Origin: a virus
Strand: one strand, 5' to 3'
IMG/VR virus record: IMGVR_UViG_3300010430_000022
Location: 10,466 to 74,465 of that record
Length of the DNA: 64,000 nucleotides
Shown here: piece by piece, positions 1 through 64,000 of the stretch
Layout of the letters: each line of letters begins with the position of its first letter
Numbering within the stretch: the first letter of the stretch is position 1
Translations under genes and position numbers: made by a program
Notes under the pieces: generated by a model
Database searches by the model: none
The model's input: the letters and a program-made list of their open reading frames with translations, nothing else
What the model was told of the DNA's origin: nothing

Positions 1-2
1 AC

Positions 3-728
3 GTCCTCTTCAATGAGAAGGCGGTAGACAACGCCAGCGTTGCAGCCGGACAGGTTCGCGTCTCAGAGTTCGTTCCGAACGGGGCAGCCGTGGGATCGTC
101 TTGGCAAGAGAACGATCTTACCGCCACTGTGGTGCCCGCCGCATGGCGAACCGGCGGCGCGTTCGCAAACCTGTTCAGTCCGTACGCGGCCTTCAATGGC
201 TACGTGGAGACGAGCACTCCAGGTGCGCCCGAGTTCTATGCTTGGCGCCACCACACCGTTAACGCAGTCGCGACGTCCACCTTCTGGACGTGGAACGGCA
301 ACGCCGCGCTTATGACAGTCGTCAATAGCGATGTGACGTCCGAGGTTCAGATTGCGAGCGGGCCAAACACCACGGGTGAGCACATCTACACCGAAGGCGA
401 CTTCGACGTCACGCTAGAGAACGCAGCCGTTGAGCCTGGAAAGGTTCTCTTCGACTTTCAGGCGCACTCTCCGCTCGACGCCAGTTCGCCAACGAACAAG
501 CAGGGCCGGCTCTACTACTCAATCGGTGGCTCGGACTGGGCCGTGGCTACGCTGAGCACGGATGCGCCTACTGTCGTATCTGGCGGGGACGCTGCTCCGA
601 CGATCAGCGCCAACCTGCTTCAGGGAATCGTAGTTGGCTCCTCGAAGTTCCGCGCGACCTGGGACGCCATTGCTGACGGCTTCACGGACGCGGGCGAGCA
701 GGTCGAACTCATGCTGAACGTCTTCTAG
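3..728 (+). CDS. Virion structural protein, 5'-truncated by the window edge
   Basis: Frame open from position 3. C-terminus (RLYY...WDAIADG...LMLNVF) resembles the C-terminus of 939..2399. Confidence 0.6.
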   Translation, partial: VLFNEKAVDNASVAAGQVRVSEFVPNGAAVGSSWQENDLTATVVPAAWRTGGAFANLFSPYAAFNGYVETSTPGAPEFYAWRHHTVNAVATSTFWTWNGNAALMTVVNSDVTSEVQIASGPNTTGEHIYTEGDFDVTLENAAVEPGKVLFDFQAHSPLDASSPTNKQGRLYYSIGGSDWAVATLSTDAPTVVSGGDAAPTISANLLQGIVVGSSKFRATWDAIADGFTDAGEQVELMLNVF

Positions 729-736
729 GAGCGCTC

Positions 737-934
737 ATGGCAACCACAGAAATTACCTACGAGCATCCACCTGGTAGTGGCTCTGAGGGCTGCAAGCGAA
801 TCTTCGATGACGCTTACGTTCTTCAGTCAGATCGGGGCCCTCTTCGTGCAGACGAGGTAGTGGTGGGAGACTGTCTCCAGACGACACCTCGTTACAAGAC
901 GCTGGTGCTCGCCGTCGCACCTGTGATGGAGTAA
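737..934 (+). CDS. Small protein resembling an N-terminal Hint/intein fragment
   Basis: AGGAG RBS; 'SDRGPLRADEVVVGDCL' resembles the intein N-terminal 'T.RG...I.EL.VGD.V' pattern. Confidence 0.5.
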   Translation: MATTEITYEHPPGSGSEGCKRIFDDAYVLQSDRGPLRADEVVVGDCLQTTPRYKTLVLAVAPVME

Positions 935-938
935 ACCC

Positions 939-2399
939 ATGCCAATTCCTGAGCTTCTAGTCGGAAACGTGTTCATCTCGGGCGCTCCACAGATTTCGGA
1001 GCTTGTCGGCGGCACATCGCTAAACGCTATTGGTTCCCTGTTGAGCGAGGCTGCTGCTGATACAGGTAGACCGAGCACCACTTGGGGCGACCCGACGAAC
1101 CGTTGTATCGAATATCGCGGTGACATCTACGCGCTGTTCTACTTCGGCTCGAACACTTGTCGGATCCATCGCTACAACCGACCTGCCGGAACATGGGGCG
1201 TGGCCGCCGGAACGGGTTGCGTGTCTGGCAATCAGACTGGTCTGTATATCGCCAACACCGGCTCAACGCAGCGGATCTTCTCGGTCAGCCGCAATCTCGG
1301 CGGGAGGTTTCAGATCGCCTGGGCAGACCTGGGAACGGTTGCGTGGACGCACACGGACACTGGTACTTCCGAAGGCGGAACAGGGGTATCCCCGCCGTGC
1401 TTGTTCAACAACAAGCTCTACCAGCTTCATGATGGCGGGGCTTGGGAAGTAGATCCTGTTTCGCTCACAGCGGCGCAGGTGACCCAGGTCTGGGACACGC
1501 AGACGACAAACATCAGCGGTGATCTGTGTGTCTTCGACGACCGACTGTTCGCCCTTATCGCTGAGTCCGGGGGAACACGACAAGACTTCTCCCTCTGGGA
1601 GTTCACTGGAGGTGGCTGGACTCTGAATCTGGAGATCACAACCGACGGTCGAATCAATGGCTACTCTCAAGTGGATGAGGGGCAGGTCTGCTTGTTCAAG
1701 GATCCAGGGGCGAACAAGCTGATTGCTATCTGCAACGGATCGAACAATGGCGCCAATACGGGTGCAGGCTCAATGGCGTTCGAGTTGACGCCCTCGGGTT
1801 TGACCTTCACGCCGAATGAGATCACCAGCACCGTGATCCCAGCCGCGTTCCGTCCAGGCGTCCGGGGAGCAAGCAACGACGCCACCGAAGATCGGTGGTA
1901 CGGCTACTCGAACAATGACGTTCCCGGCTCACCGGAGTTCTTCCTGTTCTTCGCTCAAGGTCCCGCACCAGGCACCGCCTACACCGTCTACCAGTGGGTG
2001 GATACAAGCACGGTCATGACGTCGCTCGGCGCCGGACCAAGCAAGATATTCACGATTCCGCACGGGAAGTTCGGAGGCGGGGCCAGGATCAACATCGCCA
2101 GCGGAAATCAGTGCGCAATCGAGTCAGGCACCGCCGTTCTAGGCGCCTACAGGATCAACTATCGCGTCTATGGGGCGGTTGCCTCTCAGAGTGTCAGGCT
2201 CTACTACGACGAGGAGCAGGAGTCTCCCGTGACACAGGCGACGATCATCGCGCAAACCGGTGGATCCGGGATTACAGCCAACGCTGTGACTGGGGTCACT
2301 GGAGACGATGGTGTAACCCTGTTCACGGTGGATTGGGATCTCGCAGCAGACGGCGTAGCGAACGGTGACGCTGTCCACATCATGCTCGACATTTCCTAG
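939..2399 (+). CDS. Putative beta-rich/propeller virion protein
   Basis: 486 aa, G/T/S/W-rich, in the structural gene cluster. Confidence 0.55.
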   Translation: MPIPELLVGNVFISGAPQISELVGGTSLNAIGSLLSEAAADTGRPSTTWGDPTNRCIEYRGDIYALFYFGSNTCRIHRYNRPAGTWGVAAGTGCVSGNQTGLYIANTGSTQRIFSVSRNLGGRFQIAWADLGTVAWTHTDTGTSEGGTGVSPPCLFNNKLYQLHDGGAWEVDPVSLTAAQVTQVWDTQTTNISGDLCVFDDRLFALIAESGGTRQDFSLWEFTGGGWTLNLEITTDGRINGYSQVDEGQVCLFKDPGANKLIAICNGSNNGANTGAGSMAFELTPSGLTFTPNEITSTVIPAAFRPGVRGASNDATEDRWYGYSNNDVPGSPEFFLFFAQGPAPGTAYTVYQWVDTSTVMTSLGAGPSKIFTIPHGKFGGGARINIASGNQCAIESGTAVLGAYRINYRVYGAVASQSVRLYYDEEQESPVTQATIIAQTGGSGITANAVTGVTGDDGVTLFTVDWDLAADGVANGDAVHIMLDIS

Positions 2400-2415
2400 C
2401 TAAGGGTCTTTAGTC

Positions 2416-3606
2416 TTGTCCAAGCCCAGCGCAATCTTCTCAGGTTCCGCATCTGCACTGCGAGTGCGATCTCCGAGTGGGATCGCTGCGGTCGCGGCAC
2501 AGGCGCTCAGGGCTCGCGCACCCAGTGCGGTGAGCACACCTACTGCTGGATCACTTGGCATTCTCGTCCCTACCATCAGCAACAAAGTCTCTACGTTCGC
2601 AACGGACTTTGCTGCTAGCTCTTCCACAGTCTCCAACGGGATTCAGTTCTTCACCGAGACTCTCGGCGGTGTTGCTTCCACAAGTAACAAGACCGGGATC
2701 TTTGATTTCACCATTCCACCTTCGTCTGTATTAGGACCAGGCGCCGATGGCTTCCTAGAGAACCCGGTCACAGCCTCGCTTGGACCTGGCACTGACGCAC
2801 CAGTTGATTTCATCCCGAGCGCCTCGCTCGGGCCCGGCACCGATGGTGAGATCGGGTTCTATCTCTTCAATACCAGTGGTACTCCGTTTCGGTTTGTCCG
2901 TGACGTAGCCATTGAAGTTTCGCAAGGCGCTCCATTTCGCTATACGCGCGGCGCCGGACTGGTCGCCCGAGTGGGTTCGCCTTTCCGTTGGGTGCGAGGA
3001 GCCCCGTTCCCGTTGTTCGGATTTAGTGGGACCACAGGCGGTCAAGTCCCACCACCGGACCCCGTGCGCGGATTTGGAGGCGTCTCTGGCGATCTCGCCT
3101 TCCTTGCCCCGCCTCCAAACATCTACGGCGGTCTCACCGGCGACATCGCGGCAGTAGGGCCTCAGAGAGGCTTTGGGGGCCTGACGGGGGGCTCTGTCGC
3201 TTTCACCGGTGTTGCTCCGGCGGTGCGACTCACTGCCGTAGGTGTTGCTCCTAGCGTCATTGAGCTTGCGTGGGTCATCATCGGCGGCGCTCAGACTGGA
3301 TTTCGGATCGAGCGCTCTCCTAACGGACAGGGTATGTGGACGGTGATCGGGTCCGTTCCTGCCGATTTCGTCCTCTTCCTCGATCTAAACGCGACCCCAC
3401 TCGTGGTTTTCGACTACCGGGTGATCGCCTTCAACCCCGCAGAAGACGCTCCGCCCTCGAATATCGCCTACGCCTACTCCCCAGCACCGGGTGGCCCACC
3501 GCCTTCTTCTACGCCCTTGCCCTCGCGTAACCTAGAATTTCTGAGCCCGGGTGCCTACGGACTCGAAAGAGACGTGGATGGAAACGTCGGGGGTAGTAAG
3601 TTCTAA
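2416..3606 (+). CDS. Virion protein with C-terminal fibronectin type III domain
   Basis: 'LTAVGVAPSVIELAW...GFRIERS...W...F.D...DYRVIAFN...SN' is an FN3 pattern; internal ASLGPGTD repeats. Confidence 0.65.
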   Translation: MSKPSAIFSGSASALRVRSPSGIAAVAAQALRARAPSAVSTPTAGSLGILVPTISNKVSTFATDFAASSSTVSNGIQFFTETLGGVASTSNKTGIFDFTIPPSSVLGPGADGFLENPVTASLGPGTDAPVDFIPSASLGPGTDGEIGFYLFNTSGTPFRFVRDVAIEVSQGAPFRYTRGAGLVARVGSPFRWVRGAPFPLFGFSGTTGGQVPPPDPVRGFGGVSGDLAFLAPPPNIYGGLTGDIAAVGPQRGFGGLTGGSVAFTGVAPAVRLTAVGVAPSVIELAWVIIGGAQTGFRIERSPNGQGMWTVIGSVPADFVLFLDLNATPLVVFDYRVIAFNPAEDAPPSNIAYAYSPAPGGPPPSSTPLPSRNLEFLSPGAYGLERDVDGNVGGSKF

Positions 3607-3625
3607 TGGGTGAGGAGATCTACTC

Positions 3626-4627
3626 ATGGCCTTCGTTTACGCTGACCGAGTCAAAGAACAATCGTCATCCGTTGGACTTGCGTCGATGGTGCTCTCCGGC
3701 ACTCTGCCCGGGTTCCAGGATTTTGCCACCGGAATTGGTGACGCCAACCAGACTTACTACACCATCGTCAACACGGCGGATAACACCTGGGAGGTAGGAA
3801 CCGGGACCTATACGCTCGCTGGCACGTCTCTGAGTCGCGACACCGTCTTCGCCTCCTCTAACGCCAATAGCCCTGTAAGCTTCGCTGCTGGCACCAAGAC
3901 GATCATCGCAACGGTAGCGGCCCAATTCTTTGGGGCCGCTCTCACGGCCTCCACTCATGCCGTACTGAACCACTCGGGCGTGCTTGGCGTTCCCGGCCCC
4001 GAGACCTTCACTGCCGGCGATCACGATGTGGTGGATCACACTGGGCTCCCGTTCCAGCTTCTCGATGAGCCTGCTCATAACGCCATTGACCACACCATTG
4101 GTCAGGTCAAGAACCTGCTTGACGAACCTACCCACGACGCTCTCGATCACACTGGATTGAACGGCGTTAACGCTTTCGACGCCGCAGCCCATGGACTAGA
4201 GAACCACGCCGGTATCCTGGGTGTCCCGGCTGCTGAAACCTTCACCTCGCCGGTTCATACAGCAACAGATCATGCCTTGATCCCCGGTGTCTTTGCGCAG
4301 GCTACACACGCTGTGGAGGATCACACGGGAATTATGGGTGTCGGCGTCACCAACTACGCCTTCCAGATCAGCGCGGAGCTTGGGGGCGGCGCGGTCCACG
4401 CTCTTGGTCGTATTTACGACTTTCCAATGGGCATCGGCACTGTCAAATTTGCCGTCTGCGGGTTTGCTACCCACAACGACAACAGCGTCTTTCCAGATGA
4501 TGGGGCGCTCATCACTAACACTCAGATCAACTTTCCGGTGGCCGGGACCGTTCGCGTCACCTTCAACACCGCAGGTCCCGGACTGTATGAGTCTTCCTTG
4601 CTCTTTTCCTGCACCGCCTACAGCTAA
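3626..4627 (+). CDS. Tail-fibre-like protein with His-rich repeats (paralog of 8473..9558)
   Basis: N-terminal 'ADRVKE...WEVGTGTY...LSRDTV..SSN..V.F.AGTK' domain typical of phage fibres; repeated H...DHTG units. Confidence 0.65.
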   Translation: MAFVYADRVKEQSSSVGLASMVLSGTLPGFQDFATGIGDANQTYYTIVNTADNTWEVGTGTYTLAGTSLSRDTVFASSNANSPVSFAAGTKTIIATVAAQFFGAALTASTHAVLNHSGVLGVPGPETFTAGDHDVVDHTGLPFQLLDEPAHNAIDHTIGQVKNLLDEPTHDALDHTGLNGVNAFDAAAHGLENHAGILGVPAAETFTSPVHTATDHALIPGVFAQATHAVEDHTGIMGVGVTNYAFQISAELGGGAVHALGRIYDFPMGIGTVKFAVCGFATHNDNSVFPDDGALITNTQINFPVAGTVRVTFNTAGPGLYESSLLFSCTAYS

Positions 4628-4640
4628 GAAGGGTTGATTC

Positions 4641-6599
4641 GTGCCAGGCGAGTTTTCGATCTCCGAATTTCCAATCAGCGACTCCGTTACCGGAGGCGCT
4701 ACCAGTGGTCCTGCGTTCGTCTTCAGTCCGGAGAACGTGAAGTACCGCTATGGGGAGCGTTATGCCTCGGAGTCGTCGAACCGCAAGTTCCTGGGTATCC
4801 CTCTTGGAACATACCTAGGGTTTACTCCGAGCTTCAGCAACGACATTCTGACCCTCTCAGCCGACGCTGAGTTCGGCTACTGCTTCGCCCGCATCGCCTC
4901 TCAAGACGATCCCCTCTACATCTTGGATGTCATCATCCAAGACGACGGGATTCTTGACTTCACGAACCACAACAGCTTCCCCGTCAACGTGGTGCTCAAG
5001 GTCAATGGCAAGTTGGGATTTCCTCATTCTGCTGAGATCGTGACGCAGTCTGCTGCGCCTACTTATCCGACCGAGATCCTTCTGGGCGTTGTTACTGCTC
5101 CCAACACCATCGATGTTTCCGAGCCCTTCAATCGCGACACACCGTACGCCTACTCCGGAGCGCCTTTCGGCTACGGCTTCATGAAGAGCAATGCGGTTGA
5201 GGATCTTCTCGCGGCGATCTCCCTCAACACTGAAGTAGCGGCTGCTCGAACTGACTTGACCGGATTCACCCATCCGGATCTCAACGCCAGAATCGAGGCG
5301 GATGGCGCCCCCTCTGCTGTGGCTGATCGTCTTGGTAAGGAGATGCGGACGATCCTGGCAGACGATTTCGTTGTGGCGGCTCCGACCGATACGCTCAACG
5401 TCAGTCGAGCCTTCTCACGGTTCCATCGGAACATCTCTGGGATCACCCCGATCCAAGACTTCGATGGATTCGCCTCTGAGACACGAGTAGGCGCCATTAC
5501 GTCAGGGACGGTGCAGGATCCGCCACCTGTCGGAGCTTTCACCGATCCAGAGCGCAACGTGTGCGCGATCATTGACGCTACGTCTGAGGCTCGTCTGACC
5601 GATTCGACGCGTCAGGTCGCCTATGGACGTCTCGTTCATGACGAGATCATCCTTTCGGGGACAGACATTACCTTCAACGCCGCCTCGACGACCGTGAACG
5701 GATCGGGCACCCTCTTCACGATGCAGGTTCAGATCGGGGACATCCTTCAAGACCCGATTAGTGGTGACTACTTCGAGGTTGCCGGCATTACCTCGGACGT
5801 GGCGCTTGATCTCTCGGTTCCCTTTCCGAACGCTACTACGCCTCCAGCTACTCCTCCTGGTCTGCGGCGCCGATTTACGCTCAACGCCAGGACACGATCA
5901 GGTCCGGACACCGACGCGTTGTTCACCATGCCGGCGTCTACGGTTCGCGTCTACTTCAATGCCTGGTTCTCGGTCGAAGTTGCGCAATATGACTACTCGA
6001 CCGACCTCTTGCGTGCGTTCGAGGAAGATCCGGTTATCAGCGCGACCACCGGCGCGGCAGGTAAGGCCCTACTGATGTCTGGCCTGTCAGAGGGTAAGGC
6101 AGGCGCTATCTTCGCAACGCAACAGCTTGGGTTGCAGATTGGCTCGCCGCACATCTACTCAGTTGATTTCAATGGTGCTGCTAGTGGTGGCGTTGGCGTC
6201 GCCAACATCACTCAAAGAGGCCCTACCGGTGCAACAGGTGCTCCTGGCGGCGCCGGTGTCCCAGGCCCTCCAGGTGCGCAGGGTCCACAAGGCCAAGGCT
6301 TCGACGCATTCTCCTCGTCTAATCTGTTTAGGGAATCTCAGGTCTTTGACCACGGCGCACTGGGCTCCGGGGTGCAGTATTCATTCTCGGCGACCATGGA
6401 TGGCGCGGAGCCCCTTTTCCTGACGGGCGGAAACTCGGAATGGTTTTCGCCATGGAGGTTCGATTCCGATGACCACTGGCAGATCGATGACATCGTGGTC
6501 GTGAGCGGAAATAACGTGCGGATGGACCTTCGTGTTCCAACCGGTGGATCAGTGGCCGCACATGTTCGGTTTTTCTTGAACGCGGCGACGACGAACTAA
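4641..6599 (+). CDS. Fibre/baseplate protein with short collagen segment (paralog 1 of 3)
   Basis: Shares G.P.G.YLGF.PS and 'A.RLG' blocks with 6602 and 9562; Gly-X-Y run GPTGATGAPGGAGVPGPPGAQGPQGQG. Confidence 0.65.
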   Translation: MPGEFSISEFPISDSVTGGATSGPAFVFSPENVKYRYGERYASESSNRKFLGIPLGTYLGFTPSFSNDILTLSADAEFGYCFARIASQDDPLYILDVIIQDDGILDFTNHNSFPVNVVLKVNGKLGFPHSAEIVTQSAAPTYPTEILLGVVTAPNTIDVSEPFNRDTPYAYSGAPFGYGFMKSNAVEDLLAAISLNTEVAAARTDLTGFTHPDLNARIEADGAPSAVADRLGKEMRTILADDFVVAAPTDTLNVSRAFSRFHRNISGITPIQDFDGFASETRVGAITSGTVQDPPPVGAFTDPERNVCAIIDATSEARLTDSTRQVAYGRLVHDEIILSGTDITFNAASTTVNGSGTLFTMQVQIGDILQDPISGDYFEVAGITSDVALDLSVPFPNATTPPATPPGLRRRFTLNARTRSGPDTDALFTMPASTVRVYFNAWFSVEVAQYDYSTDLLRAFEEDPVISATTGAAGKALLMSGLSEGKAGAIFATQQLGLQIGSPHIYSVDFNGAASGGVGVANITQRGPTGATGAPGGAGVPGPPGAQGPQGQGFDAFSSSNLFRESQVFDHGALGSGVQYSFSATMDGAEPLFLTGGNSEWFSPWRFDSDDHWQIDDIVVVSGNNVRMDLRVPTGGSVAAHVRFFLNAATTN

Positions 6600-6601
6600 G
6601 C

Positions 6602-8464
6602 ATGGCAGTCTTTCCACTACAGGTCTTCACTCAGAACGGCGCGCAGGCGGGCTTCAACGAAGACTACAAATCGTCCCCTCTGGGTGTTCGATACGCCGGG
6701 CAACCAAAGGGTGCCTATCTTGGGTTCACCCCATCCGTCCTCGGCTCGGAGCTTACGCTCGACGTTGACCCAACCTTCGGCTATTCCTTAGTCAAGGTGG
6801 GCTCAGACGTCAATCCGAGTGGTATGGATGTCTTCGTCACAGATCCGGTGGTCCTAGACTTCGTAGGTCAACCTAGCATTGACTTCCCGATGAACGTGAT
6901 GGTGCGGGTCTCCTACTATGACGACGGTTCGGTTCCGACAACCGCAGAGGTGTTTTCTCGAAGTGCCACCGTGGCGGTGTCAGCAAACGAGGTGCTGCTC
7001 TGTGTTGTCGACGGCCCTGCTGCTGCGCTCACCTTTGCGGCTGATCCAACGCTAGAAGAGCGTGACGTTCCGCTGGCTTATGGGCACGTCAACTTTGGGT
7101 TCATGCCCGGTGGTTCGATTGAGAACCTTCAAGCGGCTGCGGACATCGTTAACGAAGTGATCGCTGCCCGTACCGGTCTCGATAGCACGGTCTACGCGGA
7201 TCTAGCTGCGCGAATTGCAGGGGACTACAGCGCTGAGAAGATGGCCGAGCGACTCGCGCTAACCTTCCGTGCGTTGCGAAGCAACGACTACGTCGTCGCA
7301 GCAGGAGAAAGTAGCGTCAAGGTCTCTGGTTCATTCTCTGAAGTCGACCGCGCACACGAACCGATGCTCACTCTCGATGGAGACGGAGGCGAAACCACTG
7401 AGGGGGCGATTGCCGATCCAAACGATATCTCCCGCAACGTGGTCTTGGTTGTGGACGCGTCGACAGGTTATCGACCCATTGATGATGAGACAGAGCGCAG
7501 AACCATCTTCGGAAGAATCTCAGGACCCAATCAAAAGGTGGTTGGGGGAGAGTGGCAATTCCTAAATGCGTCCAAGGACGTCGCAGCGATTGATGAGAAC
7601 GGTCAAGCGACCATCGAAATGGAGGCAGGAGACGCCATTCTCGGACCTGACGGGATCTACTACGAGGTCGAGACGGTTCTCACCAACAACAGCATTGAGC
7701 TTCGAACCGCGTTCCAAGGATCTTCCGATACCGTTTCGTCAGCGCAGATCAGGCGATGGGAGCTTGCACTCAAGAAGATCGTTGGAGGTGTAGAGATAGA
7801 CGCGGAACTCCTGGCTAGCACCACGATCAGGTTCTTCTTTCCAGCCTTCCTCTCTATGGAGCAAAGCAACGCCGACTGGCGCATGGCGATGCATACATCG
7901 GCTGAGCGAAAACCTCTTCCTAGCGCGACTACTGCAATTCCAGGTCTGGTTCGTCTCGCCGAGACCGGTGCTCTTCTCGGGGCAGTGAACATTCAGAACG
8001 CGGGGGTCCCGCTTGGCGGTGGACCGTTCCATACCCTCAACTTCAACGCCGCTAACGCTTCGGTTGTCGCTGTACCAGGCAGTCCGCAAGAGGTTCAGGT
8101 TGTTGAGATCGGTCAAGTAGGCGCACCTGGTGCGGCAGGCGCAAGCGGCGGGCCTGGTAACCCAGGTGGTCCTGGTCCAGGCTTCAGCACTCTCAATCCA
8201 TTCGAGATTAGTACCGAGCTTCCAGGTACACCAGGAATGATCGTCATGTGGTCTTTCACGAGGGATATGGGCCACAATGTTCGCTATATTCACGGCGGCA
8301 TTGCTAAGTGGCGGGATGCTGGCTTCTTCTCTACCCCTGGTGACCGCCTCGACGTCTCTGACGTAGTGATCGCTAGTCCAACGGAAGGTCGCATCGAGGG
8401 CAGCATGGGTGGTGCCTTTGGTGACGTCTTCGTTACCCCATTTCTTAGTTCTGCTGGTGATTAG
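6602..8464 (+). CDS. Fibre/baseplate protein with short collagen segment (paralog 2 of 3)
   Basis: GQPKGAYLGFTPS; GPDGIYYEV; Gly-X-Y run near the C-terminus. Confidence 0.65.
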   Translation: MAVFPLQVFTQNGAQAGFNEDYKSSPLGVRYAGQPKGAYLGFTPSVLGSELTLDVDPTFGYSLVKVGSDVNPSGMDVFVTDPVVLDFVGQPSIDFPMNVMVRVSYYDDGSVPTTAEVFSRSATVAVSANEVLLCVVDGPAAALTFAADPTLEERDVPLAYGHVNFGFMPGGSIENLQAAADIVNEVIAARTGLDSTVYADLAARIAGDYSAEKMAERLALTFRALRSNDYVVAAGESSVKVSGSFSEVDRAHEPMLTLDGDGGETTEGAIADPNDISRNVVLVVDASTGYRPIDDETERRTIFGRISGPNQKVVGGEWQFLNASKDVAAIDENGQATIEMEAGDAILGPDGIYYEVETVLTNNSIELRTAFQGSSDTVSSAQIRRWELALKKIVGGVEIDAELLASTTIRFFFPAFLSMEQSNADWRMAMHTSAERKPLPSATTAIPGLVRLAETGALLGAVNIQNAGVPLGGGPFHTLNFNAANASVVAVPGSPQEVQVVEIGQVGAPGAAGASGGPGNPGGPGPGFSTLNPFEISTELPGTPGMIVMWSFTRDMGHNVRYIHGGIAKWRDAGFFSTPGDRLDVSDVVIASPTEGRIEGSMGGAFGDVFVTPFLSSAGD

Positions 8465-8472
8465 GAGGAAAC

Positions 8473-9558
8473 ATGCCCCTTGTGTTCGGTGACAGGGTCA
8501 AAGAGACCTCTACCTCGGTCGGGCTTAGTAGCTTCGTTCTTGACGGAGCCACATCTGGGTTCCAATCGTTCGCCATCGGGATTGGCAACGGTAATCAGTG
8601 CTTCTACACCATCGAGAACGACACCGACGCCTCTTGGGAAGTCGGTATCGGGACCGTTAGTGGGACGAGCATTTCGCGTGACTCGGTCCTCAGTTCCTCG
8701 AATGGCGGCTCTCCTGTCAATTTCGCAGCCGGCACTAAGCAGGTCTTTGCTACTGAGGCGGCCCAACACTTCAACAACACGCTCGATGTGGCGAACCACA
8801 ACATTCTGGACCATACGGGCATTACGGGTGTTCCGGCTGCCGAGGTCTTCACAGGCGTCGTTCACCAGACACAAGACCACGCTGGAATCCTTGGTGTTCC
8901 GGCTGCTGAGGCTTACACGCAAGCGGCCCACGATGCTGACGATCACACTGGCGCCTCGTTGATCGCACCACCATCTACTGTTGAGGCGCAAGCTGGCGTC
9001 TCGACCACAGCGCGGCTGTGGACCGCCGAGCGGGTGAAGGACTCCATTGACGCCCTTGGCTCTGGCGCCGAGTCCTACGACCAGGCCGCTCACGACGCTG
9101 ATGACCACACCGGAGCAACACTGATTGCCCCACCCTCTCAGGTTGAGGCTGAAACCGGTACTTCCACAACCGCACGACTGTGGACTGCGCTACGCGTGGC
9201 TCAGGCCATCGCGGCACAAACCGGGCTTCAGGTCGTGGCGTCCCATGTCGTTCTGACGAACACCATCACCATCGCAACTGGCTTTCTCCCAAGATTGGCC
9301 ATCTTTGCGGGACGATACAACGGTCTTACAGCTACACCTACCATCGGATACGCCATTGGCGCTGGTGGAGGTAATCAGGGTTGTACCGTGGCCGGTGGGC
9401 TCGAATCGGTCCCTGGGTTTATCGCTGCGGACTCTGGTGGCGATGCGGTCGTTGACGAAGCGCACGAAGTTGTTCAATTCGACGCTACGCAGGTTCAAGC
9501 GACGCAGACCACAGGTACTACAACCTGGACCGGCATCGTTTTCGTGCTGGGGGGTTAA
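8473..9558 (+). CDS. Tail-fibre-like protein with His-rich repeats (paralog of 3626..4627)
   Basis: AGGAGG RBS; GDRVKETSTS N-domain; duplicated 'QAAHDADDHTGA.LIAPPS.VEA..G.STTARLWTA.RV'. Confidence 0.65.
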   Translation: MPLVFGDRVKETSTSVGLSSFVLDGATSGFQSFAIGIGNGNQCFYTIENDTDASWEVGIGTVSGTSISRDSVLSSSNGGSPVNFAAGTKQVFATEAAQHFNNTLDVANHNILDHTGITGVPAAEVFTGVVHQTQDHAGILGVPAAEAYTQAAHDADDHTGASLIAPPSTVEAQAGVSTTARLWTAERVKDSIDALGSGAESYDQAAHDADDHTGATLIAPPSQVEAETGTSTTARLWTALRVAQAIAAQTGLQVVASHVVLTNTITIATGFLPRLAIFAGRYNGLTATPTIGYAIGAGGGNQGCTVAGGLESVPGFIAADSGGDAVVDEAHEVVQFDATQVQATQTTGTTTWTGIVFVLGG

Positions 9559-9561
9559 TCT

Positions 9562-11493
9562 GTGGCCGGTGTCTTTCCTACTTCTGCGAGTCCCACCGCC
9601 TCAACGCCAGCGGTAGCTACACCTCCACCAGGTGTCGGAACCTTCCCTTCTATTGCGCTCTCGAATGAGTTCGTAAAGGTGCGGTGGTTTGAGCAGAACG
9701 TAGCTGAGGCAGTCAATCAACGCTGGATCGGTATGCCTCGGGGCGTCTATCTAGGGTTCATTCCGTCAACTACTCCTGGTTCCCGCGTTATCACGCTGGC
9801 TGTCGATCCAGAGCAGAACTTCTCACTACTGAAAGTGCCCTCTCGCGACGAGACGGTCATGGTCGACGTATTCACAGGTGAAAACATCGATCTCGACTTC
9901 ACGGCACACAACGCTTGGCCTGTTTATGTACTCGCCTCGTCGTCCTACAAGATCGGATCACCGACGCAAGGCAAGATCTTCACTCGGGCCTCGAACGCGA
10001 ACACGATTGACGAGATCGTAATCTGTCAGGTGAACAAGGTCGGCGACGACCTGGTCATTGACATCACGGAGCCTACGAATCGACAAGAACCTGTGGCGTT
10101 CCAGGGGCAGCCTTACGGCTATATGCCTAATGGTTCCATCGATGATCTTGCGACAACGAATGCCACCGTGGCTGAGGTCATTGACGCGCGTTCGTCGACC
10201 TATACAGGTCCACACAGCGATCTCAAAGCACGTCTCGACTCAGATATGGGTGGGGCAGAAATAGCTGACCGCCTGGGTCTACGCCTCGTTCACTTGCTCT
10301 CGAACGTGCATCAAGACCGCAGTGGGACGTCCCTGAATGTATCCGGATCCTTCACGGAGACGGGTCGTGAGACAGCACCGCTCATTACCATTTCCGATAG
10401 TGGCACTGAGTTGGTCGAGGGGGCGATCACAGACGGCACTAGAGGCGTCTGCTTCCTTATCAACAGTACCACTGGACAGCGTCTTATCGACGAGGTGACT
10501 CGCGAGCCGGTCTACGGTCAACTTACCTTCTCAACCGCCAGTATTGGAGGCGGTAAGGAAGTTCACTTCGTCAACGCCTCGACCAGCGTCAACGGAAACG
10601 GAACCAACCCCTTTGGTGCCCCACTCGTGGAAGGTGACATCGTTGAGGGACCGGATGGGTTGTTCTACGAAGTCGATACCATCGACGATCCAGACAACGC
10701 TATCCTTGGCGCAGCCTATCGCGGGCTCAACGACTTCATCTCGAACCCAGTGTTTCGACGCTGGCAGACCTTTCTGTTCACGGTGTCAGGCGGTGTCTTC
10801 AATCTCACCACTTCGACCAGCATTCAGTTCATCTTCCCGTCGTTCTTCCGTATCGATCAGGCGGTCTTCGATGGGCTTCTGCTTATCAAGCGAGACGGAG
10901 AACGTCCGCAACTTCCTGTCGCGACCGACGCAGCGGAGGGTAAAGCCCTCCTAGCTGTTGATGGTGGATTGGTCGGATCGTTCCGCACCATCAAGAACGC
11001 CGGATCTTCCATCGGCTCTGACATCCACACTCTAAACTTCACTGTCGGTGGCGCGACAAACGCGGGGTCCGGTGTTGCTGCTGTATCTGTGGGCGGAGCA
11101 CAAGGCCCTGCTGGAGCAGGCGCTAATCAAGGGCCTGACGGCCCAACTGGTGCCGCAGGATTTGGCTTCAGCCTCCAGAACACTTTTGAAGTTGGACCAG
11201 AATCCTCCGACACCAGCGGTCTTGGCGGTTCACCAGCTAGTGTGTCTTACACACACGACTGGACGGCCCCATCGTCAACACCTACCTTGGCTCCGGGATC
11301 ACCACGATCCTATGCTCATGTCACCGGCGGCTGGAGCATTATCAACGGTTTTTGGCCGGGAGGCTTTGAGCGGATTCACATCGACTCCTTGACGATTGAT
11401 GGTGCGAACAACACTCGAATCATCTATCGCGTGGAGCCCGCTCCTAACTTGAGCAACACGACCATTCAGTGTTATATGGGGGCGTCGCAGTGA
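9562..11493 (+). CDS. Fibre/baseplate protein with short collagen segment (paralog 3 of 3)
   Basis: GMPRGVYLGFIPS; GPDGLFYEV; Gly-X-Y segment. Confidence 0.65.
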   Translation: MAGVFPTSASPTASTPAVATPPPGVGTFPSIALSNEFVKVRWFEQNVAEAVNQRWIGMPRGVYLGFIPSTTPGSRVITLAVDPEQNFSLLKVPSRDETVMVDVFTGENIDLDFTAHNAWPVYVLASSSYKIGSPTQGKIFTRASNANTIDEIVICQVNKVGDDLVIDITEPTNRQEPVAFQGQPYGYMPNGSIDDLATTNATVAEVIDARSSTYTGPHSDLKARLDSDMGGAEIADRLGLRLVHLLSNVHQDRSGTSLNVSGSFTETGRETAPLITISDSGTELVEGAITDGTRGVCFLINSTTGQRLIDEVTREPVYGQLTFSTASIGGGKEVHFVNASTSVNGNGTNPFGAPLVEGDIVEGPDGLFYEVDTIDDPDNAILGAAYRGLNDFISNPVFRRWQTFLFTVSGGVFNLTTSTSIQFIFPSFFRIDQAVFDGLLLIKRDGERPQLPVATDAAEGKALLAVDGGLVGSFRTIKNAGSSIGSDIHTLNFTVGGATNAGSGVAAVSVGGAQGPAGAGANQGPDGPTGAAGFGFSLQNTFEVGPESSDTSGLGGSPASVSYTHDWTAPSSTPTLAPGSPRSYAHVTGGWSIINGFWPGGFERIHIDSLTIDGANNTRIIYRVEPAPNLSNTTIQCYMGASQ

Positions 11494-12089
11494 GACACTA
11501 CTTTGGCTACGACATCAATGGCACTCTTCTCTCTGTTGAGGCTTACGGCCCCATCGGCTGGCCTGCTGATTACTGCATGGAAGACCCCGAGTGCCTCGCT
11601 GACTCGGTTGTCTCACTGCGCGAGAGTCGTGCCAGAAATTCCCCGGGTATCATCAATTGGGTACTCTATGACTGCCCCTGCGACCCAGGGCAGGGCGTTC
11701 TTCTGAAAGACTGCACCTGCGTCAACTCGACGTTTGGTGTGAGCTACGTGGACGTGCTGGGCAAGGCCATGCATCCCAAGCCGATGCAGACGGTCTACGT
11801 CGACACCACTGTGGTCAAGGCAGGTGACATCATCACCAAATCCCCTGGAACTCAGATGATCCTCAAGATCACCGGTCAGGGCGTGCCGGACGGCACGATA
11901 GCTAGGTGTGCGCAGAAGGGGTCGGTTGATCTCACGCTTGACGATGAGTGGGAGATGGTCTTTGAGCGCGGTGTTAGTACAACCAAGACGCTCACTGCCC
12001 CTGCGCAGGGGTCGCGCGGCATTGTTTCTATCTCGGGCACCTTGATCCGACCGATAACGTTCGCTGTTCGAGGGTTCGAGATGGCCTAA
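11490..12089 (+). CDS. Hypothetical Cys-containing protein (fibre-associated?)
   Basis: GTG overlaps the upstream TGA (GTGA coupling). Confidence 0.5.
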   Translation: MRHYFGYDINGTLLSVEAYGPIGWPADYCMEDPECLADSVVSLRESRARNSPGIINWVLYDCPCDPGQGVLLKDCTCVNSTFGVSYVDVLGKAMHPKPMQTVYVDTTVVKAGDIITKSPGTQMILKITGQGVPDGTIARCAQKGSVDLTLDDEWEMVFERGVSTTKTLTAPAQGSRGIVSISGTLIRPITFAVRGFEMA

Positions 12090-12091
12090 GT

Positions 12092-12916
12092 ATGAGCAAT
12101 ATCGACGACACGCTATCGTTGCCTGATGAAGTCGAAGTTCGGCTGTTGTCTCCTAACATGATGGTCTTGCGGAACGTCATTCCGGCGTGGCGCGACGAAC
12201 TCATTCAGATCACCCAGAAACTCTCGTGCTGGAAGCACTCTGGGCAGATCCTTCCCAATGGAACGCAGAGCTACAAAGGTACGCATCGGACAAGTCGTAG
12301 TCTTATGCTCTCTTCGTCGCACCTAGATTACGGCGCGTGCTTTCGGCGTTTCGAGGAGGGGGTCTACAAGGCTTTCCTCACGGGTGTATCCGCCTACAAG
12401 CAATACAACCGGTTCCTGGACGTCACTCACGACTCAGGCTTCGAGATGCTGAGATACGAGGAGGGTCAGCACTTCGGGATGCATACCGATGCTATTTTGG
12501 GCCGACATGAGGGTTTACGGCAGCTTAGTGCTCTGATCTACCTCAATGACGACTATGAGGGCGGTGAGACCTACTTCCCGCGTCAACAGATCAAGTTCAA
12601 GGCCAAGGCGGGGGACCTCCTGCTCTTCCCATCAACTTTCTGCTACCCTCACGAAGCTCTACCGGTGACCAAAGGCGTAAAGTATGCCATCGTGACCTGG
12701 TTCATAGCCTATCCAAAGGTCCAAGAAGACTCTGTCGAGGAAGAACAACATGGTGAAGCAGAAGTTGACGGTGATTCTGGTCGGGCTGCTCCTGATGACG
12801 GGATGCGCCTGCACGAATCCCCCGGAAGCGGATCTCCTACGGGAGAACCGGAAGCATCTGATCGAGAGCATTCGACCAGCGCTGGTCGACTCGTTGAACA
12901 GGGCTCAGAAGCCTGA
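12092..12916 (+). CDS. 2OG-Fe(II) oxygenase, prolyl-4-hydroxylase-like
   Basis: H-T-D...'RQLSALIYLNDDYEGGETYF'...H..LPVTKGVKYAI motifs. Confidence 0.9.
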   Translation: MSNIDDTLSLPDEVEVRLLSPNMMVLRNVIPAWRDELIQITQKLSCWKHSGQILPNGTQSYKGTHRTSRSLMLSSSHLDYGACFRRFEEGVYKAFLTGVSAYKQYNRFLDVTHDSGFEMLRYEEGQHFGMHTDAILGRHEGLRQLSALIYLNDDYEGGETYFPRQQIKFKAKAGDLLLFPSTFCYPHEALPVTKGVKYAIVTWFIAYPKVQEDSVEEEQHGEAEVDGDSGRAAPDDGMRLHESPGSGSPTGEPEASDREHSTSAGRLVEQGSEA

Positions 12917-13058
12917 CGGCACGCCTCTCTACATCGACGCGTTCAGGACCAAGAAGGTCGAGCTTCTAGACGAGATCATTCGTCAGAGCGCACGCGTCGC
13001 ACCCACCGATGAGGATCAGGGCGAGTACGCAGCAGAGCCGCTCCCCTGGAAGGAGTAA
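12750..13058 (+). CDS. Predicted lipoprotein
   Basis: MVKQK + hydrophobic stretch + lipobox-like LMTG-C; GAGGAAG upstream; overlaps the oxygenase tail. Confidence 0.6.
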   Translation: MVKQKLTVILVGLLLMTGCACTNPPEADLLRENRKHLIESIRPALVDSLNRAQKPDGTPLYIDAFRTKKVELLDEIIRQSARVAPTDEDQGEYAAEPLPWKE

Positions 13059-13061
13059 AGC

Positions 13062-13547
13062 ATGGCCCTCGATGCCAAGAAGGTACTTGCTGATCTCAAG
13101 GCGGCTGCGAAGCCTGAGCTTGAGAAGCGAGCCGAGGAGCTTCGCTCCACGTTTCTGACGAACGTCGACGAGTTCGTCGATTCGTCCCGAGTCAAGGTGC
13201 TCGACGATCTCATCGCCGAAGCAGCCGAGCACGAGATCTCAGCCGTCATGGCCGACGATCCGGATATCGCACGCCAATACGCAGAGGCCGCCGAGGACAC
13301 GCTCAGGCAGGTCTCTGTGATCCTCGTCGCTGAGAAGGTCGTGGCTGAGAAGCAGATCGCAGCCATGATCCAGGCCGCTCTGCTCACCGTCTGGGACGGC
13401 TTCAAGTCCGTCGCGACCGGCATGCTCGGCGTCGCCGTCAAAGGCGTCATGACGGGGCTGCTCGGCCCGGCTGGAGGTGCTATTGCCGACGCGGCCGGGT
13501 CCTTTCTCGGAGACGCTGTCGAAGGTGACGACACCAAGCCAGCCTGA
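13062..13547 (+). CDS. Hypothetical helical protein with Gly-zipper-like C-terminus
   Basis: AGGAG RBS; GMLGVAVKGVMTGLLGPAGGAIA. Confidence 0.6.
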   Translation: MALDAKKVLADLKAAAKPELEKRAEELRSTFLTNVDEFVDSSRVKVLDDLIAEAAEHEISAVMADDPDIARQYAEAAEDTLRQVSVILVAEKVVAEKQIAAMIQAALLTVWDGFKSVATGMLGVAVKGVMTGLLGPAGGAIADAAGSFLGDAVEGDDTKPA

Positions 13548-13575
13548 TCCCATCGCAGGACACAAGGAGAGAATC

Positions 13576-13914
13576 ATGGCCAAGTTCACAGCAGCAGAGA
13601 TCCAGGAGCACGCCGAGAAGGCGATGGAGGCGTTTGAGGACGGCTTCCAGTGGTCTGACGTCTTCACCCTCGTCCCTGAGGTCATGGAGATCGTCGAGAG
13701 CGTCAAGGAGATGACTGGTCCTGAGAAGGAAGAGTCGGCTCTGGCGATCATCGACTACGTGATCGACGAGACCGACACCCCCTGGATCCCGGACAACCTG
13801 ACCGATCCCCTTCTCAAGAAGGGCGCCCGGTTCATGATCCCCATGCTCATCAAGGCAACGAAGGGCGGGCTCAAGCTCAACCTTCCGTCTGGCGAAGAGA
13901 CCGCCGACGCCTAA
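13576..13914 (+). CDS. Hypothetical acidic protein
   Basis: AAGGAGA RBS before ATG 13576. Confidence 0.6.
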   Translation: MAKFTAAEIQEHAEKAMEAFEDGFQWSDVFTLVPEVMEIVESVKEMTGPEKEESALAIIDYVIDETDTPWIPDNLTDPLLKKGARFMIPMLIKATKGGLKLNLPSGEETADA

Positions 13915-13946
13915 GTTCGAGAGCCTCCGCCCAATAAGGCTCCGTT

Positions 13947-13973
13947 GAAGGCTCCGGGTAACCGGGGCCTTCT
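13947..13973 (+). terminator. Stem-loop / possible terminator
   Basis: GAAGGCTCCGG-GTAA-CCGGGGCCTTC after the operon; no clear U-tract. Confidence 0.45.
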
Positions 13974-13990
13974 GCGTGTACAATCCTTCC

Positions 13991-14440
13991 ATGACCTTGC
14001 GACGTAGATCCTTGCTTATCTTCGAGATGGATGACCGTCTTCGAAGACAGCAACGTAACGCTGCCGCCAATCCAGGTGACGTAGACGCACAACGTGCTTT
14101 TGCGCAGAGTCGCAGGCGAGGTGCTACCACAGAGGTAAACAAGAAGCGTCCCATGCTTGGTCGAGGTCATACGGCTCGAACAGAACTACCTGACGGGGTA
14201 ACGCTCTACTCCTCTTCGGTGCGACACGATGGTTGGTGGGGTGTTCATCACGGGCATCAGGAGCCTGACTCAAAGGATGTCTCAGATCACGGTCACGATC
14301 ACGCACACAAGCTTGAATACGGCAAACAGGGCAATATCACTAAGGACGAGCCACCTCATCCCGATAAGGTGCGCGAGTTCCACGAGAAATACGTCGACCG
14401 CTTTCTAAACGGTCAAGCAAGTAGCAATCATGGATCTTGA
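13991..14440 (+). CDS. His-rich basic protein with propeptide-like N-terminus
   Basis: MTLRRRSLLIFEM; TACAAT 6 nt upstream. Confidence 0.6.
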   Translation: MTLRRRSLLIFEMDDRLRRQQRNAAANPGDVDAQRAFAQSRRRGATTEVNKKRPMLGRGHTARTELPDGVTLYSSSVRHDGWWGVHHGHQEPDSKDVSDHGHDHAHKLEYGKQGNITKDEPPHPDKVREFHEKYVDRFLNGQASSNHGS

Positions 14441-14672
14441 GCGTACCCCGTTGCTGCTCGAACGGCGCGGCCGTACCCGCCACGCGAGGCACAAGGCCGC
14501 CGATATCCTTCGGTCTCGCAGCGGTAGAACCAAGAAGCGCAAGAACCGTGGAAGGCTTTCGCGCCTGATTGCTCGTGAAATGGACACTCCACAGCGCTCT
14601 CCTCTCACTGGGCTAGCAATGGGTAACTTCACCGGAGGTATGCCTGGCGGCGGGATCATCAAGCACGCATGA
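14430..14672 (+). CDS. Small basic protein with LERTPLLLE N-terminus
   Basis: MDLERTPLLLER; Arg/Lys-rich. Confidence 0.6.
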   Translation: MDLERTPLLLERRGRTRHARHKAADILRSRSGRTKKRKNRGRLSRLIAREMDTPQRSPLTGLAMGNFTGGMPGGGIIKHA

Positions 14673-15025
14673 TCCGCCAGACGCTTCTAGTTGAGACCTT
14701 GGTCACCAGGACGATCACCCGTAGGGGCCCGGTGTTCATGTATCGCCGCCCCCAGGGCCCACCTGTCACTAGCGATGATTCGATTGATCGGTGGCTGCAC
14801 AAGACCACTCAAGCCTTTGACTTCTCGCCGATGTTCAATGGGGATCAATATCAGTCGAGGATCGTCGCAGAGCGCTATCTAGCACACCTCAAGAAGGAAT
14901 CTGCCCGAGAAGGCATGGACTGGGGAGAGGTTGCTAGTCGCCTCAAGCAGATCAGTCCTCACCTCCGCCGTGGCTTCCAGACCTTCTTCTCGTTCTTTGA
15001 TGCGTCTGTTCGCACAAGCGGCTAA
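14669..15025 (+). CDS. Hypothetical protein with propeptide-like N-terminus
   Basis: MIRQTLLVET; ATGA coupling. Confidence 0.55.
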   Translation: MIRQTLLVETLVTRTITRRGPVFMYRRPQGPPVTSDDSIDRWLHKTTQAFDFSPMFNGDQYQSRIVAERYLAHLKKESAREGMDWGEVASRLKQISPHLRRGFQTFFSFFDASVRTSG

Positions 15026-15714
15026 TGCTCGACGCTGAGACCCTTATCACCACGCTCGCCGGGCCACGTCCCATCAGCGATTTCATTGATAAGGGTCCAG
15101 TCCGAATCTTCACCTGGAATGGTGAACGGGTCACTGTCGGAGAGGTCGAGGTCAAGGACTCGACGCGTCTGGTCATTCCGTTCCGCGTAGAACTCGATGA
15201 CGGCTCAAAGCTTGTGCTCTGCACCGAGACACTGGTCTTGCTCAGGAACGGGGCCCCTAGGTTCCCAGAGCAGCTTGTCTCTGAGACTTCGTTGCTCCCC
15301 CTCTACACGAAGAGCGATTCGTCGGGCTATCCGGTCTACCAAGAACCTGGCGAGTGGCACCGAGCAGCCTTGACGCCCAGCGACCGCAATCGTTGGCGAC
15401 GCGTCAGCCGCATGGTGGCTGAATGGAAACTGGGACGAAGATGCGCGCCAGGAGACGTAGTTTCCTACGTTTCAAAGGACCGAATGGACTGTTCTCCTGA
15501 GAACTTGAAGTTCCATCGGAAAGAACGAAAGAAGACCGAGAAAAAGGTCGGGTTTGCCGAACCGCTCTTCGAAGCGCAGCGGTTTCTCGACAGGTACAAT
15601 CACAAGGTAGTCCGCACCTACCTTGACACTAGCCGTAGTTTGCTGTCGATTAGAGGTTTAGGAACGGCTAACCTATCGGTTGGCGGAGTCTTCGTCTCCG
15701 TAGACCCGGAGTAA
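15025..15714 (+). CDS. Free-standing, degenerate intein (Hint + HNH-like) protein
   Basis: LDAETLITT..G.RPI; FRVELDDGSKL; RMVAEWKLGR...GDVV...SPENL; YNHKVV; NLSVGGVFV. Lacks N-terminal C/S and C-terminal HN. Confidence 0.65.
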   Translation: MLDAETLITTLAGPRPISDFIDKGPVRIFTWNGERVTVGEVEVKDSTRLVIPFRVELDDGSKLVLCTETLVLLRNGAPRFPEQLVSETSLLPLYTKSDSSGYPVYQEPGEWHRAALTPSDRNRWRRVSRMVAEWKLGRRCAPGDVVSYVSKDRMDCSPENLKFHRKERKKTEKKVGFAEPLFEAQRFLDRYNHKVVRTYLDTSRSLLSIRGLGTANLSVGGVFVSVDPE

Positions 15715-15717
15715 CCT

Positions 15718-18126
15718 GTGGCAATTCGAGATCGAGCACTTACCGCTCTCCGTCGCGTGTTTGGTGACGACAGAGATGAGCGGGAGCGCGCAGAGAGTCC
15801 TAGCGCCGACGCTCTACGTCACGCACCCTCCTCCACCTACGCCATCTGGGGGCGTGAGGATATTGGCGGGCTTCTCTCGGTCTCCCAGAACCTCATGGAT
15901 CGCTACGCGGACTACGAGGCAATGAATGACTACCCAGACATTCGTTGCTTCACCGGAGACATGAAGGTCTACGTTGTTGCCGACAACAACGTCATCGTGC
16001 CGACTCCGATCAAGACGATCTGCGAGAGCACCGAAACCTTCGAGATCCTTGCCTACGACAAGAAGAAGAAGTGTTTGGTCCCGGTTACGGCTGAGCACCC
16101 TCGGATTTCAGGACGTAACGCCCCCATTCTTCGTCTCGAACTCAGCAACGGCGAAGTTCTCCGCGTTACCCCCAACCACAAAATCTTCTGCGTCGAGCCT
16201 CGTCCGGGCTACGTCGAGGCGAAAGACCTGAAGAAGGGCGCCTTCATTGTTGGTGCTCGTGCCGGCTTCGAGACTGAAGCCAAGAGCATGCTCACCGTCA
16301 AGACGGCTGGTGGTGTGTGGCTGAGCGAAGACCCAGTTCCGGACAGCTTCGCCCCCGAGGTCTATGACATCACGACCTCGACTCACAACCTCTTGGTCAA
16401 CGGCGTCATTTGCCACAACTCGGCGTTCCACTACTTCGCCAACGACGCAACGCAGCCCAACATGGACAACGGGCGTGTCTGCTGGCTCCAGAGCCCAGAC
16501 CAAGCGGTCGTGGACATGGGCGACACGCTCATCAAGCGCCGCCTCCGGCTTGAAGACGATCTGTTCTCCATCGCCTACTCGCTCTGCCAGTACGGGAACG
16601 ACTTCGAAGAGGTGCTGGTCACTGAGAACGGCGTGGTCGGCCTCAACAACTTGGCAGCGCCCACCATGCGCCGAGTGGAGAAGCTCAACGGTAGCCTGAT
16701 CGGCTACGTACAGGACGTCACAGGTCGCTTTACAGCCAACCAGGACGAATTGCGTCGGATGCTGGCGGGTGCGCTGACCATTCCCAAGCACGTCGCACTC
16801 TTCGAGGACTGGCAGGTCTGCCACTTCCGTTCGCGCTCAACGACTAGACGCTCACCCTATGGGGTGTCTGTTGGCGAAGGTGCGCGATGGATTTGGAAGC
16901 GTCTCGTCATGCTCGAAGACGCGGTCATGATCTACAAGCTGACCCGTTCGCCGGCTCGTTACGCCTTCTACGTGGACGTCACGGACGTTCCACCGAACCG
17001 TGTCGAGTCTTTCTTGAAGCGCGCCAAGCGCGACCTCAAGAAGAAGAAGATGGTCAACCCCAACAACAACTTCCTCGACATGCGCTACAACCCGCTCAGC
17101 AACGATGAGGACTTCTTCATTGCTGTTCGCGACGGTCGTGCGCTCTCCCGTGTTGAAGTGCTCTCGGGCCCCGACTACCAGAACACAGACGACGTCGAGT
17201 ATTTCCAGCGCAAGCTGCACGGCGCCCTCATGGTGCCTCGCGCCTACATGGGCCAAGACGCGCCAATTCAGGGTCGTGCAATTCTGTCCAACGAGGACGT
17301 TCGAGCCGCACGCGTCAGCCTTCAGATCCAAAAGGAACTGAAGAACGGCATCGAGAGCATCGTTCGCACCGATCTCGCAGCCCGAGGTCACGGTGCCCCG
17401 TGGAACGTAGATCTCGACGTCATGATGACCGTGCCCTCCAACATCTACGAGTTGGCAGCCATGGAGGTGAAGAACGCTCGCGCTGACTTTGCTGCCAGGA
17501 TCCAGCCCTACGTCTCTATGCGCTGGCTGCTAGAGAATGTCTTCAAGCTCTCTGACGACGAGATCCGTGAGGTCGAGAAGCAGCGTCGACGCGAGGCCAA
17601 TCTCGCCGATGCCATGGGTATGGACCCGTCCTTCTCCGCCTTTACGGGCGGGCGTCCTCCCGATCAGGATCCTGAGATGGACCCAGGAGCGGCAGGAGGA
17701 GACCCAGGAGCGGCAGCGCCTCCAGGTGGCGGTCTACAAGAGGTTCCTGGTGCTGGTGGAGCCGGACTACAGGAAGTTCCTGGTGGTGGGCTGCAAGAAG
17801 TCCCTGGAGCAGGGCTGCAAGAGGTCCCAGGTAACGGTCTCGAAGAAGTGCGTCCGGGTAGGAATGCCTCTCGTAATGAGTGGCGTGCTTACGACCGTCG
17901 TCGACGTCTTGAAGAGAATCGTTACCGCGAGTCGCGTCAAAACCACCAGAAGTTGGTGGATATGATCGGAAATCTCCAACAAAATGATGCGGGTTTTGCG
18001 CGCCGTTTGGACGAGACAACTTCCTTCTTGAAAGAGTTCAAGCAAGCGACCATGAAACGCGTCAATGGTCGATTGGTGGGCACTCCTTCAGCAGGAGCGG
18101 GTAGACCACAGGCTCGCGGTCACTAG
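15718..18126 (+). CDS. Portal protein (T4 gp20-like) containing an intein
   Basis: 'WKRLVMLEDAVMIYKLTRSPARYAFYVDV', 'EDFFIAVRDG', 'DDVEYFQRKL..AL.VP' are gp20-family motifs. Confidence 0.92.
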   Translation: MAIRDRALTALRRVFGDDRDERERAESPSADALRHAPSSTYAIWGREDIGGLLSVSQNLMDRYADYEAMNDYPDIRCFTGDMKVYVVADNNVIVPTPIKTICESTETFEILAYDKKKKCLVPVTAEHPRISGRNAPILRLELSNGEVLRVTPNHKIFCVEPRPGYVEAKDLKKGAFIVGARAGFETEAKSMLTVKTAGGVWLSEDPVPDSFAPEVYDITTSTHNLLVNGVICHNSAFHYFANDATQPNMDNGRVCWLQSPDQAVVDMGDTLIKRRLRLEDDLFSIAYSLCQYGNDFEEVLVTENGVVGLNNLAAPTMRRVEKLNGSLIGYVQDVTGRFTANQDELRRMLAGALTIPKHVALFEDWQVCHFRSRSTTRRSPYGVSVGEGARWIWKRLVMLEDAVMIYKLTRSPARYAFYVDVTDVPPNRVESFLKRAKRDLKKKKMVNPNNNFLDMRYNPLSNDEDFFIAVRDGRALSRVEVLSGPDYQNTDDVEYFQRKLHGALMVPRAYMGQDAPIQGRAILSNEDVRAARVSLQIQKELKNGIESIVRTDLAARGHGAPWNVDLDVMMTVPSNIYELAAMEVKNARADFAARIQPYVSMRWLLENVFKLSDDEIREVEKQRRREANLADAMGMDPSFSAFTGGRPPDQDPEMDPGAAGGDPGAAAPPGGGLQEVPGAGGAGLQEVPGGGLQEVPGAGLQEVPGNGLEEVRPGRNASRNEWRAYDRRRRLEENRYRESRQNHQKLVDMIGNLQQNDAGFARRLDETTSFLKEFKQATMKRVNGRLVGTPSAGAGRPQARGH
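15946..16419 (+). mobile_element. Mini-intein (158 aa, no homing endonuclease) in the portal
   Basis: R|CFTGD ... LRVTPNHKI ... VYDIT.STHNLLVNGVICHN|S. Confidence 0.92.
17725..17850 (+). repeat. Tandem GLQEVPG peptide repeats in the portal C-terminus
   Basis: GGLQEVPGAG GAGLQEVPGG GLQEVPGA GLQEVPGN GLEEV. Confidence 0.8.
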
Positions 18127-18244
18127 AGTTTCCGGCTGGAAACTCCGGGAAACTTCAAAGAAAGTTCGATCTTCCTGTCACAGGTAGTTGACGGGTATAG
18201 ATATAGATTCTAAACCTAGGTATATCGAAGGTCATAGGAAACCC

Positions 18245-19081
18245 ATGCCCGTTGTTCTCAAAAACGCAGTCGTCGACCAACTCCGCGCATCACGTTACGC
18301 GGACGATGCCATGTCGCGTCTCCGGGAGAACTCCTGGGAAGTGCAGCGCGGTGCGCTGGTGCGCATGGTCGAGTCGACTGAGTGGCGCTTCGGTCCTGCT
18401 GAGTTGATCGCCACCTTCGACCACCACGTCCTGGCCAAGTCGCCTAGCGGAGACATTGTTCAGGTCGAGTGGTCTACTGGTGATGAGGGTCAGATCTATC
18501 TGGGCCGCGCCGTTGTTCACGAGTCCACCACACCTGTGTCGGACCTGGGCTACGAAGTCATGGAGACCGCTCGCTCCGCTGTCGACAAGATCCTCGACGA
18601 GGACTACACAGCAGCCGGCCCCATGATCGCGTGCATCACTGAGGCGCTTGACGTCGGCGGTGATCTTCAGCGCCAGATCGGCAACGAGGTGACTGTTCAG
18701 TCGCTCAGCCGCCGCGCCTGGTGGCACGACGTTGTTGGCCTCAACGAGGACACCGTCGAGAAGCTCCCAGAGGTGAATGTCGAAGACATTCAAAAGTCGG
18801 CTACCGACCTCCTTGCCTTCTTGAAGGAGCAAGCGTCCACGCTCTCAATTACTGCTCGTCAACTCGACGGCGGTAACGCAGGGCCAGAGATCGAATCTCT
18901 GGCTTCGGACGTCGTTGAGGATGTTCACCGAGCAATCTCGGCGCTGATGAACCTCGACCGTCGCCGTACGGCCGAGGTGACCAAGATTTACGAAGCGGTC
19001 ATGTCTGCGACGCCGCAGCTTCTCAGTGGGATCGCTTTCCTCTCACAGTTGTCCGAAGCCTCGGACGAGAACGTCAGCTAG
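18245..19081 (+). CDS. Head-assembly region protein
   Basis: Between portal and protease; AGGA before ATG 18245. Confidence 0.55.
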   Translation: MPVVLKNAVVDQLRASRYADDAMSRLRENSWEVQRGALVRMVESTEWRFGPAELIATFDHHVLAKSPSGDIVQVEWSTGDEGQIYLGRAVVHESTTPVSDLGYEVMETARSAVDKILDEDYTAAGPMIACITEALDVGGDLQRQIGNEVTVQSLSRRAWWHDVVGLNEDTVEKLPEVNVEDIQKSATDLLAFLKEQASTLSITARQLDGGNAGPEIESLASDVVEDVHRAISALMNLDRRRTAEVTKIYEAVMSATPQLLSGIAFLSQLSEASDENVS

Positions 19082-19110
19082 CCAGGTCGGAAGGCCCGAG
19101 GAGATTTCAC

Positions 19111-20262
19111 ATGATGCTTCCAGCTACAGGTCCGACGACCTCCCTTATGGAAGACCTCCAGTCCCTCAACATGGTTGAGTCGAGTGGACCTTCTACAAAG
19201 GTCAAGCAGGTCAAGCAGTCTGACCCCGAAGGCGGAGACTACGCCGGCAAGCCTGGCAACAAGACCCCTGATCCGGGCGGTGACGTCGACCTGGAAACTG
19301 GTGACGCGGCTGCCGGTCACTACACCTACGTCCCCGGACGTGGTGACGAGAACGTCGGTCCCGACGGCAAGTACGGCAAGAGCCGTGGCGGCGCCAAGAA
19401 CGAGGACTACGAGGACTCTTCGGGCAAGATGGTTCCGAGCTTCATGATTCCTCCCGCCGTCTCCGCTGACGAGATCGCCGAGGAGCAGGAGGCTCTGGCC
19501 GAGCAGGCTCGCGCTGGCCAACTGAACCGTGCTTGGGACGTCATCAACGCCTACTTCAGCGAGGACGACGACGGTCTCAACGAGGATGGCCTGCGCGGCG
19601 TCATCAACGCCATGGGCCACGCGATCAACGTCGCCGTCGAAGACATCGCCATGCTTCAGGGTGAGAACGTTCGCCTGACCGAGGCGGTCAACGACCTGAA
19701 CCGGATCCTCAAGGAGTCCGAGCTTCACGAGGCAGCAATGCCCCCTGAGATGATGGCCAAGTACCAGGCCATGCAGGCCAAGGGCGACGACGACGACGAG
19801 GAAGAGGACGACGACGACGACGAAGACGACGAGAAGGGTTCGAAGCAGGCAGCTTCCTACCGCTCCCGTTCCAACCTTCACGAGGACGCTAGCCTCAACT
19901 CGATCCTCGACGAGGTTGCCTCCATTGGCGGCAGCCCTCGCCAGCAGGCGATCAGCGCCCAGAGCAAGCTGATCGAAGCCTTCGAGAGCGTGCTGGAGTC
20001 GGCCTCTGAAGTCGTCGACCGTGTTGTGGACGTGATCCGTGACGACGAAGGTCTCGCTGAGGACGAGGAGATCGAGCTTCCCGAAGACGACGCGCGCCTC
20101 AAGGTCGCGAACTACTTCTACGGGATCGCCGAGGACGCCCAGGGCTACCTCAACCGCCTGGCAGATGGCGACGTCGCCTTCCGCGTGGCCGAGGAAGACC
20201 TGAGCCGCTTGCACGCTGACATCCAGAACGGCATCGACGCGATGCACAAGATCCCCGCGTAA
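19111..20262 (+). CDS. Acidic prohead core/scaffold-like protein
   Basis: GAGGAG RBS; very D/E-rich, many L-x-E sites; located before the protease. Confidence 0.6.
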   Translation: MMLPATGPTTSLMEDLQSLNMVESSGPSTKVKQVKQSDPEGGDYAGKPGNKTPDPGGDVDLETGDAAAGHYTYVPGRGDENVGPDGKYGKSRGGAKNEDYEDSSGKMVPSFMIPPAVSADEIAEEQEALAEQARAGQLNRAWDVINAYFSEDDDGLNEDGLRGVINAMGHAINVAVEDIAMLQGENVRLTEAVNDLNRILKESELHEAAMPPEMMAKYQAMQAKGDDDDEEEDDDDDEDDEKGSKQAASYRSRSNLHEDASLNSILDEVASIGGSPRQQAISAQSKLIEAFESVLESASEVVDRVVDVIRDDEGLAEDEEIELPEDDARLKVANYFYGIAEDAQGYLNRLADGDVAFRVAEEDLSRLHADIQNGIDAMHKIPA

Positions 20263-20317
20263 GGAGACGTAGTCGAGGAACGGTTTCGGTAACCCACGAC
20301 TAAGTCTGGAGACTTTC

Positions 20318-22189
20318 ATGACGACCAACACAATGAGCCCACAGGTAGAGCAGCGTTTCCGTGCAAACGCCAGCGCTACCCGTCGGCCTCTGGTCGACAA
20401 CATGTTGGTGGAGTCTGAGGGCTTCACCAAGATGACCGTCCTGGCCGAAGACTCTCAGAGCAAGGGCGCTCTGATTGTCGAAGGTCTGGTCGGTATCTGT
20501 GGAAAGGCGACGAAGAATCGTCGTCTCTACACAGAGTCGATCATGAAGCGAGAGATCAAGCGTCTTCAGGAACGGATCGATTCTCGGTCCCTCCTGGCTG
20601 CTGTGGATCACCCCACAGACGGCAAGTCGCGTATCCGTGAGGCTGGCGCCATCTGCGTTGGTCTCCGGTGCGAGGCCGACGGTCGGATCATCGGCAAGTA
20701 CGAAATCGTCGAAGACTCGACCGGTGGTAAGGATCTCGCCGCATTCCTGCGTGCAGGTGCCTCCATTGGTATGTCCTCCCGTGGCCTGGGTTCGACCTCG
20801 GTCAACATGGAAGGCGTCCACGTTGTTGGCGAGGACTTCAAGCTCCACGGCTTCGACTTCGTCGCTGATCCCGCTTGCGAGACGGCCTATCCCACACTGG
20901 TGTCTGAGGACGTCGACGCGGCACAGGTCGACGAGAACCAGCTTCGCGCAACCTTCGGCAACCTTGTCGAGCAGATCGAAGATCGCGCTCGCCAGGCTGG
21001 TGCCGAGATCGCTGAAGAAGAGGTTCGGGCTCAGGTCGAAGAGGAGTTCAAGTCGGCACTCGATGAGGCCGGTGGCAAGCTCCGTGAAGACATCAAGCTC
21101 CAGGTGGAGTCCGAGATCCGCGAACAGCTTCGCGAAGACTTCTCGGTCAAGCTCCTAAAGGCCCTCCAAGAGCAGCGGACTCAGATCGAGTCTGTTGTGC
21201 GCTCAGAGCTTCTCTCCGACCCCAAGGTCGGTGCCGCCAAGCGCTTCATGGAAGACCTCGCTCAGAAGCTCGTGCCCTTCGCACCGGCGCCCGACCAGCA
21301 AGTCGTCATGGACGATTACGAGGCCAAGCTGGCTTCGCTGCGTGAGGACGTCGAGAAGAACGAGGCTGCGGTCGGCGCCAAGGACAGCGTCATCAACGAG
21401 ATGGCCGAGCGCGTTGAGGTCGCCGAACAGGCCGCTCGCTCGCTGGGCTACAAGCTCTACATCGAGCGCTGCCTTGAGGGTCGCGAGAACGCTGCTCACC
21501 TCCGTGAGATGATCGGCACCCCTGACGGCAGCGAGAGCGCCGACGATCTCCGTGATCGCGTCAGCGCAGTTCTGAACCAGGTCTCCGAGGCAGAGGATCA
21601 GGCCCAAGCGCAAGCTCAGTCCAAGATCAAGCTCAAGGAGCACAAGGCCGATCTGGCCCGCAGGAAGGCAGAGGTCGCAACCGAAGACTTCGACCGTTTC
21701 CGCTCTGAGATGGAAGGACGCTTCGAACGTCTCTCCACTCGCATGGGATCGCAAATCCGCGAGAAGGATCGTGCGCTCTCCGAGGCTCTCGGCCATATCG
21801 AGAACCTAGAGAGCACAGTGGGCCAGTCCCGTCGTCAGCTTCAAGAAGCTGACCTTCGCGCATACGCGGCCCGACGCGTTATCGGCCACCCCCGCGCAAA
21901 CGACATTCTCTCCCTCGTTGAGAGTGGACGAGTGACCTCGAAGGACCAAGTCCAGCAACTTGCCGAGCAGTGGGACAACACTGCAAGCGAGCCTGGCGGG
22001 GTCAGTGAGCGCATTCGTCGTTCACTTGGGCGAGGCCGTGAGGCCCCCACTGAGGACGACCAACAGCGGTTTACTCAACTAATGGAAGACCAGCAGACCA
22101 TTCCCGGTCTTGAGGGCTTCGACACCACCATGGGAGAACTCCGCGCGCTGTCGGGGATCGATCATGACTCTTTCAATGGCAGATTCTAA
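20318..22189 (+). CDS. Prohead protease (T4 gp21-like) fused to a coiled-coil scaffold
   Basis: 'KNRRLY', 'DHP', 'IGMSSRGLGS', 'DFKLHGFDFVADPA'; long E/A/R-rich helical C-terminus. Confidence 0.92.
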   Translation: MTTNTMSPQVEQRFRANASATRRPLVDNMLVESEGFTKMTVLAEDSQSKGALIVEGLVGICGKATKNRRLYTESIMKREIKRLQERIDSRSLLAAVDHPTDGKSRIREAGAICVGLRCEADGRIIGKYEIVEDSTGGKDLAAFLRAGASIGMSSRGLGSTSVNMEGVHVVGEDFKLHGFDFVADPACETAYPTLVSEDVDAAQVDENQLRATFGNLVEQIEDRARQAGAEIAEEEVRAQVEEEFKSALDEAGGKLREDIKLQVESEIREQLREDFSVKLLKALQEQRTQIESVVRSELLSDPKVGAAKRFMEDLAQKLVPFAPAPDQQVVMDDYEAKLASLREDVEKNEAAVGAKDSVINEMAERVEVAEQAARSLGYKLYIERCLEGRENAAHLREMIGTPDGSESADDLRDRVSAVLNQVSEAEDQAQAQAQSKIKLKEHKADLARRKAEVATEDFDRFRSEMEGRFERLSTRMGSQIREKDRALSEALGHIENLESTVGQSRRQLQEADLRAYAARRVIGHPRANDILSLVESGRVTSKDQVQQLAEQWDNTASEPGGVSERIRRSLGRGREAPTEDDQQRFTQLMEDQQTIPGLEGFDTTMGELRALSGIDHDSFNGRF

Positions 22190-22201
22190 GGAGGGACACC
22201 C

Positions 22202-23647
22202 ATGTTCCAGGCACGTTCAATGATTGCCGAGAGTGCAGAAGGGTGCGCCCTCGCCGATCACGGTATGGTTCGACAGTACGTCAACAAGTGGGCTCCCCTG
22301 CTTGAAGGCATCGAGTCCGAACTCGACAAGTTCACCCCTCGTGGGCAGGCCCAGTATGTGAAGTCCGTCGCGGCCTTCATGCTGGAGAACCAGGCTCGAC
22401 ACCTCAAGCGGCTCTCTGAGGAGACTCGGGCGCTGTCGGTCGGCCCGTTCTTGAAGTTCGTCTTTCCCGTCATCCGACGCGCCGCCGTGCGGTTGGTTGC
22501 GACGCAGATTGCGTCCGTCCAGCCCATGACCGGTCCCATCGGTGGCGTGGCCTTCTACAGGCCACGTTATGCGACGGACAAGGGTCAGGTCGTCGCCGGC
22601 CAGGAGATGAACAAGACGTTCAACAAGTGGTACTCGTCGAACTTCATCGACGGCGAAGGCATTGGCACCGGCAACGGCACCAACACCGTCTTCTCCTCGA
22701 ACCTGAAGTTCCCTCGGGTTCTCTCCGGCACCCTCCGGGTCCTGGTTCGCACGGCTGGCACGACCCAGACGGGCACCCTGGTCGGAACTGACAACGGCGC
22801 TGGCGGTCTGACCGCTGTTGCTGGCGGGCCTCTCGCTGGCGGCACGATCAACTACCAGGCTGGTCAGCTTCAGGTCAACTTCGCCGCCGCTCCGGCGACG
22901 ACCGACGAAGTGCTCATTGAGTACAAGTACGACAACGAACTGAACCCCCGGATCCCCGAAGTCCAGTTGGACATCGCGATCCAGGAGATCCGTGCGGAGT
23001 CGCGCAAGCTCAAGAGCCTGGCGTCCGTCGAGGCTGCGGACGACCTCCGCGCCCTCTGGGGACGTGACATCGACGCCGACCTCGTTGCTCACATGAGTGA
23101 CGAAATGACGGCGGAGATCGACCGCGAGATCGCCGGCACGGCGCTGAACGCAGTCGAGGGTCTGGCCATGCTGGACTGGGACCGTGCGACTCCTTCGGGC
23201 GTCTCCGATCCTGAGCACCTCCAGTCGCTCGTGATCCGCATGTCCGAGGCGAGCCACATCGTTCACCGTCGCACCCAGCGTGCGCCGACGAACTGGTGCA
23301 TCACCTCGTCCGAGGTCGCTGCCCTCCTGGAGACCATGCCCGGATTCGCTTCCGTGGACGATGGTCACGTCTACCAGGGAGGCATCATGAAGGGAGGTGT
23401 CCTCAACAGGAAGTGGGTTATCTACGTTGATCCCCTCTTCCCGCAGGACGAGATCCTCATGGGTTACCAGGGTCCTTCGATCCTGGACACCGGCATGATC
23501 TACTCGCCCTACGTGCCGATGGAGATCACGCCTAACTTCGTTGACCCCAACGACTTCAGCCTCCGTCGCGCGATCCGCACGCGTCACAAGATCACCCTGA
23601 TCCGGCCGGAGTTCTTCTCGAAGGTCAAGATCTCGAACCTCAACTAG
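22202..23647 (+). CDS. Major capsid protein (T4 gp23-like)
   Basis: 'KWAPLLEG', 'LENQ', 'VQPMTGPIG', 'AESRKLK', 'EIDREI', 'YSPYVP', 'DPNDFS'. Confidence 0.95.
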   Translation: MFQARSMIAESAEGCALADHGMVRQYVNKWAPLLEGIESELDKFTPRGQAQYVKSVAAFMLENQARHLKRLSEETRALSVGPFLKFVFPVIRRAAVRLVATQIASVQPMTGPIGGVAFYRPRYATDKGQVVAGQEMNKTFNKWYSSNFIDGEGIGTGNGTNTVFSSNLKFPRVLSGTLRVLVRTAGTTQTGTLVGTDNGAGGLTAVAGGPLAGGTINYQAGQLQVNFAAAPATTDEVLIEYKYDNELNPRIPEVQLDIAIQEIRAESRKLKSLASVEAADDLRALWGRDIDADLVAHMSDEMTAEIDREIAGTALNAVEGLAMLDWDRATPSGVSDPEHLQSLVIRMSEASHIVHRRTQRAPTNWCITSSEVAALLETMPGFASVDDGHVYQGGIMKGGVLNRKWVIYVDPLFPQDEILMGYQGPSILDTGMIYSPYVPMEITPNFVDPNDFSLRRAIRTRHKITLIRPEFFSKVKISNLN

Positions 23648-23673
23648 GTTCGAACTCCCTTCGGCTTTGAAAG

Positions 23674-23706
23674 AGGGCGGCGGCAGATGCCGCCGCCCTT
23701 TTTCTA
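23674..23706 (+). terminator. Intrinsic terminator after the capsid gene
   Basis: AGGGCGGCGGC-AGAT-GCCGCCGCCCT followed by TTTT. Confidence 0.85.
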
Positions 23707-23746
23707 TGTCTAGACGTCCTTCCTTCGAGCTAACCGTGAGGTAACC

Positions 23747-24580
23747 GTGAGCACTCTCTTCGAACGAATCGGCCTCGCAGAAGGACGAGGACGAAACTTC
23801 CGGATTGCTGATCGCAGAGGTGACGCGGCGCGAGCAGACTGGTATTCCGATGACTCGGAGAGTCGTCGGAAGCGTAGTCAACGTCGTGCAATCGCCAAAT
23901 TCCTCAAGCCAGCAGAGGATTGGGCTGACAAGGAATCAGACAGTCTTGGGCACAACAAGAGGCAGCGAGAAGAGCACGCCCGCTATCACACCACGCTAGC
24001 TCTCAACCCCAGTCTGAAGGATGACGCAAGCTTCCATCAGGACCACAAGGACCGTCTCTATAAGCATCAAGAGACGGCGCAGCGGAATCGCCCTGTCCGA
24101 TCTAAGGATCAGAAGAAGCGTGGTGGTGTCGGAGCGCAATGGGACACCGTCGTCGGCGGTAAGCGCGCCAAGCGCTTTGAGGCTACGGAGTCGATGTTCG
24201 ACCGTGTTTTCACCGAGGGCGTAAAGAAGCTCCAACGTGCTGGTCAGGGCCTTGTAGCCTCTGGCACTGTGAGGAATGTCGCAAACCCTCGCTCTGGTCC
24301 GGACTACCCTTACACGCGCCCAGATCCAGATGAGGCCCGAACGGCGAAGGCGCTCTATAAGGCGCACTCTTCTGACGAGCGCGAGACAGCCAGCATCCGA
24401 GGCACTTCACGCAAAGAGGCGATGAAGAAAGCGACCGACAAGACTAAGGCTGAGTTGGAGGACGATCCTCAGGACAGGTGGCGAGACGCCAACTGGAAGC
24501 CTAAGCGTCGCCCTCGTGTCAGCAGGCAAGAGCGCAAGGCTTACCACGACACGCGTGGTGGTGACCGAGAGACCCACTAA
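23747..24580 (+). CDS. Basic putative internal virion protein
   Basis: MSTLFERIGLAE and internal SMFDRVFTE motifs. Confidence 0.6.
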   Translation: MSTLFERIGLAEGRGRNFRIADRRGDAARADWYSDDSESRRKRSQRRAIAKFLKPAEDWADKESDSLGHNKRQREEHARYHTTLALNPSLKDDASFHQDHKDRLYKHQETAQRNRPVRSKDQKKRGGVGAQWDTVVGGKRAKRFEATESMFDRVFTEGVKKLQRAGQGLVASGTVRNVANPRSGPDYPYTRPDPDEARTAKALYKAHSSDERETASIRGTSRKEAMKKATDKTKAELEDDPQDRWRDANWKPKRRPRVSRQERKAYHDTRGGDRETH

Positions 24581-24591
24581 GGAGAAGCCGC

Positions 24592-26280
24592 GTGTATCAA
24601 GCACATACGCTACTGATCCTCGAAGACCTACTTGGGTCTCGGACCTTTCGTCGACTCATCGAGGGCAAAGACCCTGCGCCTGATCCCGAGCGCCAGTCGC
24701 GCCCGGTCATTCCTCCACATCTCCGCACGAGCCATGAGGAGGACACGCACCCAGCGATGAAGCTGCCGGGCCACAAGTTCCCTCAAGCAGTGCATGACGT
24801 CGCGCACTCCATCAAGAAGGCTGGTGGACGCGCGATGATGGTCGGCGGCTACGTCCGCGATACGCTGGAGAAGCATTTCCATGGAGGGGACGAGCCCTCC
24901 AAGGACTACGACATGGAAGTCCATGGGATGCACCCAGATCACCTGGATAAGCACTTGGACTCCATCGGACGAGTGGACAGAGTCGGCAAGGCTTTCGGGG
25001 TGATGAAGCTCACACACAAGAAGCACGACTTTGACATCTCGATCCCCCGCCGAGACAACAAGGTCGGTAAGGGGCACAAGGGCTTCATGCCCGAGCCTGA
25101 TCCGCACATGACCATTGGCGAGGCTGGTCATCGTCGGGACTTCACCATGAACTCGGTGGCGATGGACCCACACACTGGGCATGTCTACGACCCGCACCAC
25201 GGCATCAAGGACATCAAGAGTCGGACGCTACGGGCTACAGACCCCAAAGCGTTTGCTGAGGATCCTCTGCGTATTCTGCGTGGCGCTCAGTTTGCCGCCC
25301 GCAAGAAGATGACGGTTCACCCACACACCATGAAGCTGATGCAGAACGCCGGGCACGAGCTAAAGGATCTGCCTCGTGAGCGTGTTGGTGTCGAGTGGAA
25401 GAAGCTTCTCATGAAGGGCAAGCACCCTGAGCACGGCCTAAAGGTCTTGCACGACTCGGGTGCGCTGAAGCATCTTCACCCTGAGCTTCATGCACTGACA
25501 GACCACCAACACGATCCGCACGATCACACGAAGGGCACTTCGTTTGAGCACACAGGTCGGGCACTGAGCCATGTTGTGCATGCGACTAAGGGGCTGCCCG
25601 ATGACTCTCGCGAATCGATCCACCACGCCACGCTGATGCATAACGTAGGGCGACCGGCAGGTACGGATGACCACGCTTCGGCTGGCTCAGCTATCTCTCG
25701 TTCTACTGGCAAGAGCCAGTTTGATCTGGAGAAGAACGTCGCCACCAAGACTCATAAGCTCGTAGGCGAGCACGGTGCTCCTCACGAGATTCACGAGGCA
25801 CACAAGCGCGGCGAGAACACAGACGCGCACATTCGCCATCTCGCTCACCGCCTAGGACCGTCGAAGCCAACGGCCCACGACGGCTCGTCTATTGGTGATC
25901 TTCTACACGTCGCTCACGCGTCACATGTGGCAGATGGTAGTGGTGACCCTCACCACGCTGGTGACTTCTTGCGCAAGCGTGCCAAGGCACTTGGGGTTCA
26001 CGACGGGCCTCAAGAGCGGCTTGTTACCGGCAAGCACCTGAAGGCAGATGGTGTCAAAGGCGGACGTCGTATGGGAAGAGCCTTGGACCACGCCCACCAG
26101 AGGCAGTTGGATGGTGATGTCACTACTCACGAGGAGGCGAAGAAGGCTGCACTCGATCACCTCGCACACCTCGAACGTGAAGAGGGGCCTGAACAAGGGA
26201 AGAAGCAGAAGGTCAATCGTCGTAAGAAGCCTCCATTGGCGGAGAACTACTCGCTCTACGCACGCGTCTTTAGTGCTTAG
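24592..26280 (+). CDS. cca: CCA-adding tRNA nucleotidyltransferase (class II), His-rich
   Basis: 'VGGYVRD', 'DYDME', 'RRDFTMNS', 'DPHHG..D', 'EDPLRILRGAQFAAR', 'ERV..EWKKLL'. Confidence 0.9.
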   Translation: MYQAHTLLILEDLLGSRTFRRLIEGKDPAPDPERQSRPVIPPHLRTSHEEDTHPAMKLPGHKFPQAVHDVAHSIKKAGGRAMMVGGYVRDTLEKHFHGGDEPSKDYDMEVHGMHPDHLDKHLDSIGRVDRVGKAFGVMKLTHKKHDFDISIPRRDNKVGKGHKGFMPEPDPHMTIGEAGHRRDFTMNSVAMDPHTGHVYDPHHGIKDIKSRTLRATDPKAFAEDPLRILRGAQFAARKKMTVHPHTMKLMQNAGHELKDLPRERVGVEWKKLLMKGKHPEHGLKVLHDSGALKHLHPELHALTDHQHDPHDHTKGTSFEHTGRALSHVVHATKGLPDDSRESIHHATLMHNVGRPAGTDDHASAGSAISRSTGKSQFDLEKNVATKTHKLVGEHGAPHEIHEAHKRGENTDAHIRHLAHRLGPSKPTAHDGSSIGDLLHVAHASHVADGSGDPHHAGDFLRKRAKALGVHDGPQERLVTGKHLKADGVKGGRRMGRALDHAHQRQLDGDVTTHEEAKKAALDHLAHLEREEGPEQGKKQKVNRRKKPPLAENYSLYARVFSA

Positions 26281-26469
26281 ACGGAGGCGCTCTGCACTTG
26301 ATGTACGCCTCGGCAACCTCGTGGTAAGTTGTAGGGTAACCACGGGGAGATCGCGCTATGATGCGCCCGTAAGCCTAGCCTTGTTGATTCTGGTCCCACC
26401 GAAGGGAGGTGCGGAGGAAACGGCGGCTTGCGGAGGTCGTCGTTTCTTTCGTTCTCGTAAGGTCCCCTC

Positions 26470-27141
26470 ATGAGCCATATCCCTAGCCTGCACGACCGGA
26501 TCTTTGAGGGATTCTCCGACGACGTCAAGCACGCACTGGCCGTCGGAATGCAGACACCCGAACGATTCGGTGGTCCACCCGAGAAGCCCAAGGAGCGTAA
26601 GAAGCCCAAGCCGACTCTGAAGAAGCCGACTCTGAAGAAGCGGCTCAAGAGGTTTGCTACGGACGCCGGCCGAGTCATGTTCCCTCGCAGCGAGGACGTG
26701 ACCCTCTTCGACCAAGTTTTCACGGAGTCCGACAAGAAAAAGCTAGGTTTCGTAGGAAGCGTCAAGAAGATCGCCAAGGACGCCCACGAGTATGCGGATG
26801 TTTCAGATCCCACACACCCTTGGAATAAGATCCTCGTCACAGCGAAGAAGTGGTCTGACCAGGGCGGCGCGCTCGCCGGGAAAGATCAGGCGAAACCTCA
26901 AGCCAAACTTGAGAAAAAGGCTGGGTGGGGGTCTGAAGCCCTGAAACGTAAGAGTTCTTCGAAGGACAAGAAAAGCTCTAAATCAAAACACCCCATGAAG
27001 GTGCTCAGGAAGAGCATGCGGGATGCTCAACGCGACCGCGACCGCGTCAGCCGTGGGGCTCAGGCGCCTCAGGGTGTTGGTCGCTCGAACCTAGGGGCCC
27101 CCGCAAAGACCACCTCGAAGCAACCTTCTGCCAAGAGGTAG
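26470..27141 (+). CDS. Lys-rich putative internal protein
   Basis: SLHDRIFE and TLFDQVFTE motifs. Confidence 0.55.
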   Translation: MSHIPSLHDRIFEGFSDDVKHALAVGMQTPERFGGPPEKPKERKKPKPTLKKPTLKKRLKRFATDAGRVMFPRSEDVTLFDQVFTESDKKKLGFVGSVKKIAKDAHEYADVSDPTHPWNKILVTAKKWSDQGGALAGKDQAKPQAKLEKKAGWGSEALKRKSSSKDKKSSKSKHPMKVLRKSMRDAQRDRDRVSRGAQAPQGVGRSNLGAPAKTTSKQPSAKR

Positions 27142-27267
27142 CGGATCTTATTCCGATACCCCATAATCCACTTACTTTGGTGGCACTACTACTGATCCAA
27201 TTCGGGTTCGTAACCTCTTTCCTCGCATGTAGAATGAGGTAACCATCCGACTCGGCGGAGAGACCTC

Positions 27268-27636
27268 ATGGCGACAGGCAGCAAAACAGTCAAGTTTCAG
27301 GGCAGCTTCTCGGTGCATGACGCATCGAACGTCGCCTCTCCCAACAAGCCGATCAAGGATCTCACGCTCACCGTGGCGCAGGTTCAGTCGTCGGACCCGA
27401 TGTGCATCGCTGGTGCTTCGGTGGACTTCCAAGTTCCGTTCGGTGCGATCACCGGCGCAAAGCGGATCTACATCAAGACTGACCAGTCGGTCACGATTAA
27501 GTTCAACCAGGACACTGATCTCGGGTTCTCCTGGAAGGGCGAAGGTGTGGTTCCTTCTGAGGACGGGATCACTGCGCTCTACATCACTACAGGTCCGAAC
27601 GACACCAACGTCGAGATCGTTATCGCAGGAGACTAG
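27268..27636 (+). CDS. Hypothetical beta-rich virion protein
   Basis: GGAG RBS; tightly coupled three-gene set. Confidence 0.55.
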   Translation: MATGSKTVKFQGSFSVHDASNVASPNKPIKDLTLTVAQVQSSDPMCIAGASVDFQVPFGAITGAKRIYIKTDQSVTIKFNQDTDLGFSWKGEGVVPSEDGITALYITTGPNDTNVEIVIAGD

Positions 27637-27638
27637 CC

Positions 27639-28004
27639 ATGGGCCCCACTCTCTACGTTGAACGCGAAACTATGCCCTCCGTCATTCCTGGCGAAGAGGT
27701 CATGGTCATTGCACGCAACAAGGGGTCGGAGAACGCGACGCCCAAGTTCTACATTGTGGGGCTGGCTCCTGGAACGACCTATGAGACGCGCACCGGTCAG
27801 GGTCCCATGGTCGACACGTTCCCGGCGACGCCCGGTTCGACCCTTGGTCGTGGTCAACGCCAGCACGTCGATTTTGGCGCGGCTGTCGCCGCCGATCACA
27901 ACATCTACGTGCTGCGCTGCCTCACCGGGCGCCTTGCGGTGACCGTCGTGTCGCCGCATGAGGTTCAGATGCAGTTCCGCACCAGGGGGCGTGCAAGCGC
28001 ATGA
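27639..28004 (+). CDS. Hypothetical protein
   Basis: C-terminal 'LTGRLAVTVVSP' is shared with 28001..28684 ('FSGRLAVDLRSP'). Confidence 0.55.
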   Translation: MGPTLYVERETMPSVIPGEEVMVIARNKGSENATPKFYIVGLAPGTTYETRTGQGPMVDTFPATPGSTLGRGQRQHVDFGAAVAADHNIYVLRCLTGRLAVTVVSPHEVQMQFRTRGRASA

Positions 28005-28684
28005 CCGACCACCTTCATCCTCAGCGTGAGACCTACCCGCTCGTCAACACAGACGACACGTTGGTCGCTGTATTCCGGCACCACATCGTGCCGGGCTCTC
28101 CGCCGGTTCTCTTTATGGAGGGCCTTGCGGCAACCGAAGCGCTCGTGAAGTGCAGTCGAACCCTCGACGACCGCTCTGGTCTTGTCGTGGTCGACTTCAG
28201 CAACGGTGCGCTCGCTACCATCACGATCATCGTGGACGGTGGGGCGCCGACGGTGCTCACCGAGGGCACGGAATTCGACGCTGTGATCTCTAACGAGGAG
28301 ACGGCCCTTCAGATCGCAGCCGCAATCAACACGGCGGCTGTCGGATTGACCGCCACCACCGAGACGGGTTCGCCGAACGTCTACATCACCCCAGACGCAA
28401 GCATCCGGACTTGGAGCGCTACCTCCAGCGACGCTACGGCGTGGACCGAGTCCATCCTAGCTACACCAGGCACGTTGATCTCGGTAGGGCGCCAGGAGCG
28501 CACTGAGTTGGAGCTTCCCACTGGGACATCTGACGGCACCTTCCAGGTCGCGTTCCTTACGCTCTTCTCGGGCAGGCTCGCAGTGGACCTGCGCTCGCCC
28601 GTCGAGTGCCGCACTTACTTCCGCCAGCCGGCAACGCTGAGCGGCAACACTGGTCACCCTGGCGGGTGGCCTACCACTCCGTAG
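28001..28684 (+). CDS. Hypothetical virion protein (paralog of 27639 with an insertion)
   Basis: 'ETALQIAAAINTA' is typical of sheath/flagellin-like inserted domains. Confidence 0.55.
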   Translation: MTDHLHPQRETYPLVNTDDTLVAVFRHHIVPGSPPVLFMEGLAATEALVKCSRTLDDRSGLVVVDFSNGALATITIIVDGGAPTVLTEGTEFDAVISNEETALQIAAAINTAAVGLTATTETGSPNVYITPDASIRTWSATSSDATAWTESILATPGTLISVGRQERTELELPTGTSDGTFQVAFLTLFSGRLAVDLRSPVECRTYFRQPATLSGNTGHPGGWPTTP

Positions 28685-28699
28685 GTCTAGGGGAACGGC

Positions 28700-29533
28700 G
28701 TGACAATGGCGACTGAGTTTCAAACGTGGAAGAAGGCTGTAGAGATCCCTACGGATCGTCTCGTCTTCACTGACTGGAACTGTAACGAGATGAGCCAGGA
28801 GAAGCTGGCTCATCTCCAAGCAGAGATCGAGAACGATGAGGATCCAGAGGATCCTCATTTCGACGAGCCACTTCAGGTGATTCCGATTGCGGAGTCCGAA
28901 GGAAAGTTCCTCGTCGTAGGTGGTGAGCACCGCACCAAGATCGCTCGCTCGCTAGAGATGCCAGCAGTCCCATGCGTGATCCGCAACGATCTGTCGAAGA
29001 TGTCCAGGAAGGATCTGATCCTCTGGTCGGTTCGTCGCAACAACCTTCGTGGTCGAATCAACGCAACCAAGTATGCCGAGATGGAAGCCGAACTGGTTAA
29101 CCACCACGGCATGACCTCTGAGGCAGCGCGGCGGTCCATGCTGATCGACGGTGACCTGGCCAAGGCGCTTCGGGCGACTCTGGCAGTCCGGGCGAACGAG
29201 AACAACGAGTCAGACGATGGGCACGACGGTAAGCGCCAGTTCGGCGACGACGTGGCAGACGCTCGTGAGGATCGACGCTCCAAGGAGGAGCTTCTCTCGG
29301 CGCTCAAGATGGCCGAGCAGGACGTGCTCCTCGACTCTGCCGATACCGTCAAGCATGGCTACCTGTTCTTCGCTCAGGGCAAGAACGGTCAGATGCATCT
29401 GGTCGTCGACGAATCCCTGGAGCTACACGCACTCATCAAGCAGATGGTTTCCACCTGCAAAGGCAATGACGCGAAGGTCGACGACTTCTTGACCAACGCG
29501 ATTAGCGCTCAACTGACCTCGGAGACAAAGTGA
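28700..29533 (+). CDS. ParB/Srx-like N-terminal domain protein
   Basis: 'WNCNEMS', 'FDEPLQV', 'VVGGEHR..IA', 'N.LRG'. Confidence 0.8.
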   Translation: MTMATEFQTWKKAVEIPTDRLVFTDWNCNEMSQEKLAHLQAEIENDEDPEDPHFDEPLQVIPIAESEGKFLVVGGEHRTKIARSLEMPAVPCVIRNDLSKMSRKDLILWSVRRNNLRGRINATKYAEMEAELVNHHGMTSEAARRSMLIDGDLAKALRATLAVRANENNESDDGHDGKRQFGDDVADAREDRRSKEELLSALKMAEQDVLLDSADTVKHGYLFFAQGKNGQMHLVVDESLELHALIKQMVSTCKGNDAKVDDFLTNAISAQLTSETK

Positions 29534-32500
29534 TGCAGGCACAGATGAACAGAACCCGTGCTACTCACAGCCGCCCCTCGATGAACATGTGGGAGTGGTT
29601 CGACATGTGGGCCCTCTATGAGGAGGTCACGCGTCGCTTCGGTTCGAGGAACCTGTTCGAGGATGAGGACGAGGAGGATTACTCGGACGAGGAGAAAGCG
29701 AAGCATCACGACTTCTACGTGAAGCACTTCAATGAGGTGCTCCACAACCACAACAGGATGTCTGCCAAGGACAGCAAGGATCGCTTGGCGCAGGTTGGTC
29801 AGTGGGCGTCGGAGCCATCGTCGAAGGTCGACATCAGGGCCGGACTGCGTCCACGACAAGGACGAACCGAGCGGGGCAGGGTCGTCCCTGTGGGCAAGGA
29901 CCCAGTAACCAAGAAGAAGCAATTCGTGAGCAGCGAAGCACCTGGCTTCGGCGAGAAGGCTCGCGACTTTCGTAAGCGTCGGAGCGAGTGGCACAAGGGT
30001 CTTCGCGCTGATGGTCACGATCTGAAGTCTGCTCACTCGGCCGCCCAGATCGTGACCGCAGTGAGCGGTAGTAAGCACGGTCACATTCTGCTCAGGGCCG
30101 CGAAGTCTCTCGCAGGCGACCCGCACAAGTCACCTGAGCGTCACAGAGGCATTTCGAGCACGACGGCTAAGAGCGTGCCTGGTGGTGGCAAGACCTCGCC
30201 TGATGAAGATAAGCACTTCATCGGTGCCACGCTGATGACGCGCCACGGAGAAGCGCAGTCGGCGCACACCAACGAAGAGACCAAGCGGCTCCACGCTCGG
30301 CTCAAGGCACGTCGCGATCACGCTGCTTCGAAGGTCGAACCACTGGAGCCACGCGGAGAGGAAGAAAGCGAAGAAGCCTGGGGGAAGCGTGCTAGCGCCC
30401 ACGACTCCAAGGTCAATAAGGCTGAAAGTGATATCGAATCAAACGATAAGCACGGCTATGCCTCTATCTCGACCGATACGAATCACACAGAAGACCAGGT
30501 GAAGGCGCACCGCCAGCGCATCTACGGTAAGCGCGCTGGAGCACACCTCTCGCCGATTCGCGACCTGGCTAGACAGGCTATGGCTCACATCGAGCCTAAG
30601 AAGGACAAGGACGGGAACATCACTGGCCCCGGCGGCAAGCTGAGTCATGAGTGGGTTGCACGAGCAGCGAAGCAACTTGCGATTCAGCGTCGTAGCTCTC
30701 ACGAGACAAGCAAGAAGGCGGACTCTTTCAGGAAGGCCGTCGACACCGGTCATCGTTTGGGCGGAGATGACGAAGACCAGGCGAAGGGGATGGCAGGGAT
30801 CTCTCAGTCCTCCGGCAAGCTTGCCACTCGCGTGAAGACAGGTGAAACGGTCAATCCCAAGTGGCACCACCCTGCCTCAAAACGAGCCAAGGATACTGGC
30901 ATCACCATGCGGGGGCGCGATGGTAGCCCGAGTGCCGAAGCGCACGAAGCAGCTAACAAGGCTCTAGGAGTAACAAGAAAGAGAGCAAGCATCGATATTG
31001 GAACGGCGATCAAGACGCTTACCGACAAGGGCCACGACCCCAAGTCGATTGCCCGGTTGCTCCAACACCCACACGGACAAGTGATGCGGAGGCTGGCCGG
31101 CTTCTCACCTACTGGTGCCGAGAGAGGCGGCGGCGCGTCAGGCAAACGTGCTGGTGCGCGAGAGAAGCGCGATCAACAACCCGTCAAGTCTGCGATGCGC
31201 GCAGAGCGCGAGGCCAAGATCGCCAAGGGCAAGTCTCCTACTGAGGCCGTCAAGGCCGACCTTCACCGTCTCTATCCGAAGCGAGACGAGGTTGGAGAGG
31301 GGCAAGACGACGAGAATCCGACAGGATCCTTCGCAGGCCGCATCCACAAGATGTATCACGGCGAAAAGGACGCAAAGGGAAACTGGATCTCCCAGCCGAT
31401 GCCTCACAAGAAGGATGTGCAGGCCGATGAGGAGCAGCCAGACAAGCTAGGCGTACGCATTACACCTGGCACGGCACGCGCTGGCTTCACCGCTGGCAGA
31501 AACATTTCAGGTGCGAGTCCTCTCGAACACCCTGGCAAGTTCGACGAAGAGGCCGCTCACAAGCAGCACGACGGAGACGAGAAGAAGATCGAGCACGCTC
31601 GTCGATCTCACGAGACGCGCCTGGACCGTTTCCACGACAGGATGGCAGACAACCACGACGGTGTTCACAAGGCCATGGATAAGATCCTCGCGAACGTGAA
31701 GGATCGAAACCACCACCTGACTGTTCAGCATCGTGAACATCACGACGCACTCAAGCTCGCCAAAAACACAAACAACGAAAGGGATGTAGAGGAGCTAACG
31801 GCTCATGGCAAGAAGATGAACATCATGGATGACATCATCGATCACCACATGAACCACGCTCAGCACGATCCTGACGTGAAGAAGGCTTTGGGCGGCTCTC
31901 TCGCTCGTGTTCGCTCAGGACTCACCAACATCCAGGCTCGTCTGCGAAAGCATGGTGAGCACTCTATGGCGGCTCGAATCCTTCGTGGGGGCGCATCGCA
32001 GAAGGCTCGTGGTGGTGAAGAGCGCGGTAAAGGTCGCCCAGGTGACCCACTTTCGCGTCAGCGCGTTCGCGTTCCCGGCAGCGAGTCTGGTGCCGGTGGT
32101 GACATCGAGTCTCCAACAAAGCACAAGCCTGAGCAGTACATCGAGCCGACTACACAAACCAGAAAGGTCAAAATGCGCACAGCGCGCGGCGAGCCTGCTG
32201 GTACCGCAAACAGGCCCGTGCCTTCCGTGGCGACGCGAATCCTCGACAAGAGAGCGCAGGCCGCTCGCACCGCCAGCGCTATGGCGAAGCATGCTGCGTC
32301 GAAGGCTGCTAAGGAAGCCGCGAAGAGTCGTGAGGACGCCCAGGAGCGGGCAACTATGCAGCGACCTGGTGGCGCAGGTGGCCCAATTGGACCAAAGCCG
32401 ATTCCTGGCGCCGATAAAGAGGCGGAGAGGCGACGAGCGCGCGGCGACGCTGCTATGGCGGCCAAGAAGTCTCTCGCTGATAAGGTTGCTGCTGCACCGT

Positions 32501-32949
32501 CTTCGAAGACGGGCAAAGTGGGAACACCAGAGACAAGCTCAACGAGTCCTGCAACCCAGGCTCGATACCGCACCTACCCTTCAAAGTCGACCCCAACAAG
32601 TCGCGCTCAGATCACACCAACAACCAGTGATTCACCTCGGATTCAGGCGCCCTCCAGGCCGGAACCCGGAACACCAGGTGGTCGTAGGCCCGAGGGCGAG
32701 AAGAAGCTGGTTCGCGCCCGCCCAACGGGCAGAAAGGGCGAGTTCTACGTACAGCCCGCCTCGTCGCCGCGCAGCGCGCCTGGGCGTCTCGCTCGAAGGA
32801 AGAAAAAGAAGGAGAAGACTGAGGGAGAGAAGAAGATGGACGCGCTCTTCAGGAAGCCTGACAACAGGGAAGAGTCTCTCTTCGTTCGTACGCGCCTCGT
32901 TATCAACGAGTCATCGTCGCTCCTCAATCGGACCCCTCTCTCCGTTTAG
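29530..32949 (+). CDS. Large His/Lys/Arg-rich low-complexity protein (putative internal head protein)
   Basis: 1139 aa; C-terminal ESLFVRTRLVINE..SLLNRTPL motif. Confidence 0.65.
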   Translation: MMQAQMNRTRATHSRPSMNMWEWFDMWALYEEVTRRFGSRNLFEDEDEEDYSDEEKAKHHDFYVKHFNEVLHNHNRMSAKDSKDRLAQVGQWASEPSSKVDIRAGLRPRQGRTERGRVVPVGKDPVTKKKQFVSSEAPGFGEKARDFRKRRSEWHKGLRADGHDLKSAHSAAQIVTAVSGSKHGHILLRAAKSLAGDPHKSPERHRGISSTTAKSVPGGGKTSPDEDKHFIGATLMTRHGEAQSAHTNEETKRLHARLKARRDHAASKVEPLEPRGEEESEEAWGKRASAHDSKVNKAESDIESNDKHGYASISTDTNHTEDQVKAHRQRIYGKRAGAHLSPIRDLARQAMAHIEPKKDKDGNITGPGGKLSHEWVARAAKQLAIQRRSSHETSKKADSFRKAVDTGHRLGGDDEDQAKGMAGISQSSGKLATRVKTGETVNPKWHHPASKRAKDTGITMRGRDGSPSAEAHEAANKALGVTRKRASIDIGTAIKTLTDKGHDPKSIARLLQHPHGQVMRRLAGFSPTGAERGGGASGKRAGAREKRDQQPVKSAMRAEREAKIAKGKSPTEAVKADLHRLYPKRDEVGEGQDDENPTGSFAGRIHKMYHGEKDAKGNWISQPMPHKKDVQADEEQPDKLGVRITPGTARAGFTAGRNISGASPLEHPGKFDEEAAHKQHDGDEKKIEHARRSHETRLDRFHDRMADNHDGVHKAMDKILANVKDRNHHLTVQHREHHDALKLAKNTNNERDVEELTAHGKKMNIMDDIIDHHMNHAQHDPDVKKALGGSLARVRSGLTNIQARLRKHGEHSMAARILRGGASQKARGGEERGKGRPGDPLSRQRVRVPGSESGAGGDIESPTKHKPEQYIEPTTQTRKVKMRTARGEPAGTANRPVPSVATRILDKRAQAARTASAMAKHAASKAAKEAAKSREDAQERATMQRPGGAGGPIGPKPIPGADKEAERRRARGDAAMAAKKSLADKVAAAPSSKTGKVGTPETSSTSPATQARYRTYPSKSTPTSRAQITPTTSDSPRIQAPSRPEPGTPGGRRPEGEKKLVRARPTGRKGEFYVQPASSPRSAPGRLARRKKKKEKTEGEKKMDALFRKPDNREESLFVRTRLVINESSSLLNRTPLSV

Positions 32950-32958
32950 GAGCGAACT

Positions 32959-33336
32959 ATGGGCTATCTGACCGATAACATTCCGCTTGGAGAGAACTCT
33001 GCGTTCTGCCAAGACCTGTATGTCTATCGGATCATCGTTCAGCCTGGCTCACTCTCTGACTCTGCGCTTTCATCCATCGTCAAAGACGAGATTCCTGACG
33101 TTGAGGAATGGCAATACTCTGGGCGACGTCGTTGTCCAATTGTTCCCAACCGAGGCAAGGCTAAGGGTATCCGGCGGGTGATCCATCCGGCTGGTTACGC
33201 ACAGAACTCGCGCCGTGTTCGACCTTTCACTGAAGAGGTGACATACGCATTTCACACGAACGACCAGCGAAGTCAGATCGCTGCTCGTTTCGACGTGGAG
33301 CGCATCAGCTATAGGCTCGAAGATGAGCCGTCCTAA
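32959..33336 (+). CDS. Hypothetical protein
   Basis: AGGAG RBS. Confidence 0.55.
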   Translation: MGYLTDNIPLGENSAFCQDLYVYRIIVQPGSLSDSALSSIVKDEIPDVEEWQYSGRRRCPIVPNRGKAKGIRRVIHPAGYAQNSRRVRPFTEEVTYAFHTNDQRSQIAARFDVERISYRLEDEPS

Positions 33337-33425
33337 CCAGTGAGCTTGCTGTGATTCCATCACGGTTTGGCGTAAACTAGCTAGGATCAAGAGATTTGAG
33401 CCTTTAGGCTCTTGGGAGCAAAATC

Positions 33426-36008
33426 ATGGCGCAGGGATTCGACGAAATTCTCGGCCTTTACCAGGCATCCGTGAGGAAGAGCCCTGCCTTGATGATGGAG
33501 ACGATCAACGTCGATTCCAATCGTGGTGTCACATCGCGCGGCAACTCTCCATACGACAAGTATGCGTCCCCTGCGACTCGGGCTAAAGTCCTTGAGTCTC
33601 GGATGCAGGAGATCGAGGCTTTTGCGCGCAGCCGCAGTCTCTCTGCGTCAGCTATCTACGCTCTTGCGGAAGCCGCGATGCGCACTGGAAAGATCCCTGA
33701 TCTCGGTCAGTTCGGTCTGGCTGGTGACGACGCGGTCGCAACCAAGCAGTTCCTCATCTCCAACGTCCTGAACATCGCTGGTCTGGAATGGACTGACTAC
33801 AAGGGCGATCCGGTTGTCGAGGACGACGAAGAGCCTGAGCACCACGGCGCGCACGTCGTGGGCGATGAGCCGATGCGCATAGCCCAGGAGCAGGAGCCTC
33901 CTAAGAAGCGTCGGCGCCCGAAGACTACTGCTGGCGGCTACCAGATGGCCGACACAAGCAATGATCCTGCACGATTCATGGCTGAGGGCGCCGAGGGTAT
34001 GCAGTCCAGTGGACAGAAGCTCGGCTCCCACTGGGCGAAGCACACTCCAAATCGCGTCGGATCAGCAGGCGCCAAGCGTGAGCGCCGGGCTGCCCACAAG
34101 GCAGGACGTCGTGCCGGGCAGGCTGACGCCGAGCAGGGCATGTCTGACTACGAGCAGGATAAGGAGGAGCGCGAGGAGCATCTTGAAGTCGATCCGACTC
34201 GCTTCATGGCTGAGGCTCCCGAGGACTACTGGCAGCGCTCTCGCACAGATCGCAAGAAGTCACAGGCCAACTACGACGAGCGCGTGAAGCGCCGCGCTTC
34301 TCAGTTGGGGGGCACCGGCGAAACCGGCTCTCCTGAGGTTCAGGAACAGAAGGCCAAGTCGAGGGCTGCTACCGCTGCGCGCGAAGCTGCGAAGGCTGCA
34401 AAGGCGAAGAAGTTCGGTATCGACCGGAAGCCCAAGATGGATAGCGTCGAATTCGATCCCATGACCTTCATGGGTGAGGGTGTGAAGCCAAAGCCGCAGG
34501 CCGGCTTCACCGAGAAGCAGGTCCGCAAGTTCACCGGCAGGAACCGCAAGGGTGCGCGCCGTCGCGAAGTTGGCGATGGTTACGGCCGATACGGTCGCCC
34601 GGTTGCTGGTGGCGGTCGCGGAAAGAAGGGCGTCCAAGGTGGCTGGGGACCAACCGACGAGCGGAAGGAGCCTCAAGACGTTGACGTTCAGGCTGACTCT
34701 GTTTTTGTCGATCCCTCCCGCTTCATGGCTGAAGGAGATGATCCCTACGACCGAATCGTGACCGCTGCTGGACATAGACGGCGGCCACACGAGCTTCAAG
34801 GCGAGGAGTTGAAGCGCGCCAAGGCAGAGAGTCAGCGTCGTCGTGAGTCTCCCGAACGTCGGGAGCAGGTGAAGCAGTGGAAGAAGTCTCGTAAGGATCG
34901 AGAGTCCCGCAAGGCGGCACGAGCAAAGGAAATGGGCGTCGAGCGCAAGCCGCAGATGAACAGTCTTGAGTTCGATCCCTTTCAGTTCATGGCTGAGGAG
35001 AAGGACACTGTCGGTGGACCTTCGAACGCGACCCTCTCGCCCAACCGCATGTCCGATGGTGGCGACACGCCCCACAAGCTCCAGGACTACGAGCGGAATG
35101 ACCTTCTCTCGAAAGAGGTCATGGCGAAGCTGAGGAAGATTGCCGGAGACGGCGTCTACGGCTACTCCCGTGAGGATCTCTTCCGGCTCGCCCGCGAGCG
35201 CGGTCTGCTCGGGACCGAGGAGGCTGTCGAAGAGGCCGCCCATCTTGGTGCTGCCGGAAACGACCGTAGCGCCGGCAGCGCTGGTCTCGGCAACTACCCC
35301 GGCCCCACCACAGTTCCCTGGGAAGAGGACGAGAAGGAGAAGCGACGTCGGAAGCAGGAAGAAGACGCTCGTTCTGAGGTCGACAAAATCCTTGGGATTG
35401 AGCAAGGTGATCCGCGTGGCGACTCCTGGCCCAAGCTTGGTGGCGAGATGGCTCGCCTCATGGGTGTTCAGGAAAGCGTAGGCACTCCGGTCCATACCTA
35501 CATGACCCAAGAGGAGGTTGCGGCCGAGGAGAAGGCTCTTCGCGAGCGTTCTGAGACCGACAAGATCCTTGGGATCATGCCTGGTGACCCCCGTGGCGAC
35601 GCCTGGCCCAAGCTCGGCGGTGAGATGGCGCGTCTCATGAATCTGGAGGATCAAGGCGTTTTCCGGGCCCCGCGTGGCATCAACATGGACGAGCCGGCCG
35701 AAGATCAGATCGACGAGATGACCACTTCGGGCGGTCTAGGTGGCTTCATTGGTGGAGGCATGATGGGCGGCGGCATGATGGGCCGCACCTGCGCTATGCC
35801 CTCCTACGACGCGTCCTATCAGCTTCCGGAGGATCCGGACGAGCGCGTCAAGGCCCTCAACAAGCTGCTCAACAAGGGCAAGAAGAAGGGCAAGAAGGTT
35901 CAGGAGAGCGAGGAGATCTACGAGCCGGCACCGAACTCAACTGAGGTCCCGACTGTTCGTGACGAAGCCTACGACGCTCATCCTTCGCGCTTCATGAAGC
36001 GCCGCTAG
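33426..36008 (+). CDS. Putative internal head polyprotein with repeated DPxxFMAE motifs
   Basis: DPARFMAE, DPTRFMAE, DPMTFMGE, DPSRFMAE, DPFQFMAE, HPSRFMK. Confidence 0.65.
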   Translation: MAQGFDEILGLYQASVRKSPALMMETINVDSNRGVTSRGNSPYDKYASPATRAKVLESRMQEIEAFARSRSLSASAIYALAEAAMRTGKIPDLGQFGLAGDDAVATKQFLISNVLNIAGLEWTDYKGDPVVEDDEEPEHHGAHVVGDEPMRIAQEQEPPKKRRRPKTTAGGYQMADTSNDPARFMAEGAEGMQSSGQKLGSHWAKHTPNRVGSAGAKRERRAAHKAGRRAGQADAEQGMSDYEQDKEEREEHLEVDPTRFMAEAPEDYWQRSRTDRKKSQANYDERVKRRASQLGGTGETGSPEVQEQKAKSRAATAAREAAKAAKAKKFGIDRKPKMDSVEFDPMTFMGEGVKPKPQAGFTEKQVRKFTGRNRKGARRREVGDGYGRYGRPVAGGGRGKKGVQGGWGPTDERKEPQDVDVQADSVFVDPSRFMAEGDDPYDRIVTAAGHRRRPHELQGEELKRAKAESQRRRESPERREQVKQWKKSRKDRESRKAARAKEMGVERKPQMNSLEFDPFQFMAEEKDTVGGPSNATLSPNRMSDGGDTPHKLQDYERNDLLSKEVMAKLRKIAGDGVYGYSREDLFRLARERGLLGTEEAVEEAAHLGAAGNDRSAGSAGLGNYPGPTTVPWEEDEKEKRRRKQEEDARSEVDKILGIEQGDPRGDSWPKLGGEMARLMGVQESVGTPVHTYMTQEEVAAEEKALRERSETDKILGIMPGDPRGDAWPKLGGEMARLMNLEDQGVFRAPRGINMDEPAEDQIDEMTTSGGLGGFIGGGMMGGGMMGRTCAMPSYDASYQLPEDPDERVKALNKLLNKGKKKGKKVQESEEIYEPAPNSTEVPTVRDEAYDAHPSRFMKRR
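35370..35639 (+). repeat. Intragenic ~93-bp duplication
   Basis: 35370-35462 vs 35547-35639, encoding RSE.DKILGI..GDPRGD.WPKLGGEMARLM. Confidence 0.85.
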
Positions 36009-36016
36009 AGGTCTAC

Positions 36017-36301
36017 GTGACGCTCGAACGCACCAACCTCATCATGGAGACCGGCCCCTACGGGGGCGGGGGCGGTGGTCGTTCGGCTGGTGGATTCGCT
36101 ACGCCTGTTTCGGGCCGGCGGTTCAATACCTGGCCGTTCGTCCCCAACGCTAAGCTTCTGATGCAGAAGGATCAGGAGGCTCAGCGCCGCCGCGAACGTC
36201 TTCGCGAATTGGCGTTAGGATGGTTCATGCACGGTGGCATGGGGACCGCCGGCTCGACGAACGGTGCGTCTAGTGGCTCAGCCCCAGGATCAATCTTCTA
36301 G
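36017..36301 (+). CDS. Small protein with LERTNLIME N-terminus
   Basis: GAGG RBS; MTLERTNLIMET. Confidence 0.55.
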   Translation: MTLERTNLIMETGPYGGGGGGRSAGGFATPVSGRRFNTWPFVPNAKLLMQKDQEAQRRRERLRELALGWFMHGGMGTAGSTNGASSGSAPGSIF

Positions 36302-36542
36302 CGACAGCACGAAATGGTGCAGGTGCGAACAGCGCCCACCAATGCCTGGCTCAGATCTTTGCCTCCCGTGCTCAAAGAAAGATCTCGAATCCCCTCAAGA
36401 GTGTGGTGCTGAGGGTCCGATAGAGGATCAAAGAGATCGCCTTGGGGCTCTACGGGCCCTAGTCTGGTCACTGATACTTAGCTGCCTGGCGTTCGTGCTA
36501 GGAATCGGTATCTTCGTGGGCTGGATTATCTGGGGCAAGTGA
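36234..36542 (+). CDS. Small membrane protein with Cys motif (start uncertain)
   Basis: CRC...CLPC followed by a C-terminal TM helix. Confidence 0.4.
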   Translation: MAWGPPARRTVRLVAQPQDQSSSDSTKWCRCEQRPPMPGSDLCLPCSKKDLESPQECGAEGPIEDQRDRLGALRALVWSLILSCLAFVLGIGIFVGWIIWGK

Positions 36543-36576
36543 AGCGACAGCCCGCGGGGCGAGGTGAGGTGAAATC

Positions 36577-37128
36577 GTGGCCAAAAACATGGCTGATCTA
36601 GGGTGCAAGTCGACTATCTACATCACACCACCGAAGATTGCGGACCCGGTACGGTCCTACTTTGCTTCGGGTGTGATTCCGCTCGATCCGGCGACGGAAC
36701 CGAACAACCCGTTGAAGGCAACGAACTTCTGCACGGGCCCTGGCTCGAATGGTGGCTCTCTTGGAGATGGGCTTACCGTCTCTTGGTCAGACCACGGTGG
36801 CGTCTTCGTCAATCCTCCCTACGGCAAAGGCATGAAGGATTGGTGCGCCAAGATCCACGAGGAGACGGTCGCCGGAACTGAGATTCTGGCCCTCCTTCCC
36901 TGCGGTGCTCGGTTCGCCACCAAGTATTGGCAAGACCACATCTTCAATTCCGGACTGGACGTCACACTGTTCGTGCGTGGACGGGTACAGTTCCTTCGTC
37001 CGGACGGCTCGGGGACGCAGGGCTCAAACCCCTACGACTCGCAACTGCTTGGGTTCAATGTGGACATCGACAAGTTCGTCAAGTGCTTCGGCCACCTTGG
37101 GTCGGTCGTGAAGATGGAAGTTGCATGA
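36577..37128 (+). CDS. Phage DNA N6-adenine methyltransferase (Dam-like)
   Basis: 'TPP', 'LDPA', 'DGL..SW...VFVNPPYG', 'FVRGRVQF'. Confidence 0.88.
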   Translation: MAKNMADLGCKSTIYITPPKIADPVRSYFASGVIPLDPATEPNNPLKATNFCTGPGSNGGSLGDGLTVSWSDHGGVFVNPPYGKGMKDWCAKIHEETVAGTEILALLPCGARFATKYWQDHIFNSGLDVTLFVRGRVQFLRPDGSGTQGSNPYDSQLLGFNVDIDKFVKCFGHLGSVVKMEVA

Positions 37129-37388
37129 GCGGATTCCAGATCGGTGTTCTGATCTGGCTCGTCTTTCTCACTATCCGGAGCTTCACGGCGCAGGCCAGAA
37201 CCGCGAAGGTCGTTGACCTACTGGTGGAGATGGACGTTCTGAAGCGCGTTGAGACGCCGACGAAGAAGACTAGCTCTACGACGACTTATGTGCCGCCAGA
37301 CCGATCTGATCCCGACAACAACCCGTTCCTGAAGGCGGGAATCGAAGCAATCAGGCAGAGCAAGAAGAAAGGCAGCCAGGATGGGTGA
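37125..37388 (+). CDS. Small membrane protein
   Basis: ATGA coupling; N-terminal TM segment MSGFQIGVLIWLVFL. Confidence 0.5.
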   Translation: MSGFQIGVLIWLVFLTIRSFTAQARTAKVVDLLVEMDVLKRVETPTKKTSSTTTYVPPDRSDPDNNPFLKAGIEAIRQSKKKGSQDG

Positions 37389-38193
37389 GCAGCCGAACAA
37401 GATCCTGTTCCTGATCGGAGGGAACGCGGGCCACGGGAAGGACACCTTCGCGGACTACTTGAAGGAGGTCACAACACTCTGGACGGGGACCTACTCAACC
37501 GCCTACGCCTATGGGATCAAGAAGATCGTTCACGAGACCTACGGAACCCCGTGGGAGATCCTGAACGGGAACAAGGACGTCAAGGAGTCCTCCTTCATCT
37601 ATCTGGGGGGCCAGAAGACCGAAGTCACGGTTCGTCGTGCGCTCCAGAACATCGGCCAGTTCCACAGGGAGACTTTCGGTCCGACCTGCTGGGCAGCCGC
37701 GACGCTTACGCGCTGCAAGCAGTCCAACGAGCGTGTCTGCATCGTGACCGATGCCCGTCACCCAGCCGAAGAGATCCACTGGATCGGCGACGAGGCGGCC
37801 TCGGCTGGCTTCGTGGTGGTCCCAGTGAAGATTCGTAGGGAATCGGTCCCGGTCAACCCAGACCACCCCTCAGAGAGCCTCATTCTGGCTGAGCCGGATG
37901 GCTCCTTCTCGTTCATCATCAAGAACGACAGCACGCTGGAGGATCTGCGGCGCGCTGCTGAGCAAGTCGCCTGCGCTGCTGTGCTTCTCCAGAAAGCTGG
38001 TAAGAAGAAGCTCCCTGGGAAGCTCATGGCCTTCGGAGTCCGCGCTGAGCCGGGACACATGCCCTACGAGCCTACGCTCTCTGCTGAGAGCGCCGACCTG
38101 CTCGCCAACAGGATGACGGATGAGACTGGGATACACCACACGGCCGAGCTACTCAAGTTCGACCTCCTGACGGGGGTTGCGAGTGGTCACTAG
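37381..38193 (+). CDS. Deoxynucleoside monophosphate kinase
   Basis: 'GNAGHGKDT', 'RRALQNIG', 'VTDARH..E', 'HPSE', 'IKNDSTLEDL'. Confidence 0.88.
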   Translation: MGEQPNKILFLIGGNAGHGKDTFADYLKEVTTLWTGTYSTAYAYGIKKIVHETYGTPWEILNGNKDVKESSFIYLGGQKTEVTVRRALQNIGQFHRETFGPTCWAAATLTRCKQSNERVCIVTDARHPAEEIHWIGDEAASAGFVVVPVKIRRESVPVNPDHPSESLILAEPDGSFSFIIKNDSTLEDLRRAAEQVACAAVLLQKAGKKKLPGKLMAFGVRAEPGHMPYEPTLSAESADLLANRMTDETGIHHTAELLKFDLLTGVASGH

Positions 38194-38237
38194 AACTCAG
38201 CCGCACCCCGCGGGCTCCTCTTCCAAGGACAGAACCA

Positions 38238-39098
38238 ATGTTTGATCGCTTCACCGACCGCGCACGCAAGGTCATGGGCTTGGCTCGTACCGAGGCTCAG
38301 ACGTTCAACCACCAGTACATCGGGACCGAGCACATCCTGCTTGGTCTGATCGAAGAGGGCTCTGGGATCGCTGCCAACGTGCTTCGCAATCTCGATGTCG
38401 GGTCGCTGGTAGTGCGTCACGAAGTCGAGAAGATGCTCCAGGATGGCCCGACCATGGTCACTATGGGTCAGCTTCCGTTCACTCCGCGTGCAAAGCGACT
38501 GCTGGAGCTAGCTGGCGGTGCAGCGAACGAAATGCACCACGGCTACATCGGCACTGAGCACCTTCTCCTAGGAGTCCTTCTCGAAGACGAAGGCACAGCC
38601 GCTAAGGCGCTGAAGAACCTCGGGCTGAACTCGGACAACGTTCGCGCCGAGGTCATGGAGTTGCTCGGCCCCCTGGCAAACAGGCCCATTACGGAGGCGA
38701 CGACTAACGATGTAGGGTTCGACGACTACCAAGCGTTCACGCGCACGACCGCCGTCTACCCCGGCTGCGACGAGCAGGGCTTCCACAGCGCCTCTTACTG
38801 CACCTTCGGCCTTACCGGCGAGGCCGGCGAGGTCGCCGAGAAGATGAAGAAGCGCTACCGCCTGGGCGGCCCCAATGCTTTCCTTCCCGGCTCGGTTGTG
38901 GACTACAAGGGCAACCCTGAGACCTACGAGGAGTTCGTGGAGGGCGTTAAGAAGGAACTCGGAGACGTGCTTTGGTACGTCGCGGGCCTCGCTGCTGAAC
39001 TCGGAATCTCGCTCTCTGACGTTGCTGACGCCAACATCGTGAAGCTCTCGTCGCGCAAAGAACGCGGTGTGCTCAAGGGCAAGGGCGACGATAGGTAA
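38238..39098 (+). CDS. Clp N-terminal domain fused to MazG-like NTP pyrophosphohydrolase
   Basis: MFDRFTDRARKV...IGTEHILLGL x2; then 'GLTGEAGEVAEKMKK', 'KELGDVLWY', 'N..KL.SR..RG...G.GD.R'. Confidence 0.9.
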   Translation: MFDRFTDRARKVMGLARTEAQTFNHQYIGTEHILLGLIEEGSGIAANVLRNLDVGSLVVRHEVEKMLQDGPTMVTMGQLPFTPRAKRLLELAGGAANEMHHGYIGTEHLLLGVLLEDEGTAAKALKNLGLNSDNVRAEVMELLGPLANRPITEATTNDVGFDDYQAFTRTTAVYPGCDEQGFHSASYCTFGLTGEAGEVAEKMKKRYRLGGPNAFLPGSVVDYKGNPETYEEFVEGVKKELGDVLWYVAGLAAELGISLSDVADANIVKLSSRKERGVLKGKGDDR

Positions 39099-39429
39099 CC
39101 GCGCGCTCACGCGCCGTGTCTGTCAAGTCCTAAGACCGAATAATCGGTAAGTCTCGGTCTATTCGTTGCATTCGACCGCTACTGCAAGACCTACGTCGTG
39201 TCACACGAATAGGTCTCGCAGTCCCCGAGCGCGATGCGCTATGGTGGCTAACCTGGGTCGCACAGACGAAGCCTCGAATGGTATGTAACGTCTACTGGTC
39301 CAGTAAAAGAAACACGAGTTGTTGGGCGCGAGGTGAGCAGGGGCTTGGGACGTATTACGGCTGAACGCCGATACCCCACAGACCTCTCTCCGGTGAATAC
39401 GTACCCACAGCTTACAAGGAGGTAACTAC

Positions 39430-41874
39430 GTGGCAGGCTCCGCTACCCGCTCGGCATCTGACGATCTTTCCAAGTCCATTGCGTTCTTCAGTGGCGCTGA
39501 GATGCCTGCTCGGGTGTGGAATCGAAAGTACCGGTTGCGCGACAAGGTCGACAACTACCTGGAGGAGTCGCCCCTTCAGACCTTCTGCCGCATGGCCGAC
39601 GCCGTTCACGCCCCGACCGACTCGTCGATGCGGCAGAACCTCGTCGAGAGGCGCTTCATTCCCGCCGGCCGGATCCTCTTCGCCCTCGGAAACCCCTACT
39701 TCAGCGCAACCCTAAAGAACTGCTATGTACTGGGCCTGGAGGGAGACTCGTTGGAGTCAATCTCCGAGCTTCGTGGGCAGATGGCACGCACTTACGCCAT
39801 GGGCGGGGGTGTCGGGATCGATCTCTCGGCTCTGCGTCCTGCTGGCGCTCCTGTGAAGAACTGCGCAATCACGTCCTCGGGCGCTGCGAGCTTCGCTGAC
39901 GGCTTCTCGCACCTGACAGGTGAGATTGGTCAGAATGGTCGTCGCGGCGCGCTCATGATCTCTCTGAGCGTCGACCACCCCGACATTCAGCGCTTCGTGC
40001 AGGCCAAGAACGACTTCAACCACGACCTCGCGACCAAGATCCGTGAGAAGCTCCCCCGCAAGCTATACAAGCAACTGAACGAAGAGGTCATCGAGCCTCG
40101 TCGTGCGTGCGGTAACGCCAACATGAGCGTTCGCATCACCGACCGCTTCATGAAGGCTGTGAAGGACGGCAAGCACCACATCACGCGCTTCATCATGGAC
40201 GACGGGCAGGAGATCACCGAGGTCTTCGACGCCAAGAAGCTGTTCCGTGACATCGTAATGGGTGCTTGGAGCCACGGCTGCCCTGGCTGCCTGTTCTGGG
40301 ACACCATGGCGCGCGAGGACAACCGCAATTACCTCGCACCTAGGTGGCACATTGTTACCACCAACCCATGCGGAGAGCAGCCTCTCAGCGATGGCGGGTC
40401 GTGCAACCTCGGAGCGGTCAATCTCGCTCGGTTCACCAAGCACCCTTACACAGACCGTGCTGAGTTCGACTGGGATGGCTTCAAGCAAGCGATCCGTGAC
40501 GGTGTTTGCTTCCTCGATGAGGTCAACACTATCGAACTCGAAGAAAACCGCGCTCCGATCTCGAAGCAGGCCGAGGTCACCGAAGGTCTGCGCCAGGTCG
40601 GGCTGGGTGTCATGGGCTATGGCGATCTGTTGCTTCAGCACCAGATCAAGTACGGCTCGGACGAGGCGCTGGCCTTCACCGACAAGCTGTTCCGCTGCCT
40701 CCGCGACACGGCCTATCACGAATCGATCATGCTCGCGAAGGAGAAGGGTCCGTTCCCTGCCTTCAACTGGGAGCAGATCAAGCGCTCGCCGTTCATCGAC
40801 CGTCTGCCTGGTGAACTGAAGAAGCTGATGGCGAAGCACGGTCTTCGCAACAGCAACGTCCTGAGCATCGCACCCACTGGCACTATCGCCATCATGGGTG
40901 AGACCACTGGTGGGATCGAGCCGGAGTTCGCTTACCAACTTACCCGTGCGGCTCAACTCGGTACCGGCAAGCGGACCAAGTTCACCTTCCTCACGCCTAC
41001 CGCACAGCGGATCGCCAAGGCGCTCGGTAAGAGCGTGCCTCAGGGTGAGATCGAAGGCGCGGTCGACATGTCGTGGCTGCCCGAGTGGGCCGTGGCTAGT
41101 CACCAGATCGATCCCAAGCGTCGAGTTCTGGTGCAAGGCACCATTCAGCAGTACATCGACACGGCGATCTCGTCGACGGTGAACCTGCCGGAGACGGCCA
41201 CAGTCGAGGACGTGATGGACATCTACTGGACTGCTTACGAGGCAGGCTGCAAGGGTGTCACCGTCTACCGTGAAGGGTCGCGTGAGGGCATTCTTCAGAC
41301 GCTCCAAGAAGCAGAGCGCCTTGAGTATCCCATCGAGCCTCCGCTCCAGATCAAGTCCAAGCGGCTGTCGTTCAAGGGGCAGAACGGACTTCAGCGCATC
41401 CTCATCAACGTAGGCGACTACCGTCCTGGTGTGCCATGCGAGGTCTCGGTCATCCACGGCAAGTCCGGAACTGAGGTCGCGTCCTACGCGTCTGCACTCG
41501 GGATCGTCATCTCCATCGCTCTCCAGAACGGCGTCCACCCGATCAAGCTCGCTCGGGCGATGGAAGGCATCAGCGCTGGCTGGGCAACACGTCTTCCTCT
41601 TGACGGCAAGGGCAACAAGCCCACGACCGTTCAGAGCGTGCCCGACAGCGTGGCTGCCGCGCTGCGGAAGTTCTACGGCAACGGGATCTACGAGAAGGGC
41701 CTCGCCGGCAAGCCGATCAACGGCGAGACCAACAAGACCGGCTGGGAACTCACGGCTGAGGAGCGCAACCGGGCTCAGAACTGCCCGAAGTGCGGCAAGC
41801 AGACCTACATTCCAGACTCCTCATGCTGGAAGTGCATCAATCCGGCCTGCGACGTCGATGGGATCTGTGGCTAA
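39430..41874 (+). CDS. nrdJ: Class II (B12-dependent) ribonucleotide reductase with TSCPD-like C-domain
   Basis: AAGGAGGT RBS; 'PAGRIL', 'TNPCGEQPL', 'SCNLG', 'IAPTGT', 'GCKGVTVYR', C-terminal CPKC. Confidence 0.92.
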   Translation: MAGSATRSASDDLSKSIAFFSGAEMPARVWNRKYRLRDKVDNYLEESPLQTFCRMADAVHAPTDSSMRQNLVERRFIPAGRILFALGNPYFSATLKNCYVLGLEGDSLESISELRGQMARTYAMGGGVGIDLSALRPAGAPVKNCAITSSGAASFADGFSHLTGEIGQNGRRGALMISLSVDHPDIQRFVQAKNDFNHDLATKIREKLPRKLYKQLNEEVIEPRRACGNANMSVRITDRFMKAVKDGKHHITRFIMDDGQEITEVFDAKKLFRDIVMGAWSHGCPGCLFWDTMAREDNRNYLAPRWHIVTTNPCGEQPLSDGGSCNLGAVNLARFTKHPYTDRAEFDWDGFKQAIRDGVCFLDEVNTIELEENRAPISKQAEVTEGLRQVGLGVMGYGDLLLQHQIKYGSDEALAFTDKLFRCLRDTAYHESIMLAKEKGPFPAFNWEQIKRSPFIDRLPGELKKLMAKHGLRNSNVLSIAPTGTIAIMGETTGGIEPEFAYQLTRAAQLGTGKRTKFTFLTPTAQRIAKALGKSVPQGEIEGAVDMSWLPEWAVASHQIDPKRRVLVQGTIQQYIDTAISSTVNLPETATVEDVMDIYWTAYEAGCKGVTVYREGSREGILQTLQEAERLEYPIEPPLQIKSKRLSFKGQNGLQRILINVGDYRPGVPCEVSVIHGKSGTEVASYASALGIVISIALQNGVHPIKLARAMEGISAGWATRLPLDGKGNKPTTVQSVPDSVAAALRKFYGNGIYEKGLAGKPINGETNKTGWELTAEERNRAQNCPKCGKQTYIPDSSCWKCINPACDVDGICG

Positions 41875-41962
41875 GGGAAGCTAACCCGAGTCAAACAGGT
41901 TGGTAACCCAGCCCTCGTGATAGGATCGCCAGATACGGTAAGCCTGTTACGAGGGTCGTCTT

Positions 41963-42568
41963 TTGAGGTTTTCATCGCTCCGACTCCTGCCTCTGGCGTT
42001 GCTCCTCTTGGTAGGAGTGGCGCTCGCTCAAGGCGCACCGTCCCCTACCCCACAAGTCCCCGGTAACACGGTTCCGGCTTGGGTCTTCTATTGGGTACTC
42101 GGTCTAGTCACCGCAGGAGCCGTAGTCTGGACGGGCGTCACTAAGATCCTTTGGGATCGAGGTAGCGAGGCCCAGAAGGCGACCATTGCGGCCCAACAAA
42201 GGGCTAGTGTTCTCACTGACGAGGAGAAGGGCTGGCTCCGACAGCTTTACCACTGGCACAAAGCGGTCGACGACGATCAGGTCCCGCTTTGGTATATCCC
42301 TCGCTCTTGGCTAGAGCACATCAAGGGACTCAAGGACGACCACGCCGCCGTGAAGGGTCTCCTTACCAAGCTCGTCGAGTGGAACGAAGAAATCATCTCT
42401 GACCTCCGTGAGCAACTCAAGGAAAGCCGAGGGTTGCAAGCTCAACAGCAGACAAAGATGTTGAAGCTGGCGGTTCGAGTTCAACGCGCCGTCGAGGCCC
42501 TTGCCGGCATGGAGACGCCTCCCGCCATTGAGACGGATCTCGACGATGACGACGAGGAGACTTCGTGA
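41963..42568 (+). CDS. Membrane protein with signal peptide/TM and coiled coil
   Basis: Two hydrophobic segments; 'W...D.D.VPLWYIPRS'. Confidence 0.55.
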   Translation: MRFSSLRLLPLALLLLVGVALAQGAPSPTPQVPGNTVPAWVFYWVLGLVTAGAVVWTGVTKILWDRGSEAQKATIAAQQRASVLTDEEKGWLRQLYHWHKAVDDDQVPLWYIPRSWLEHIKGLKDDHAAVKGLLTKLVEWNEEIISDLREQLKESRGLQAQQQTKMLKLAVRVQRAVEALAGMETPPAIETDLDDDDEETS

Positions 42569-42858
42569 CAGCGATGAGACCAGCACCGAAGCCGGTGAGT
42601 AGCCAAGAAGTGGAGGAGCCCGTGCTCGACGATGTCATTCAACGGATCGATCAGTCCCTACCGATCATCCACAAACGGATTGCAGACGGTGAACCCGAGA
42701 AGCCTACGACAAGGCTGTCTCGGGAGCAGGCTGTTCGTGCGCAGGCCGTCTTTCAGGACATGAAGGACAATCCCATCCTCAATGAGGAGGGAGATGACAT
42801 CTGCCTCAAGAAAAAGAAGAAGAAACGGGTGCGACGCGTCAATGGACATTTGGGGTAG
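42565..42858 (+). CDS. Hypothetical protein
   Basis: GTGA coupling; GAGGAG RBS. Confidence 0.45.
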   Translation: MTAMRPAPKPVSSQEVEEPVLDDVIQRIDQSLPIIHKRIADGEPEKPTTRLSREQAVRAQAVFQDMKDNPILNEEGDDICLKKKKKKRVRRVNGHLG

Positions 42859-42937
42859 CACAACCAACCCCGTATGCTCCTGTAAGGTAAAATAAGTGCT
42901 TCTCCGCAGGAGAAGAAAGATCGTTAGGTAGTCGTTC

Positions 42938-43606
42938 ATGGCAACGAACGTCGACAAATTCGTAGAGCCGAGTGAGATCCCGGGATCCGTCGCCGTTCCG
43001 GTCGGCGGCGTCATCATGTGGATGAACACTGCCGCTGCTTCTATGAATCCGACCCCTCCCGCAGGCTTCGAGTTCTGTGATGGAACAGCGGTCGTAACGG
43101 TCGGCTCTCCTCTCCTTGGCGAGATCAAGCCCAACTTGATGATTACCAGTGCTGGTGGCGCGAAGGGTGTGGCGCGCGGCGCCGATGTAAACACCGCTCC
43201 TTACGGTGTCGGCACCCCTCTTGTCCAAGGGGGCAATGATCTTCACAACCACACCGCAAATTCCGTTAGCAACCACAACCATGGAATGAAGAACCACTCT
43301 CATTCCATGCAGAACCATACTCACGCTAGCGGAGGGGGAGGAAACCACACCCACTCCACAAGTGATGCAGTCCAGCCGACTGGTGGTGGCGCCACTTACC
43401 AGGGCGGCATCTTTGCGCACTTCCACACCATTTCGAGTAGTGGCTCCCACACTCATTTTGGATCGGGCACGCCAAGCTCCGCCAGCACTGGTAGTCCAAA
43501 CGACAACACCTCTGACGGCGCAGGCAGTCACGGTCACTCGATCAACAACAACACGGTCTTCCCTGTATTCCACACAGAGATCGCGTTCATCGTGAGAGTG
43601 CTCTAG
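42938..43606 (+). CDS. Tail-collar / short-fibre-like protein with HxH repeats
   Basis: 'VPVGGVIMW...PAGFEFCDG', repeated H-x-H, terminal 'AFIVRV'. Confidence 0.8.
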   Translation: MATNVDKFVEPSEIPGSVAVPVGGVIMWMNTAAASMNPTPPAGFEFCDGTAVVTVGSPLLGEIKPNLMITSAGGAKGVARGADVNTAPYGVGTPLVQGGNDLHNHTANSVSNHNHGMKNHSHSMQNHTHASGGGGNHTHSTSDAVQPTGGGATYQGGIFAHFHTISSSGSHTHFGSGTPSSASTGSPNDNTSDGAGSHGHSINNNTVFPVFHTEIAFIVRVL

Positions 43607-44091
43607 TGCCGTCAACGCACTCATACACTCCTGGTGAACTACCGGCGATGTATTCCCCTTGGGGATACGCATGGCTGCGCGAGCGATTGCTTGCTGCCGG
43701 ACGAACGAACCCAACTGTCTACGAAGACGCCGCCGTTCCCGGCAACGTCGTTTTGTGGATAGGTGAGGCGAACGTCTCCAAGAACCAACTCGCTTTTGAG
43801 TGTCAGGCACCGGTCGCCGAGTTGGCCGCGAACCAGTCGGACATGAACGTCCCGCCTATGTCCACACAGATGGTGACAATCACCGGTCCCATTGGGGCTC
43901 TCGTTAAGGTCCGTTTCGAAGGAATTGCCTTCGTCTCGGAGACCGAGTTCACGATCCCCGGCAACAGCAATTACGATTTCCAGGTCGGACCGTGTCCGGC
44001 CGGGCAACGTCTTGTTATCCCTCAGATGCTCGATTTCTACGTTGAGGACGGTTCGTGCTCACCCGTAGCGGTCATGGTTACTTTCAAATGA
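43606..44091 (+). CDS. Hypothetical protein
   Basis: Coupled to the upstream gene. Confidence 0.5.
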   Translation: MPSTHSYTPGELPAMYSPWGYAWLRERLLAAGRTNPTVYEDAAVPGNVVLWIGEANVSKNQLAFECQAPVAELAANQSDMNVPPMSTQMVTITGPIGALVKVRFEGIAFVSETEFTIPGNSNYDFQVGPCPAGQRLVIPQMLDFYVEDGSCSPVAVMVTFK

Positions 44092-44223
44092 ACGGGAGCG
44101 GCACAGCAACAGCGTTAAGGGCTAGGGAGATTGGTCCCATTTACCCCGTATCACCGTTTGACTTTGCGTTTCCACAGGCTTAGACTCTGGGGAGTTAGAT
44201 AGATCTCCCCTGGGAGGAAGAAC

Positions 44224-44769
44224 ATGTCAGTCCTTCGTCAGCAATTCGCTCAGACTCTCGTGGCAAGCGTTCCCGACGCTACCACGCTGGAGTTCGATCT
44301 CTTCGGCCCGGAGTCGCCCCTCGCGCCTCCCTACGCAGAGAACACCGATCACGTCACCGAGCCCCGTCAAGTTCGTCAGAACGAGGCAGGCTGGGTCGTC
44401 ATCGATGGTCTCTCCAACCTCGCTGTCCCGACTGTCACCTTCGACGTCGAGATCTGGCAGCGTGGTGCAGCTTCCGCTCAGCGGAACTTGCAGGCACCTC
44501 TCTTCCCCTCGGGCGCGGCTCCTGCTGCTGACCCCAGCCTGAAGCGCGCAGTCGCTACGGGTTTGGTCGGCGACTCGACTCTGCTTCCGAGCATTCTCGG
44601 TGGCGGCCTCGGCGGTGTCGACACCAAGGACGTGCCGGCTCTGCACCTGCGCGCCGACGAGTTCGTGAAGCTTCGCATCACGAACGGTTCGGGTGGTCTG
44701 CTCGCCGACACGTTCCTCGCCAAGTATGACCTTGGTGGCAGCCCCGGCGACACCCACCGGTTGGCCTAA
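44224..44769 (+). CDS. Hypothetical (possible virion) protein
   Basis: GGAGG RBS; strong codon bias. Confidence 0.6.
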   Translation: MSVLRQQFAQTLVASVPDATTLEFDLFGPESPLAPPYAENTDHVTEPRQVRQNEAGWVVIDGLSNLAVPTVTFDVEIWQRGAASAQRNLQAPLFPSGAAPAADPSLKRAVATGLVGDSTLLPSILGGGLGGVDTKDVPALHLRADEFVKLRITNGSGGLLADTFLAKYDLGGSPGDTHRLA

Positions 44770-44801
44770 CGGTCCGCTAGAAAGACACAGGAGAATTCAA
44801 C

Positions 44802-45257
44802 ATGCTTGGTCGCAAGACTCTCGCTGCGGACGCCACGCTTGCCGCAGCCCCCACCGACTTCGACACCAACCAGCTTGCTGCTGGCGAACTCGAACTCGGT
44901 TTCACGGTCGAGGAAGACGAGATGCTCGTCGACCTCGAATCGCGCCTCGTTTGGGCGAACTCGGTTGCCGAGGCAACCTCGTTCACCTACTACATCGACG
45001 GCGCCGCGTCGCCTGATCTGGCAGCAGCCGGTCTCGTGCTGGAGACCCCGGCTGCTGGTGTCCTCACCACGAGCTACATGCGGACGACGCTGCGGCTCGA
45101 CAAGGGCTACCACACTGTCGCGGTCCGCGCACTCGCGGCCACTGGTGCGGTGACTATCGGTGGCGCAACGATGCCCAGCGAAGTGGTTGCTCGCCGCCAG
45201 AGCCACCCGGCTACGCTGGGTCACGGCGTCGACTCTAAGGCGCAGTTGATCCAGTAG
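44802..45257 (+). CDS. Hypothetical (possible virion) protein
   Basis: AGGAG RBS; followed by a terminator. Confidence 0.6.
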   Translation: MLGRKTLAADATLAAAPTDFDTNQLAAGELELGFTVEEDEMLVDLESRLVWANSVAEATSFTYYIDGAASPDLAAAGLVLETPAAGVLTTSYMRTTLRLDKGYHTVAVRALAATGAVTIGGATMPSEVVARRQSHPATLGHGVDSKAQLIQ

Positions 45258-45290
45258 GGTCACTGACCAGAGGGTCATCTAACTTCAAGG

Positions 45291-45320
45291 AAAGAGCCTG
45301 GCAACTGCCAGGCTTTTTCT
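45291..45320 (+). terminator. Intrinsic terminator
   Basis: AGCCTGGCA-AC-TGCCAGGCT followed by TTTT. Confidence 0.85.
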
Positions 45321-45379
45321 ATGTACTGCGGTAAGATAGGGACTCAACTCCAGAACCCGGATTGATAGGGGTAAAGACC

Positions 45380-45676
45380 ATGGCTTCTCAACTCTCAGTC
45401 ACGTTTGCTGCTGGCGCCAACCGCGAGTTCGCGCTGCGTAAGCTTCAGACCATCGTCGACGGTGCTGTTGCGCCTCTCACCACCATTCGCGCCCTGGAGC
45501 ACGGCGATCACGCTGATCTGGACTTCCCGGACGAGGTCGCGTCGGAGCAGGTTCTCGCTTGCTTCGAGGCCGCCGTCAACATGGCTGGGCTGCCTGAGTC
45601 TGGCTACGTCGCCGGCTCCGCACTGCTCACCGGCGACGTCCTGAGCGGTTCCCGCCAGCGCGTCTACTCGGTCTAG
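45380..45676 (+). CDS. Small protein (paralog of 45690)
   Basis: Ends SGSRQRVYSV. Confidence 0.6.
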   Translation: MASQLSVTFAAGANREFALRKLQTIVDGAVAPLTTIRALEHGDHADLDFPDEVASEQVLACFEAAVNMAGLPESGYVAGSALLTGDVLSGSRQRVYSV

Positions 45677-45689
45677 GTAGGAGAACAGC

Positions 45690-45983
45690 ATGACTACCCT
45701 AATCACCGTCACCATCGATCCGGCACAGCGCCGTAACGCTCGTCTGGAACTCCAGAACCGTGTTGAGGGTTGCGTCACCCTGCTGGACGACCCCGTTGTG
45801 ATCCGCAACGTCGACGAGAGCACCCTGGAGTTGCAGCTTCCGGAGGCGCTCCCTGCCGAGGAGCTTAGCTCGATCATCCGAACTCTGGCCAATCTCGTGC
45901 GTCGTCCCGAGTCCGGGATCCTCAGCAACGTGGTCGTCAGCCCCGAAGACGTCTCTGGCGCTCAGCGACAGTACTCGGTCTAG
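45690..45983 (+). CDS. Small protein (paralog of 45380)
   Basis: AGGAG RBS; ends SGAQRQYSV. Confidence 0.6.
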   Translation: MTTLITVTIDPAQRRNARLELQNRVEGCVTLLDDPVVIRNVDESTLELQLPEALPAEELSSIIRTLANLVRRPESGILSNVVVSPEDVSGAQRQYSV

Positions 45984-46009
45984 TACAACCACCCCGGATT
46001 CCGAGTGCG

Positions 46010-46043
46010 GCAAGCCCAGGAATGTTTCCTGGGCTTGCTTCTT
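46010..46043 (+). terminator. Intrinsic terminator
   Basis: GCAAGCCCAGGAA-TGT-TTCCTGGGCTTGC followed by TTCTT. Confidence 0.75.
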
Positions 46044-46134
46044 GTACGCCTTCGCACAACTTGCGAGCATGCTGGTAGACGAGTCGTAGCGTTCGTGTGC
46101 TTCATGCGGTAAAACAGGCGGATCGGGGTCGGGT

Positions 46135-48360
46135 ATGGGTGCATCCCCTCTAAAAGTCGAGACTTACGAGCTACGCTCCGGGGATGCGCTTCAGCAGCTA
46201 CGGCTGCTTCCTGACGCGTCTGTCCAGACATGCCTGACGAGTCCGCCCTACTTCGCGTTGCGCAAATACAACACGGCGCCGCAAGTTTGGGGAGGGGACG
46301 CAAACTGTACCCACGAGTGGGGTCCTGAGATCCCTGGTGACTCCCGTGGAGGATCGGGCCCCAGAGCCAAGGGGAAGCGCTCAGGCGACGCCAAGTCTTC
46401 ATACGGTAGGAACGCCACCCGAGGCCGTTTCTGTAGCTCCTGCGACGCCTGGGAGGGCGAGCTAGGGCTTGAGCCGACTCCCGACCTGTTCGTCAAGCAT
46501 TTGGTGTTGATCTGCCGCGAGATCAGACGCGTTCTGCGCGATGACGGCACCTTCTTCTTGAACATTGCCGACACCTTCTTCGGTGGCTCTCCGAAAGGGA
46601 TCAAGGATCCCTGGGGACTCAAGAAGAAGGATCTCTGCGGTGTCCCGCAGCGACTTGTTCTCGCCCTTCAAGAGGACGGCTGGTATTGGCGAACGGATGG
46701 TGTCTGGTCTAAGGCCGGAGGAAACTGCCCGCGATGCCATTTCCGGATCGAGAAGGGCTCCACCAAACCTGAGTCAGTCCGTGATCGCTTCACACGCTCC
46801 CACGAGTATCTCTACCTGCTCGCCAAGAAGCCGAAGTACTACTTCGACGTTGAGGCAGTCAAGGCAGAGCACACCACCTCCTGCCGGCGAGACGTCTTCC
46901 ACATCTCCTCACAGAACTTCCGTGGCGCTCACTACGCGACGATGCCGGAGAACCTGGCCAAGGTAGGGATCCTGGGGGGAACCTCAGAGCATGGTGCGTG
47001 CGCCAAGTGTCATGCTCCCTACAAGCGGATCACCCAGAAGGGTGAAGTTGACCGCAAGAAGCAGAAGGAGATGGGCAGCGACGCCAGTGGTGACTACAAG
47101 GGCGAGAACCTAAAGGACTACGATGGGGCTGGTGCTGAGAAGGCCAGCGATCTCAAGCGTAGGATCCTGGCAGGCGCTAAGAAGATCACGACTGTTGGGT
47201 GGGCTCAGACCTGCAAGTGCGTTGATCCAGGCGATCCTGTTCCGTGCTTGGTGCTTGATCCGTTCTCTGGTGCCGCCACAACCGGAGCAGTGGCTCTTGG
47301 ATACGGTCGGACCTACCTTGGACTGGAGCTTCTGGAAGAGAACAACACTGAGATCGCGCAGCCACGTCTAGACGCTGTTCTCGAATCGCTCAAGGCGCCA
47401 GTTGAGATCGACTACCTTCCTCTGACGTCGGGGATCTACCAAGGTAACTCCGAGATCCTGCTGCATCGCGTTCAGCCTGGCTCTGTTCGATTGATCCTGA
47501 CGGACCCGCCCTACAACGTGTCCCGAGAGAACAACTTCCACACCATGGGTCGAGGTGGCATCGACTTCTCGTGGGACGGCAACTTCGACCAGGAGCTTTG
47601 GGTTCGCCTCGCCGACAAGGCGCTCATGGTCGGCGGCAACCTCGTGATCTGGAACGACTGGAAGGTGCTGGGCCTGATTGCCCACCTTCTGCTCGATCTG
47701 GGATACGAGGTGAAGCGAAACCTCGTCTGGTACAAGACGAACCCCTTCCCTCGGAACATCCAGTCCAGTCCGGTTCAGCGCACCGAGATTGGACTCTGGG
47801 CAGTCAAGCGGACGAAGAAATCCACCAAGTGGCGTCACAACCTTCGTCCGCATCAGCACTACGAAGACCTGGTGTTCCGCTACCCGATCCCGTCTTCAAA
47901 GAAGGGCCGCCCTCGACACGAGACCAAGAAGCCAGACGACATGTTCCGGGAGATCATCCAGATCTTCTCCGACCCTGGTGATCTGATTCTCGACCCCTTC
48001 TCTGGTGGTGGGACCACAGCCTTCGCGGCCGAGGCCGAGGGCCGGCGCCATATCTCCTTCGAGCTAGAGCCGAAGTGGTATCAGGAGGCGTGCCTCCATT
48101 GGGAAGAAGGGAAATCTGCAAATCCCCTCAAGTTCCCAATGACACCTGTCGAAAAGGCTAGAGCGGCACAGAAGGAATATCGCGAGATCTGCAAGAAGCT
48201 TCGGGTTCACCCGGTGACGTTCGAGGAGATCCCCAAGAAGAAGCGTGTCGTGAAACCCGACATGGGTGTCGAGAAAACCGTCTTACATCAAGTCCTGCGC
48301 CCACCGGCTGATGCAGGTCCACGAGACTACAAGCACATCGCGAAGTTGAAGGAAATCTAA
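46135..48360 (+). CDS. Tandem double beta-class N4C/N6A DNA methyltransferase
   Basis: TSPPY...LDPFSGAATT, then TDPPY...LDPFSGGGTT. Confidence 0.9.
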   Translation: MGASPLKVETYELRSGDALQQLRLLPDASVQTCLTSPPYFALRKYNTAPQVWGGDANCTHEWGPEIPGDSRGGSGPRAKGKRSGDAKSSYGRNATRGRFCSSCDAWEGELGLEPTPDLFVKHLVLICREIRRVLRDDGTFFLNIADTFFGGSPKGIKDPWGLKKKDLCGVPQRLVLALQEDGWYWRTDGVWSKAGGNCPRCHFRIEKGSTKPESVRDRFTRSHEYLYLLAKKPKYYFDVEAVKAEHTTSCRRDVFHISSQNFRGAHYATMPENLAKVGILGGTSEHGACAKCHAPYKRITQKGEVDRKKQKEMGSDASGDYKGENLKDYDGAGAEKASDLKRRILAGAKKITTVGWAQTCKCVDPGDPVPCLVLDPFSGAATTGAVALGYGRTYLGLELLEENNTEIAQPRLDAVLESLKAPVEIDYLPLTSGIYQGNSEILLHRVQPGSVRLILTDPPYNVSRENNFHTMGRGGIDFSWDGNFDQELWVRLADKALMVGGNLVIWNDWKVLGLIAHLLLDLGYEVKRNLVWYKTNPFPRNIQSSPVQRTEIGLWAVKRTKKSTKWRHNLRPHQHYEDLVFRYPIPSSKKGRPRHETKKPDDMFREIIQIFSDPGDLILDPFSGGGTTAFAAEAEGRRHISFELEPKWYQEACLHWEEGKSANPLKFPMTPVEKARAAQKEYREICKKLRVHPVTFEEIPKKKRVVKPDMGVEKTVLHQVLRPPADAGPRDYKHIAKLKEI

Positions 48361-48737
48361 TGGGATCGAATCGGGAAGACCTAGAAGCACGCCTCGACAG
48401 GGCCAAGACAAAGATCAAGCCGCAGCACTGCGCTGACTGCGGTGGTCTGAACGCTCACGTCCCCATGGCTTGCGTTCTGAATATGAACACCCATGTTCTC
48501 GATACCTATCGCCTTCAGCTTCCGCCGGTCTGCGACGACTGCGCGAAGGCACGCGGTATCTCGCGACGCGGAGTGCTTGCCCCCAAAGCTGAAATGCAGA
48601 ACGCCTCTGAAGCGCTCAACGCACTGGTAGAGAAGATCCCAGCCTGGTCAAAAACGTTGCTGGAGAAGCAACTAGTAGAACTCGTGTCGCAAGGCATGCC
48701 CGAGCAAGAAGCCAAAGACTTCTTGGGGGTCAAATGA
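48360..48737 (+). CDS. Zn-ribbon hypothetical protein
   Basis: CADC...CDDC. Confidence 0.55.
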   Translation: MGSNREDLEARLDRAKTKIKPQHCADCGGLNAHVPMACVLNMNTHVLDTYRLQLPPVCDDCAKARGISRRGVLAPKAEMQNASEALNALVEKIPAWSKTLLEKQLVELVSQGMPEQEAKDFLGVK

Positions 48738-49420
48738 GCGATCCGAGGTTCATCGTTATCTCCGGCCTGATCGGTGTTGGTAAGAGCACGCTCTGTAAGA
48801 AGCTGGCAGAGCTTCTCGACTACGAACCGATCTTCGAGCCCGTCGAGGACAACCCCTACCTGGAGAAGTTCTACAAGGACCCCAACAAGTGGGCCTACCC
48901 GATGCAGGAGTTCCTCAAGCATCGGCGCTTCGCGGCCTATCAGTACGCCGCCTGGGGGATCAAGCACGGAGCCTTCAAGGGTGTGGTCCTCGACAGGTCT
49001 ATCCACGAAGACACCGTCTTTGCAGAGATCAACGCCAAGATCGGTACCATCGACGCTCTCAACTGGAAGACCTATCTCCAGGGCTTCAACGACTTCCAGA
49101 CGTTCCTGCCTGAGCCAGACGTTTACATCTATCTCGACGCCAGCCCAGAGACCTGTCACGCTCGGATCCTGGAGCGCGCTCGGCCGGCAGAGCAGCAGAC
49201 CGGCTTCGAGGGTGATCCCGAAGACGCGCCGAAGGGAATCCCTCTCGACTACCTCCGGACCTTGCACCAGGGCTACCAGGACTGGCTGAAAGAGATCGCG
49301 CCTCGGATCCCCACAGTCAAGCTCGACTGGACGCGCTTCAAGACCACTGAGGACGCTTGGAAGTGGGTCAACGGTCAGATCGACGAGCGCAGTCGCTTCA
49401 CACGGAGCTTGGTGGTCTAG
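48734..49420 (+). CDS. Deoxynucleoside kinase
   Basis: 'GLIGVGKST', 'EPVEDNPYLEKFY.D', 'DRSIHED.VFA', 'RI.ERAR..E', 'YL..L'. Confidence 0.92.
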   Translation: MSDPRFIVISGLIGVGKSTLCKKLAELLDYEPIFEPVEDNPYLEKFYKDPNKWAYPMQEFLKHRRFAAYQYAAWGIKHGAFKGVVLDRSIHEDTVFAEINAKIGTIDALNWKTYLQGFNDFQTFLPEPDVYIYLDASPETCHARILERARPAEQQTGFEGDPEDAPKGIPLDYLRTLHQGYQDWLKEIAPRIPTVKLDWTRFKTTEDAWKWVNGQIDERSRFTRSLVV

Positions 49421-49977
49421 TAGCCACGCTTTGGCAACGCCCTAATCGTTCCGGTTAGGGGCAGGTGTCCGTGTTTGATCTTGCCTCCGACCTTACGAGG
49501 CACCGCAACACGATCTCCACGCTGCTGGGCCAGCAGATCGTTGCTCTGCACCGGCTTAGCTCCCGGCGCGTGCGAGATCGTGATGTGTGGGTGCTCCTTC
49601 TTCGTGAGGTGTTCGACACCTGAGACGCGAACAGCGTGGATCCCCATCTTCTCATCGTCAGCATGATGCGTCGCGTGGAGGTTCACTGTCTTCTTATGTT
49701 CCGGTGTGTTGTGGAACCGGTCGAGATCCTCTTGGGATGGGTCGTAGTTCAGCGTGACGTGATCGGCGGTTCGCGACTTGTACTTCGACGGGAAGTGCTG
49801 CGCCAACGCCTTCTTAGAGCCGTGGCTCAGTTCAAGCGCAAGATAGTGGCTGTCTGGGGAGTAGGGCGTTCCGCTAGCCGGCGCCGACTGTCGGTCAGAC
49901 TTCGTTCGACGCTCACGGGGCGTAGGCGTTCCGGTCCCAAAGCCTTCGATCAAGAGAGGTGTTCGGCGAAGATTCAT
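49417..49977 (-). CDS. 2H phosphoesterase (tRNA-ligase cyclic-phosphodiesterase-like), His-rich
   Basis: Two H-x-T motifs: 'DHVTL' and 'PHITIS...KPVQSNDLL'; N-terminus MNLRRTPLLIE. Confidence 0.8.
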   Translation of the reverse strand: MNLRRTPLLIEGFGTGTPTPRERRTKSDRQSAPASGTPYSPDSHYLALELSHGSKKALAQHFPSKYKSRTADHVTLNYDPSQEDLDRFHNTPEHKKTVNLHATHHADDEKMGIHAVRVSGVEHLTKKEHPHITISHAPGAKPVQSNDLLAQQRGDRVAVPRKVGGKIKHGHLPLTGTIRALPKRGY

Positions 49978-50642
49978 GAGGTTTTTGGCATCGATCCGGC
50001 AGATCCCCAGTGCTCGTCGTCGACGTGATGCAGCGTGTGCTTCACTCCGAGGTCACTGAGAACCTTCCTGAAGTGTTCAATGTGCTCGGGACGGTCGTCC
50101 CACATGTGAACGTGTTTGAGATGTGGGTGCTCTGAATGGAAACGCTTGAGCATGTGCCCCTTCCACTCAGCAGTCTTCATAGGCTTCTTCTTACCGTCCT
50201 GCGGAGGCTTCAGGAAGAGGTCGTGACCGTGCTTGTGTCCCCTCACCCCGAGCTTGTGCAGGGTATGAGACACAGCGTCTTGCATATCCGGCTTGGCGAC
50301 GCGTCCGGTCATGACCACGACTCTGCTATGCGGAGATGCTTTAGCGGCGTGATAGTTCTTGAGCGTGTGCTCGATTGGGTGCGTCTCGAACGGGTGACGA
50401 AGCGTCTTGTGGTCCCCCCACCAGTCACCAGGCTTGCTGCCTCGTGGATTCGTCCTGCTACGTGAGTGGTAGCGATAGAGATCCTTGTTCTGCGATGTTG
50501 GCTCAGGCGTCCTGGCCAGGGTGCCGTCCATGTCGAAGATGTGGAGGTGTTTCGCATTGCGAGACTCAATGAGGAGCGCAACCTCCTCTGCTCGGATGGC
50601 CTCAAGAATCGGGCTGATTGCTCGAATGGTGCGACTTCTCAT
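49974..50642 (-). CDS. HAD phosphatase (RNA-repair / Pnkp 3'-phosphatase-like), His-rich
   Basis: 'IFDMDGTLARTP', 'WW', 'MTGR', 'LFLKP', 'WK', 'WDDRPEH'. Confidence 0.85.
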   Translation of the reverse strand: MRSRTIRAISPILEAIRAEEVALLIESRNAKHLHIFDMDGTLARTPEPTSQNKDLYRYHSRSRTNPRGSKPGDWWGDHKTLRHPFETHPIEHTLKNYHAAKASPHSRVVVMTGRVAKPDMQDAVSHTLHKLGVRGHKHGHDLFLKPPQDGKKKPMKTAEWKGHMLKRFHSEHPHLKHVHMWDDRPEHIEHFRKVLSDLGVKHTLHHVDDEHWGSAGSMPKTS

Positions 50643-50930
50643 CTATCCCTTATGCCCCGATCCTGGCAGCTTGGCACGTTTCACTACGCGGCCCTTGATC
50701 TTCGACTTCAACTGTCGCCTCTTCTCGGGTGGAACGAAGATCAACTTTCCCTTACGGAAGATGTATTGGGGATGCTTCTTCGACCACCTTTTCCGCTCCT
50801 GTTGCCAGAGCCATTTAGCTGCTCGCTTAGCCCCAAAGGTGGCAGAGGGCCGTTTCTTGGACATCCGCTCCTTCGACGATTGGCGACGGACCTGTAGTGC
50901 CTCGCACAGAAGTGGTGTCCGGGTAAGCAT
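50643..50930 (-). CDS. Small very basic protein with LTRTPLLCE N-terminus
   Basis: MLTRTPLLCEA; TAGACT 6 nt upstream. Confidence 0.6.
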   Translation of the reverse strand: MLTRTPLLCEALQVRRQSSKERMSKKRPSATFGAKRAAKWLWQQERKRWSKKHPQYIFRKGKLIFVPPEKRRQLKSKIKGRVVKRAKLPGSGHKG

Positions 50931-50992
50931 GGACCCAGTCTACCTAACTACTTAGGTGCCAGCGACCATGTCTTTCGGCTAGAATCGGGAGG

Positions 50993-52261
50993 ATGACGCA
51001 AGGTAAACCGAAGATGAGTCGTGCGGCGCTACGATGCGGCTCTGTAGCTGTGAGTGTGCTCAAGCCGGGCACTAAACGCTATGAGCGGTGGTTGGCCAGG
51101 CGAAACCGCCGCCGGGCTGCGACCATGCGGAAGAAGCAAGAAGAGGACACCATGTTCGAGGAGCGAGAAGCTGACAAGACCGGGGCGCTCACCTGCGGCG
51201 TCTTCCTCCCGCTCCCCTATGACCTCGCCAAGGACTTCCCGGATAAGAGCGAGCACGACGACTCGGTGCCGCACTACACACTGCTCTTCGTGGGCCCTTG
51301 CACCCCTGCGCAGTTCAAGACGCTTGTCATGGTCATTCGAGGTGTTGCGGTCAAGTTGAAGCCATTCCCTATGGACCTTGCCTCCTACGGCGAGTTCATG
51401 AACAAGGAGGGAATGAAGATCTCCAACATGGGGCCTAGCTTGATCGCTCGATTCCGAATGGCGGCTCTTCACGGCATACTCCGACGCGCCGTCGAGTCGC
51501 TGGCTAAAGGGGTCACGGTGAAGCACACCTACGGACCTGGAGAGTCGAAGTCGATCCCATACGAAGCCCAGTTCAAGCCTCACGCGACCCTGGCTTACCT
51601 TCCGCGCATGATGCCCTACCGAGGCCCGAAGCCAACTGGTAGTTGGAACGTCACTGAGCTTGAGGTCTGGGGCCACGAGAAGGTCCGGATCCCGCTCGGC
51701 AAGACCCTAGCGCGCCAGCCTATTGGCCTGACGCGTGATCCCATCAAGTTCGATTACCCCATGGCCGTCCCTGAGGTCTCGACTGGCAAAGGCAAGGGCA
51801 AGCCCAAGCTGGAGGACAGGATTCCTGGTGGTCTGGCCGATAATTCCGGCCCCGACGATTTCGACCCCAAGCAACTCGCGAAGGGCGTCAAGGTCGAGTT
51901 GGAGCACACCAGCAGCCGCGCCATTGCTACAGAGATCGCCATGGATCATCTGAAGGAGGACCCTCGCTACTACTCCAAGTTGGAGAAGATCCATACCGAA
52001 AGCACGTCGTCGGGCAACATCGCTGCGCCAAACGTGAAGAAGTGGGGAGAGGCGTTCTTGCGCGAACCGCTGCACCTGCGAGCACGCAGCGGAGATCCAT
52101 TCCTCCAGGGAGAGGATGTGGTCGGCGGCTCCATGGGTGCCATGGGTAAGGGGGTCGGTGGCTCCAGTGGGGATATCGGTCTCGACGGATCTCTGCCCTA
52201 CCTAGAGGTGCAGAAGCAGATCGACAAGAAGCTGCGCCGGAAGAAGCTCAAGGGCCTGTAG
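50993..52261 (+). CDS. 2H phosphoesterase fused to a DUF5661-like domain
   Basis: 'PHYTL' and 'PHATL'; 'QLAKGVKVELEHT...IAMDHL.EDPRYYSKL'. Confidence 0.75.
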   Translation: MTQGKPKMSRAALRCGSVAVSVLKPGTKRYERWLARRNRRRAATMRKKQEEDTMFEEREADKTGALTCGVFLPLPYDLAKDFPDKSEHDDSVPHYTLLFVGPCTPAQFKTLVMVIRGVAVKLKPFPMDLASYGEFMNKEGMKISNMGPSLIARFRMAALHGILRRAVESLAKGVTVKHTYGPGESKSIPYEAQFKPHATLAYLPRMMPYRGPKPTGSWNVTELEVWGHEKVRIPLGKTLARQPIGLTRDPIKFDYPMAVPEVSTGKGKGKPKLEDRIPGGLADNSGPDDFDPKQLAKGVKVELEHTSSRAIATEIAMDHLKEDPRYYSKLEKIHTESTSSGNIAAPNVKKWGEAFLREPLHLRARSGDPFLQGEDVVGGSMGAMGKGVGGSSGDIGLDGSLPYLEVQKQIDKKLRRKKLKGL

Positions 52262-52578
52262 TGCTAGAGCGTACCCCCCTGCTCCTTGAACGAGACAAGA
52301 AGCTCGCCTTCCACGGCGGTTCACTCAACCGACACACCCCGCGGGAGAGAGCCTGGCTCCCAAAGCGCTATCGTGCGAAGCACAAGGATGGGCATTTCCG
52401 TCGGAACCCTAAGGGGAAGCTCAAGAAGCGCGCCGGTGATCCTTTGCGGGATGAGCCGCTTCGCCACGACATCGAGAAGCGCGCCAGAAACCGCCACAGG
52501 CACTCTCACGTTCACTCCGACGTCTCCCTAGACCTTATGCGGACTGAACTTCTGCTGGATCACGACAAGAAGACGTGA
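52261..52578 (+). CDS. Small basic His-rich protein with LERTPLLLE N-terminus
   Basis: MLERTPLLLER ... LMRTELLLD. Confidence 0.6.
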   Translation: MLERTPLLLERDKKLAFHGGSLNRHTPRERAWLPKRYRAKHKDGHFRRNPKGKLKKRAGDPLRDEPLRHDIEKRARNRHRHSHVHSDVSLDLMRTELLLDHDKKT

Positions 52579-52786
52579 CCGAAAAAGAGCTTTCCGCCGG
52601 GCCGGTGGAAAAAAGGAAAGCCAGACTCTAACGCTGAGATTGCTAGCGCAGTCTCGACGGTTAAGTCTGACGACGCACTTGCTTTAGGCGCAGACGAGTA
52701 GATTCTCAGTTCTTCGCGACAGCCGATGCCCCCTGCTTGGTAAATGAACCTGAACACAGGTAAGCCCAAGCGCAGGAGGTGGTGCA

Positions 52787-54529
52787 ATGGCTAACAAGGC
52801 AGTTTTCGGTAGCGCACAGCGTGGCCGCAAGGTCCCCGAGACCGACACCAAGAACAAGGCCGGTGGCGTCGCGTACGCATTCGGTCCCCAGCACGCCCTG
52901 GCGCAGCTTGCCTGCACCGGAACCTTCAACGACACGTTCTACGGCAAGGCCGTCGACCAACTGGAGGGCATCCGCAAGGCCGCCGACCAGTGCTCGCCGG
53001 AGTTCATCGCTAAGTGTGCCGTCTACGCCCGTGAGCGTGGCTACATGAAGGACATGCCGGCCGCTCTGGCCGTCATCCTGTCCAAGGCCGATCCGGTTCT
53101 GTTGGACAAGGTCTTCGACCGGACCATCGACAACGGCAAGCAACTTCGGAACTTCGTCCAGTTCATCCGTTCGGGCGCCTTCGGGCGTAAGAGCTTCGGC
53201 TCCGGCCCGAAGCGGCTGATCGCACGCTGGTTCAACCAGCGCTCGGACGAGGCGATCTTCCGCGCTTCCGTCGGGAACTCCCCGTCGCTCGGTGACGTCC
53301 TCAAGCTGGCTCGCGTTTCGGGTAAGGCCGTTTCGCCACAGCGTCGTGCTCTCTACGGTTACCTGATCGGTTGTCGCGCTGCGGCTCTTGGTGAGGAACT
53401 GGAGCAGGTCACCAAGACCGAGGACGGCAAGACTCGTCGCACCAACCGCTTCAATCCAGCCGATCTCCCTGAGATCGTCAAGGGCTACGAGGCGTGGAAG
53501 CGCGGCGAGCGGACCGGCGAGGTCCCGAACGTCGACTTCCGGATGCTGACCGGCCTCCCGCTCACGCGTGAGGACTGGGTGCAGATCGCGAAGCGTGGTC
53601 GCTGGCACCAGACTCGGATGAACCTGAACACCTATGCTCGTCATGGCGTGTTCGAGATCACCGGCATGGAGGCAGTGATCGCCGGCAAGCTGAAGGATGA
53701 GGACCAGATCCGCAAGGCGAAGGTCTTCCCCTACCAGCTTCTCGCGGCCTACCTGAACACGGGTCCGGAGAACACCACTCCTGGCTACGGTGGCTACGGC
53801 TGGCGGCGTGCTCAGGTGACGGCGAAGCCTCAGGTCACGGTCCCCCAGAGGGTCCGCCTGGCGCTTCAGGACGCGCTGGAAGTCGCAACCGAGAACGTTC
53901 CTGCCTACGATGGCCGCGTTGCGGTCGTTGTGGACACGTCGGGCTCGATGCAGTCTTCGGTCACTGGTATTCGTCAGGGTGCTACCTCGAAGGTCACCTG
54001 TGTGGACGTTGCGGCCCTCGTGGCAGCGACGGTCATGCGGAAGAACCCTCTCGCGGTCGTCGTCCCAGTCGACACCCAGGTTCACCGGTCAGACATGCTG
54101 AACCCTCGGGACAGCATCATGACCAACGCGGACAAGCTCCGTCGCCTCGGCGGCGGTGGGACGGACCTCGGTGCCGCCATGCGGTTCATCGAGACCTCCA
54201 AGGCCGCGCCAGACCTCATCATCATGGTGAGTGACAACGAGTCGTGGTTCAACCCAGGTGGCGCGCGTCGCTACTACCAGGGGACGTCGGTGCAAGAGTC
54301 GTGGCAGCGGATCCGTTCGCGGAACCCCAACGCCAAGATGGTCTGCATCGACATCCAGGTTACGCAGAACACGCAAGCGCTCGACGGACACGGTGTCATG
54401 AACATCGGTGGGTTCTCAGACACGATCTGGAACACCATTTCACGGTTCGTCTCGAACGAGGGTCCCGAGACCTGGGTCGAAGAGATCAACTCTGTTGATC
54501 TCGACGCGCCCAAGCGGGTCAGGGGCTAG
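52787..54529 (+). CDS. rsr: Ro60/Rsr TROVE-domain RNA-binding protein with vWA domain
   Basis: AGGAGGT RBS; 'N.AGG.AY', 'TGTFNDTFY', 'MKDMPA', 'RMNLNT..RHG', 'FPYQL', vWA 'DTSGSM', 'GGGTD', 'SDNESW', 'IGGFSD'. Confidence 0.93.
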   Translation: MANKAVFGSAQRGRKVPETDTKNKAGGVAYAFGPQHALAQLACTGTFNDTFYGKAVDQLEGIRKAADQCSPEFIAKCAVYARERGYMKDMPAALAVILSKADPVLLDKVFDRTIDNGKQLRNFVQFIRSGAFGRKSFGSGPKRLIARWFNQRSDEAIFRASVGNSPSLGDVLKLARVSGKAVSPQRRALYGYLIGCRAAALGEELEQVTKTEDGKTRRTNRFNPADLPEIVKGYEAWKRGERTGEVPNVDFRMLTGLPLTREDWVQIAKRGRWHQTRMNLNTYARHGVFEITGMEAVIAGKLKDEDQIRKAKVFPYQLLAAYLNTGPENTTPGYGGYGWRRAQVTAKPQVTVPQRVRLALQDALEVATENVPAYDGRVAVVVDTSGSMQSSVTGIRQGATSKVTCVDVAALVAATVMRKNPLAVVVPVDTQVHRSDMLNPRDSIMTNADKLRRLGGGGTDLGAAMRFIETSKAAPDLIIMVSDNESWFNPGGARRYYQGTSVQESWQRIRSRNPNAKMVCIDIQVTQNTQALDGHGVMNIGGFSDTIWNTISRFVSNEGPETWVEEINSVDLDAPKRVRG

Positions 54530-54540
54530 CTAGAACAAGT

Positions 54541-54576
54541 AAGAGGCGGGGATCAGGTGACTGGTCTCCGCCTCTT
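54541..54576 (+). terminator. Stem-loop after rsr
   Basis: AAGAGGCGGGGATCAG...CTGGTCTCCGCCTCTT. Confidence 0.6.
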
Positions 54577-54591
54577 GCGTTTGAGGTATGT

Positions 54592-54774
54592 ATGCGGAAG
54601 AAGAACTATAAGCTGTTGGCAGAGCGGGCGATCCGCCTCAGCTATCATCATCCGATACCCGTCAAGTGCCCCTCCTGTGGTGCGCTGGGACGGCACGCTG
54701 ATAAGGAGACGCTCTGGTGCATTCTCTGCGCCGAAGCCCTTGAGGCGCTCCAGAAACCAAACACAGGGGCCTGA
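54592..54774 (+). CDS. Small Zn-finger protein
   Basis: GAGG RBS; CPSC...CILC. Confidence 0.45.
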   Translation: MRKKNYKLLAERAIRLSYHHPIPVKCPSCGALGRHADKETLWCILCAEALEALQKPNTGA

Positions 54775-54840
54775 ATGCCTGTTGGTGCTACTTCTTATGC
54801 AAAGAAACCACCTCAGCATCGACGATTCTCGTCAGGCCCT
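54766..54840 (+). ncRNA. Y-RNA-like element A (minimal)
   Basis: GGGCCTGAATGC...TACTTC...TTCTCGTCAGGCCC with paired ends. Confidence 0.65.
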
Positions 54841-55022
54841 CTTTTCTCTCGCACACAGCCGCACGCGACTGGTATGAGAGACTGAGGCACCTAGCCTCAC
54901 CGCTTCTTTGACAATTCGCTTGCCTTCTAACGAAGCAGGGTCCCCTAGAGATTCGCACTTGTGCGGTCTCTGAGATGGGGGCAAAAGGCCGGGTGGGAGT
55001 CCCGGGTCCTGCTACTAACGAA

Positions 55023-55160
55023 GGTCCCAAATGCCTGTAGGAAGTACATCCACTCCAACAACGTGGACGTAGCTCAATTGGCAGAGCGCCGGGTTAATAG
55101 CCCGGAGGATGTGGGTTCGAATCCCACCGTCAAATTCTTTCTGCGCTACTCGTTGGGGCC
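55023..55160 (+). ncRNA. Y-RNA-like element B containing a near-complete tRNA module (AAT loop)
   Basis: GGTCCCAAATGCC..TACATC [tRNA-like] ..CTACTCGTTGGGGCC. Confidence 0.75.
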
Positions 55161-55171
55161 TATTACACAAA

Positions 55172-55280
55172 CGTTTGAAGGGAGTTGCTGGGGTAGGTAG
55201 AGCCTATCTTTCGATGTTGAGTTTCAAGGACTCCGGTCCCTCTTCTGTCGGCCCCAGCCGCTCCCTGATCTCTTCTAAAC
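55172..55280 (+). ncRNA. Unassigned long-hairpin RNA
   Basis: GTTTGAAG/CTTCTAAAC and GGAGTTGCTGGGG/CCCCAGCCGCTCC pairing; lies between two Y-like RNAs. Confidence 0.4.
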
Positions 55281-55284
55281 AAAC

Positions 55285-55410
55285 GATCCGAATGCTTGTT
55301 GGGGATTACATCAACCATACGAGCGGGGCAGTAGTTGTCGCACGCCGAAAGGCGTGAGTGGGAGCATCACCCACCCGGTAAAACTTCTCTCTGGCGCTAC
55401 TCGTCGGATC
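55285..55410 (+). ncRNA. Y-RNA-like element C (tRNA-like module, GNRA-capped anticodon arm)
   Basis: GATCCGAATGC..TACATC..CACGCC-GAAA-GGCGTG..CTACTCGTCGGATC. Confidence 0.75.
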
Positions 55411-55420
55411 ACTCATCTAA

Positions 55421-55835
55421 GGGGACGACATGGCTTCGACTGGCTGTGGAAATCTCAAGTGCGTGTCGAGGTTGATCGAATGGCCTCGTTAAAAGTCGAT
55501 CACAACGCTAACTGCCAACGCAACTAGCACCCCAGAGTGGCTCTCGGACGATGCCCTCGCCAGCTTCATGGCTGACGTGGACGCGCCCGTGGCCGCACTC
55601 GTCTAGCACGAGACTCTCTCGACCTGATCCCCCGCCCATGGGGTGACGTGTTCGAGCCACAAGATGGGCTTTAGCCGGACCTGATCCTCGTCGGGAAAGG
55701 CCAAGAACAAACAGAGGAAGCCGAGTTCCCATCATTGCTCACCACAAGGGGACGGGTACATAACCGGGTGAGATACACACGTAGATCTTGAGCCAGAAGT
55801 AGTTCAGGACCCGAGTTCGATTCTCGGCGTCTCCA
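55421..55835 (+). ncRNA. ssrA: tmRNA
   Basis: 5' GGGGACGAC..GGCTTCGAC; 3' GAGTTCGATTCTC..CGTCTCCA with G3:U; pk1-like region, TAACT then tag ORF 55514-55606. Confidence 0.93.
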
Positions 55836-55892
55836 AAGCCGCTAAACAGGGAGCGGTTCCCGGCTTGCCATAGCCGGGGAGAATCCCTGCTT

Positions 55893-56028
55893 GAAGAAGG
55901 ACAACACTCCAGCACATCACGGTCTTCAACCGGTTGTCGACGCTTGCTGGGTGTGCCTGCCGGTTGCAGGCGACCCGCCTCGAACGGGTCGTGGTCCCCC
56001 ACGCGAGGTTCGATTCCTCCCTTCTTCG
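55893..56028 (+). ncRNA. 8/4-fold tRNA-like RNA with an extra arm
   Basis: GAAGAAGG/CCTTCTTC acceptor; GAGG-TTCGATT-CCTC T arm; anticodon arm with TCG loop. Confidence 0.55.
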
Positions 56029-56080
56029 TGTTGGTTGTGTACAGACCAACGTGGGCGTCTGGGTAGCTCCCAGATGTCAA

Positions 56081-56141
56081 GAAAGAGTGCTGTGGTGGCA
56101 GGCGCGCAAGCGTCGTGAGGTTCGACTCCTCGACTCTTCCT
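56081..56141 (+). ncRNA. Mini tRNA mimic without an anticodon
   Basis: AAGAGT/ACTCTT stem; GGCGC-GCAA-GCGTC; GAGG-TTCGACT-CCTC. Confidence 0.5.
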
Positions 56142-56176
56142 CTCTAGAGAATGCCAGGCACCAGCATTGAAGGGCC

Positions 56177-56273
56177 ACCGGCGAGACCAGACGTCGCCTT
56201 GATTGGGCTGCCTCCTCCCCCTTGGCCGCCCTCCGGAAATCGAGGAGCGCGGGTGCGACTCCCGTCGCCGGCA
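56177..56273 (+). ncRNA. Degenerate tRNA-like RNA
   Basis: CCGGCG/CGCCGG stem; T arm GCGGG-TGCGACT-CCCGT; irregular middle. Confidence 0.3.
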
Positions 56274-56308
56274 TCAAACACGTCGCCTCACGTTGGTATA
56301 ACCAGCGC

Positions 56309-56890
56309 GTGGGGAGACCGATCCAAAGCGAGTTCAAGTGTGAGTTCTGTCGCAAGCCCGTCGTGGCCACAGGCGGGAGACAACGCACCTGCTTAGGGAA
56401 ATCCTGCAAGCTCAAGCTCCGCAGCAAACGTCGCAAGAAGAAGCGACGCGTCGAGCGCAAAGAGTCGCCCAAGACATGCGTCTGGTGTCTTGGTCCAATT
56501 ACATCGATAGGCAAGCGAAAGTATCACCCTGAGTGTCGAGCAGAGAAGAACCGCGAGCGTGTTCGTCTCTACCATGCGACGCACGAGCCAAACTCCGATC
56601 CGGAGCCGCGCACGTTCAAGACATTCGTGACTTGTGTGATCTGCAAGAAGCGCGAGCGACGATCTGGGGCTCGGCAAGTGACCTGCTCCAACGACGTCTG
56701 CAAGCGCGCGAGAGCGCAGCAGAACAAGAAGCGTCGCCGAGAGATGGCGAAGCACATGGAAACGCTTCGAGAGGCTCTACGAGAGAAGAAAGAAGCGGCG
56801 TTCCACGCCTATAAGGGACCGAAGCGAGACGTTCGTGCAGGTCTCGTCATTGAGGCACACGACCGCTTGATCCATCGAATCACGCATTAG
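56309..56890 (+). CDS. Basic multi-Zn-finger protein
   Basis: Three CxxC...C/H..C modules; TGGTATAAC promoter-like element 6 nt before GTG. Confidence 0.65.
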   Translation: MGRPIQSEFKCEFCRKPVVATGGRQRTCLGKSCKLKLRSKRRKKKRRVERKESPKTCVWCLGPITSIGKRKYHPECRAEKNRERVRLYHATHEPNSDPEPRTFKTFVTCVICKKRERRSGARQVTCSNDVCKRARAQQNKKRRREMAKHMETLREALREKKEAAFHAYKGPKRDVRAGLVIEAHDRLIHRITH

Positions 56891-56904
56891 CCAAAGGAGA
56901 GGTT

Positions 56905-57426
56905 ATGGCAGCGTTGTCCAAGGAAGAACGAGAAACCCGCGTCAAGTGCATGAAGCGCTTCGGCATCTGGCTCAAGGGGCAGGGCAAGACCCAACGTTGG
57001 GCCGGCGAGACCCTCGGGATCTATCACGGCTACGTGAGCAACCTCATCACCGGCAAGCAAGTGGCTAGTGAGGAGGTCTGTCGAGGCGCCGACAAGCTGA
57101 TGGGCCCAAAGAAGAAGGCGAAGCGGAAGACCAAGAAGCCGGCGGAGAGTCCCATTGAGACCCTTCTTGTGATGAAGACCTGTCGGACCTGCGATCAGTG
57201 GGTCAAGAAGTCGCATCGTTGTGAGAGGCCGAAGCAGCCCGCGGGGCGTCCCAAGCGAGCGGTCGAGCGGAACAGATACATCGCTCGCCGCGCGCCGACC
57301 GTGGTCGAGATCGAGGCTGCCTGCGCCGTGGTGGTATCCTGGATCAGGAACATGCCGCCAGAAGAAGTAACACCGGACGATGTTGTCCACGTCACTAGGG
57401 GGCTGATAGCTGGATTCACCAGCTAG
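56905..57426 (+). CDS. XRE-like HTH DNA-binding protein
   Basis: AAGGAGAGG RBS; 'KTQRWAGETLGIYHGYVSNLITGK'. Confidence 0.7.
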   Translation: MAALSKEERETRVKCMKRFGIWLKGQGKTQRWAGETLGIYHGYVSNLITGKQVASEEVCRGADKLMGPKKKAKRKTKKPAESPIETLLVMKTCRTCDQWVKKSHRCERPKQPAGRPKRAVERNRYIARRAPTVVEIEAACAVVVSWIRNMPPEEVTPDDVVHVTRGLIAGFTS

Positions 57427-57485
57427 AGAAAGAGAGGGCTATCACCAAGAACTCGACGCGAAAGACCTGGCCAGATCCGACTGAG

Positions 57486-57701
57486 TTGAGCGACAAGCGC
57501 TGCAAGCGCTGCGAACAGCCGCTCAAACTCAAGCACCTCCTTCGAGCGAAGGAGAATCACCACCGCCCTCCAGACTTCTGCTACCCCTGTCTCCGTCAGA
57601 CACAGGGGAAGAAGACGTCGCGAGAGCGAAAGATCGAGCTAGCGAAGAAGCGTGCTCGGGAACGTGAGGCCCTCAAGAAGGGTCTAGGTGGTGCCGGCTA
57701 G
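57486..57701 (+). CDS. Small Zn-finger basic protein
   Basis: CKRC...CYPC. Confidence 0.5.
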   Translation: MSDKRCKRCEQPLKLKHLLRAKENHHRPPDFCYPCLRQTQGKKTSRERKIELAKKRAREREALKKGLGGAG

Positions 57702-57752
57702 CTGACGCCACCAATATGGGTCGCGTAGGTAAGAGCCTCCTCGATCCAACCT

Positions 57753-57818
57753 GCCGCTACTCTAGAGAACACTGGCTTTGTACGCTTCGTGTTGAGGGTG
57801 CAAATCCCTTTGGCGGCT
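57753..57818 (+). pseudogene. Degenerate tRNA-Thr(TGT)-like
   Basis: GCCGCTA/TGGCGGC acceptor; GAGGG-TGCAAAT-CCCTT; weak D and anticodon arms. Confidence 0.4.
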
Positions 57819-57882
57819 TTCGCTCTGCTATCCACGGACTTTGGTTGGTGTTAGACTGGCTAGATAGCCCAGGAGACGTCGC

Positions 57883-58233
57883 ATGGCACTCTACACCGCA
57901 CAAACGCTTCTCGTCCTCGAAGGTCTCTATGGCGTCGACTATGTCGACCGTATCCTCGATGAGGGGCTCAGTGATATGGCTCGCAAAGCGAAGCGTGCGC
58001 TAGGCACGAGAGCCGGGGCGGCTCTCGCAACTGGCGCACTCGCACTGGGCAGTGCAGGCGCCATCGGTGGTGGAACGGCTATCAGCTACAAGCGCCACAA
58101 GGATCAACAGGCAGACAACAGAAGGGCTCAGGAGATACAGAAGTCTGGACGCGCTGCTCTGAAGCGAGACAAACGGGCAGGCCAGCAGCGTCTTCGTGAT
58201 CTAGGCTACGTCGTCGACGCGCCGAGACGGTAG
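57883..58233 (+). CDS. Putative internal protein with propeptide and hydrophobic segment
   Basis: AGGAG RBS; MALYTAQTLLVLEG resembles the CCA enzyme N-terminus MYQAHTLLILED. Confidence 0.6.
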   Translation: MALYTAQTLLVLEGLYGVDYVDRILDEGLSDMARKAKRALGTRAGAALATGALALGSAGAIGGGTAISYKRHKDQQADNRRAQEIQKSGRAALKRDKRAGQQRLRDLGYVVDAPRR

Positions 58234-58531
58234 TGCGAGTTACGCAATTTTGAGCATGCGACTAGACATTGCCACATCGTGGCGCTACGCTTAGTTTCCA
58301 GTAGGAGCGACATCTTCAGTGACGTCAACCACCCACATTCAACCCGAACGCTTGCAGCGCCTATCCGGCGCTCGCGGTCAGGGTTCGTCTGTGGAGGGTC
58401 TGCTCCACTCCTTTGGCCGCATTGCCGAATCCAAGCCGATGGATACCTGCGCGTATCCCCGACTTGGATGGTCGGCGAATACGCACAGGCGTTCGCGGCT
58501 CTAGAGGAACCTCACAACAGGAACTTCAAGA

Positions 58532-58569
58532 AAGCCGCAGCGCCAACGCGCTCGCGGCTTCTTTCGTTT
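58532..58569 (+). terminator. Terminator/attenuator upstream of the tRNA array
   Basis: AAGCCGC-AGCGC-CAAC-GCGCT-C-GCGGCTT followed by CTTTCGTTT. Confidence 0.65.
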
Positions 58570-58687
58570 GCATAACTCTACTCAGGACACGAAGAAAGGA
58601 AAAAAACGACGACAGTGACAGGCCGGTGAGGCTTCCTTGTATATGGGGGCAGATCACAACTGACACAGGAGTGAACGAAACACATAA

Positions 58688-58768
58688 CCGTCTGGGGTCC
58701 ACCAAGTGGTGGTGCCGCGCTGTAAACGCGGTCTTTCGAGCAACGTGGTGCGATTCCACGCAGGCGGA
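58688..58768 (+). tRNA. tRNA-Tyr(GTA)
   Basis: CCGCG-CTGTAAA-CGCGG; long variable arm. Confidence 0.75.
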
Positions 58769-58776
58769 TTACACAT

Positions 58777-58844
58777 AGGTCGCGATCTAGGATCGGGCTG
58801 GATTCCAAATCCGGCCTTGCAGGGTGCGATCCCCTGGCGGCCTG
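58777..58844 (+). tRNA. tRNA-Trp(CCA), reduced D arm
   Basis: CTGGA-TTCCAAA-TCCGG. Confidence 0.7.
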
Positions 58845-58959
58845 ACTGAAAGAAGATGAGCCTCGGCTCTACATCTCGGTGTCGAACACTCGTGTCGGCA
58901 TCTAGCCCTGTAGGACGAAGCGATTCAGACGTCACTTGCCCTTTCACAATTCGGTGCTT

Positions 58960-59042
58960 GCCAGTCTGGCGGAACAGCAGACGCGCTACTTTCAAAAGGT
59001 AGTGTCCTTCGGGGCGTCCGGGTGCAAATCCCGGGACTGGCA
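58960..59042 (+). tRNA. tRNA-Leu(CAA)
   Basis: CTACT-TTCAAAA-GGTAG; long variable arm. Confidence 0.88.
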
Positions 59043-59047
59043 TTAAC

Positions 59048-59116
59048 TCGGCTGAATGCCAGCTACGACTACATCTTCCAAATATGACATGTCGTGGCGA
59101 CTCACTCGTCAGTCGA
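59048..59116 (+). ncRNA. Y-RNA-like element D (minimal; TTCCAAA loop)
   Basis: TCGGCTGAATGCC..CTACATC..CACTCGTCAGTCGA. Confidence 0.7.
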
Positions 59117-59122
59117 ACACAC

Positions 59123-59196
59123 GCTGCCGTAGCCCAACTAGCAGAGGCGTCTGGTTCAGAACCAGAAGGTTGGAGGTGCAAATCCTCTCGGCAGCA
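59123..59196 (+). tRNA. tRNA-Leu(CAG), short variable loop
   Basis: TCTGG-TTCAGAA-CCAGA. Confidence 0.8.
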
Positions 59197-59200
59197 AAGA

Positions 59201-59272
59201 GCAGGAGGACGGTGGTGCAATTCCACCCGACTGGCGGAAGTCGGTCTGTAGTTCAGTAAGAAGAACACCTGC
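59201..59272 (+). ncRNA. Circularly permuted tRNA-like RNA
   Basis: GCAGG - T arm GGTGG-TGCAATT-CCACC - closed acceptor CGACT/AGTCG - D arm - CCTGC. Confidence 0.6.
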
Positions 59273-59276
59273 GTTT

Positions 59277-59360
59277 GCCACTGTGATGGAACTAGCAGAC
59301 ATGCCTGCCTCAGAAGCAGGTGCCTTAACGGGCGTGGGGGTGCAAATCCCTTCGGTGGCA
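59277..59360 (+). tRNA. tRNA-Leu(CAG)
   Basis: CCTGC-CTCAGAA-GCAGG; long variable arm. Confidence 0.88.
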
Positions 59361-59361
59361 T

Positions 59362-59434
59362 AGCGGAATAGAGCAGTAGTAGCTCGCGAGTTTCATAAGC
59401 TTTGAGGACGTCGGTGCGAATCCGGCTTCCGCTA
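59362..59434 (+). tRNA. tRNA-Met(CAT)
   Basis: AGCGGAA/TTCCGCT; loop TTCATAA. Confidence 0.8.
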
Positions 59435-59444
59435 AAACAACCAC

Positions 59445-59527
59445 GGTCCCGTGGTGGAACAGCAGACACGCAACATTGAGGGTGTTGTGCTCGAAAGAGC
59501 GTGCAGGTGCAAATCCTGTCGGGACCA
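59445..59527 (+). tRNA. tRNA-Leu(GAG)
   Basis: CAACA-TTGAGGG-TGTTG; long variable arm. Confidence 0.88.
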
Positions 59528-59529
59528 TC

Positions 59530-59612
59530 GACCGAATGCCAGTTGTGACTACATCAACTGAAAACTGATGCTGGGGGAACCCAGCGCTCGTCACGGCATA
59601 CACTCGTCGGTC
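59530..59612 (+). ncRNA. Y-RNA-like element E (CTGAAAA loop)
   Basis: GACCGAATGCC..CTACATC..CACTCGTCGGTC. Confidence 0.72.
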
Positions 59613-59624
59613 ACAATTCAACGA

Positions 59625-59697
59625 CGCGTCCTAGAGCAACGGTAGCTCGCGAGCCTCATAAGCTCTGAGGATTCTGGTTCGATTCCAGAGGACGCTA
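59625..59697 (+). tRNA. tRNA-Met(CAT), unpaired C1
   Basis: Loop CTCATAA; canonical GG and TTC. Confidence 0.85.
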
Positions 59698-59698
59698 T

Positions 59699-59773
59699 CG
59701 CGGAGTGGAGCAGTCAGGTAGCTCGGTGGGCTCATAACCCGCAGGTCACGAGGTTCGAATCCCGTCTCCGCTA
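59699..59773 (+). tRNA. Initiator tRNA-fMet(CAT)
   Basis: C1 mismatch; GGG/CCC anticodon stem. Confidence 0.88.
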
Positions 59774-59891
59774 TACAAGCCTGTGAAGACCACCTTGCGC
59801 AGGCAGGGGCTAATCTCACCAGTGGTGGTCACGAACGAGATTCTGGATCTGGTTTTGGTAGCCGTGCGGCTACGAGGGCGCAGATCCGCAC

Positions 59892-59962
59892 GGGGCCCTG
59901 GTGAAACAGGATCACACTTGTCTGGCAGACAAGAGTTAGGGGTGCGACTCCCCTGGGCTCCA
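59892..59962 (+). tRNA. tRNA-Ala(GGC)
   Basis: G3:U70; CTTGT-CTGGCAG-ACAAG. Confidence 0.88.
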
Positions 59963-59967
59963 TACAC

Positions 59968-60039
59968 GCTCCTGTAGCTTAGGCAGCAGAGCACATCCTT
60001 GGTACGGATGAGACCCCAGTGCAAGTCTGGGCAGGAGCT
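59968..60039 (+). tRNA. tRNA-Thr(GGT)
   Basis: CATCC-TTGGTAC-GGATG. Confidence 0.85.
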
Positions 60040-60106
60040 TGGGTCGGCCTCTAGGATCATGGGGCATGTCAAGGGGGTCAATGCCACCCCCGACCAGAAC
60101 ACACAT

Positions 60107-60179
60107 AGCGTGTGGGCCATACGAGTGCGGCACACCTTTCATACGGGTGAGATACCGGGTGCAAGTCCCGGACACGCTA
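60107..60179 (+). tRNA. tRNA with CAT anticodon (Met or Ile2)
   Basis: CACCT-TTCATAC-GGGTG. Confidence 0.75.
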
Positions 60180-60211
60180 TCAGACGAACCGGTTGATCGC
60201 CGGGGAGTCGG

Positions 60212-60317
60212 TGAGGATTAGTGGACTAACAACTACGTCGAAGCTGGACGCGGTAGGTCGGTTGACTCTGAATCAGCAGGTGCGGGTGAGGGCGGCAGCC
60301 CAATGCCCGCCCCTCAT
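60212..60317 (+). ncRNA. tRNA-Gln(CTG)-like RNA with D-arm and T-loop insertions
   Basis: GTTGA-CTCTGAA-TCAGC; T stem GCGGG/CCCGC enclosing an extra hairpin; TGAGG/CCTCA. Confidence 0.5.
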
Positions 60318-60318
60318 T

Positions 60319-60391
60319 GGATCCGAAGCTAAACGAGTGAAGCACCCGGTTCTTACCCGGGGGATACAGAGTGCAATTCTCTGCGGATCCA
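60319..60391 (+). tRNA. tRNA-Lys(CTT)
   Basis: CCCGG-TTCTTAC-CCGGG. Confidence 0.85.
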
Positions 60392-60406
60392 TCAGTTGAA
60401 CTATCT

Positions 60407-60479
60407 GGATCGGTAGCTCAGCCAGTAGAGCACGAGTCTGAAGAACTCGGAGTCGGGGGTGCAAATCCCTCCCGGTCCA
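60407..60479 (+). tRNA. tRNA-Phe(GAA)
   Basis: CGAGT-CTGAAGA-ACTCG. Confidence 0.88.
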
Positions 60480-60482
60480 TAC

Positions 60483-60555
60483 CAGGGATTAGTGTTTAAC
60501 AGCAGCACGAGGCATTTGGGATGCTTTAGTCGAGGTGCAACTCCTCGATCCCTGA
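60483..60555 (+). tRNA. tRNA-Pro(TGG)
   Basis: AGGCA-TTTGGGA-TGCTT. Confidence 0.85.
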
Positions 60556-60559
60556 TTAA

Positions 60560-60633
60560 CGGAGCGTGGCGCAGTCTAGTAGCGCGCTGGTCTGGGGGAC
60601 CAGAGGTCGCAGGTGCAAATCCTGTCGCTCCGA
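60560..60633 (+). tRNA. tRNA-Pro(GGG)
   Basis: CTGGT-CTGGGGG-ACCAG. Confidence 0.9.
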
Positions 60634-60689
60634 TTGGAACGCGAGCGGTCAGCCGAGGTGCTGATCGGCCCTAGTGGCTTCCAACGCAA

Positions 60690-60760
60690 GGATTCGTGGT
60701 GTAACAGAAGCATAGGACCCTGAAAAGGTCGCGGCAGGGGTGCAAATCCCTTCGAATCCA
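60690..60760 (+). tRNA. tRNA-Phe(GAA), second copy
   Basis: GACC-CTGAAAA-GGTC. Confidence 0.8.
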
Positions 60761-60890
60761 TTCGTCGAATGCCAGGTAGGACTACATCATTTGGTTCGAG
60801 TCCAATCTGCTCCTTCGGGAGTTAGCCCCGTGGCGGGGACATCGACCTCACGGTCGGTGGATTGATCGTCCGCCAACTCTCGTCGACGAA
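60761..60890 (+). ncRNA. Y-RNA-like element F (YrlA-type permuted tRNA module)
   Basis: TTCGTCGAATGCC..CTACATC; T arm TTGG-TTCGAGT-CCAA; TTCG-closed stem; D-like arm; ..CTCTCGTCGACGAA. Confidence 0.78.
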
Positions 60891-60893
60891 CAC

Positions 60894-60965
60894 CGGTCTA
60901 TGGTGAAACAGTTATCACGCGTCTCTGATAAGGACGAGTTCTAGGTGCGATTCCTGGTAGACCGA
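60894..60965 (+). tRNA. tRNA-Ile(GAT)
   Basis: CGTCT-CTGATAA-GGACG. Confidence 0.85.
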
Positions 60966-60969
60966 TTTT

Positions 60970-61043
60970 GGCCATGTAGCTCAGATAGTCAGAGTACCGC
61001 CCTGTCACGGCGGGGGTCGGGGGTGCGAAACCCCTCATGGTCG
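60970..61043 (+). tRNA. tRNA-Asp(GTC)
   Basis: CCGCC-CTGTCAC-GGCGG; G73. Confidence 0.88.
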
Positions 61044-61044
61044 T

Positions 61045-61098
61045 CGGGTGAATACGAAAGTGGTGAGAGCCCACGCAGGTGAGATCCCTGCCATCCGT
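61045..61098 (+). ncRNA. Truncated tRNA-like RNA
   Basis: CGGGTG/CATCCG stem plus GCAGG-TGAGATC-CCTGC T-like arm. Confidence 0.35.
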
Positions 61099-61102
61099 TT
61101 AT

Positions 61103-61175
61103 GGTCCTGGAGTTCGTGTAGCAGAATAGCCGCCTGTCGAGCGGAAGGTTGTGGGTGCAACTCCCATCAGGACCG
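61103..61175 (+). tRNA. tRNA-Asp(GTC), second copy
   Basis: CCGC-CTGTCGA-GCGG; G73. Confidence 0.8.
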
Positions 61176-61242
61176 TTTGGAAGCCCAGACCGGGCTAGTC
61201 TTTCTGGCTGGAACAGCCAGCCCCAAGACCGGTGAGGGAACC

Positions 61243-62082
61243 ATGGGAACGCTAGAAGAGGCCGCGAAGGTAATCGAGGAGGCAGACGCTCTCCTCATAA
61301 CGACCGGCGCAGGAATGGGAGTCGACTCAGGACTCCCCGACTTCAGAGGGAGCCAAGGCTTTTGGAAGGCTTATCCGCCCTACAAGAAGCTGAACGTGTC
61401 CTTCTCCGAAATGGCGAGCCCGGATTGGTTCAAGAAGGACCCTGAGTTCGCTTGGGGCTTCTACGGCCAGAGACGCAACCTCTACCGGGTGACGGAGCCG
61501 CACAACGGCTACGCGATCCTCAAGAGGTGGGCCGAGGAGAAGCCGAAGGGCTACTTCGCGGTCACGTCGAACGTCGACAACGCCTTCCAGAAGGCCGGCT
61601 TTGACGCGTCTCGAATCGCTGAGGTGCATGGGACCATCGAATGGAATCAGTGCATGACCTTCTGCGGCGCCAGGATCACTCCGGCAGGCCCAGAGGAGAT
61701 TGAGGTCGACACAGGGACAATGAGGGCCTCAGGGGCCCTACCAACGTGTCCTGGCTGCGGTGAGGTCACGAGGCCGAACATCATGATGTTCGGGGACCCC
61801 TACTTCGACAAGAAGCGTCAGGAGGAGCAACTCGAACGCTTCTACGCGTGGCTCAAGGAACTCAAGACAGGCGAGGCCGACCTCGTCGTAGTCGAGTGTG
61901 GAGCCGGGGTTGAGATCCCGACGATCAGAGACATCTCCGACCAGATCGGAATCGACGAATGTGGAGGAACCCTGGTGAGGGTGAACCCAGTCCACTCCCG
62001 AGCGCGGTGGGGCAGTCATGTCAGCCTGCACTTCGGGGCGCTTGAAGCCTTGGAAGGGATCGAGCAAGTGATCGCAGTTTGA
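61243..62082 (+). CDS. Sir2-family (sirtuin) NAD-dependent enzyme
   Basis: 'GAGMGVDSGLPDFRG', 'TSNVD', 'EVHG', Cys pairs, 'RPNIMMFGD', 'ECGAG..IPTIR', 'RVNP'. Confidence 0.92.
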   Translation: MGTLEEAAKVIEEADALLITTGAGMGVDSGLPDFRGSQGFWKAYPPYKKLNVSFSEMASPDWFKKDPEFAWGFYGQRRNLYRVTEPHNGYAILKRWAEEKPKGYFAVTSNVDNAFQKAGFDASRIAEVHGTIEWNQCMTFCGARITPAGPEEIEVDTGTMRASGALPTCPGCGEVTRPNIMMFGDPYFDKKRQEEQLERFYAWLKELKTGEADLVVVECGAGVEIPTIRDISDQIGIDECGGTLVRVNPVHSRARWGSHVSLHFGALEALEGIEQVIAV

Positions 62083-62149
62083 ACACACGCGGGTTAGCCC
62101 CGCATGAAGGTCTCTTCGCCGCCCTCGGGAGGCGTTGAGACTGAGCATT

Positions 62150-62223
62150 GGCCCTATCGTCTAGTCTAGTTAGGACGTCAGCCTCTCAAGCTGAAAACCC
62201 GGGTGCGAATCCCGGTAGGGTCA
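62150..62223 (+). tRNA. tRNA-Glu(CTC)
   Basis: TCAGC-CTCTCAA-GCTGA. Confidence 0.9.
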
Positions 62224-62231
62224 TCAGTTTT

Positions 62232-62303
62232 CCCTCTATAGCTTATGAAGTAGAGTTCCCGCCTGTCACGCGGAGGAACCGAGTGCAAGTCTCGGTAGAG
62301 GGG
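62232..62303 (+). tRNA. tRNA-Asp(GTC), third copy
   Basis: CCGC-CTGTCAC-GCGG. Confidence 0.8.
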
Positions 62304-62339
62304 TCTTGTGGGGAAGGGGTGAAAGCCCTGACCCTGCTT

Positions 62340-62411
62340 GCAGGTGTAGCTCAGTAGTAGAGCGTCACGTTGCCAACGTGAGGGCCGTCGGTGCGAATCC
62401 GATCACCTGCT
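62340..62411 (+). tRNA. tRNA-Gly(GCC)
   Basis: TCACG-TTGCCAA-CGTGA; U73. Confidence 0.9.
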
Positions 62412-62415
62412 TCAC

Positions 62416-62488
62416 GCGGTCGTAGTGTTTAACAGCAGCACGCGAGCTTGCCATGCTCGAAGTTGGGGTGCAACTCCCCACGACCGCT
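62416..62488 (+). tRNA. tRNA-Gly(GCC), second copy
   Basis: CGAGC-TTGCCAT-GCTCG. Confidence 0.88.
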
Positions 62489-62491
62489 TCT

Positions 62492-62563
62492 GCTTCCATA
62501 GTGTCAACAGCAGCACGACTGTTTCGTAATCAGTTAGTCTCGGTGCAACTCCGGGTGGAAGCT
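62492..62563 (+). tRNA. tRNA-Thr(CGT)
   Basis: ACTG(T)-TTCGTAA-(T)CAGT. Confidence 0.82.
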
Positions 62564-62693
62564 TTCAGCGAATGCTTTGGTAGGAGTACATCCTGACTGA
62601 TAATCAAGACGACTCGGGCGCAACTCCCGGGGCCCCCACTACGAGGGGGTGCGTAGTGCTAGTAAACCCTCTTGCCTACTACTCGTCGCTGAA
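62564..62693 (+). ncRNA. Y-RNA-like element G (permuted tRNA-Ile(GAT)-like module)
   Basis: TTCAGCGAATGC..TACATC; TGA-CTGATAA-TCA; T arm; GCCCCC/GGGGGT closed acceptor; ..CTACTCGTCGCTGAA. Confidence 0.78.
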
Positions 62694-62697
62694 CCAA

Positions 62698-62769
62698 GGA
62701 CCCGAAGCATAAGCAGTGATGCACTTGGCTCTTAACCTTGGGAATGGGGTGCAAGTCCCTGCGGGTCTA
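62698..62769 (+). tRNA. tRNA-Lys(CTT), second copy
   Basis: Loop CTCTTAA; GGACCCG/CGGGTCT. Confidence 0.75.
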
Positions 62770-63498
62770 TCCAGCCTTACGCTCAGACGTGTCGATTGAC
62801 TGGATCGAGTGCTTCAGGCCGTGAAGGGCGCTGTTGTCACTGTGCTCCTTCTCCCAGGGCGCCTTGAAGGCGCCCTCCTTATCGAGGGCCTTGAACGGCG
62901 TCGGGTGATCCTTCAGGCTGTGCAGCTTTTCAGCGAAACTGTCAGCTTCCTTCTTCATGCCACCGAGGCGCTTCGCGCTCTCGTCGTCCTTCGGGAAGTG
63001 AGCCCCGCGCTTACGGATCTGATCGAGGGGAGCGTGGAAGTGGGTCACCTTCACATGGTAGCCATGCTTGGCTGCGTGGTGCAGGTAAGGCTTCATCTGC
63101 CAAGCCGCCGTGTTCGTGTTGTCCACGATGACGTGCGGGTGACCAGCAGCCATGTGCTCCGCAGCTTGCTGCTGAGCATGGGCATGAGCCTCGCCGAGCT
63201 TGCTCGGATCAAACGAGGGAGTGCCGCCGGGCTTGTCCGGAGGACCGTAGAGTCCTGGGTGCTTGTCGGCTGAGACCACAGCAGCGCCCGAGTGGTGCTT
63301 TGCGATGTGAGTCGACTTGCCTGACCCAGGTGCGGCGACCATGAAGTGAAGCACCTTCTTTTGCGCAGGCGACGGCTCGTCTGCCTCAAGGAACGGTGAG
63401 TAGACCGCCTCCTGGAGGTTTCGGACATACTTGTCCCGTCGAATGGATTCAACGAGAGGAAGGGTGCGGGAGCGACGGATACGGTCGTGAAGGTTCAT
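62767..63498 (-). CDS. P-loop polynucleotide-kinase-like protein (AAA_33 / N4BP2-like), His-rich
   Basis: 'AAPGSGKST', 'VSAD', 'FDPSKLGEAH', 'VIVDNTN..WQMKPY'. Confidence 0.85.
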   Translation of the reverse strand: MNLHDRIRRSRTLPLVESIRRDKYVRNLQEAVYSPFLEADEPSPAQKKVLHFMVAAPGSGKSTHIAKHHSGAAVVSADKHPGLYGPPDKPGGTPSFDPSKLGEAHAHAQQQAAEHMAAGHPHVIVDNTNTAAWQMKPYLHHAAKHGYHVKVTHFHAPLDQIRKRGAHFPKDDESAKRLGGMKKEADSFAEKLHSLKDHPTPFKALDKEGAFKAPWEKEHSDNSALHGLKHSIQSIDTSERKAG

Positions 63499-63635
63499 TT
63501 GCTATTCCTCACCTCAAGAGCGATCTTGGTATGGTAACAGCTTACAAACCTCAGGGTAAACCACGTTGTTGGGGTCTCAACTCCATGGCGCTGCTCCTAT
63601 AATGCGCTTTAGAACCAGAACACGTAGGTAGGGTC

Positions 63636-64000
63636 ATGGACACACTTTCAGCCCTCGTCTCCTTTCTGGAGGCTTCGGATGTCGTCACGAACCTCACAGA
63701 GGACTCGTCCGTCACGGCGGCGAAGCGGTCACGCCGCACAATCGCGAAGATTGGCGCCCCTGCCACGTCGACGGCTGGCCTGAAGCCACCGTGGCTTCCA
63801 CAGCACTTCAAGGAGCGCTCTCTAGCAAAGAAGCAGAAGCGCATTTCGCGCTTCGCGTCCAGCTTCCACCGATCCTTGAGTCAGGCTCAAGACGTTGTCG
63901 CGAAGAAACACGGTATGCCCCTAGGTGAACCTTTGGGGACAGGAACGAGCGGTGCTGCTTTTGCGCACGGCACGCACAAGCGAACAGTGGTCAAGTTCGA
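63636..64000 (+). CDS. Partial ORF, probable protein-kinase-like fold
   Basis: Open to the window end: MDTLSALVSFLEAS...LGTGTSGAAFAHGTHKRTVVKF (Gly loop plus VxK). Confidence 0.5.
   Translation, partial: MDTLSALVSFLEASDVVTNLTEDSSVTAAKRSRRTIAKIGAPATSTAGLKPPWLPQHFKERSLAKKQKRISRFASSFHRSLSQAQDVVAKKHGMPLGEPLGTGTSGAAFAHGTHKRTVVKF

What the first reader, a model, noticed from the sequence alone, without database searches (positions are those of the whole stretch)
54766..62693. Y-RNA inserts present anticodon-like 7-nt loops of different specificity (possible tRNase decoys)
Seen: apical loops read ATGCAAA (Cys-like, A; weak), TTAATAG (Ile AAT, B), TTCCAAA (Trp, D), CTGAAAA (Phe, E) and CTGATAA (Ile GAT, G). 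Three are identical to anticodon loops of real tRNAs in this array. None has a free acceptor end, so they should not be chargeable. Inference: Ro-protected decoys for anticodon nucleases, or guides for tRNA-interacting enzymes.
Basis: inference. Interest (0 to 1): 0.72.

Follow-up and report, generated by a model that had tools for sequence, protein, structure and literature searches.

The report
Phage Y RNAs carrying anticodon-arm look-alikes
Next to its Ro60 gene this marine-sediment phage encodes seven small Y RNAs, and three or four of them display a hairpin shaped like a tRNA anticodon arm, a feature that recurs far above chance in related Y RNAs and could help to test what these RNAs do.

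Summary
All five 7-mers sit where stated, inside seven real Y-RNA-like genes (A-G) downstream of a Ro60/TROVE gene.

How well each loop holds up:
- B: a robust anticodon arm inside a complete tRNA-like cloverleaf.
- G: a plausible hairpin. The same CUGAUAA loop sits on four different stems in unrelated loci.
- E: near-canonical, with an A.C mismatch next to the loop. Perfect homologues exist in phage Mx1 and in L206.
- D: weak. It has a 3-bp stem, and its UCCAA motif is common in short forms.
- A: not formed.

The new result is family-wide. Of 165 related Y RNAs from 78 other loci, 21 carry a YU-NNN-RA 7-nt loop on a hairpin of 3 bp or more, right after the Ro-binding helix. Shuffles give 1.3, and mirrored patterns give 0-1. 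The triplet varies, even between apparent orthologues.

Rfam's YrlA consensus treats this hairpin as an insertion. I found no paper describing it.

A decoy role against anticodon nucleases is untested. A related idea was already raised for YrlA (Hughes 2020). Identity to the phage's own tRNA loops is no more than expected (P≈0.06).

This scan had noted phage Ro60 with several partner RNAs on other DNA, but not this hairpin.

Verdict: a new variant of a known kind.

The parts
52787..54529 (+). Ro60/Rsr-like gene (580 aa), the presumed protein partner of the Y RNAs
   Evidence: Pfam vWA_Ro60 1.2e-10 and TROVE 1.3e-06. It is 45% identical to the TROVE protein of Myxococcus phage Mx1. Thousands of Ro60 homologues were found.
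54766..54840 (+). Y RNA A, short form. The claimed loop ATGCAAA (54797-54803) is not formed.
   Evidence: Scaffold 15/15 pairs. The constrained fold gives a 5-nt loop AUGCA on UUCUU/AAGAA. The CAAAGAAACC motif is shared with L083 and L097 elements.
55023..55160 (+). Y RNA B. The Y scaffold encloses a first hairpin (55045-71, loop UCCAACAAC) and an unpermuted tRNA-like cloverleaf (55063-55135) with an anticodon arm at 55089-55105 (loop TTAATAG).
   Evidence: ARAGORN calls 'tRNA-Ile(aat)'. Rfam tRNA 56.1 bits. Arm pairs p≈1.0. By my own pairing of the sequence, the acceptor has only 5/7 pairs. The payload is homologous to a free-standing odd tRNA of Mx1.
55285..55410 (+). Y RNA C, long form with GNRA and other hairpins and no anticodon-like loop
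   Evidence: Scaffold 14/15 pairs; fold.
59047..59117 (+). Y RNA D, short form. Terminal loop UACAUCUUCCAAAUAUGACAU; the candidate hairpin at 59072-59086 (CAUC-UUCCAAA-UAUG) is weak.
   Evidence: Scaffold 15/15 pairs. Pair probabilities ≈0.17 with a C.U mismatch. UCCAA and CAAA are enriched in short-form loops generally.
59529..59613 (+). Y RNA E. Hairpin 59552-59570 (CAUCAA-CUGAAAA-CUGAUG, with an A.C mismatch next to the loop), followed by a GGAA-tetraloop hairpin.
   Evidence: p≈0.35-0.40. The same layout with perfect 5-bp/7-nt hairpins occurs in Mx1 (CAUCU-CUGGAAA-AGAUG) and L206 (CAUCU-CUGAUAA-AGAUG).
60762..60892 (+). Y RNA F, YrlA-like, with a T arm directly after UACAUCAU and a closed UUCG acceptor hairpin. 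It has no anticodon-like hairpin.
   Evidence: Rfam YrlA 26.8 bits, below the gathering score of 69. Sequence.
62565..62692 (+). Y RNA G. Anticodon-arm-like hairpin 62592-62608 (CCUGA-CUGAUAA-UCAAG), a 5-nt linker, a T-arm-like hairpin at 62614-62630, a closed hairpin and a degenerate D region.
   Evidence: Scaffold 15/15 pairs. The hairpin is in the constrained minimum-energy fold. An identical loop sits on different stems in L106, L154 and L206.
60894..60965 (+). tRNA-Ile(GAT), whose anticodon loop CTGATAA equals the loop of G
60690..60760 (+). tRNA whose loop reads as Phe(GAA); the loop CTGAAAA equals the 7-mer in E
   Evidence: Rfam tRNA 50.9 bits. Loop read. ARAGORN does not call it.
58777..58844 (+). 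Uncalled tRNA-Trp(CCA)-like cloverleaf with a miniature D arm. Its loop TTCCAAA equals the 7-mer in D.
   Evidence: Sequence. Fold -34.7 kcal/mol, z=-2.7. No ARAGORN or Rfam call.

Best explanation
The stretch holds seven Y RNAs of the bacterial YrlA/YrlB kind. All lie on the strand of the phage's Ro60 gene, and four of them (D-G) are interleaved flush with tRNA genes.

Each has the same scaffold. The 5' and 3' ends pair. The 5' strand carries the Ro60-recognition motif (C/U)(G/A)AAUGC. An 8-bp covarying helix follows, then UAC(AUC).

On top of the scaffold sits a variable module derived from tRNA. In G and E the module starts with a short hairpin built like an anticodon arm: a 3-5 bp stem and a 7-nt loop reading Y-U-NNN-R-A. 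In B a whole tRNA-like cloverleaf, with its anticodon arm, is enclosed. D has a degenerate version and A has none.

Shown: the scaffold, the hairpin architecture, and its strong enrichment with a variable triplet across the wider family.

Inferred:
- The RNAs are cut out of the tRNA-array transcript by RNase P and RNase Z and are bound by the phage Ro60.
- The hairpin is kept by selection as an uncharged surrogate of an anticodon stem-loop. It would engage a protein that reads anticodon loops.
- That partner would be a nuclease that is competed away or sensed, or a modification or repair enzyme that is tethered to Ro60.
For: Scaffold:
- Seven copies share the 5' and 3' motifs.
- In six paralogues 47 of 48 helix cells pair, with 2-4 pair types per position.
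- The same scaffold gives 182 hits in 2.26 Mb of Ro60 neighbourhoods and pattern loci, against 2 in reversed sequence.

Partner and kind:
- A Ro60/TROVE gene lies next door.
- Elements that carry the hairpin pass Rfam's YrlA cut-off: L165 81.7, L170 77.8 and L158 71.8 bits.

Hairpin:
- A 7-nt loop is the commonest best hairpin after the helix (33.6 against 15.4 in shuffles).
- YU-NNN-RA loops occur in 22 of 171 elements against 1.0.
- Outside the window they occur in 21 of 165 against 1.34±1.13 (maximum 5 in 200 dinucleotide shuffles). Mirrored or complementary patterns give 0-1.
- CUGAUAA sits on four different stems.
- Apparent orthologues keep the frame and change the triplet: L127/L137/L158 and L173/L175.
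- In long forms the distance from UAC to the T arm has a mode of 22-24 nt, which equals a 5+7+5 arm plus a 5-nt variable loop.

Context:
- The phage carries an RNA-repair set. It comprises a CCA-adding-type enzyme, HAD_SAK_1, 2H/LigT-like proteins and an AAA_33 protein that I read as kinase-like.
- Y RNAs D-G abut tRNA genes within a few bases.

Literature:
- YrlA mimics tRNA and is acted on by tRNA enzymes (PMC4201824).
- A competitive-inhibitor role against an anticodon nuclease has been proposed for YrlA. The nuclease in that study cuts between two adenines at positions 36/37 of the Trp, Cys, Phe and Tyr tRNAs (PMC7790460).
Against: - The stems are short. Many long-form hairpins have only 3 bp, and the next bases pair elsewhere in Rfam's model.
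- In the window itself, pair probabilities for G and E are about 0.35-0.4, D is weak and A fails.
- Only about 13-18% of family members have the feature. Rfam's consensus lacks it. Streptomyces phage NootNoot's Y RNA has an 11-nt loop instead.
- Five of 30 triplets begin with A. That is uncommon among the ARAGORN-called tRNAs of these loci, so the triplets look unconstrained.
- Short-form loops share a UCCAA/CAAA consensus, which may be a separate motif.
- Salmonella YrlA is not cut by the SOS-induced nuclease (PMC7790460).
- I have no transcript, binding or modification data.
Confidence: 0.55

Rival explanations
1. Evolutionary leftover. Y RNA modules descend from circularly permuted tRNAs, and the hairpin is the old anticodon arm that persists, or is re-acquired from tRNA genes, without a present role. 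The loop frame would survive only because a U-turn loop is a stable cap.
For: - The segment hairpin + AGGUC-like linker + T arm reads like tRNA positions 27-65.
- Many family members have lost the hairpin, and Rfam's consensus lacks it.
- The triplets look unconstrained (5 of 30 begin with A).
- B's payload is homologous to a free-standing tRNA-like gene in Mx1.
Against: Neutral drift should erode loop positions 2, 6 and 7 as fast as the triplet. Instead the oriented pattern is about 16-fold enriched, and mirrored patterns are absent. The frame is kept between apparent orthologues whose triplets differ.
Confidence: 0.22
2. A sequence motif unrelated to tRNA. The apical loops, especially of short forms such as A and D, carry a UCCAA/CAAA-type single-stranded motif that binds an effector such as the KH/S1 domains of PNPase. 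The anticodon likeness would be incidental.
For: - Enriched in 60 short-form loops: CAAA 22 against 8.4, TCCAA 8 against 1.4, CAAAA 13 against 3.2.
- The motif appears in different registers relative to the ACAU/AUGU stem.
- Y RNA loops tether PNPase in Deinococcus and in Thermus phage phiLo (PMC4201824, PMC12135203).
Against: It does not explain long-form loops with quite different triplets (GAU, CAU, UCU, GUU, CUU) that keep only the Y-U...R-A frame.
Confidence: 0.13
3. Chance. Short A/U-rich hairpin loops happen to read like anticodon loops, and the reader chose the register that fits.
For:
- Identity to the phage's own tRNA loops is within expectation.
Against: There are 21 of 165 independent elements against 1.3 in dinucleotide-preserving shuffles (maximum 5 of 200), and 0-1 for mirrored patterns. 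The same loop occurs on four different stems.
Confidence: 0.05
4. B is a working tRNA, and the Y scaffold around it is a processing or delivery frame. RNase P and RNase Z would release a tRNA that the phage CCA-adding enzyme completes.
For: - Rfam tRNA 56.1 bits and an ARAGORN call.
- A CCA-adding-type enzyme is encoded.
- M. smegmatis YrlA is cut by RNase P and receives CCA (PMC4201824).
- The Mx1 homologue stands alone, and I read a perfect 7-bp acceptor stem in its sequence.
Against: - By my own pairing of the sequence, B's acceptor stem has two G.A mismatches (5/7 pairs).
- Its 5' strand is predicted to pair with UACAUCCAC instead.
- By background knowledge, an AAU anticodon is not used by bacterial tRNA-Ile.
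- The Mx1 homologue has a 9-nt loop.
Confidence: 0.05

Closest known systems
YrlA (Rfam RF02553), the tRNA-like Y RNA bound by bacterial and actinophage Ro60/Rsr (Chen et al. 2014, PMC4201824; structure in bioRxiv 10.1101/312249)
   Same: - It lies beside Ro60 on the same strand.
- The ends pair into a stem with the 5' CGAA-type motif.
- The module carries a T arm, a closed acceptor hairpin and a D arm, seen in F, partly in G, and in many relatives.
- Several Y RNAs per locus are common.
   Different: - The published structure 'lacks the anticodon loop', and the optional hairpin upstream of the T arm is called a poorly conserved 'V' arm.
- Here that hairpin has an anticodon-loop frame with a variable triplet.
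- Rfam aligns it as an insertion.
- No window element reaches Rfam's cut-off (best is F at 26.8 of 69 bits).
YrlB and other short Y RNAs (S. Typhimurium YrlB; Thermus phage phiLo Yrl1/Yrl2, PMC12135203)
   Same: A stem-bulge-stem scaffold with a CGAA motif and a small apical loop, as in A and D. PNPase and Ro60 complexes are reported for phiLo.
   Different: No anticodon-like reading of the apical loop has been reported. Homology of A and D to these RNAs was not tested here, because no sequences were available to me.
D. radiodurans Yrn1
   Same: Chen et al. 2014 modelled a potential 'anticodon arm' with a 5-bp stem in this Y RNA.
   Different: That loop has 6 nt. The RNA belongs to a separate lineage with a different arm order. 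No variable-triplet series was described.
tRNA-like decoys and substitutes in phage-host tRNA conflicts. From my own knowledge, not checked here: phage tRNAs that escape or neutralise anticodon nucleases.
   Same: Same setting: a phage tRNA array plus RNA-repair genes, and RNAs that present anticodon-loop shapes.
   Different: Those are chargeable tRNAs. The Y RNAs here are closed or permuted and are presumably bound by Ro60. No nuclease partner is known.

Membership tests
Bacterial/phage Y RNA (YrlA/YrlB class) | Encoded close to a Ro60/Rsr (TROVE + vWA) gene, on the same strand | tested here: met
   Ro60 lies at 52787-54529 (+). A-G lie at 54766-62693 (+), 0.2-8 kb downstream.
Bacterial/phage Y RNA (YrlA/YrlB class) | 5' and 3' ends pair into a bulged stem whose 5' strand carries the GNCGAAN0-1G-type Ro60 motif | tested here: met
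   All seven carry (C/U)(G/A)AAUGC after a 6-8 bp closing stem, followed by an 8-bp covarying helix. The family scan gives 182 hits against 2 in the control.
Bacterial/phage Y RNA (YrlA/YrlB class) | Bound by Ro60 in vivo or in vitro | not testable with these tools
   Needs pull-down or gel-shift experiments.
YrlA (Rfam RF02553) | Score at or above Rfam's gathering cut-off (69 bits) | tested here: not met
   Best in the window is F at 26.8 bits (18.2 bits). Relatives with the same scaffold do pass (71.2-81.7 bits).
YrlA (Rfam RF02553) | Permuted tRNA-like domain: T arm, closed acceptor hairpin, D arm | tested here: inconclusive
   F has a T arm (UUGGUUCGAGUCCAA) and a UUCG-capped hairpin. G has a T-arm-like hairpin and a closed hairpin but a degenerate D region. 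A, D and E lack the domain. B has an unpermuted cloverleaf.
tRNA (element B only) | Cloverleaf recognised by tRNA models | tested here: met
   Rfam tRNA 56.1 bits (cut-off 29) and ARAGORN tRNA-Ile(aat).
tRNA (element B only) | Seven-pair acceptor stem with ends that can be freed and charged | tested here: not met
   By my own pairing of the sequence, GUGGACG/CGUCAAA gives 5 of 7 pairs with two G.A mismatches. No CCA is encoded. The minimum-energy fold pairs the 5' strand with UACAUCCAC instead. Processing was not testable.
Anticodon stem-loop mimic | About 5-bp stem closing a 7-nt loop with U at position 2 (U33) and a purine at position 6 (R37) | tested here: inconclusive
   Met for B (5 bp). 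G has 4 of 5 pairs. E has 5 pairs plus an A.C mismatch at the loop. D has 3 pairs plus a C.U mismatch. A is not met.
Anticodon stem-loop mimic | The frame is conserved and the triplet variable across homologues | tested here: met
   21 of 165 elements against 1.34±1.13 in shuffles. About 20 different triplets occur. Apparent orthologue sets change the triplet within the same frame.
Anticodon stem-loop mimic | Recognised by, or competes for, an anticodon-loop-binding protein (nuclease or modification enzyme) | not testable with these tools
   Needs cleavage or competition assays, or modification mapping.

The most novel reading that the evidence does not exclude
Ro60-associated Y RNAs in bacteria and phages carry an exchangeable anticodon stem-loop surrogate. 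Held and shielded by Ro60, it would act as a decoy, competitive inhibitor or damage sensor for anticodon-loop nucleases that cut at the A-A step after the anticodon. Phages with several paralogues, here GAU, GAA, CCA and AAU, would cover several tRNA specificities at once. That would link Y RNAs mechanistically to the tRNA-damage response of the rsr-rtcBA operon and to phage tRNA-repair kits.
Probability: 0.15. Interest if true: 0.85.

Novelty: new variant of a known kind. Interest (0 to 1): 0.6.

Why it matters
Bacterial Y RNAs are known tRNA mimics, but their molecular partners beyond Ro60 and PNPase are unknown. The solved YrlA structure is described as lacking an anticodon loop.

A recurrent hairpin with an anticodon-loop frame and a free triplet gives a concrete handle for finding those partners:
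- It predicts that enzymes which read anticodon loops see these RNAs. Candidates are nucleases, or modification enzymes of the t6A, i6A and m1G37 pathways.
- It turns the published 'competitive inhibitor of an anticodon nuclease' idea into a testable design: mutate the loop frame against the triplet.
- In phages it may add a layer to the conflict over tRNAs.

It also bears on how Y RNAs arose from tRNAs.

Tried and rejected
- Megablast of the array against 50,697 phage records gave no match.
- Closer Ro60 relatives exist (61-90% identity). True orthologues of A-G were therefore never compared.
- The MAFFT alignment of 16 short forms put the 3' helix strand out of register, so I built no covariance model and used a pairing-aware script instead.
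- Sequencing runs: no RNA holder is listed. DNA contigs from marine-sediment metagenomes match exactly at low depth, so there was no microdiversity to use.
- I tested whether Y loops copy tRNAs of the same locus. The result was 5 of 18 against 2.3-2.5 expected, P≈0.06, not significant. One apparent match in L106 was ARAGORN calling the Y RNA itself.
- Known phages: Myrna gave no YrlA match at E≤0.01 within 5 kb of Ro. NootNoot's Y RNA has an 11-nt loop on its pre-T hairpin. The feature is therefore not universal.
- The hairpins occur equally with and without tRNA arrays (10 of 72 against 12 of 99), so they are not specific to tRNA-array (phage-like) loci.
- The supplements of Chen 2014 and two Y RNA reviews are not held. 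Validated Salmonella and M. smegmatis YrlA sequences could not be inspected.
- The promoter/terminator scan found nothing useful inside the array.

Full report
**What is there.** The window is the last 64 kb of a 74.5-kb IMG/VR virus contig that is estimated to be about 26% complete. Exact pieces of it occur at low depth in marine-sediment metagenomes.

A 580-aa Ro60/TROVE + vWA protein is encoded at 52787-54529. Its closest phage relative is the TROVE protein of Myxococcus phage Mx1, at 45% identity.

Downstream lie a tmRNA, more than 25 tRNA genes and seven elements with one common frame, all on the + strand:
- A 54766-54840
- B 55023-55160
- C 55285-55410
- D 59047-59117
- E 59529-59613
- F 60762-60892
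- G 62565-62692

Each element has the same frame. A 6-8 bp closing stem is formed by the two ends. The 5' strand then carries (C/U)(G/A)AAUGC. An 8-bp helix follows, then UAC(AUC) and a variable insert. On the 3' side come the return strand of the helix and a CUCGUCG-like segment.

In six paralogues 47 of 48 helix cells pair, with 2-4 pair types per position.

F matches Rfam YrlA weakly, at 26.8 bits against a cut-off of 69.

D, E, F and G start and end within a few bases of flanking tRNA genes. Release by tRNA-processing enzymes is therefore a reasonable inference, but it is not shown.

**The family.** I wrote a pairing-aware script for this frame and ran it over 2.26 Mb. The sequence comprised pattern hits in viral contigs and Ro60 neighbourhoods from metagenomes and viral contigs. 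It found 182 elements in 81 loci, against 2 in reversed sequence.
- Several copies per locus are common. Fourteen loci have four or more, and L206 has seven.
- Members pass Rfam's YrlA cut-off, for example L165 81.7, L170 77.8 and L158 71.8 bits.
- The window elements therefore belong to the known Ro60-Y RNA kind (Chen et al. 2014, PMC4201824).
- Mx1 has unannotated copies. One of them lies under an annotated 'hypothetical protein'.

**Checking the five loops.** All five 7-mers are at the stated places. With the scaffold constrained the results are:

| Element | Result |
|---|---|
| B | Arm CCGGG-UUAAUAG-CCCGG is firm (p≈1.0). |
| G | CCUGA-CUGAUAA-UCAAG is in the minimum-energy fold (p≈0.36-0.39). 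|
| E | CAUCA(A)-CUGAAAA-(C)UGAUG forms at p≈0.35-0.40. An A.C mismatch next to the loop makes it a 9-nt loop thermodynamically. |
| D | Only CAU/AUG pairs at p≈0.17, with a C.U mismatch next to the loop. |
| A | Folds as UUCUU-AUGCA-AAGAA. The claimed loop is absent. |

The three identities to real tRNA loops are correct. However, the 'Trp' gene at 58777-58844 is called by neither ARAGORN nor Rfam. It does fold as a cloverleaf with a tiny D arm (z=-2.7).

Such identity is also expected. Across 12 loci with tRNA arrays, 5 of 18 Y loops equal a co-resident tRNA loop, against 2.3-2.5 when the tRNA sets are swapped between loci (P≈0.06).

Across the family, the hairpin directly after the helix most often has a 7-nt loop (33.6 against 15.4 in shuffles).
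- Loops that read Y-U-NNN-R-A and are closed by at least 3 bp occur in 22 of 171 distinct elements, against 1.0 in shuffles.
- Leaving the window out, the count is 21 of 165. Dinucleotide-preserving shuffles give 1.34±1.13, with a maximum of 5 in 200.
- The mirrored pattern A-R-NNN-U-Y gives 0, and other controls give 0-1.
- Triplets are diverse: GAU, CCA, CUU, GUC, GCU, GGA, CAU, UCU, GUU, AAU, ACG and more.
- CUGAUAA occurs on four unrelated stems: G UGA/UCA, L106 UUUGC/GCAAG, L154 CAC/GUG and L206 CAUCU/AGAUG.
- E's layout recurs with perfect 5-bp/7-nt hairpins in Mx1 (CUGGAAA) and L206 (CUGAUAA).
- Elements that look orthologous keep the frame and change the triplet. L127, L137 and L158 read UCC-[CUCAUAA / UUAAAGA / CUUCUAA]-GGA. 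L173 and L175 read CAU-[UUCCAAU / CUACGGA]-AUG.

In long forms the hairpin is followed by an AGGUC-like 5-nt linker and the T arm. The distance from UAC to the T arm has a mode of 22-24 nt, which is the length of an anticodon arm plus a variable loop.

**Caveats.**
- Many long-form stems are only 3 bp. Rfam's YrlA alignment treats the 13-14-nt hairpin as an insertion after CUAC and pairs the following CGU/GGC with the strand after the D arm. This explains the recurrent 'three pairs, mismatch, one pair' pattern. The hairpin may therefore be a small side arm at a three-way junction.
- Only about 13-18% of members have it. They occur with and without tRNA arrays.
- Other members carry a UAAYC motif at that site, or nothing.
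- Short-form loops are enriched for CAAA, UCCAA and AUGU. D's UUCCAAA and A's GCAAA may therefore reflect that consensus rather than 'Trp' or 'Cys'.
- Five of 30 triplets begin with A. This is uncommon among the ARAGORN-called tRNAs of these loci, so the triplets do not look like copies of working anticodons.

**B is a special case.** Its payload is an unpermuted cloverleaf (Rfam tRNA 56.1 bits). It is homologous to a free-standing odd tRNA of Mx1, which has a 9-nt loop and a perfect acceptor stem. In B the acceptor has two G.A mismatches by my own pairing of the sequence. Its 5' strand is predicted to form the usual UACAU hairpin instead, with loop UCCAACAAC.

**How it probably works.**
- Shown: the scaffold, and the architecture and enrichment of the hairpin.
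- Inferred: Ro60 binding, processing out of the tRNA transcript, and a role as a non-chargeable anticodon stem-loop surrogate offered to a protein that reads anticodon loops.

The setting fits a conflict over tRNAs. The phage encodes a CCA-adding-type enzyme, a HAD_SAK_1 phosphatase, 2H/LigT-like proteins and an AAA_33 protein that I read as kinase-like.

In Salmonella the rsr-yrlBA-rtcBA operon is induced by tRNA halves. These are made by a nuclease that cuts between two adenines after the anticodon of the Trp, Cys, Phe and Tyr tRNAs. The authors suggested that YrlA might inhibit that nuclease competitively (PMC7790460). Nearly all Y loops found here carry such an A-A step.

This is suggestive only. 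A leftover from tRNA ancestry and an unrelated effector-binding motif remain live rivals.

**Novelty.** In the held literature, Y RNAs beside phage Ro60 and their tRNA mimicry are known (PMC4201824, PMC12135203, bioRxiv 10.1101/312249). The solved YrlA 'lacks the anticodon loop', and the pre-T hairpin is called a poorly conserved 'V' arm. Only Deinococcus Yrn1 was modelled with a 6-nt 'anticodon arm'. I found no description of an anticodon-loop frame with a variable triplet.

Earlier notes of this scan record phage Ro60 with several partner RNAs, and other tRNA/Y chimeras, on other DNA. They do not record this hairpin.

I rate it a new variant of a known kind.

Noticed in passing
window 58693-58772 and 58777-58844: Two tRNA-like elements that neither ARAGORN nor Rfam calls. 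One is a Trp(CCA)-like cloverleaf with a 4-bp/3-nt mini D arm (z=-2.7). The other is an upstream piece with an arm GCCGCG-CUGUAAA-CGCGGU (Tyr-like) and a UGCGAUU T arm; its fold is not significant (z=-0.55).
   Followed up: partly
window 58950-62770 (tRNA array): Most phage tRNAs have T loops that read UGCAAAU or UGCGAUU, with G where U55 normally is. Y RNAs B and F keep the canonical UUCGA.
   Followed up: no
window 55840-56290 and 57716-57830: Several further structured pieces with T-arm-like hairpins follow the tmRNA and lie between small ORFs. One scores 30.4 bits on Rfam tRNA-Sec, below the cut-off. They are not classified.
   Followed up: no
window 55421-55836: A phage tmRNA (130 bits) with a 30-residue tag peptide ending in VAALV, which I judge unusually long.
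   Followed up: no
window 54592-54774, 56222-56890, 56905-57426, 57486-57701: Small ORFs rich in Lys and Arg, with repeated CxxC pairs (zinc-ribbon-like), sit among the RNA genes. The three checked have no Pfam match; 57486-57701 was not checked. They may be RNA-binding partners.
   Followed up: partly
window 61048-62082; also 24592-26280, 49417-50642, 50993-52261, 62767-63498: A SIR2-family gene lies inside the tRNA array. An RNA-repair set is dispersed around it: a CCA-adding-type enzyme, a weak match to a tRNA-ligase phosphodiesterase domain (CPDase-like), a HAD_SAK_1 phosphatase, a LigT-like + DUF5661 protein and an AAA_33 protein that I read as kinase-like.
   Followed up: partly
L001 (Myxococcus phage Mx1 OR576727) 253-380 and 607-710: Two unannotated Y-RNA-like genes lie between tRNA genes. 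The second lies under the annotated hypothetical protein WNM70101.1 (locus 610-732), which is therefore probably not a gene.
   Followed up: partly
L140 4723-4882: A short Y RNA whose loop is CUGCUAA lies directly 3' of a tRNA-Ser(GCU) with the identical anticodon loop.
   Followed up: no
family loops listed: By my own post-hoc count over a small sample, all seven anticodon-like loops with G at the third triplet position also have G at loop position 6. Loops with A, U or C there almost always have A. By background knowledge, this mirrors the G36-G37 rule of real tRNAs.
   Followed up: no
L206 9392-9543 and L205 9111-9250: Other payload layouts occur. In these Y RNAs a hairpin with a 7-9-nt loop follows the D arm, at the normal anticodon-arm position. 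The Y helix would then sit at the variable-loop site.
   Followed up: no

Follow-up and report, generated by a model that had tools for sequence, protein, structure and literature searches.

Tandem tRNA genes on a single strand, accompanied by a tmRNA, are found in the giant Caulobacter phage CcrColossus and in an uncultured phage of 595 kb (LR756511.1). Phage tRNAs can also be remodelled: according to work on phage T5 from 2023, they reportedly evade anticodon nucleases through changes in the anticodon loop. L-arrays, such as the trn operon of Anabaena PCC 7120, are long, horizontally transferred tRNA arrays, whose products have been discussed as acting with RtcB under translational stress (PMC8421152); position 18, position 55 and the T-loop are not mentioned in that paper.

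The array analyzed here belongs to a giant phage from marine sediment and comprises 26 tRNA genes; we refer to the whole stretch of 64,000 nucleotides under study as the window. It shares the same-strand tandem arrangement and the tmRNA with the two phages above and, like the L-arrays, consists of dozens of tandem accessory tRNA genes on mobile DNA that are redundant with the housekeeping set (PMC8421152). The difference lies in the elbow: the tRNAs of CcrColossus and LR756511.1 combine TTC with GG in 15 of 15 and 51 of 55 cases, respectively, whereas 24 of 26 in the window phage have G55 with A18. As with the tRNAs that evade anticodon nucleases, the phage tRNAs depart from those of the host at a position that such an enzyme reads, yet here this position is the elbow, altered as a compensated pair, with no known nuclease.

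The 26 tRNA-like genes counted over 58688-62769 are the set obtained with ARAGORN and Rfam (RF00005), which place 24 to 25 tRNAs at 58960-62769, together with two manually read genes at 58688-58768 and 58777-58844 that neither program called. We numbered the T-loop positions of each gene relative to its 3' end. The earlier note had read a TGC T-loop in 24 of 26 tRNAs, and this register bears it out: 24 genes have TGCAA or TGCGA, and thus G55, and the two genes at 59625-59697 and 59699-59773, each with C1 opposite U72, have TTCGA. Its further claim, that AG replaces GG in most of the corresponding D-loops, holds for 22 of the 24 G55 genes when positions 18 and 55 are tabulated from the alignment, i.e. 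for all with a normal D-loop. The Rfam covariance-model alignments place the A under the model G18 and retain G19. As to the remaining two, the D-loop of a Trp-like gene has only 3 nt (UAG) and in a Tyr-like gene the D arm is atypical and does not allow positions 18 and 19 to be assigned. In the whole-window scan, 22 of the 24 G55 genes passed the Rfam gathering score, and a 23rd, Leu CAA, did so in a regional scan (46 bits). The genes resemble canonical elongator tRNAs (RF00005) in their cloverleaf, T54-A58, G19-C56, R57 and identity elements. CCA is encoded by none of the 26; the three bases following each gene are not CCA.

All genes lie on the + strand and, unless another source is given, were called by both ARAGORN and Rfam. 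The Tyr-like gene (58688-58768, anticodon GTA, T-loop TGCGATT with G55 at 58750; read from the sequence) has a long variable region; its fold comprises the acceptor, T and anticodon arms, and its D stem of 5 bp closes a 4-nt loop. The Trp-like gene (58777-58844, anticodon CCA, T-loop TGCGATC with G55 at 58826; likewise read from the sequence) has the minimal D arm GAUC-UAG-GAUC; minimal D-loops (GAG, CAG, AGGA) likewise accompany G55 T-loops in L299 and L351. Genes with Leu anticodons, each with A18 G19 and TGCAAAT, follow at 58960-59042 (CAA, class II, D-loop GAACAGCAGA), 59123-59196 (CAG, with a short variable loop of class-I shape; ARAGORN and Rfam, the latter with 57.7 bits), 59277-59360 (CAG, class II) and 59445-59527 (GAG, class II). 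A CAT gene at 59362-59434, in which 1:72 is paired (D-loop AGTAGTA with A18, T-loop TGCGAAT), resembles the tRNA-Met CAT at 59625-59697 (canonical D-loop AACGGTA with G18 G19, T-loop TTCGATT) in its anticodon arm and shares its D stem, GAGC/GCTC; the two differ together at 18 and 55. The initiator-type tRNA-Met CAT at 59699-59773 (anticodon stem GGG/CCC, GG, TTCGAAT) is 90% identical to the sole U55 tRNA of L299.

Downstream of these lie tRNA-Ala GGC (59892-59962, D-loop AACAGGA, i.e. A18 G19 G20 by register, TGCGACT); tRNA-Thr GGT (59968-60039, A18 G19, TGCAAGT), with 85% identity to the G55 Thr(GGT) gene of L184; a CAT gene of elongator Met or Ile2 type with G8 (60107-60179, AG in the D-loop, TGCAAGT; ARAGORN); tRNA-Lys CTT with A8 (60319-60391, D-loop AACGAGTG with A18 G19, TGCAATT; Rfam, 52 bits); tRNA-Phe GAA (60407-60479, D-loop AGCCAGTA with A18 G19, TGCAAAT; ARAGORN and Rfam, the latter with 62.6 bits and A under G18); tRNA-Pro TGG (60483-60555, TGCAACT) and GGG (60560-60633, TGCAAAT), both with A18 G19; a second copy of tRNA-Phe GAA (60690-60760, D-loop AACAGAA, TGCAAAT); tRNA-Ile GAT (60894-60965, D-loop AACAGTTA, TGCGATT); and tRNA-Asp GTC at 60970-61043 (D-loop AGATAGTCA, TGCGAAA) and 61103-61175 (G8, D-loop GTGTAGCA, TGCAACT). 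A Sir2-family protein gene (61243-62082, + strand; PHROG 2162, E 3.7e-48) is located inside the array. Beyond it are tRNA-Glu CTC (62150-62223, D-loop AGTCTAGTTA, TGCGAAT), a further tRNA-Asp GTC (62232-62303, D-loop ATGAAGTA, TGCAAGT), tRNA-Gly GCC at 62340-62411 (D-loop AGTAGTA, TGCGAAT; the top Rfam match with 67.5 bits, A under G18) and 62416-62488 (A18 G19, TGCAACT), tRNA-Thr CGT (62492-62563, A18 G19, TGCAACT) and tRNA-Lys CTT with A8 (62698-62769, D-loop AAGCAGTG, TGCAAGT; Rfam, 37.2 bits).

Beyond the phage, we surveyed 1,408 unique tRNAs drawn from the window, from 86 stretches of IMG/VR and from 120 stretches of bacterial genomes. The two positions co-vary throughout: G55 accompanies A18 and U55 accompanies G18, with about three exceptions. 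By the register rule, the pooled tRNAs comprised 811 with G55/A18, 379 with U55/G18 and 3 with G55/G18; in IMG/VR, one fixed D-arm/T-arm context occurred with A18 and G55 at 51 loci and with G18 and U55 at no fewer than 118 (at least 118), and neither A18 with U55 nor G18 with G55 was found in this context (0 each). On 17 isotype trees, built with the trait columns masked, A18 tracked G55 in 38 of 38 phylogenetically independent contrasts (sign test 7e-12), and U55 and G55 tRNAs of the same isotype can be up to 91% identical while differing jointly at 18 and 55. The compensatory A18-G55 pair across isoacceptors that the earlier note had proposed is thus strongly supported. The 877 unique G55 tRNA sequences span all 20 isotypes, with Ser being scarce (5 vs 31), and are enriched in A57 (47% vs 19%). 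Arrays mixing both designs are common, and the elbow state has switched many times, scattered across the isotype trees. The guess that the variant might already be known from other arrays was right in that it is common in database arrays; a search of the published literature for an A18/G55 tRNA elbow found no paper describing it. Apparently, the A18-G55 elbow is a second, so far undescribed way of locking the L-shape. In a separate group of phages, a lone A18/G55 tRNA-like gene has an anticodon loop that departs from the standard.

The contact of G18 with U55 is among the most invariant in tRNA, and the outer G19-C56 pair is the stacking platform for the ribosome, RNase P and other such readers. 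In the 24 genes, A18 with G55 would substitute for the inner tertiary contact between G18 and U/Psi55, shifting the T-loop from the tRNA-specific type, UUCRA into which a G intercalates, to the more general UGNRA type, in which an intercalated adenosine bonds to the G at its sugar edge. The other elbow elements are retained (the outer G19-C56 pair, T54-A58 and purine 57), and the L-shape should therefore persist. The change is structurally sensible because UGNRA with an intercalating adenosine is the usual lock of riboswitch T-loops: these follow UGNRA, prefer UGNAA and in 99.96% have the intercalator adenosine, which bonds to the G (bioRxiv 10.1101/2022.12.26.521914). The T-loop/receptor of FMN and cobalamin riboswitches has U at position 1, G at 2, a purine, preferably A, at 4 and A at 5, and an outside adenosine inserts between 4 and 5 and bonds the G. 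G55 tRNAs resemble it in their TGCRA, their A at 18 and their excess of A57, which agrees with the UGNAA preference. They differ in that the D-loop supplies the partner along with G19, which pairs with C56; by analogy, we infer that the A18-G55 contact has a geometry like that of the riboswitch lock.

For isotype identity, we applied the rules established for E. coli. The G55 genes keep G3:U70 in Ala, C1:G72 and A73 in Pro, G73 in Asp, U73 in Gly and long variable arms in three Leu genes; anticodon loops of 7 nt with U33 are the rule. For 10 of the 11 amino acids with codon choice, the array has an anticodon matching the codon that the phage uses most. The cloverleaf is under purifying selection, and in the Pro(GGG) family (10 contigs, the window and nine others) 15 of the 23 stem pairs have changed in a compensatory manner, the anticodon stems co-vary, and AG and TGC are invariant. 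Identity elements, compensatory stem changes and codon match point to the 24 genes being working elongator tRNAs, which would serve the translation of the phage's own genes. As U8 is missing from six of the G55 genes and the D arm is aberrant in two, some may nevertheless be tRNA-like RNAs rather than decoders. These irregularities would also suit a reading of all G55 genes as tRNA mimics (decoys, substrates or partners of Ro60/Y-RNA) not used in translation, as would the Ro60 gene upstream of the array, the Y-RNA-like genes with G55 T-arm modules interleaved with it and the lone gene of the other phage group. Mimicry is, however, hard to reconcile with isotype-specific identity elements, regular anticodon loops, anticodons that track codon preference, the representation of all 20 isotypes and the covarying anticodon stems, and we consider it improbable. 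We put the probability that the genes are working elongator tRNAs of an accessory array, locked by A18-G55 and serving phage translation, at roughly 0.7.

G55 arrays may share a chromosome with canonical housekeeping tRNAs, as in a Nibricoccus MAG, where two G55 arrays coexist with dispersed canonical tRNA genes (29 of 30 TTC). In the phylum holding the nearest tRNA relatives, 48 of 81 genomes yielded no TruB, which might suggest that the phage copies a G55 design of its host's own tRNAs; yet in a TruB-less genome of this phylum 32 of 33 tRNAs are canonical. This copying is thus contradicted for both genomes checked, the initiator-type genes of the phage have elbows of the canonical, host-like kind, and we deem it highly improbable. 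Judged by the canonical housekeeping sets of these two genomes, hosts do not use A18-G55 for their own tRNAs, and the design is limited to the accessory tRNAs that phages and mobile arrays carry. Initiator-type tRNAs tend to keep the canonical elbow (p 0.008), which suggests a constraint specific to initiation.

G55 arrays repeatedly adjoin Ro60 (TROVE) and RNA-repair genes. Ro60-like homologues do so in 14 of 95 loci (p = 0.02 against 33 control loci with at least five tRNAs, a control that is not taxon-matched), and the Pfam family that occurs most often in the 149 ORFs closest to these arrays is TROVE (11), with RlaP found four times and RtcB once; such neighborhoods extend across several phyla. 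The window encodes a Ro60-like protein (vWA_Ro60 and TROVE; 52787-54529, + strand; Pfam, PHROG 850), a CCA-adding enzyme (24592-26280, + strand; PHROG 2244, E 1e-64; Pfam PolyA_pol) and, as RNA-repair genes, a HAD_SAK_1 phosphatase (49974-50642, minus strand; Pfam) and a gene whose product contains a LigT/2H phosphoesterase region (50993-52261, plus strand; Pfam). An AAA_33 kinase, polynucleotide-kinase-like, adjoins the last tRNA (62767-63498, minus strand; Pfam, E 1.3e-16).

Why A18-G55 is favoured we infer only weakly. Our tentative preference is for an elbow that does without Psi55 and that enzymes directed at the T-loop do not act on; this would provide a reserve of tRNAs resistant to damage, working together with the Ro60/Y-RNA and RNA-repair genes. 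TruB is present in four of five array-bearing genomes, and its loss is therefore ruled out as a general driver. Escape from a nuclease could itself be the main driver, the elbow hiding phage or accessory tRNAs from a T-loop or elbow tRNase of the host, of a competitor or of the phage's own host shutoff. A T-loop tRNase does exist, CdiA-CT E479, which cleaves between the conserved T and Psi (PMC9086364), and the restriction of the design to accessory arrays, the tRNA end-repair genes and CCA enzyme of the window phage, and the TROVE, RlaP and RtcB neighbors would all fit. These neighbors are circumstantial, though, no nuclease gene was found linked to G55 arrays, and a general T-loop tRNase would also cut the canonical initiators, which makes escape as the main driver doubtful.

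The D arm is identical in Pro TGG (60483) and Gly GCC (62416), and nearly so in Thr CGT (62492), indicating duplication with anticodon change. This would also be expected if A18-G55 were simply a second stable lock of few origins and no special advantage, whose spread among mobile arrays reflected duplication, changes of anticodon and horizontal transfer; the abundance of mixed-design arrays and of the same lock in other RNAs agrees with this. Such a neutral spread seems rather unlikely to us, as housekeeping tRNAs are canonical in the two genomes checked, although G55 arrays can occupy the same chromosome, the state is scattered over the isotype trees with many switches, initiators are selectively spared, and the association with Ro60 and repair genes is non-random.

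Canonical T-loops had been ascribed to the two C1-mismatch Met tRNAs, the tmRNA and the tRNA module of a Y element. Such loops are indeed kept by the Met genes, by the tmRNA (55421-55835, + strand; TTCGATT at 55816; ARAGORN, Rfam 130 bits, hairpin scan) and by the upstream tRNA-like gene at 55063-55135 (+ strand; anticodon AAT, two acceptor mismatches, GG and TTC; ARAGORN, Rfam), but some T-arm hairpins outside tRNA genes carry G55. A hairpin scan of the window found 31 T-arm hairpins on the + strand at 55111-62745 and 7 elsewhere on both strands, a concentration far from chance. At 60762-60892, Rfam gave a weak YrlA match (26.8 bits, under the gathering score). The hairpins outside tRNA genes (56116-62630, + strand, 17 nt each) start at 56116, with a canonical TTC, and at 56249, 57794 and 59211 (TGC) and 62614 (CGC), all four with G55; they are probably tRNA-like modules of Y-RNA-like genes.

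The window forms the final 64 kb of a virus record in IMG/VR with 74,465 bases, which CheckV estimates to be 26% complete. It encodes a portal, a head protease, a T4-type major capsid protein, a CCA-adding enzyme, a ribonucleotide reductase, a Ro60-like protein and a Sir2 protein. The top match of the major capsid protein in cultured or deposited phages is the uncultured 595-kb phage LR756511.1 (33% identity), and DNA of the window was seen only in metagenome runs from marine sediment. Gene content, capsid match and occurrence together lead us to conclude that the window is a piece of an uncultured giant phage.

ARAGORN and Rfam place all RNA genes on the + strand: a tmRNA at 55421-55835, two tRNA-like genes upstream and 24-25 tRNAs at 58960-62769. 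Another two tRNA-like genes, with anticodons GTA (58688-58768, +) and CCA (58777-58844, +), were read from the sequence and have a cloverleaf-like fold with an aberrant D arm. The array thus packs 26 same-strand tandem genes into 4.1 kb of phage contig. None of them encodes the 3' CCA, for which the phage carries an enzyme gene. Megablast found no relatives of the array among cultured phages. A Sir2-family gene (61243-62082) lies in the middle of the array, and searches with peptide patterns found no close relatives of its product in IMG/VR.

Few nucleotides in biology are as invariant as G18 and U55 (the latter as pseudouridine), and textbooks hold their contact to be universal. When the T-loops are put in register from the 3' end, TGC[A/G]A is found in 24 of the 26 array genes and TTCGA in two, exactly as counted in the earlier note. 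Both TTCGA genes are Met(CAT) genes with C1 opposite U72, and the one at 59699-59773 also has the GGG/CCC anticodon stem that characterizes initiator tRNAs. In Rfam structural alignments, an A is placed under model position G18 and G19 is retained. D-loops of this A18 type in the window include AGTAGTA, AGCCAGTA, AACAGTTA and GAACAGCAGA, to be compared with AGTGGTA, AACGGTA and GAACTGGCAGA in canonical tRNAs. One point of the earlier note needs correction: of the T-arm hairpins that lie outside tRNA genes, that at 56116 alone keeps TTC, and four others (56249, 57794, 59211, 62614) carry G55. These hairpins are probably modules of Y-RNA-like genes. A GAATGCCAG...GACTACATC motif recurs between the tRNAs at 56116-62630, and to judge from sequence, hairpins and motif together have the appearance of Y-RNA-like genes that contain tRNA-like modules and are interspersed among the genes of the array. 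The single match to YrlA (RF02553), at 60762-60892 with 26.8 bits against a threshold of 69, falls between tRNA genes and not inside one.

In a 2x2 scan of IMG/VR, we held one common context of D arm and T arm constant and varied positions 18 and 55. The scan returned 51 loci with A18 and G55, none with A18 and U55, none with G18 and G55, and at least 118 with G18 and U55. As 50 of the 51 A18/G55 loci belong to one group of ~87-kb phages, each with a single odd tRNA-like gene, they do not constitute independent support, and we therefore changed the search to two adjacent G55 T-arms. This yielded 86 IMG/VR stretches from many metagenomes and at least 120 stretches in bacterial and archaeal assemblies; about 70 of the genome stretches contain true arrays, the remainder being chance matches without tRNAs.

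Across the viral loci and the window, ARAGORN predicted 367 tRNAs that combine TGC with AG and lack GG, 266 with TTC and GG, and none with TTC and only AG. A further 44 TGC tRNAs have GG in the D-loop, where it is out of register (e.g. AGGAGTA, CAGGA). When a register rule was applied to a pooled set of 1,408 unique tRNAs from the window, the 86 IMG/VR stretches and 120 bacterial genome stretches, 811 were G55/A18 and 379 U55/G18, with three G55/G18 exceptions; three apparent cases of U55/A18 arose where the rule misread a CAGGTA loop.

Since shared ancestry can mimic covariation, we masked the D-loop and positions 55 and 57, computed isotype trees and evaluated independent contrasts. In 38 supported contrasts from 17 isotypes, A18 tracked G55 in essentially all cases and the reverse never occurred (sign test 7e-12). 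Same-isotype pairs with identities of up to 91% differ jointly at positions 18 and 55, and in the window the genes at 59362-59434 (A18/G55) and 59625-59697 (G18/U55) share an identical D stem and a similar anticodon arm. The compensatory A18-G55 pairing proposed in the earlier note is strongly supported by the pooled counts, the contrasts and the same-isotype pairs. The state changes on the isotype trees nearly equal the shuffled number and trees of 70 nt lack resolution, for which reason we do not claim a number of origins.

All 24 G55 genes have TGC[A/G]A, corresponding to a UGNRA sequence, in a closed loop. A mutational and phylogenetic study of T-loops in FMN and cobalamin riboswitches found the consensus UGNRA/YGNRA (about 80% UGNAA), with an intercalator between loop positions 4 and 5 that is adenosine in 99.96% of sequences and hydrogen-bonds twice to the sugar edge of the G in position 2; its authors set the tRNA loop UUCRA against the riboswitch UGNRA (bioRxiv 10.1101/2022.12.26.521914). 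The phage tRNAs, with TGCRA and an A at position 18, resemble these riboswitch T-loops, and it is from this likeness that we infer the A18-G55 geometry. In the pooled set, A57 rises from 19% of U55 tRNAs to 47% of G55 tRNAs (p 2e-25). T54, R57 and A58 are present in 24 of 24 window G55 genes, and T54 and A58 reach 91% and 95% in the pooled set. This set contains a second tertiary covariation, in which A54 occurs with T58 (40 G55 and 9 U55 tRNAs), swapping the reverse Hoogsteen pair; variants with C54 are present as well, and other T-loops show both kinds. The outer G19-C56 pair, T54-A58 and R57 are all retained alongside the change at 18 and 55. In the simplest reading, the inner layer of the elbow would have been swapped for a generic T-loop lock.

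By Rfam and ARAGORN, the G55 genes form cloverleaves with a 7-bp acceptor stem, a 5-bp T stem and 7-nt anticodon and T loops. Region calls with RF00005 scored 29-67 bits for 23 of the 24, compared to up to about 75 bits for canonical tRNAs in the genomes checked (62-75 for the best 30). With A18 and G55, the 24 genes depart from the canonical G18 G19 / U55 C56 signature at positions 18 and 55 and keep G19 and C56. Isotype identity features, for which we relied on those of E. coli, are in place: G3:U70 in Ala, C1:G72 and A73 in both Pro, G73 in all three Asp and U73 in both Gly genes, and a long variable arm in three Leu genes. When Pro(GGG) (60560-60633) is aligned to its G55 relatives on nine other contigs, 15 of 23 stem pairs are seen to have changed in a compensatory way; AG, TGC and the anticodon loop are invariant. 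The array reads the codon most used in 22 phage ORFs for Ala, Asp, Glu, Phe, Gly, Ile, Lys, Leu, Thr and Tyr; Pro is the exception, as the array anticodons miss its most-used codon. On other contigs, the closest relatives have the same isotype and likewise carry G55, with at most 88% identity, and the pooled set contains G55 tRNAs for all 20 amino acids. We rejected the notion that the genes are pseudogenes or decayed copies, given the kept identity elements, the compensatory stem changes and these same-isotype relatives. Judged by these features, the G55 genes of the array are apparently functional elongator tRNAs. Six of them lack U8 and two have a reduced D arm, so that a minority may be tRNA-like RNAs rather than decoders; that the G55 genes are non-decoding mimics is very improbable.

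The composition of the G55 tRNAs in the pooled set is uneven, with Leu, Cys, Gly and Pro enriched and Ser strikingly rare (5, compared to 31 among U55 tRNAs). The tRNA at 59123-59196, whose anticodon is CAG (Leu), combines a short variable loop with a D stem of 3 bp. Its family is widespread in these arrays (also in the retrieved stretches L275, L284, L269 and L223), occurs in U55 and G55 versions, and has C33 in the anticodon loop of some members. Minimal D arms with loops of 3-5 nt (UAG, GAG, CAG, AGGA) in which AG is kept were seen at 58777-58844 in the window and in two retrieved stretches (L299:347-414, L351:4534-4604).

Among the residual U55 genes of G55-dominated arrays, 20 of 47 are Met(CAT). 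Met(CAT) genes with a C1 mismatch divide into 12 U55 and 2 G55, compared to 12 and 18 for those with a paired 1:72 (p 0.008). Initiators thus mostly keep the canonical elbow.

The A18/G55 design is not general to giant phages. CcrColossus is canonical, as is LR756511.1, which has the closest capsid protein. The blastn matches in CcrColossus, Rhizobium phage RHph_I1_6 and Actinomycetia phage DSL-LC01 are all TTC/GG, their likeness being that of a generic tRNA-Pro, and no cultured phage among the blastn matches has the design. Mimicry of host tRNAs was rejected for two genomes, both with canonical housekeeping tRNAs. One, a Nibricoccus MAG of 5.2 Mb, has about 46 dispersed canonical tRNAs (TTC in 29 of 30 checked) and additionally two low-scoring G55 gene clusters. 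In the other (G007), which lacks a TruB_N match and belongs to the phylum that holds the closest tRNA relatives of the window, 32 of 33 tRNAs are still canonical.

The window tRNAs are closest to those of an IMG/VR stretch (L226) whose capsid protein is 34% identical to that of the window and to contigs binned into Planctomycetota MAGs, which offers a weak hint to the host. Array-bearing assemblies are mainly from Verrucomicrobiota, Planctomycetota and Myxococcota; cultured carriers among them are Verrucomicrobium sp. BvORR034 and Archangium lansingense MIWBW. The window shares with these arrays the many tandem same-strand tRNA genes on mobile DNA, and their redundancy with the housekeeping set is seen in the Nibricoccus MAG, where the arrays are additional to the dispersed canonical tRNAs. 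A18/G55 is confined to phage and accessory arrays. The two arrays of the Nibricoccus MAG (C1:2388337-2392275 and 2424987-2431077) are separated by about 33 kb and may lie on either side of an integrated element; a TROVE gene is located within one retrieved stretch (L306).

Homologues of the window's Ro60-like protein (52787-54529) were found at 14 of 95 G55-array loci and at none of 118 canonical control loci (p 7e-6); restricted to the 33 controls with five or more tRNAs, in a control set that is not taxon-matched, p was 0.02. In Pfam searches with the 149 ORFs nearest to G55 arrays, TROVE was the top family (11), followed by HNH endonucleases, RlaP (4), vWA_Ro60 (2) and RtcB (1). The window itself encodes Ro60, a HAD 'Swiss Army Knife' RNA-repair domain, a LigT-like phosphoesterase region, an AAA_33 kinase and a CCA enzyme, and with Y-RNA-like modules among its tRNAs it fits this neighbourhood pattern. 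The CCA enzyme, kinase, HAD and Sir2 proteins had no tblastn matches at G55-array loci.

As to why the design is favoured, a TruB_N (PF01509) match is absent from 48 of 81 sampled genomes (G004-G085) of the phylum titled Planctomycetota, to which the MAG of L351 belongs, and present in 14 of 14 control genomes; in this phylum TruB is either widely lost or diverged past the model. Loss of TruB as a general driver is inconsistent with the presence of TruB in four of five array-bearing genomes. Independence from pseudouridylation may help in some hosts but does not explain the design in general. CdiA-CT E479 is a known nuclease with its cut in the T-loop, between T and Psi (PMC9086364). The repair-gene setting is compatible with an arms race over tRNA damage; no nuclease gene linked to G55 arrays was found. 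We give a probability of about 0.3 to an elbow that is both resistant to T-loop-directed enzymes and modification-free. That A18-G55 is simply a neutral alternative state seems unlikely. Equally doubtful is the further-reaching proposal that A18-G55 tRNAs form an orthogonal, damage-proof pool immune to tRNases of the elbow or T-loop, and with the Ro60/Y-RNA and repair genes a mobile module for translation rescue. The tRNases escaped by such a pool would be those of host defence, of bacterial competition or of the phage's own host shut-off, and initiators would be excluded from it because initiation factors would read the canonical elbow.

Natural A18/G55 tRNAs are undescribed in the full-text literature searched, whose coverage excludes subscription journals, and the main paper on long tRNA arrays does not describe them; selection experiments with D/T-loop libraries were reportedly made in the 2000s. 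An alternative, strictly compensated contact is found in hundreds of tRNAs that cover all 20 amino acids and appear functional. Should these tRNAs prove to be charged and used, the elbow of tRNA would have two designs that can replace each other, and TruB, perhaps along with other readers of the T-loop, would face natural non-substrates as a class. Programs that find tRNAs, and surveys of viral tRNAs, would then be giving too low a score to a large class of genes. The A18/G55 tRNAs would also provide a testable handle on the purpose of accessory tRNA arrays and a ready orthogonal elbow for engineering.

The ~87-kb phages of the fixed-context scan (L001-L051 from IMG/VR, mostly sample 3300045988) otherwise have small canonical tRNA clusters. 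Their odd tRNA-like gene (e.g. L002:1092-1168) combines A18/G55 with an encoded CCA, a 6-bp anticodon stem and the loop GAAGNNT, the middle bases of which differ among phages. In the window, the tmRNA (55421-55835) has an unusually long tag of 30 residues, ending in ...AALV.
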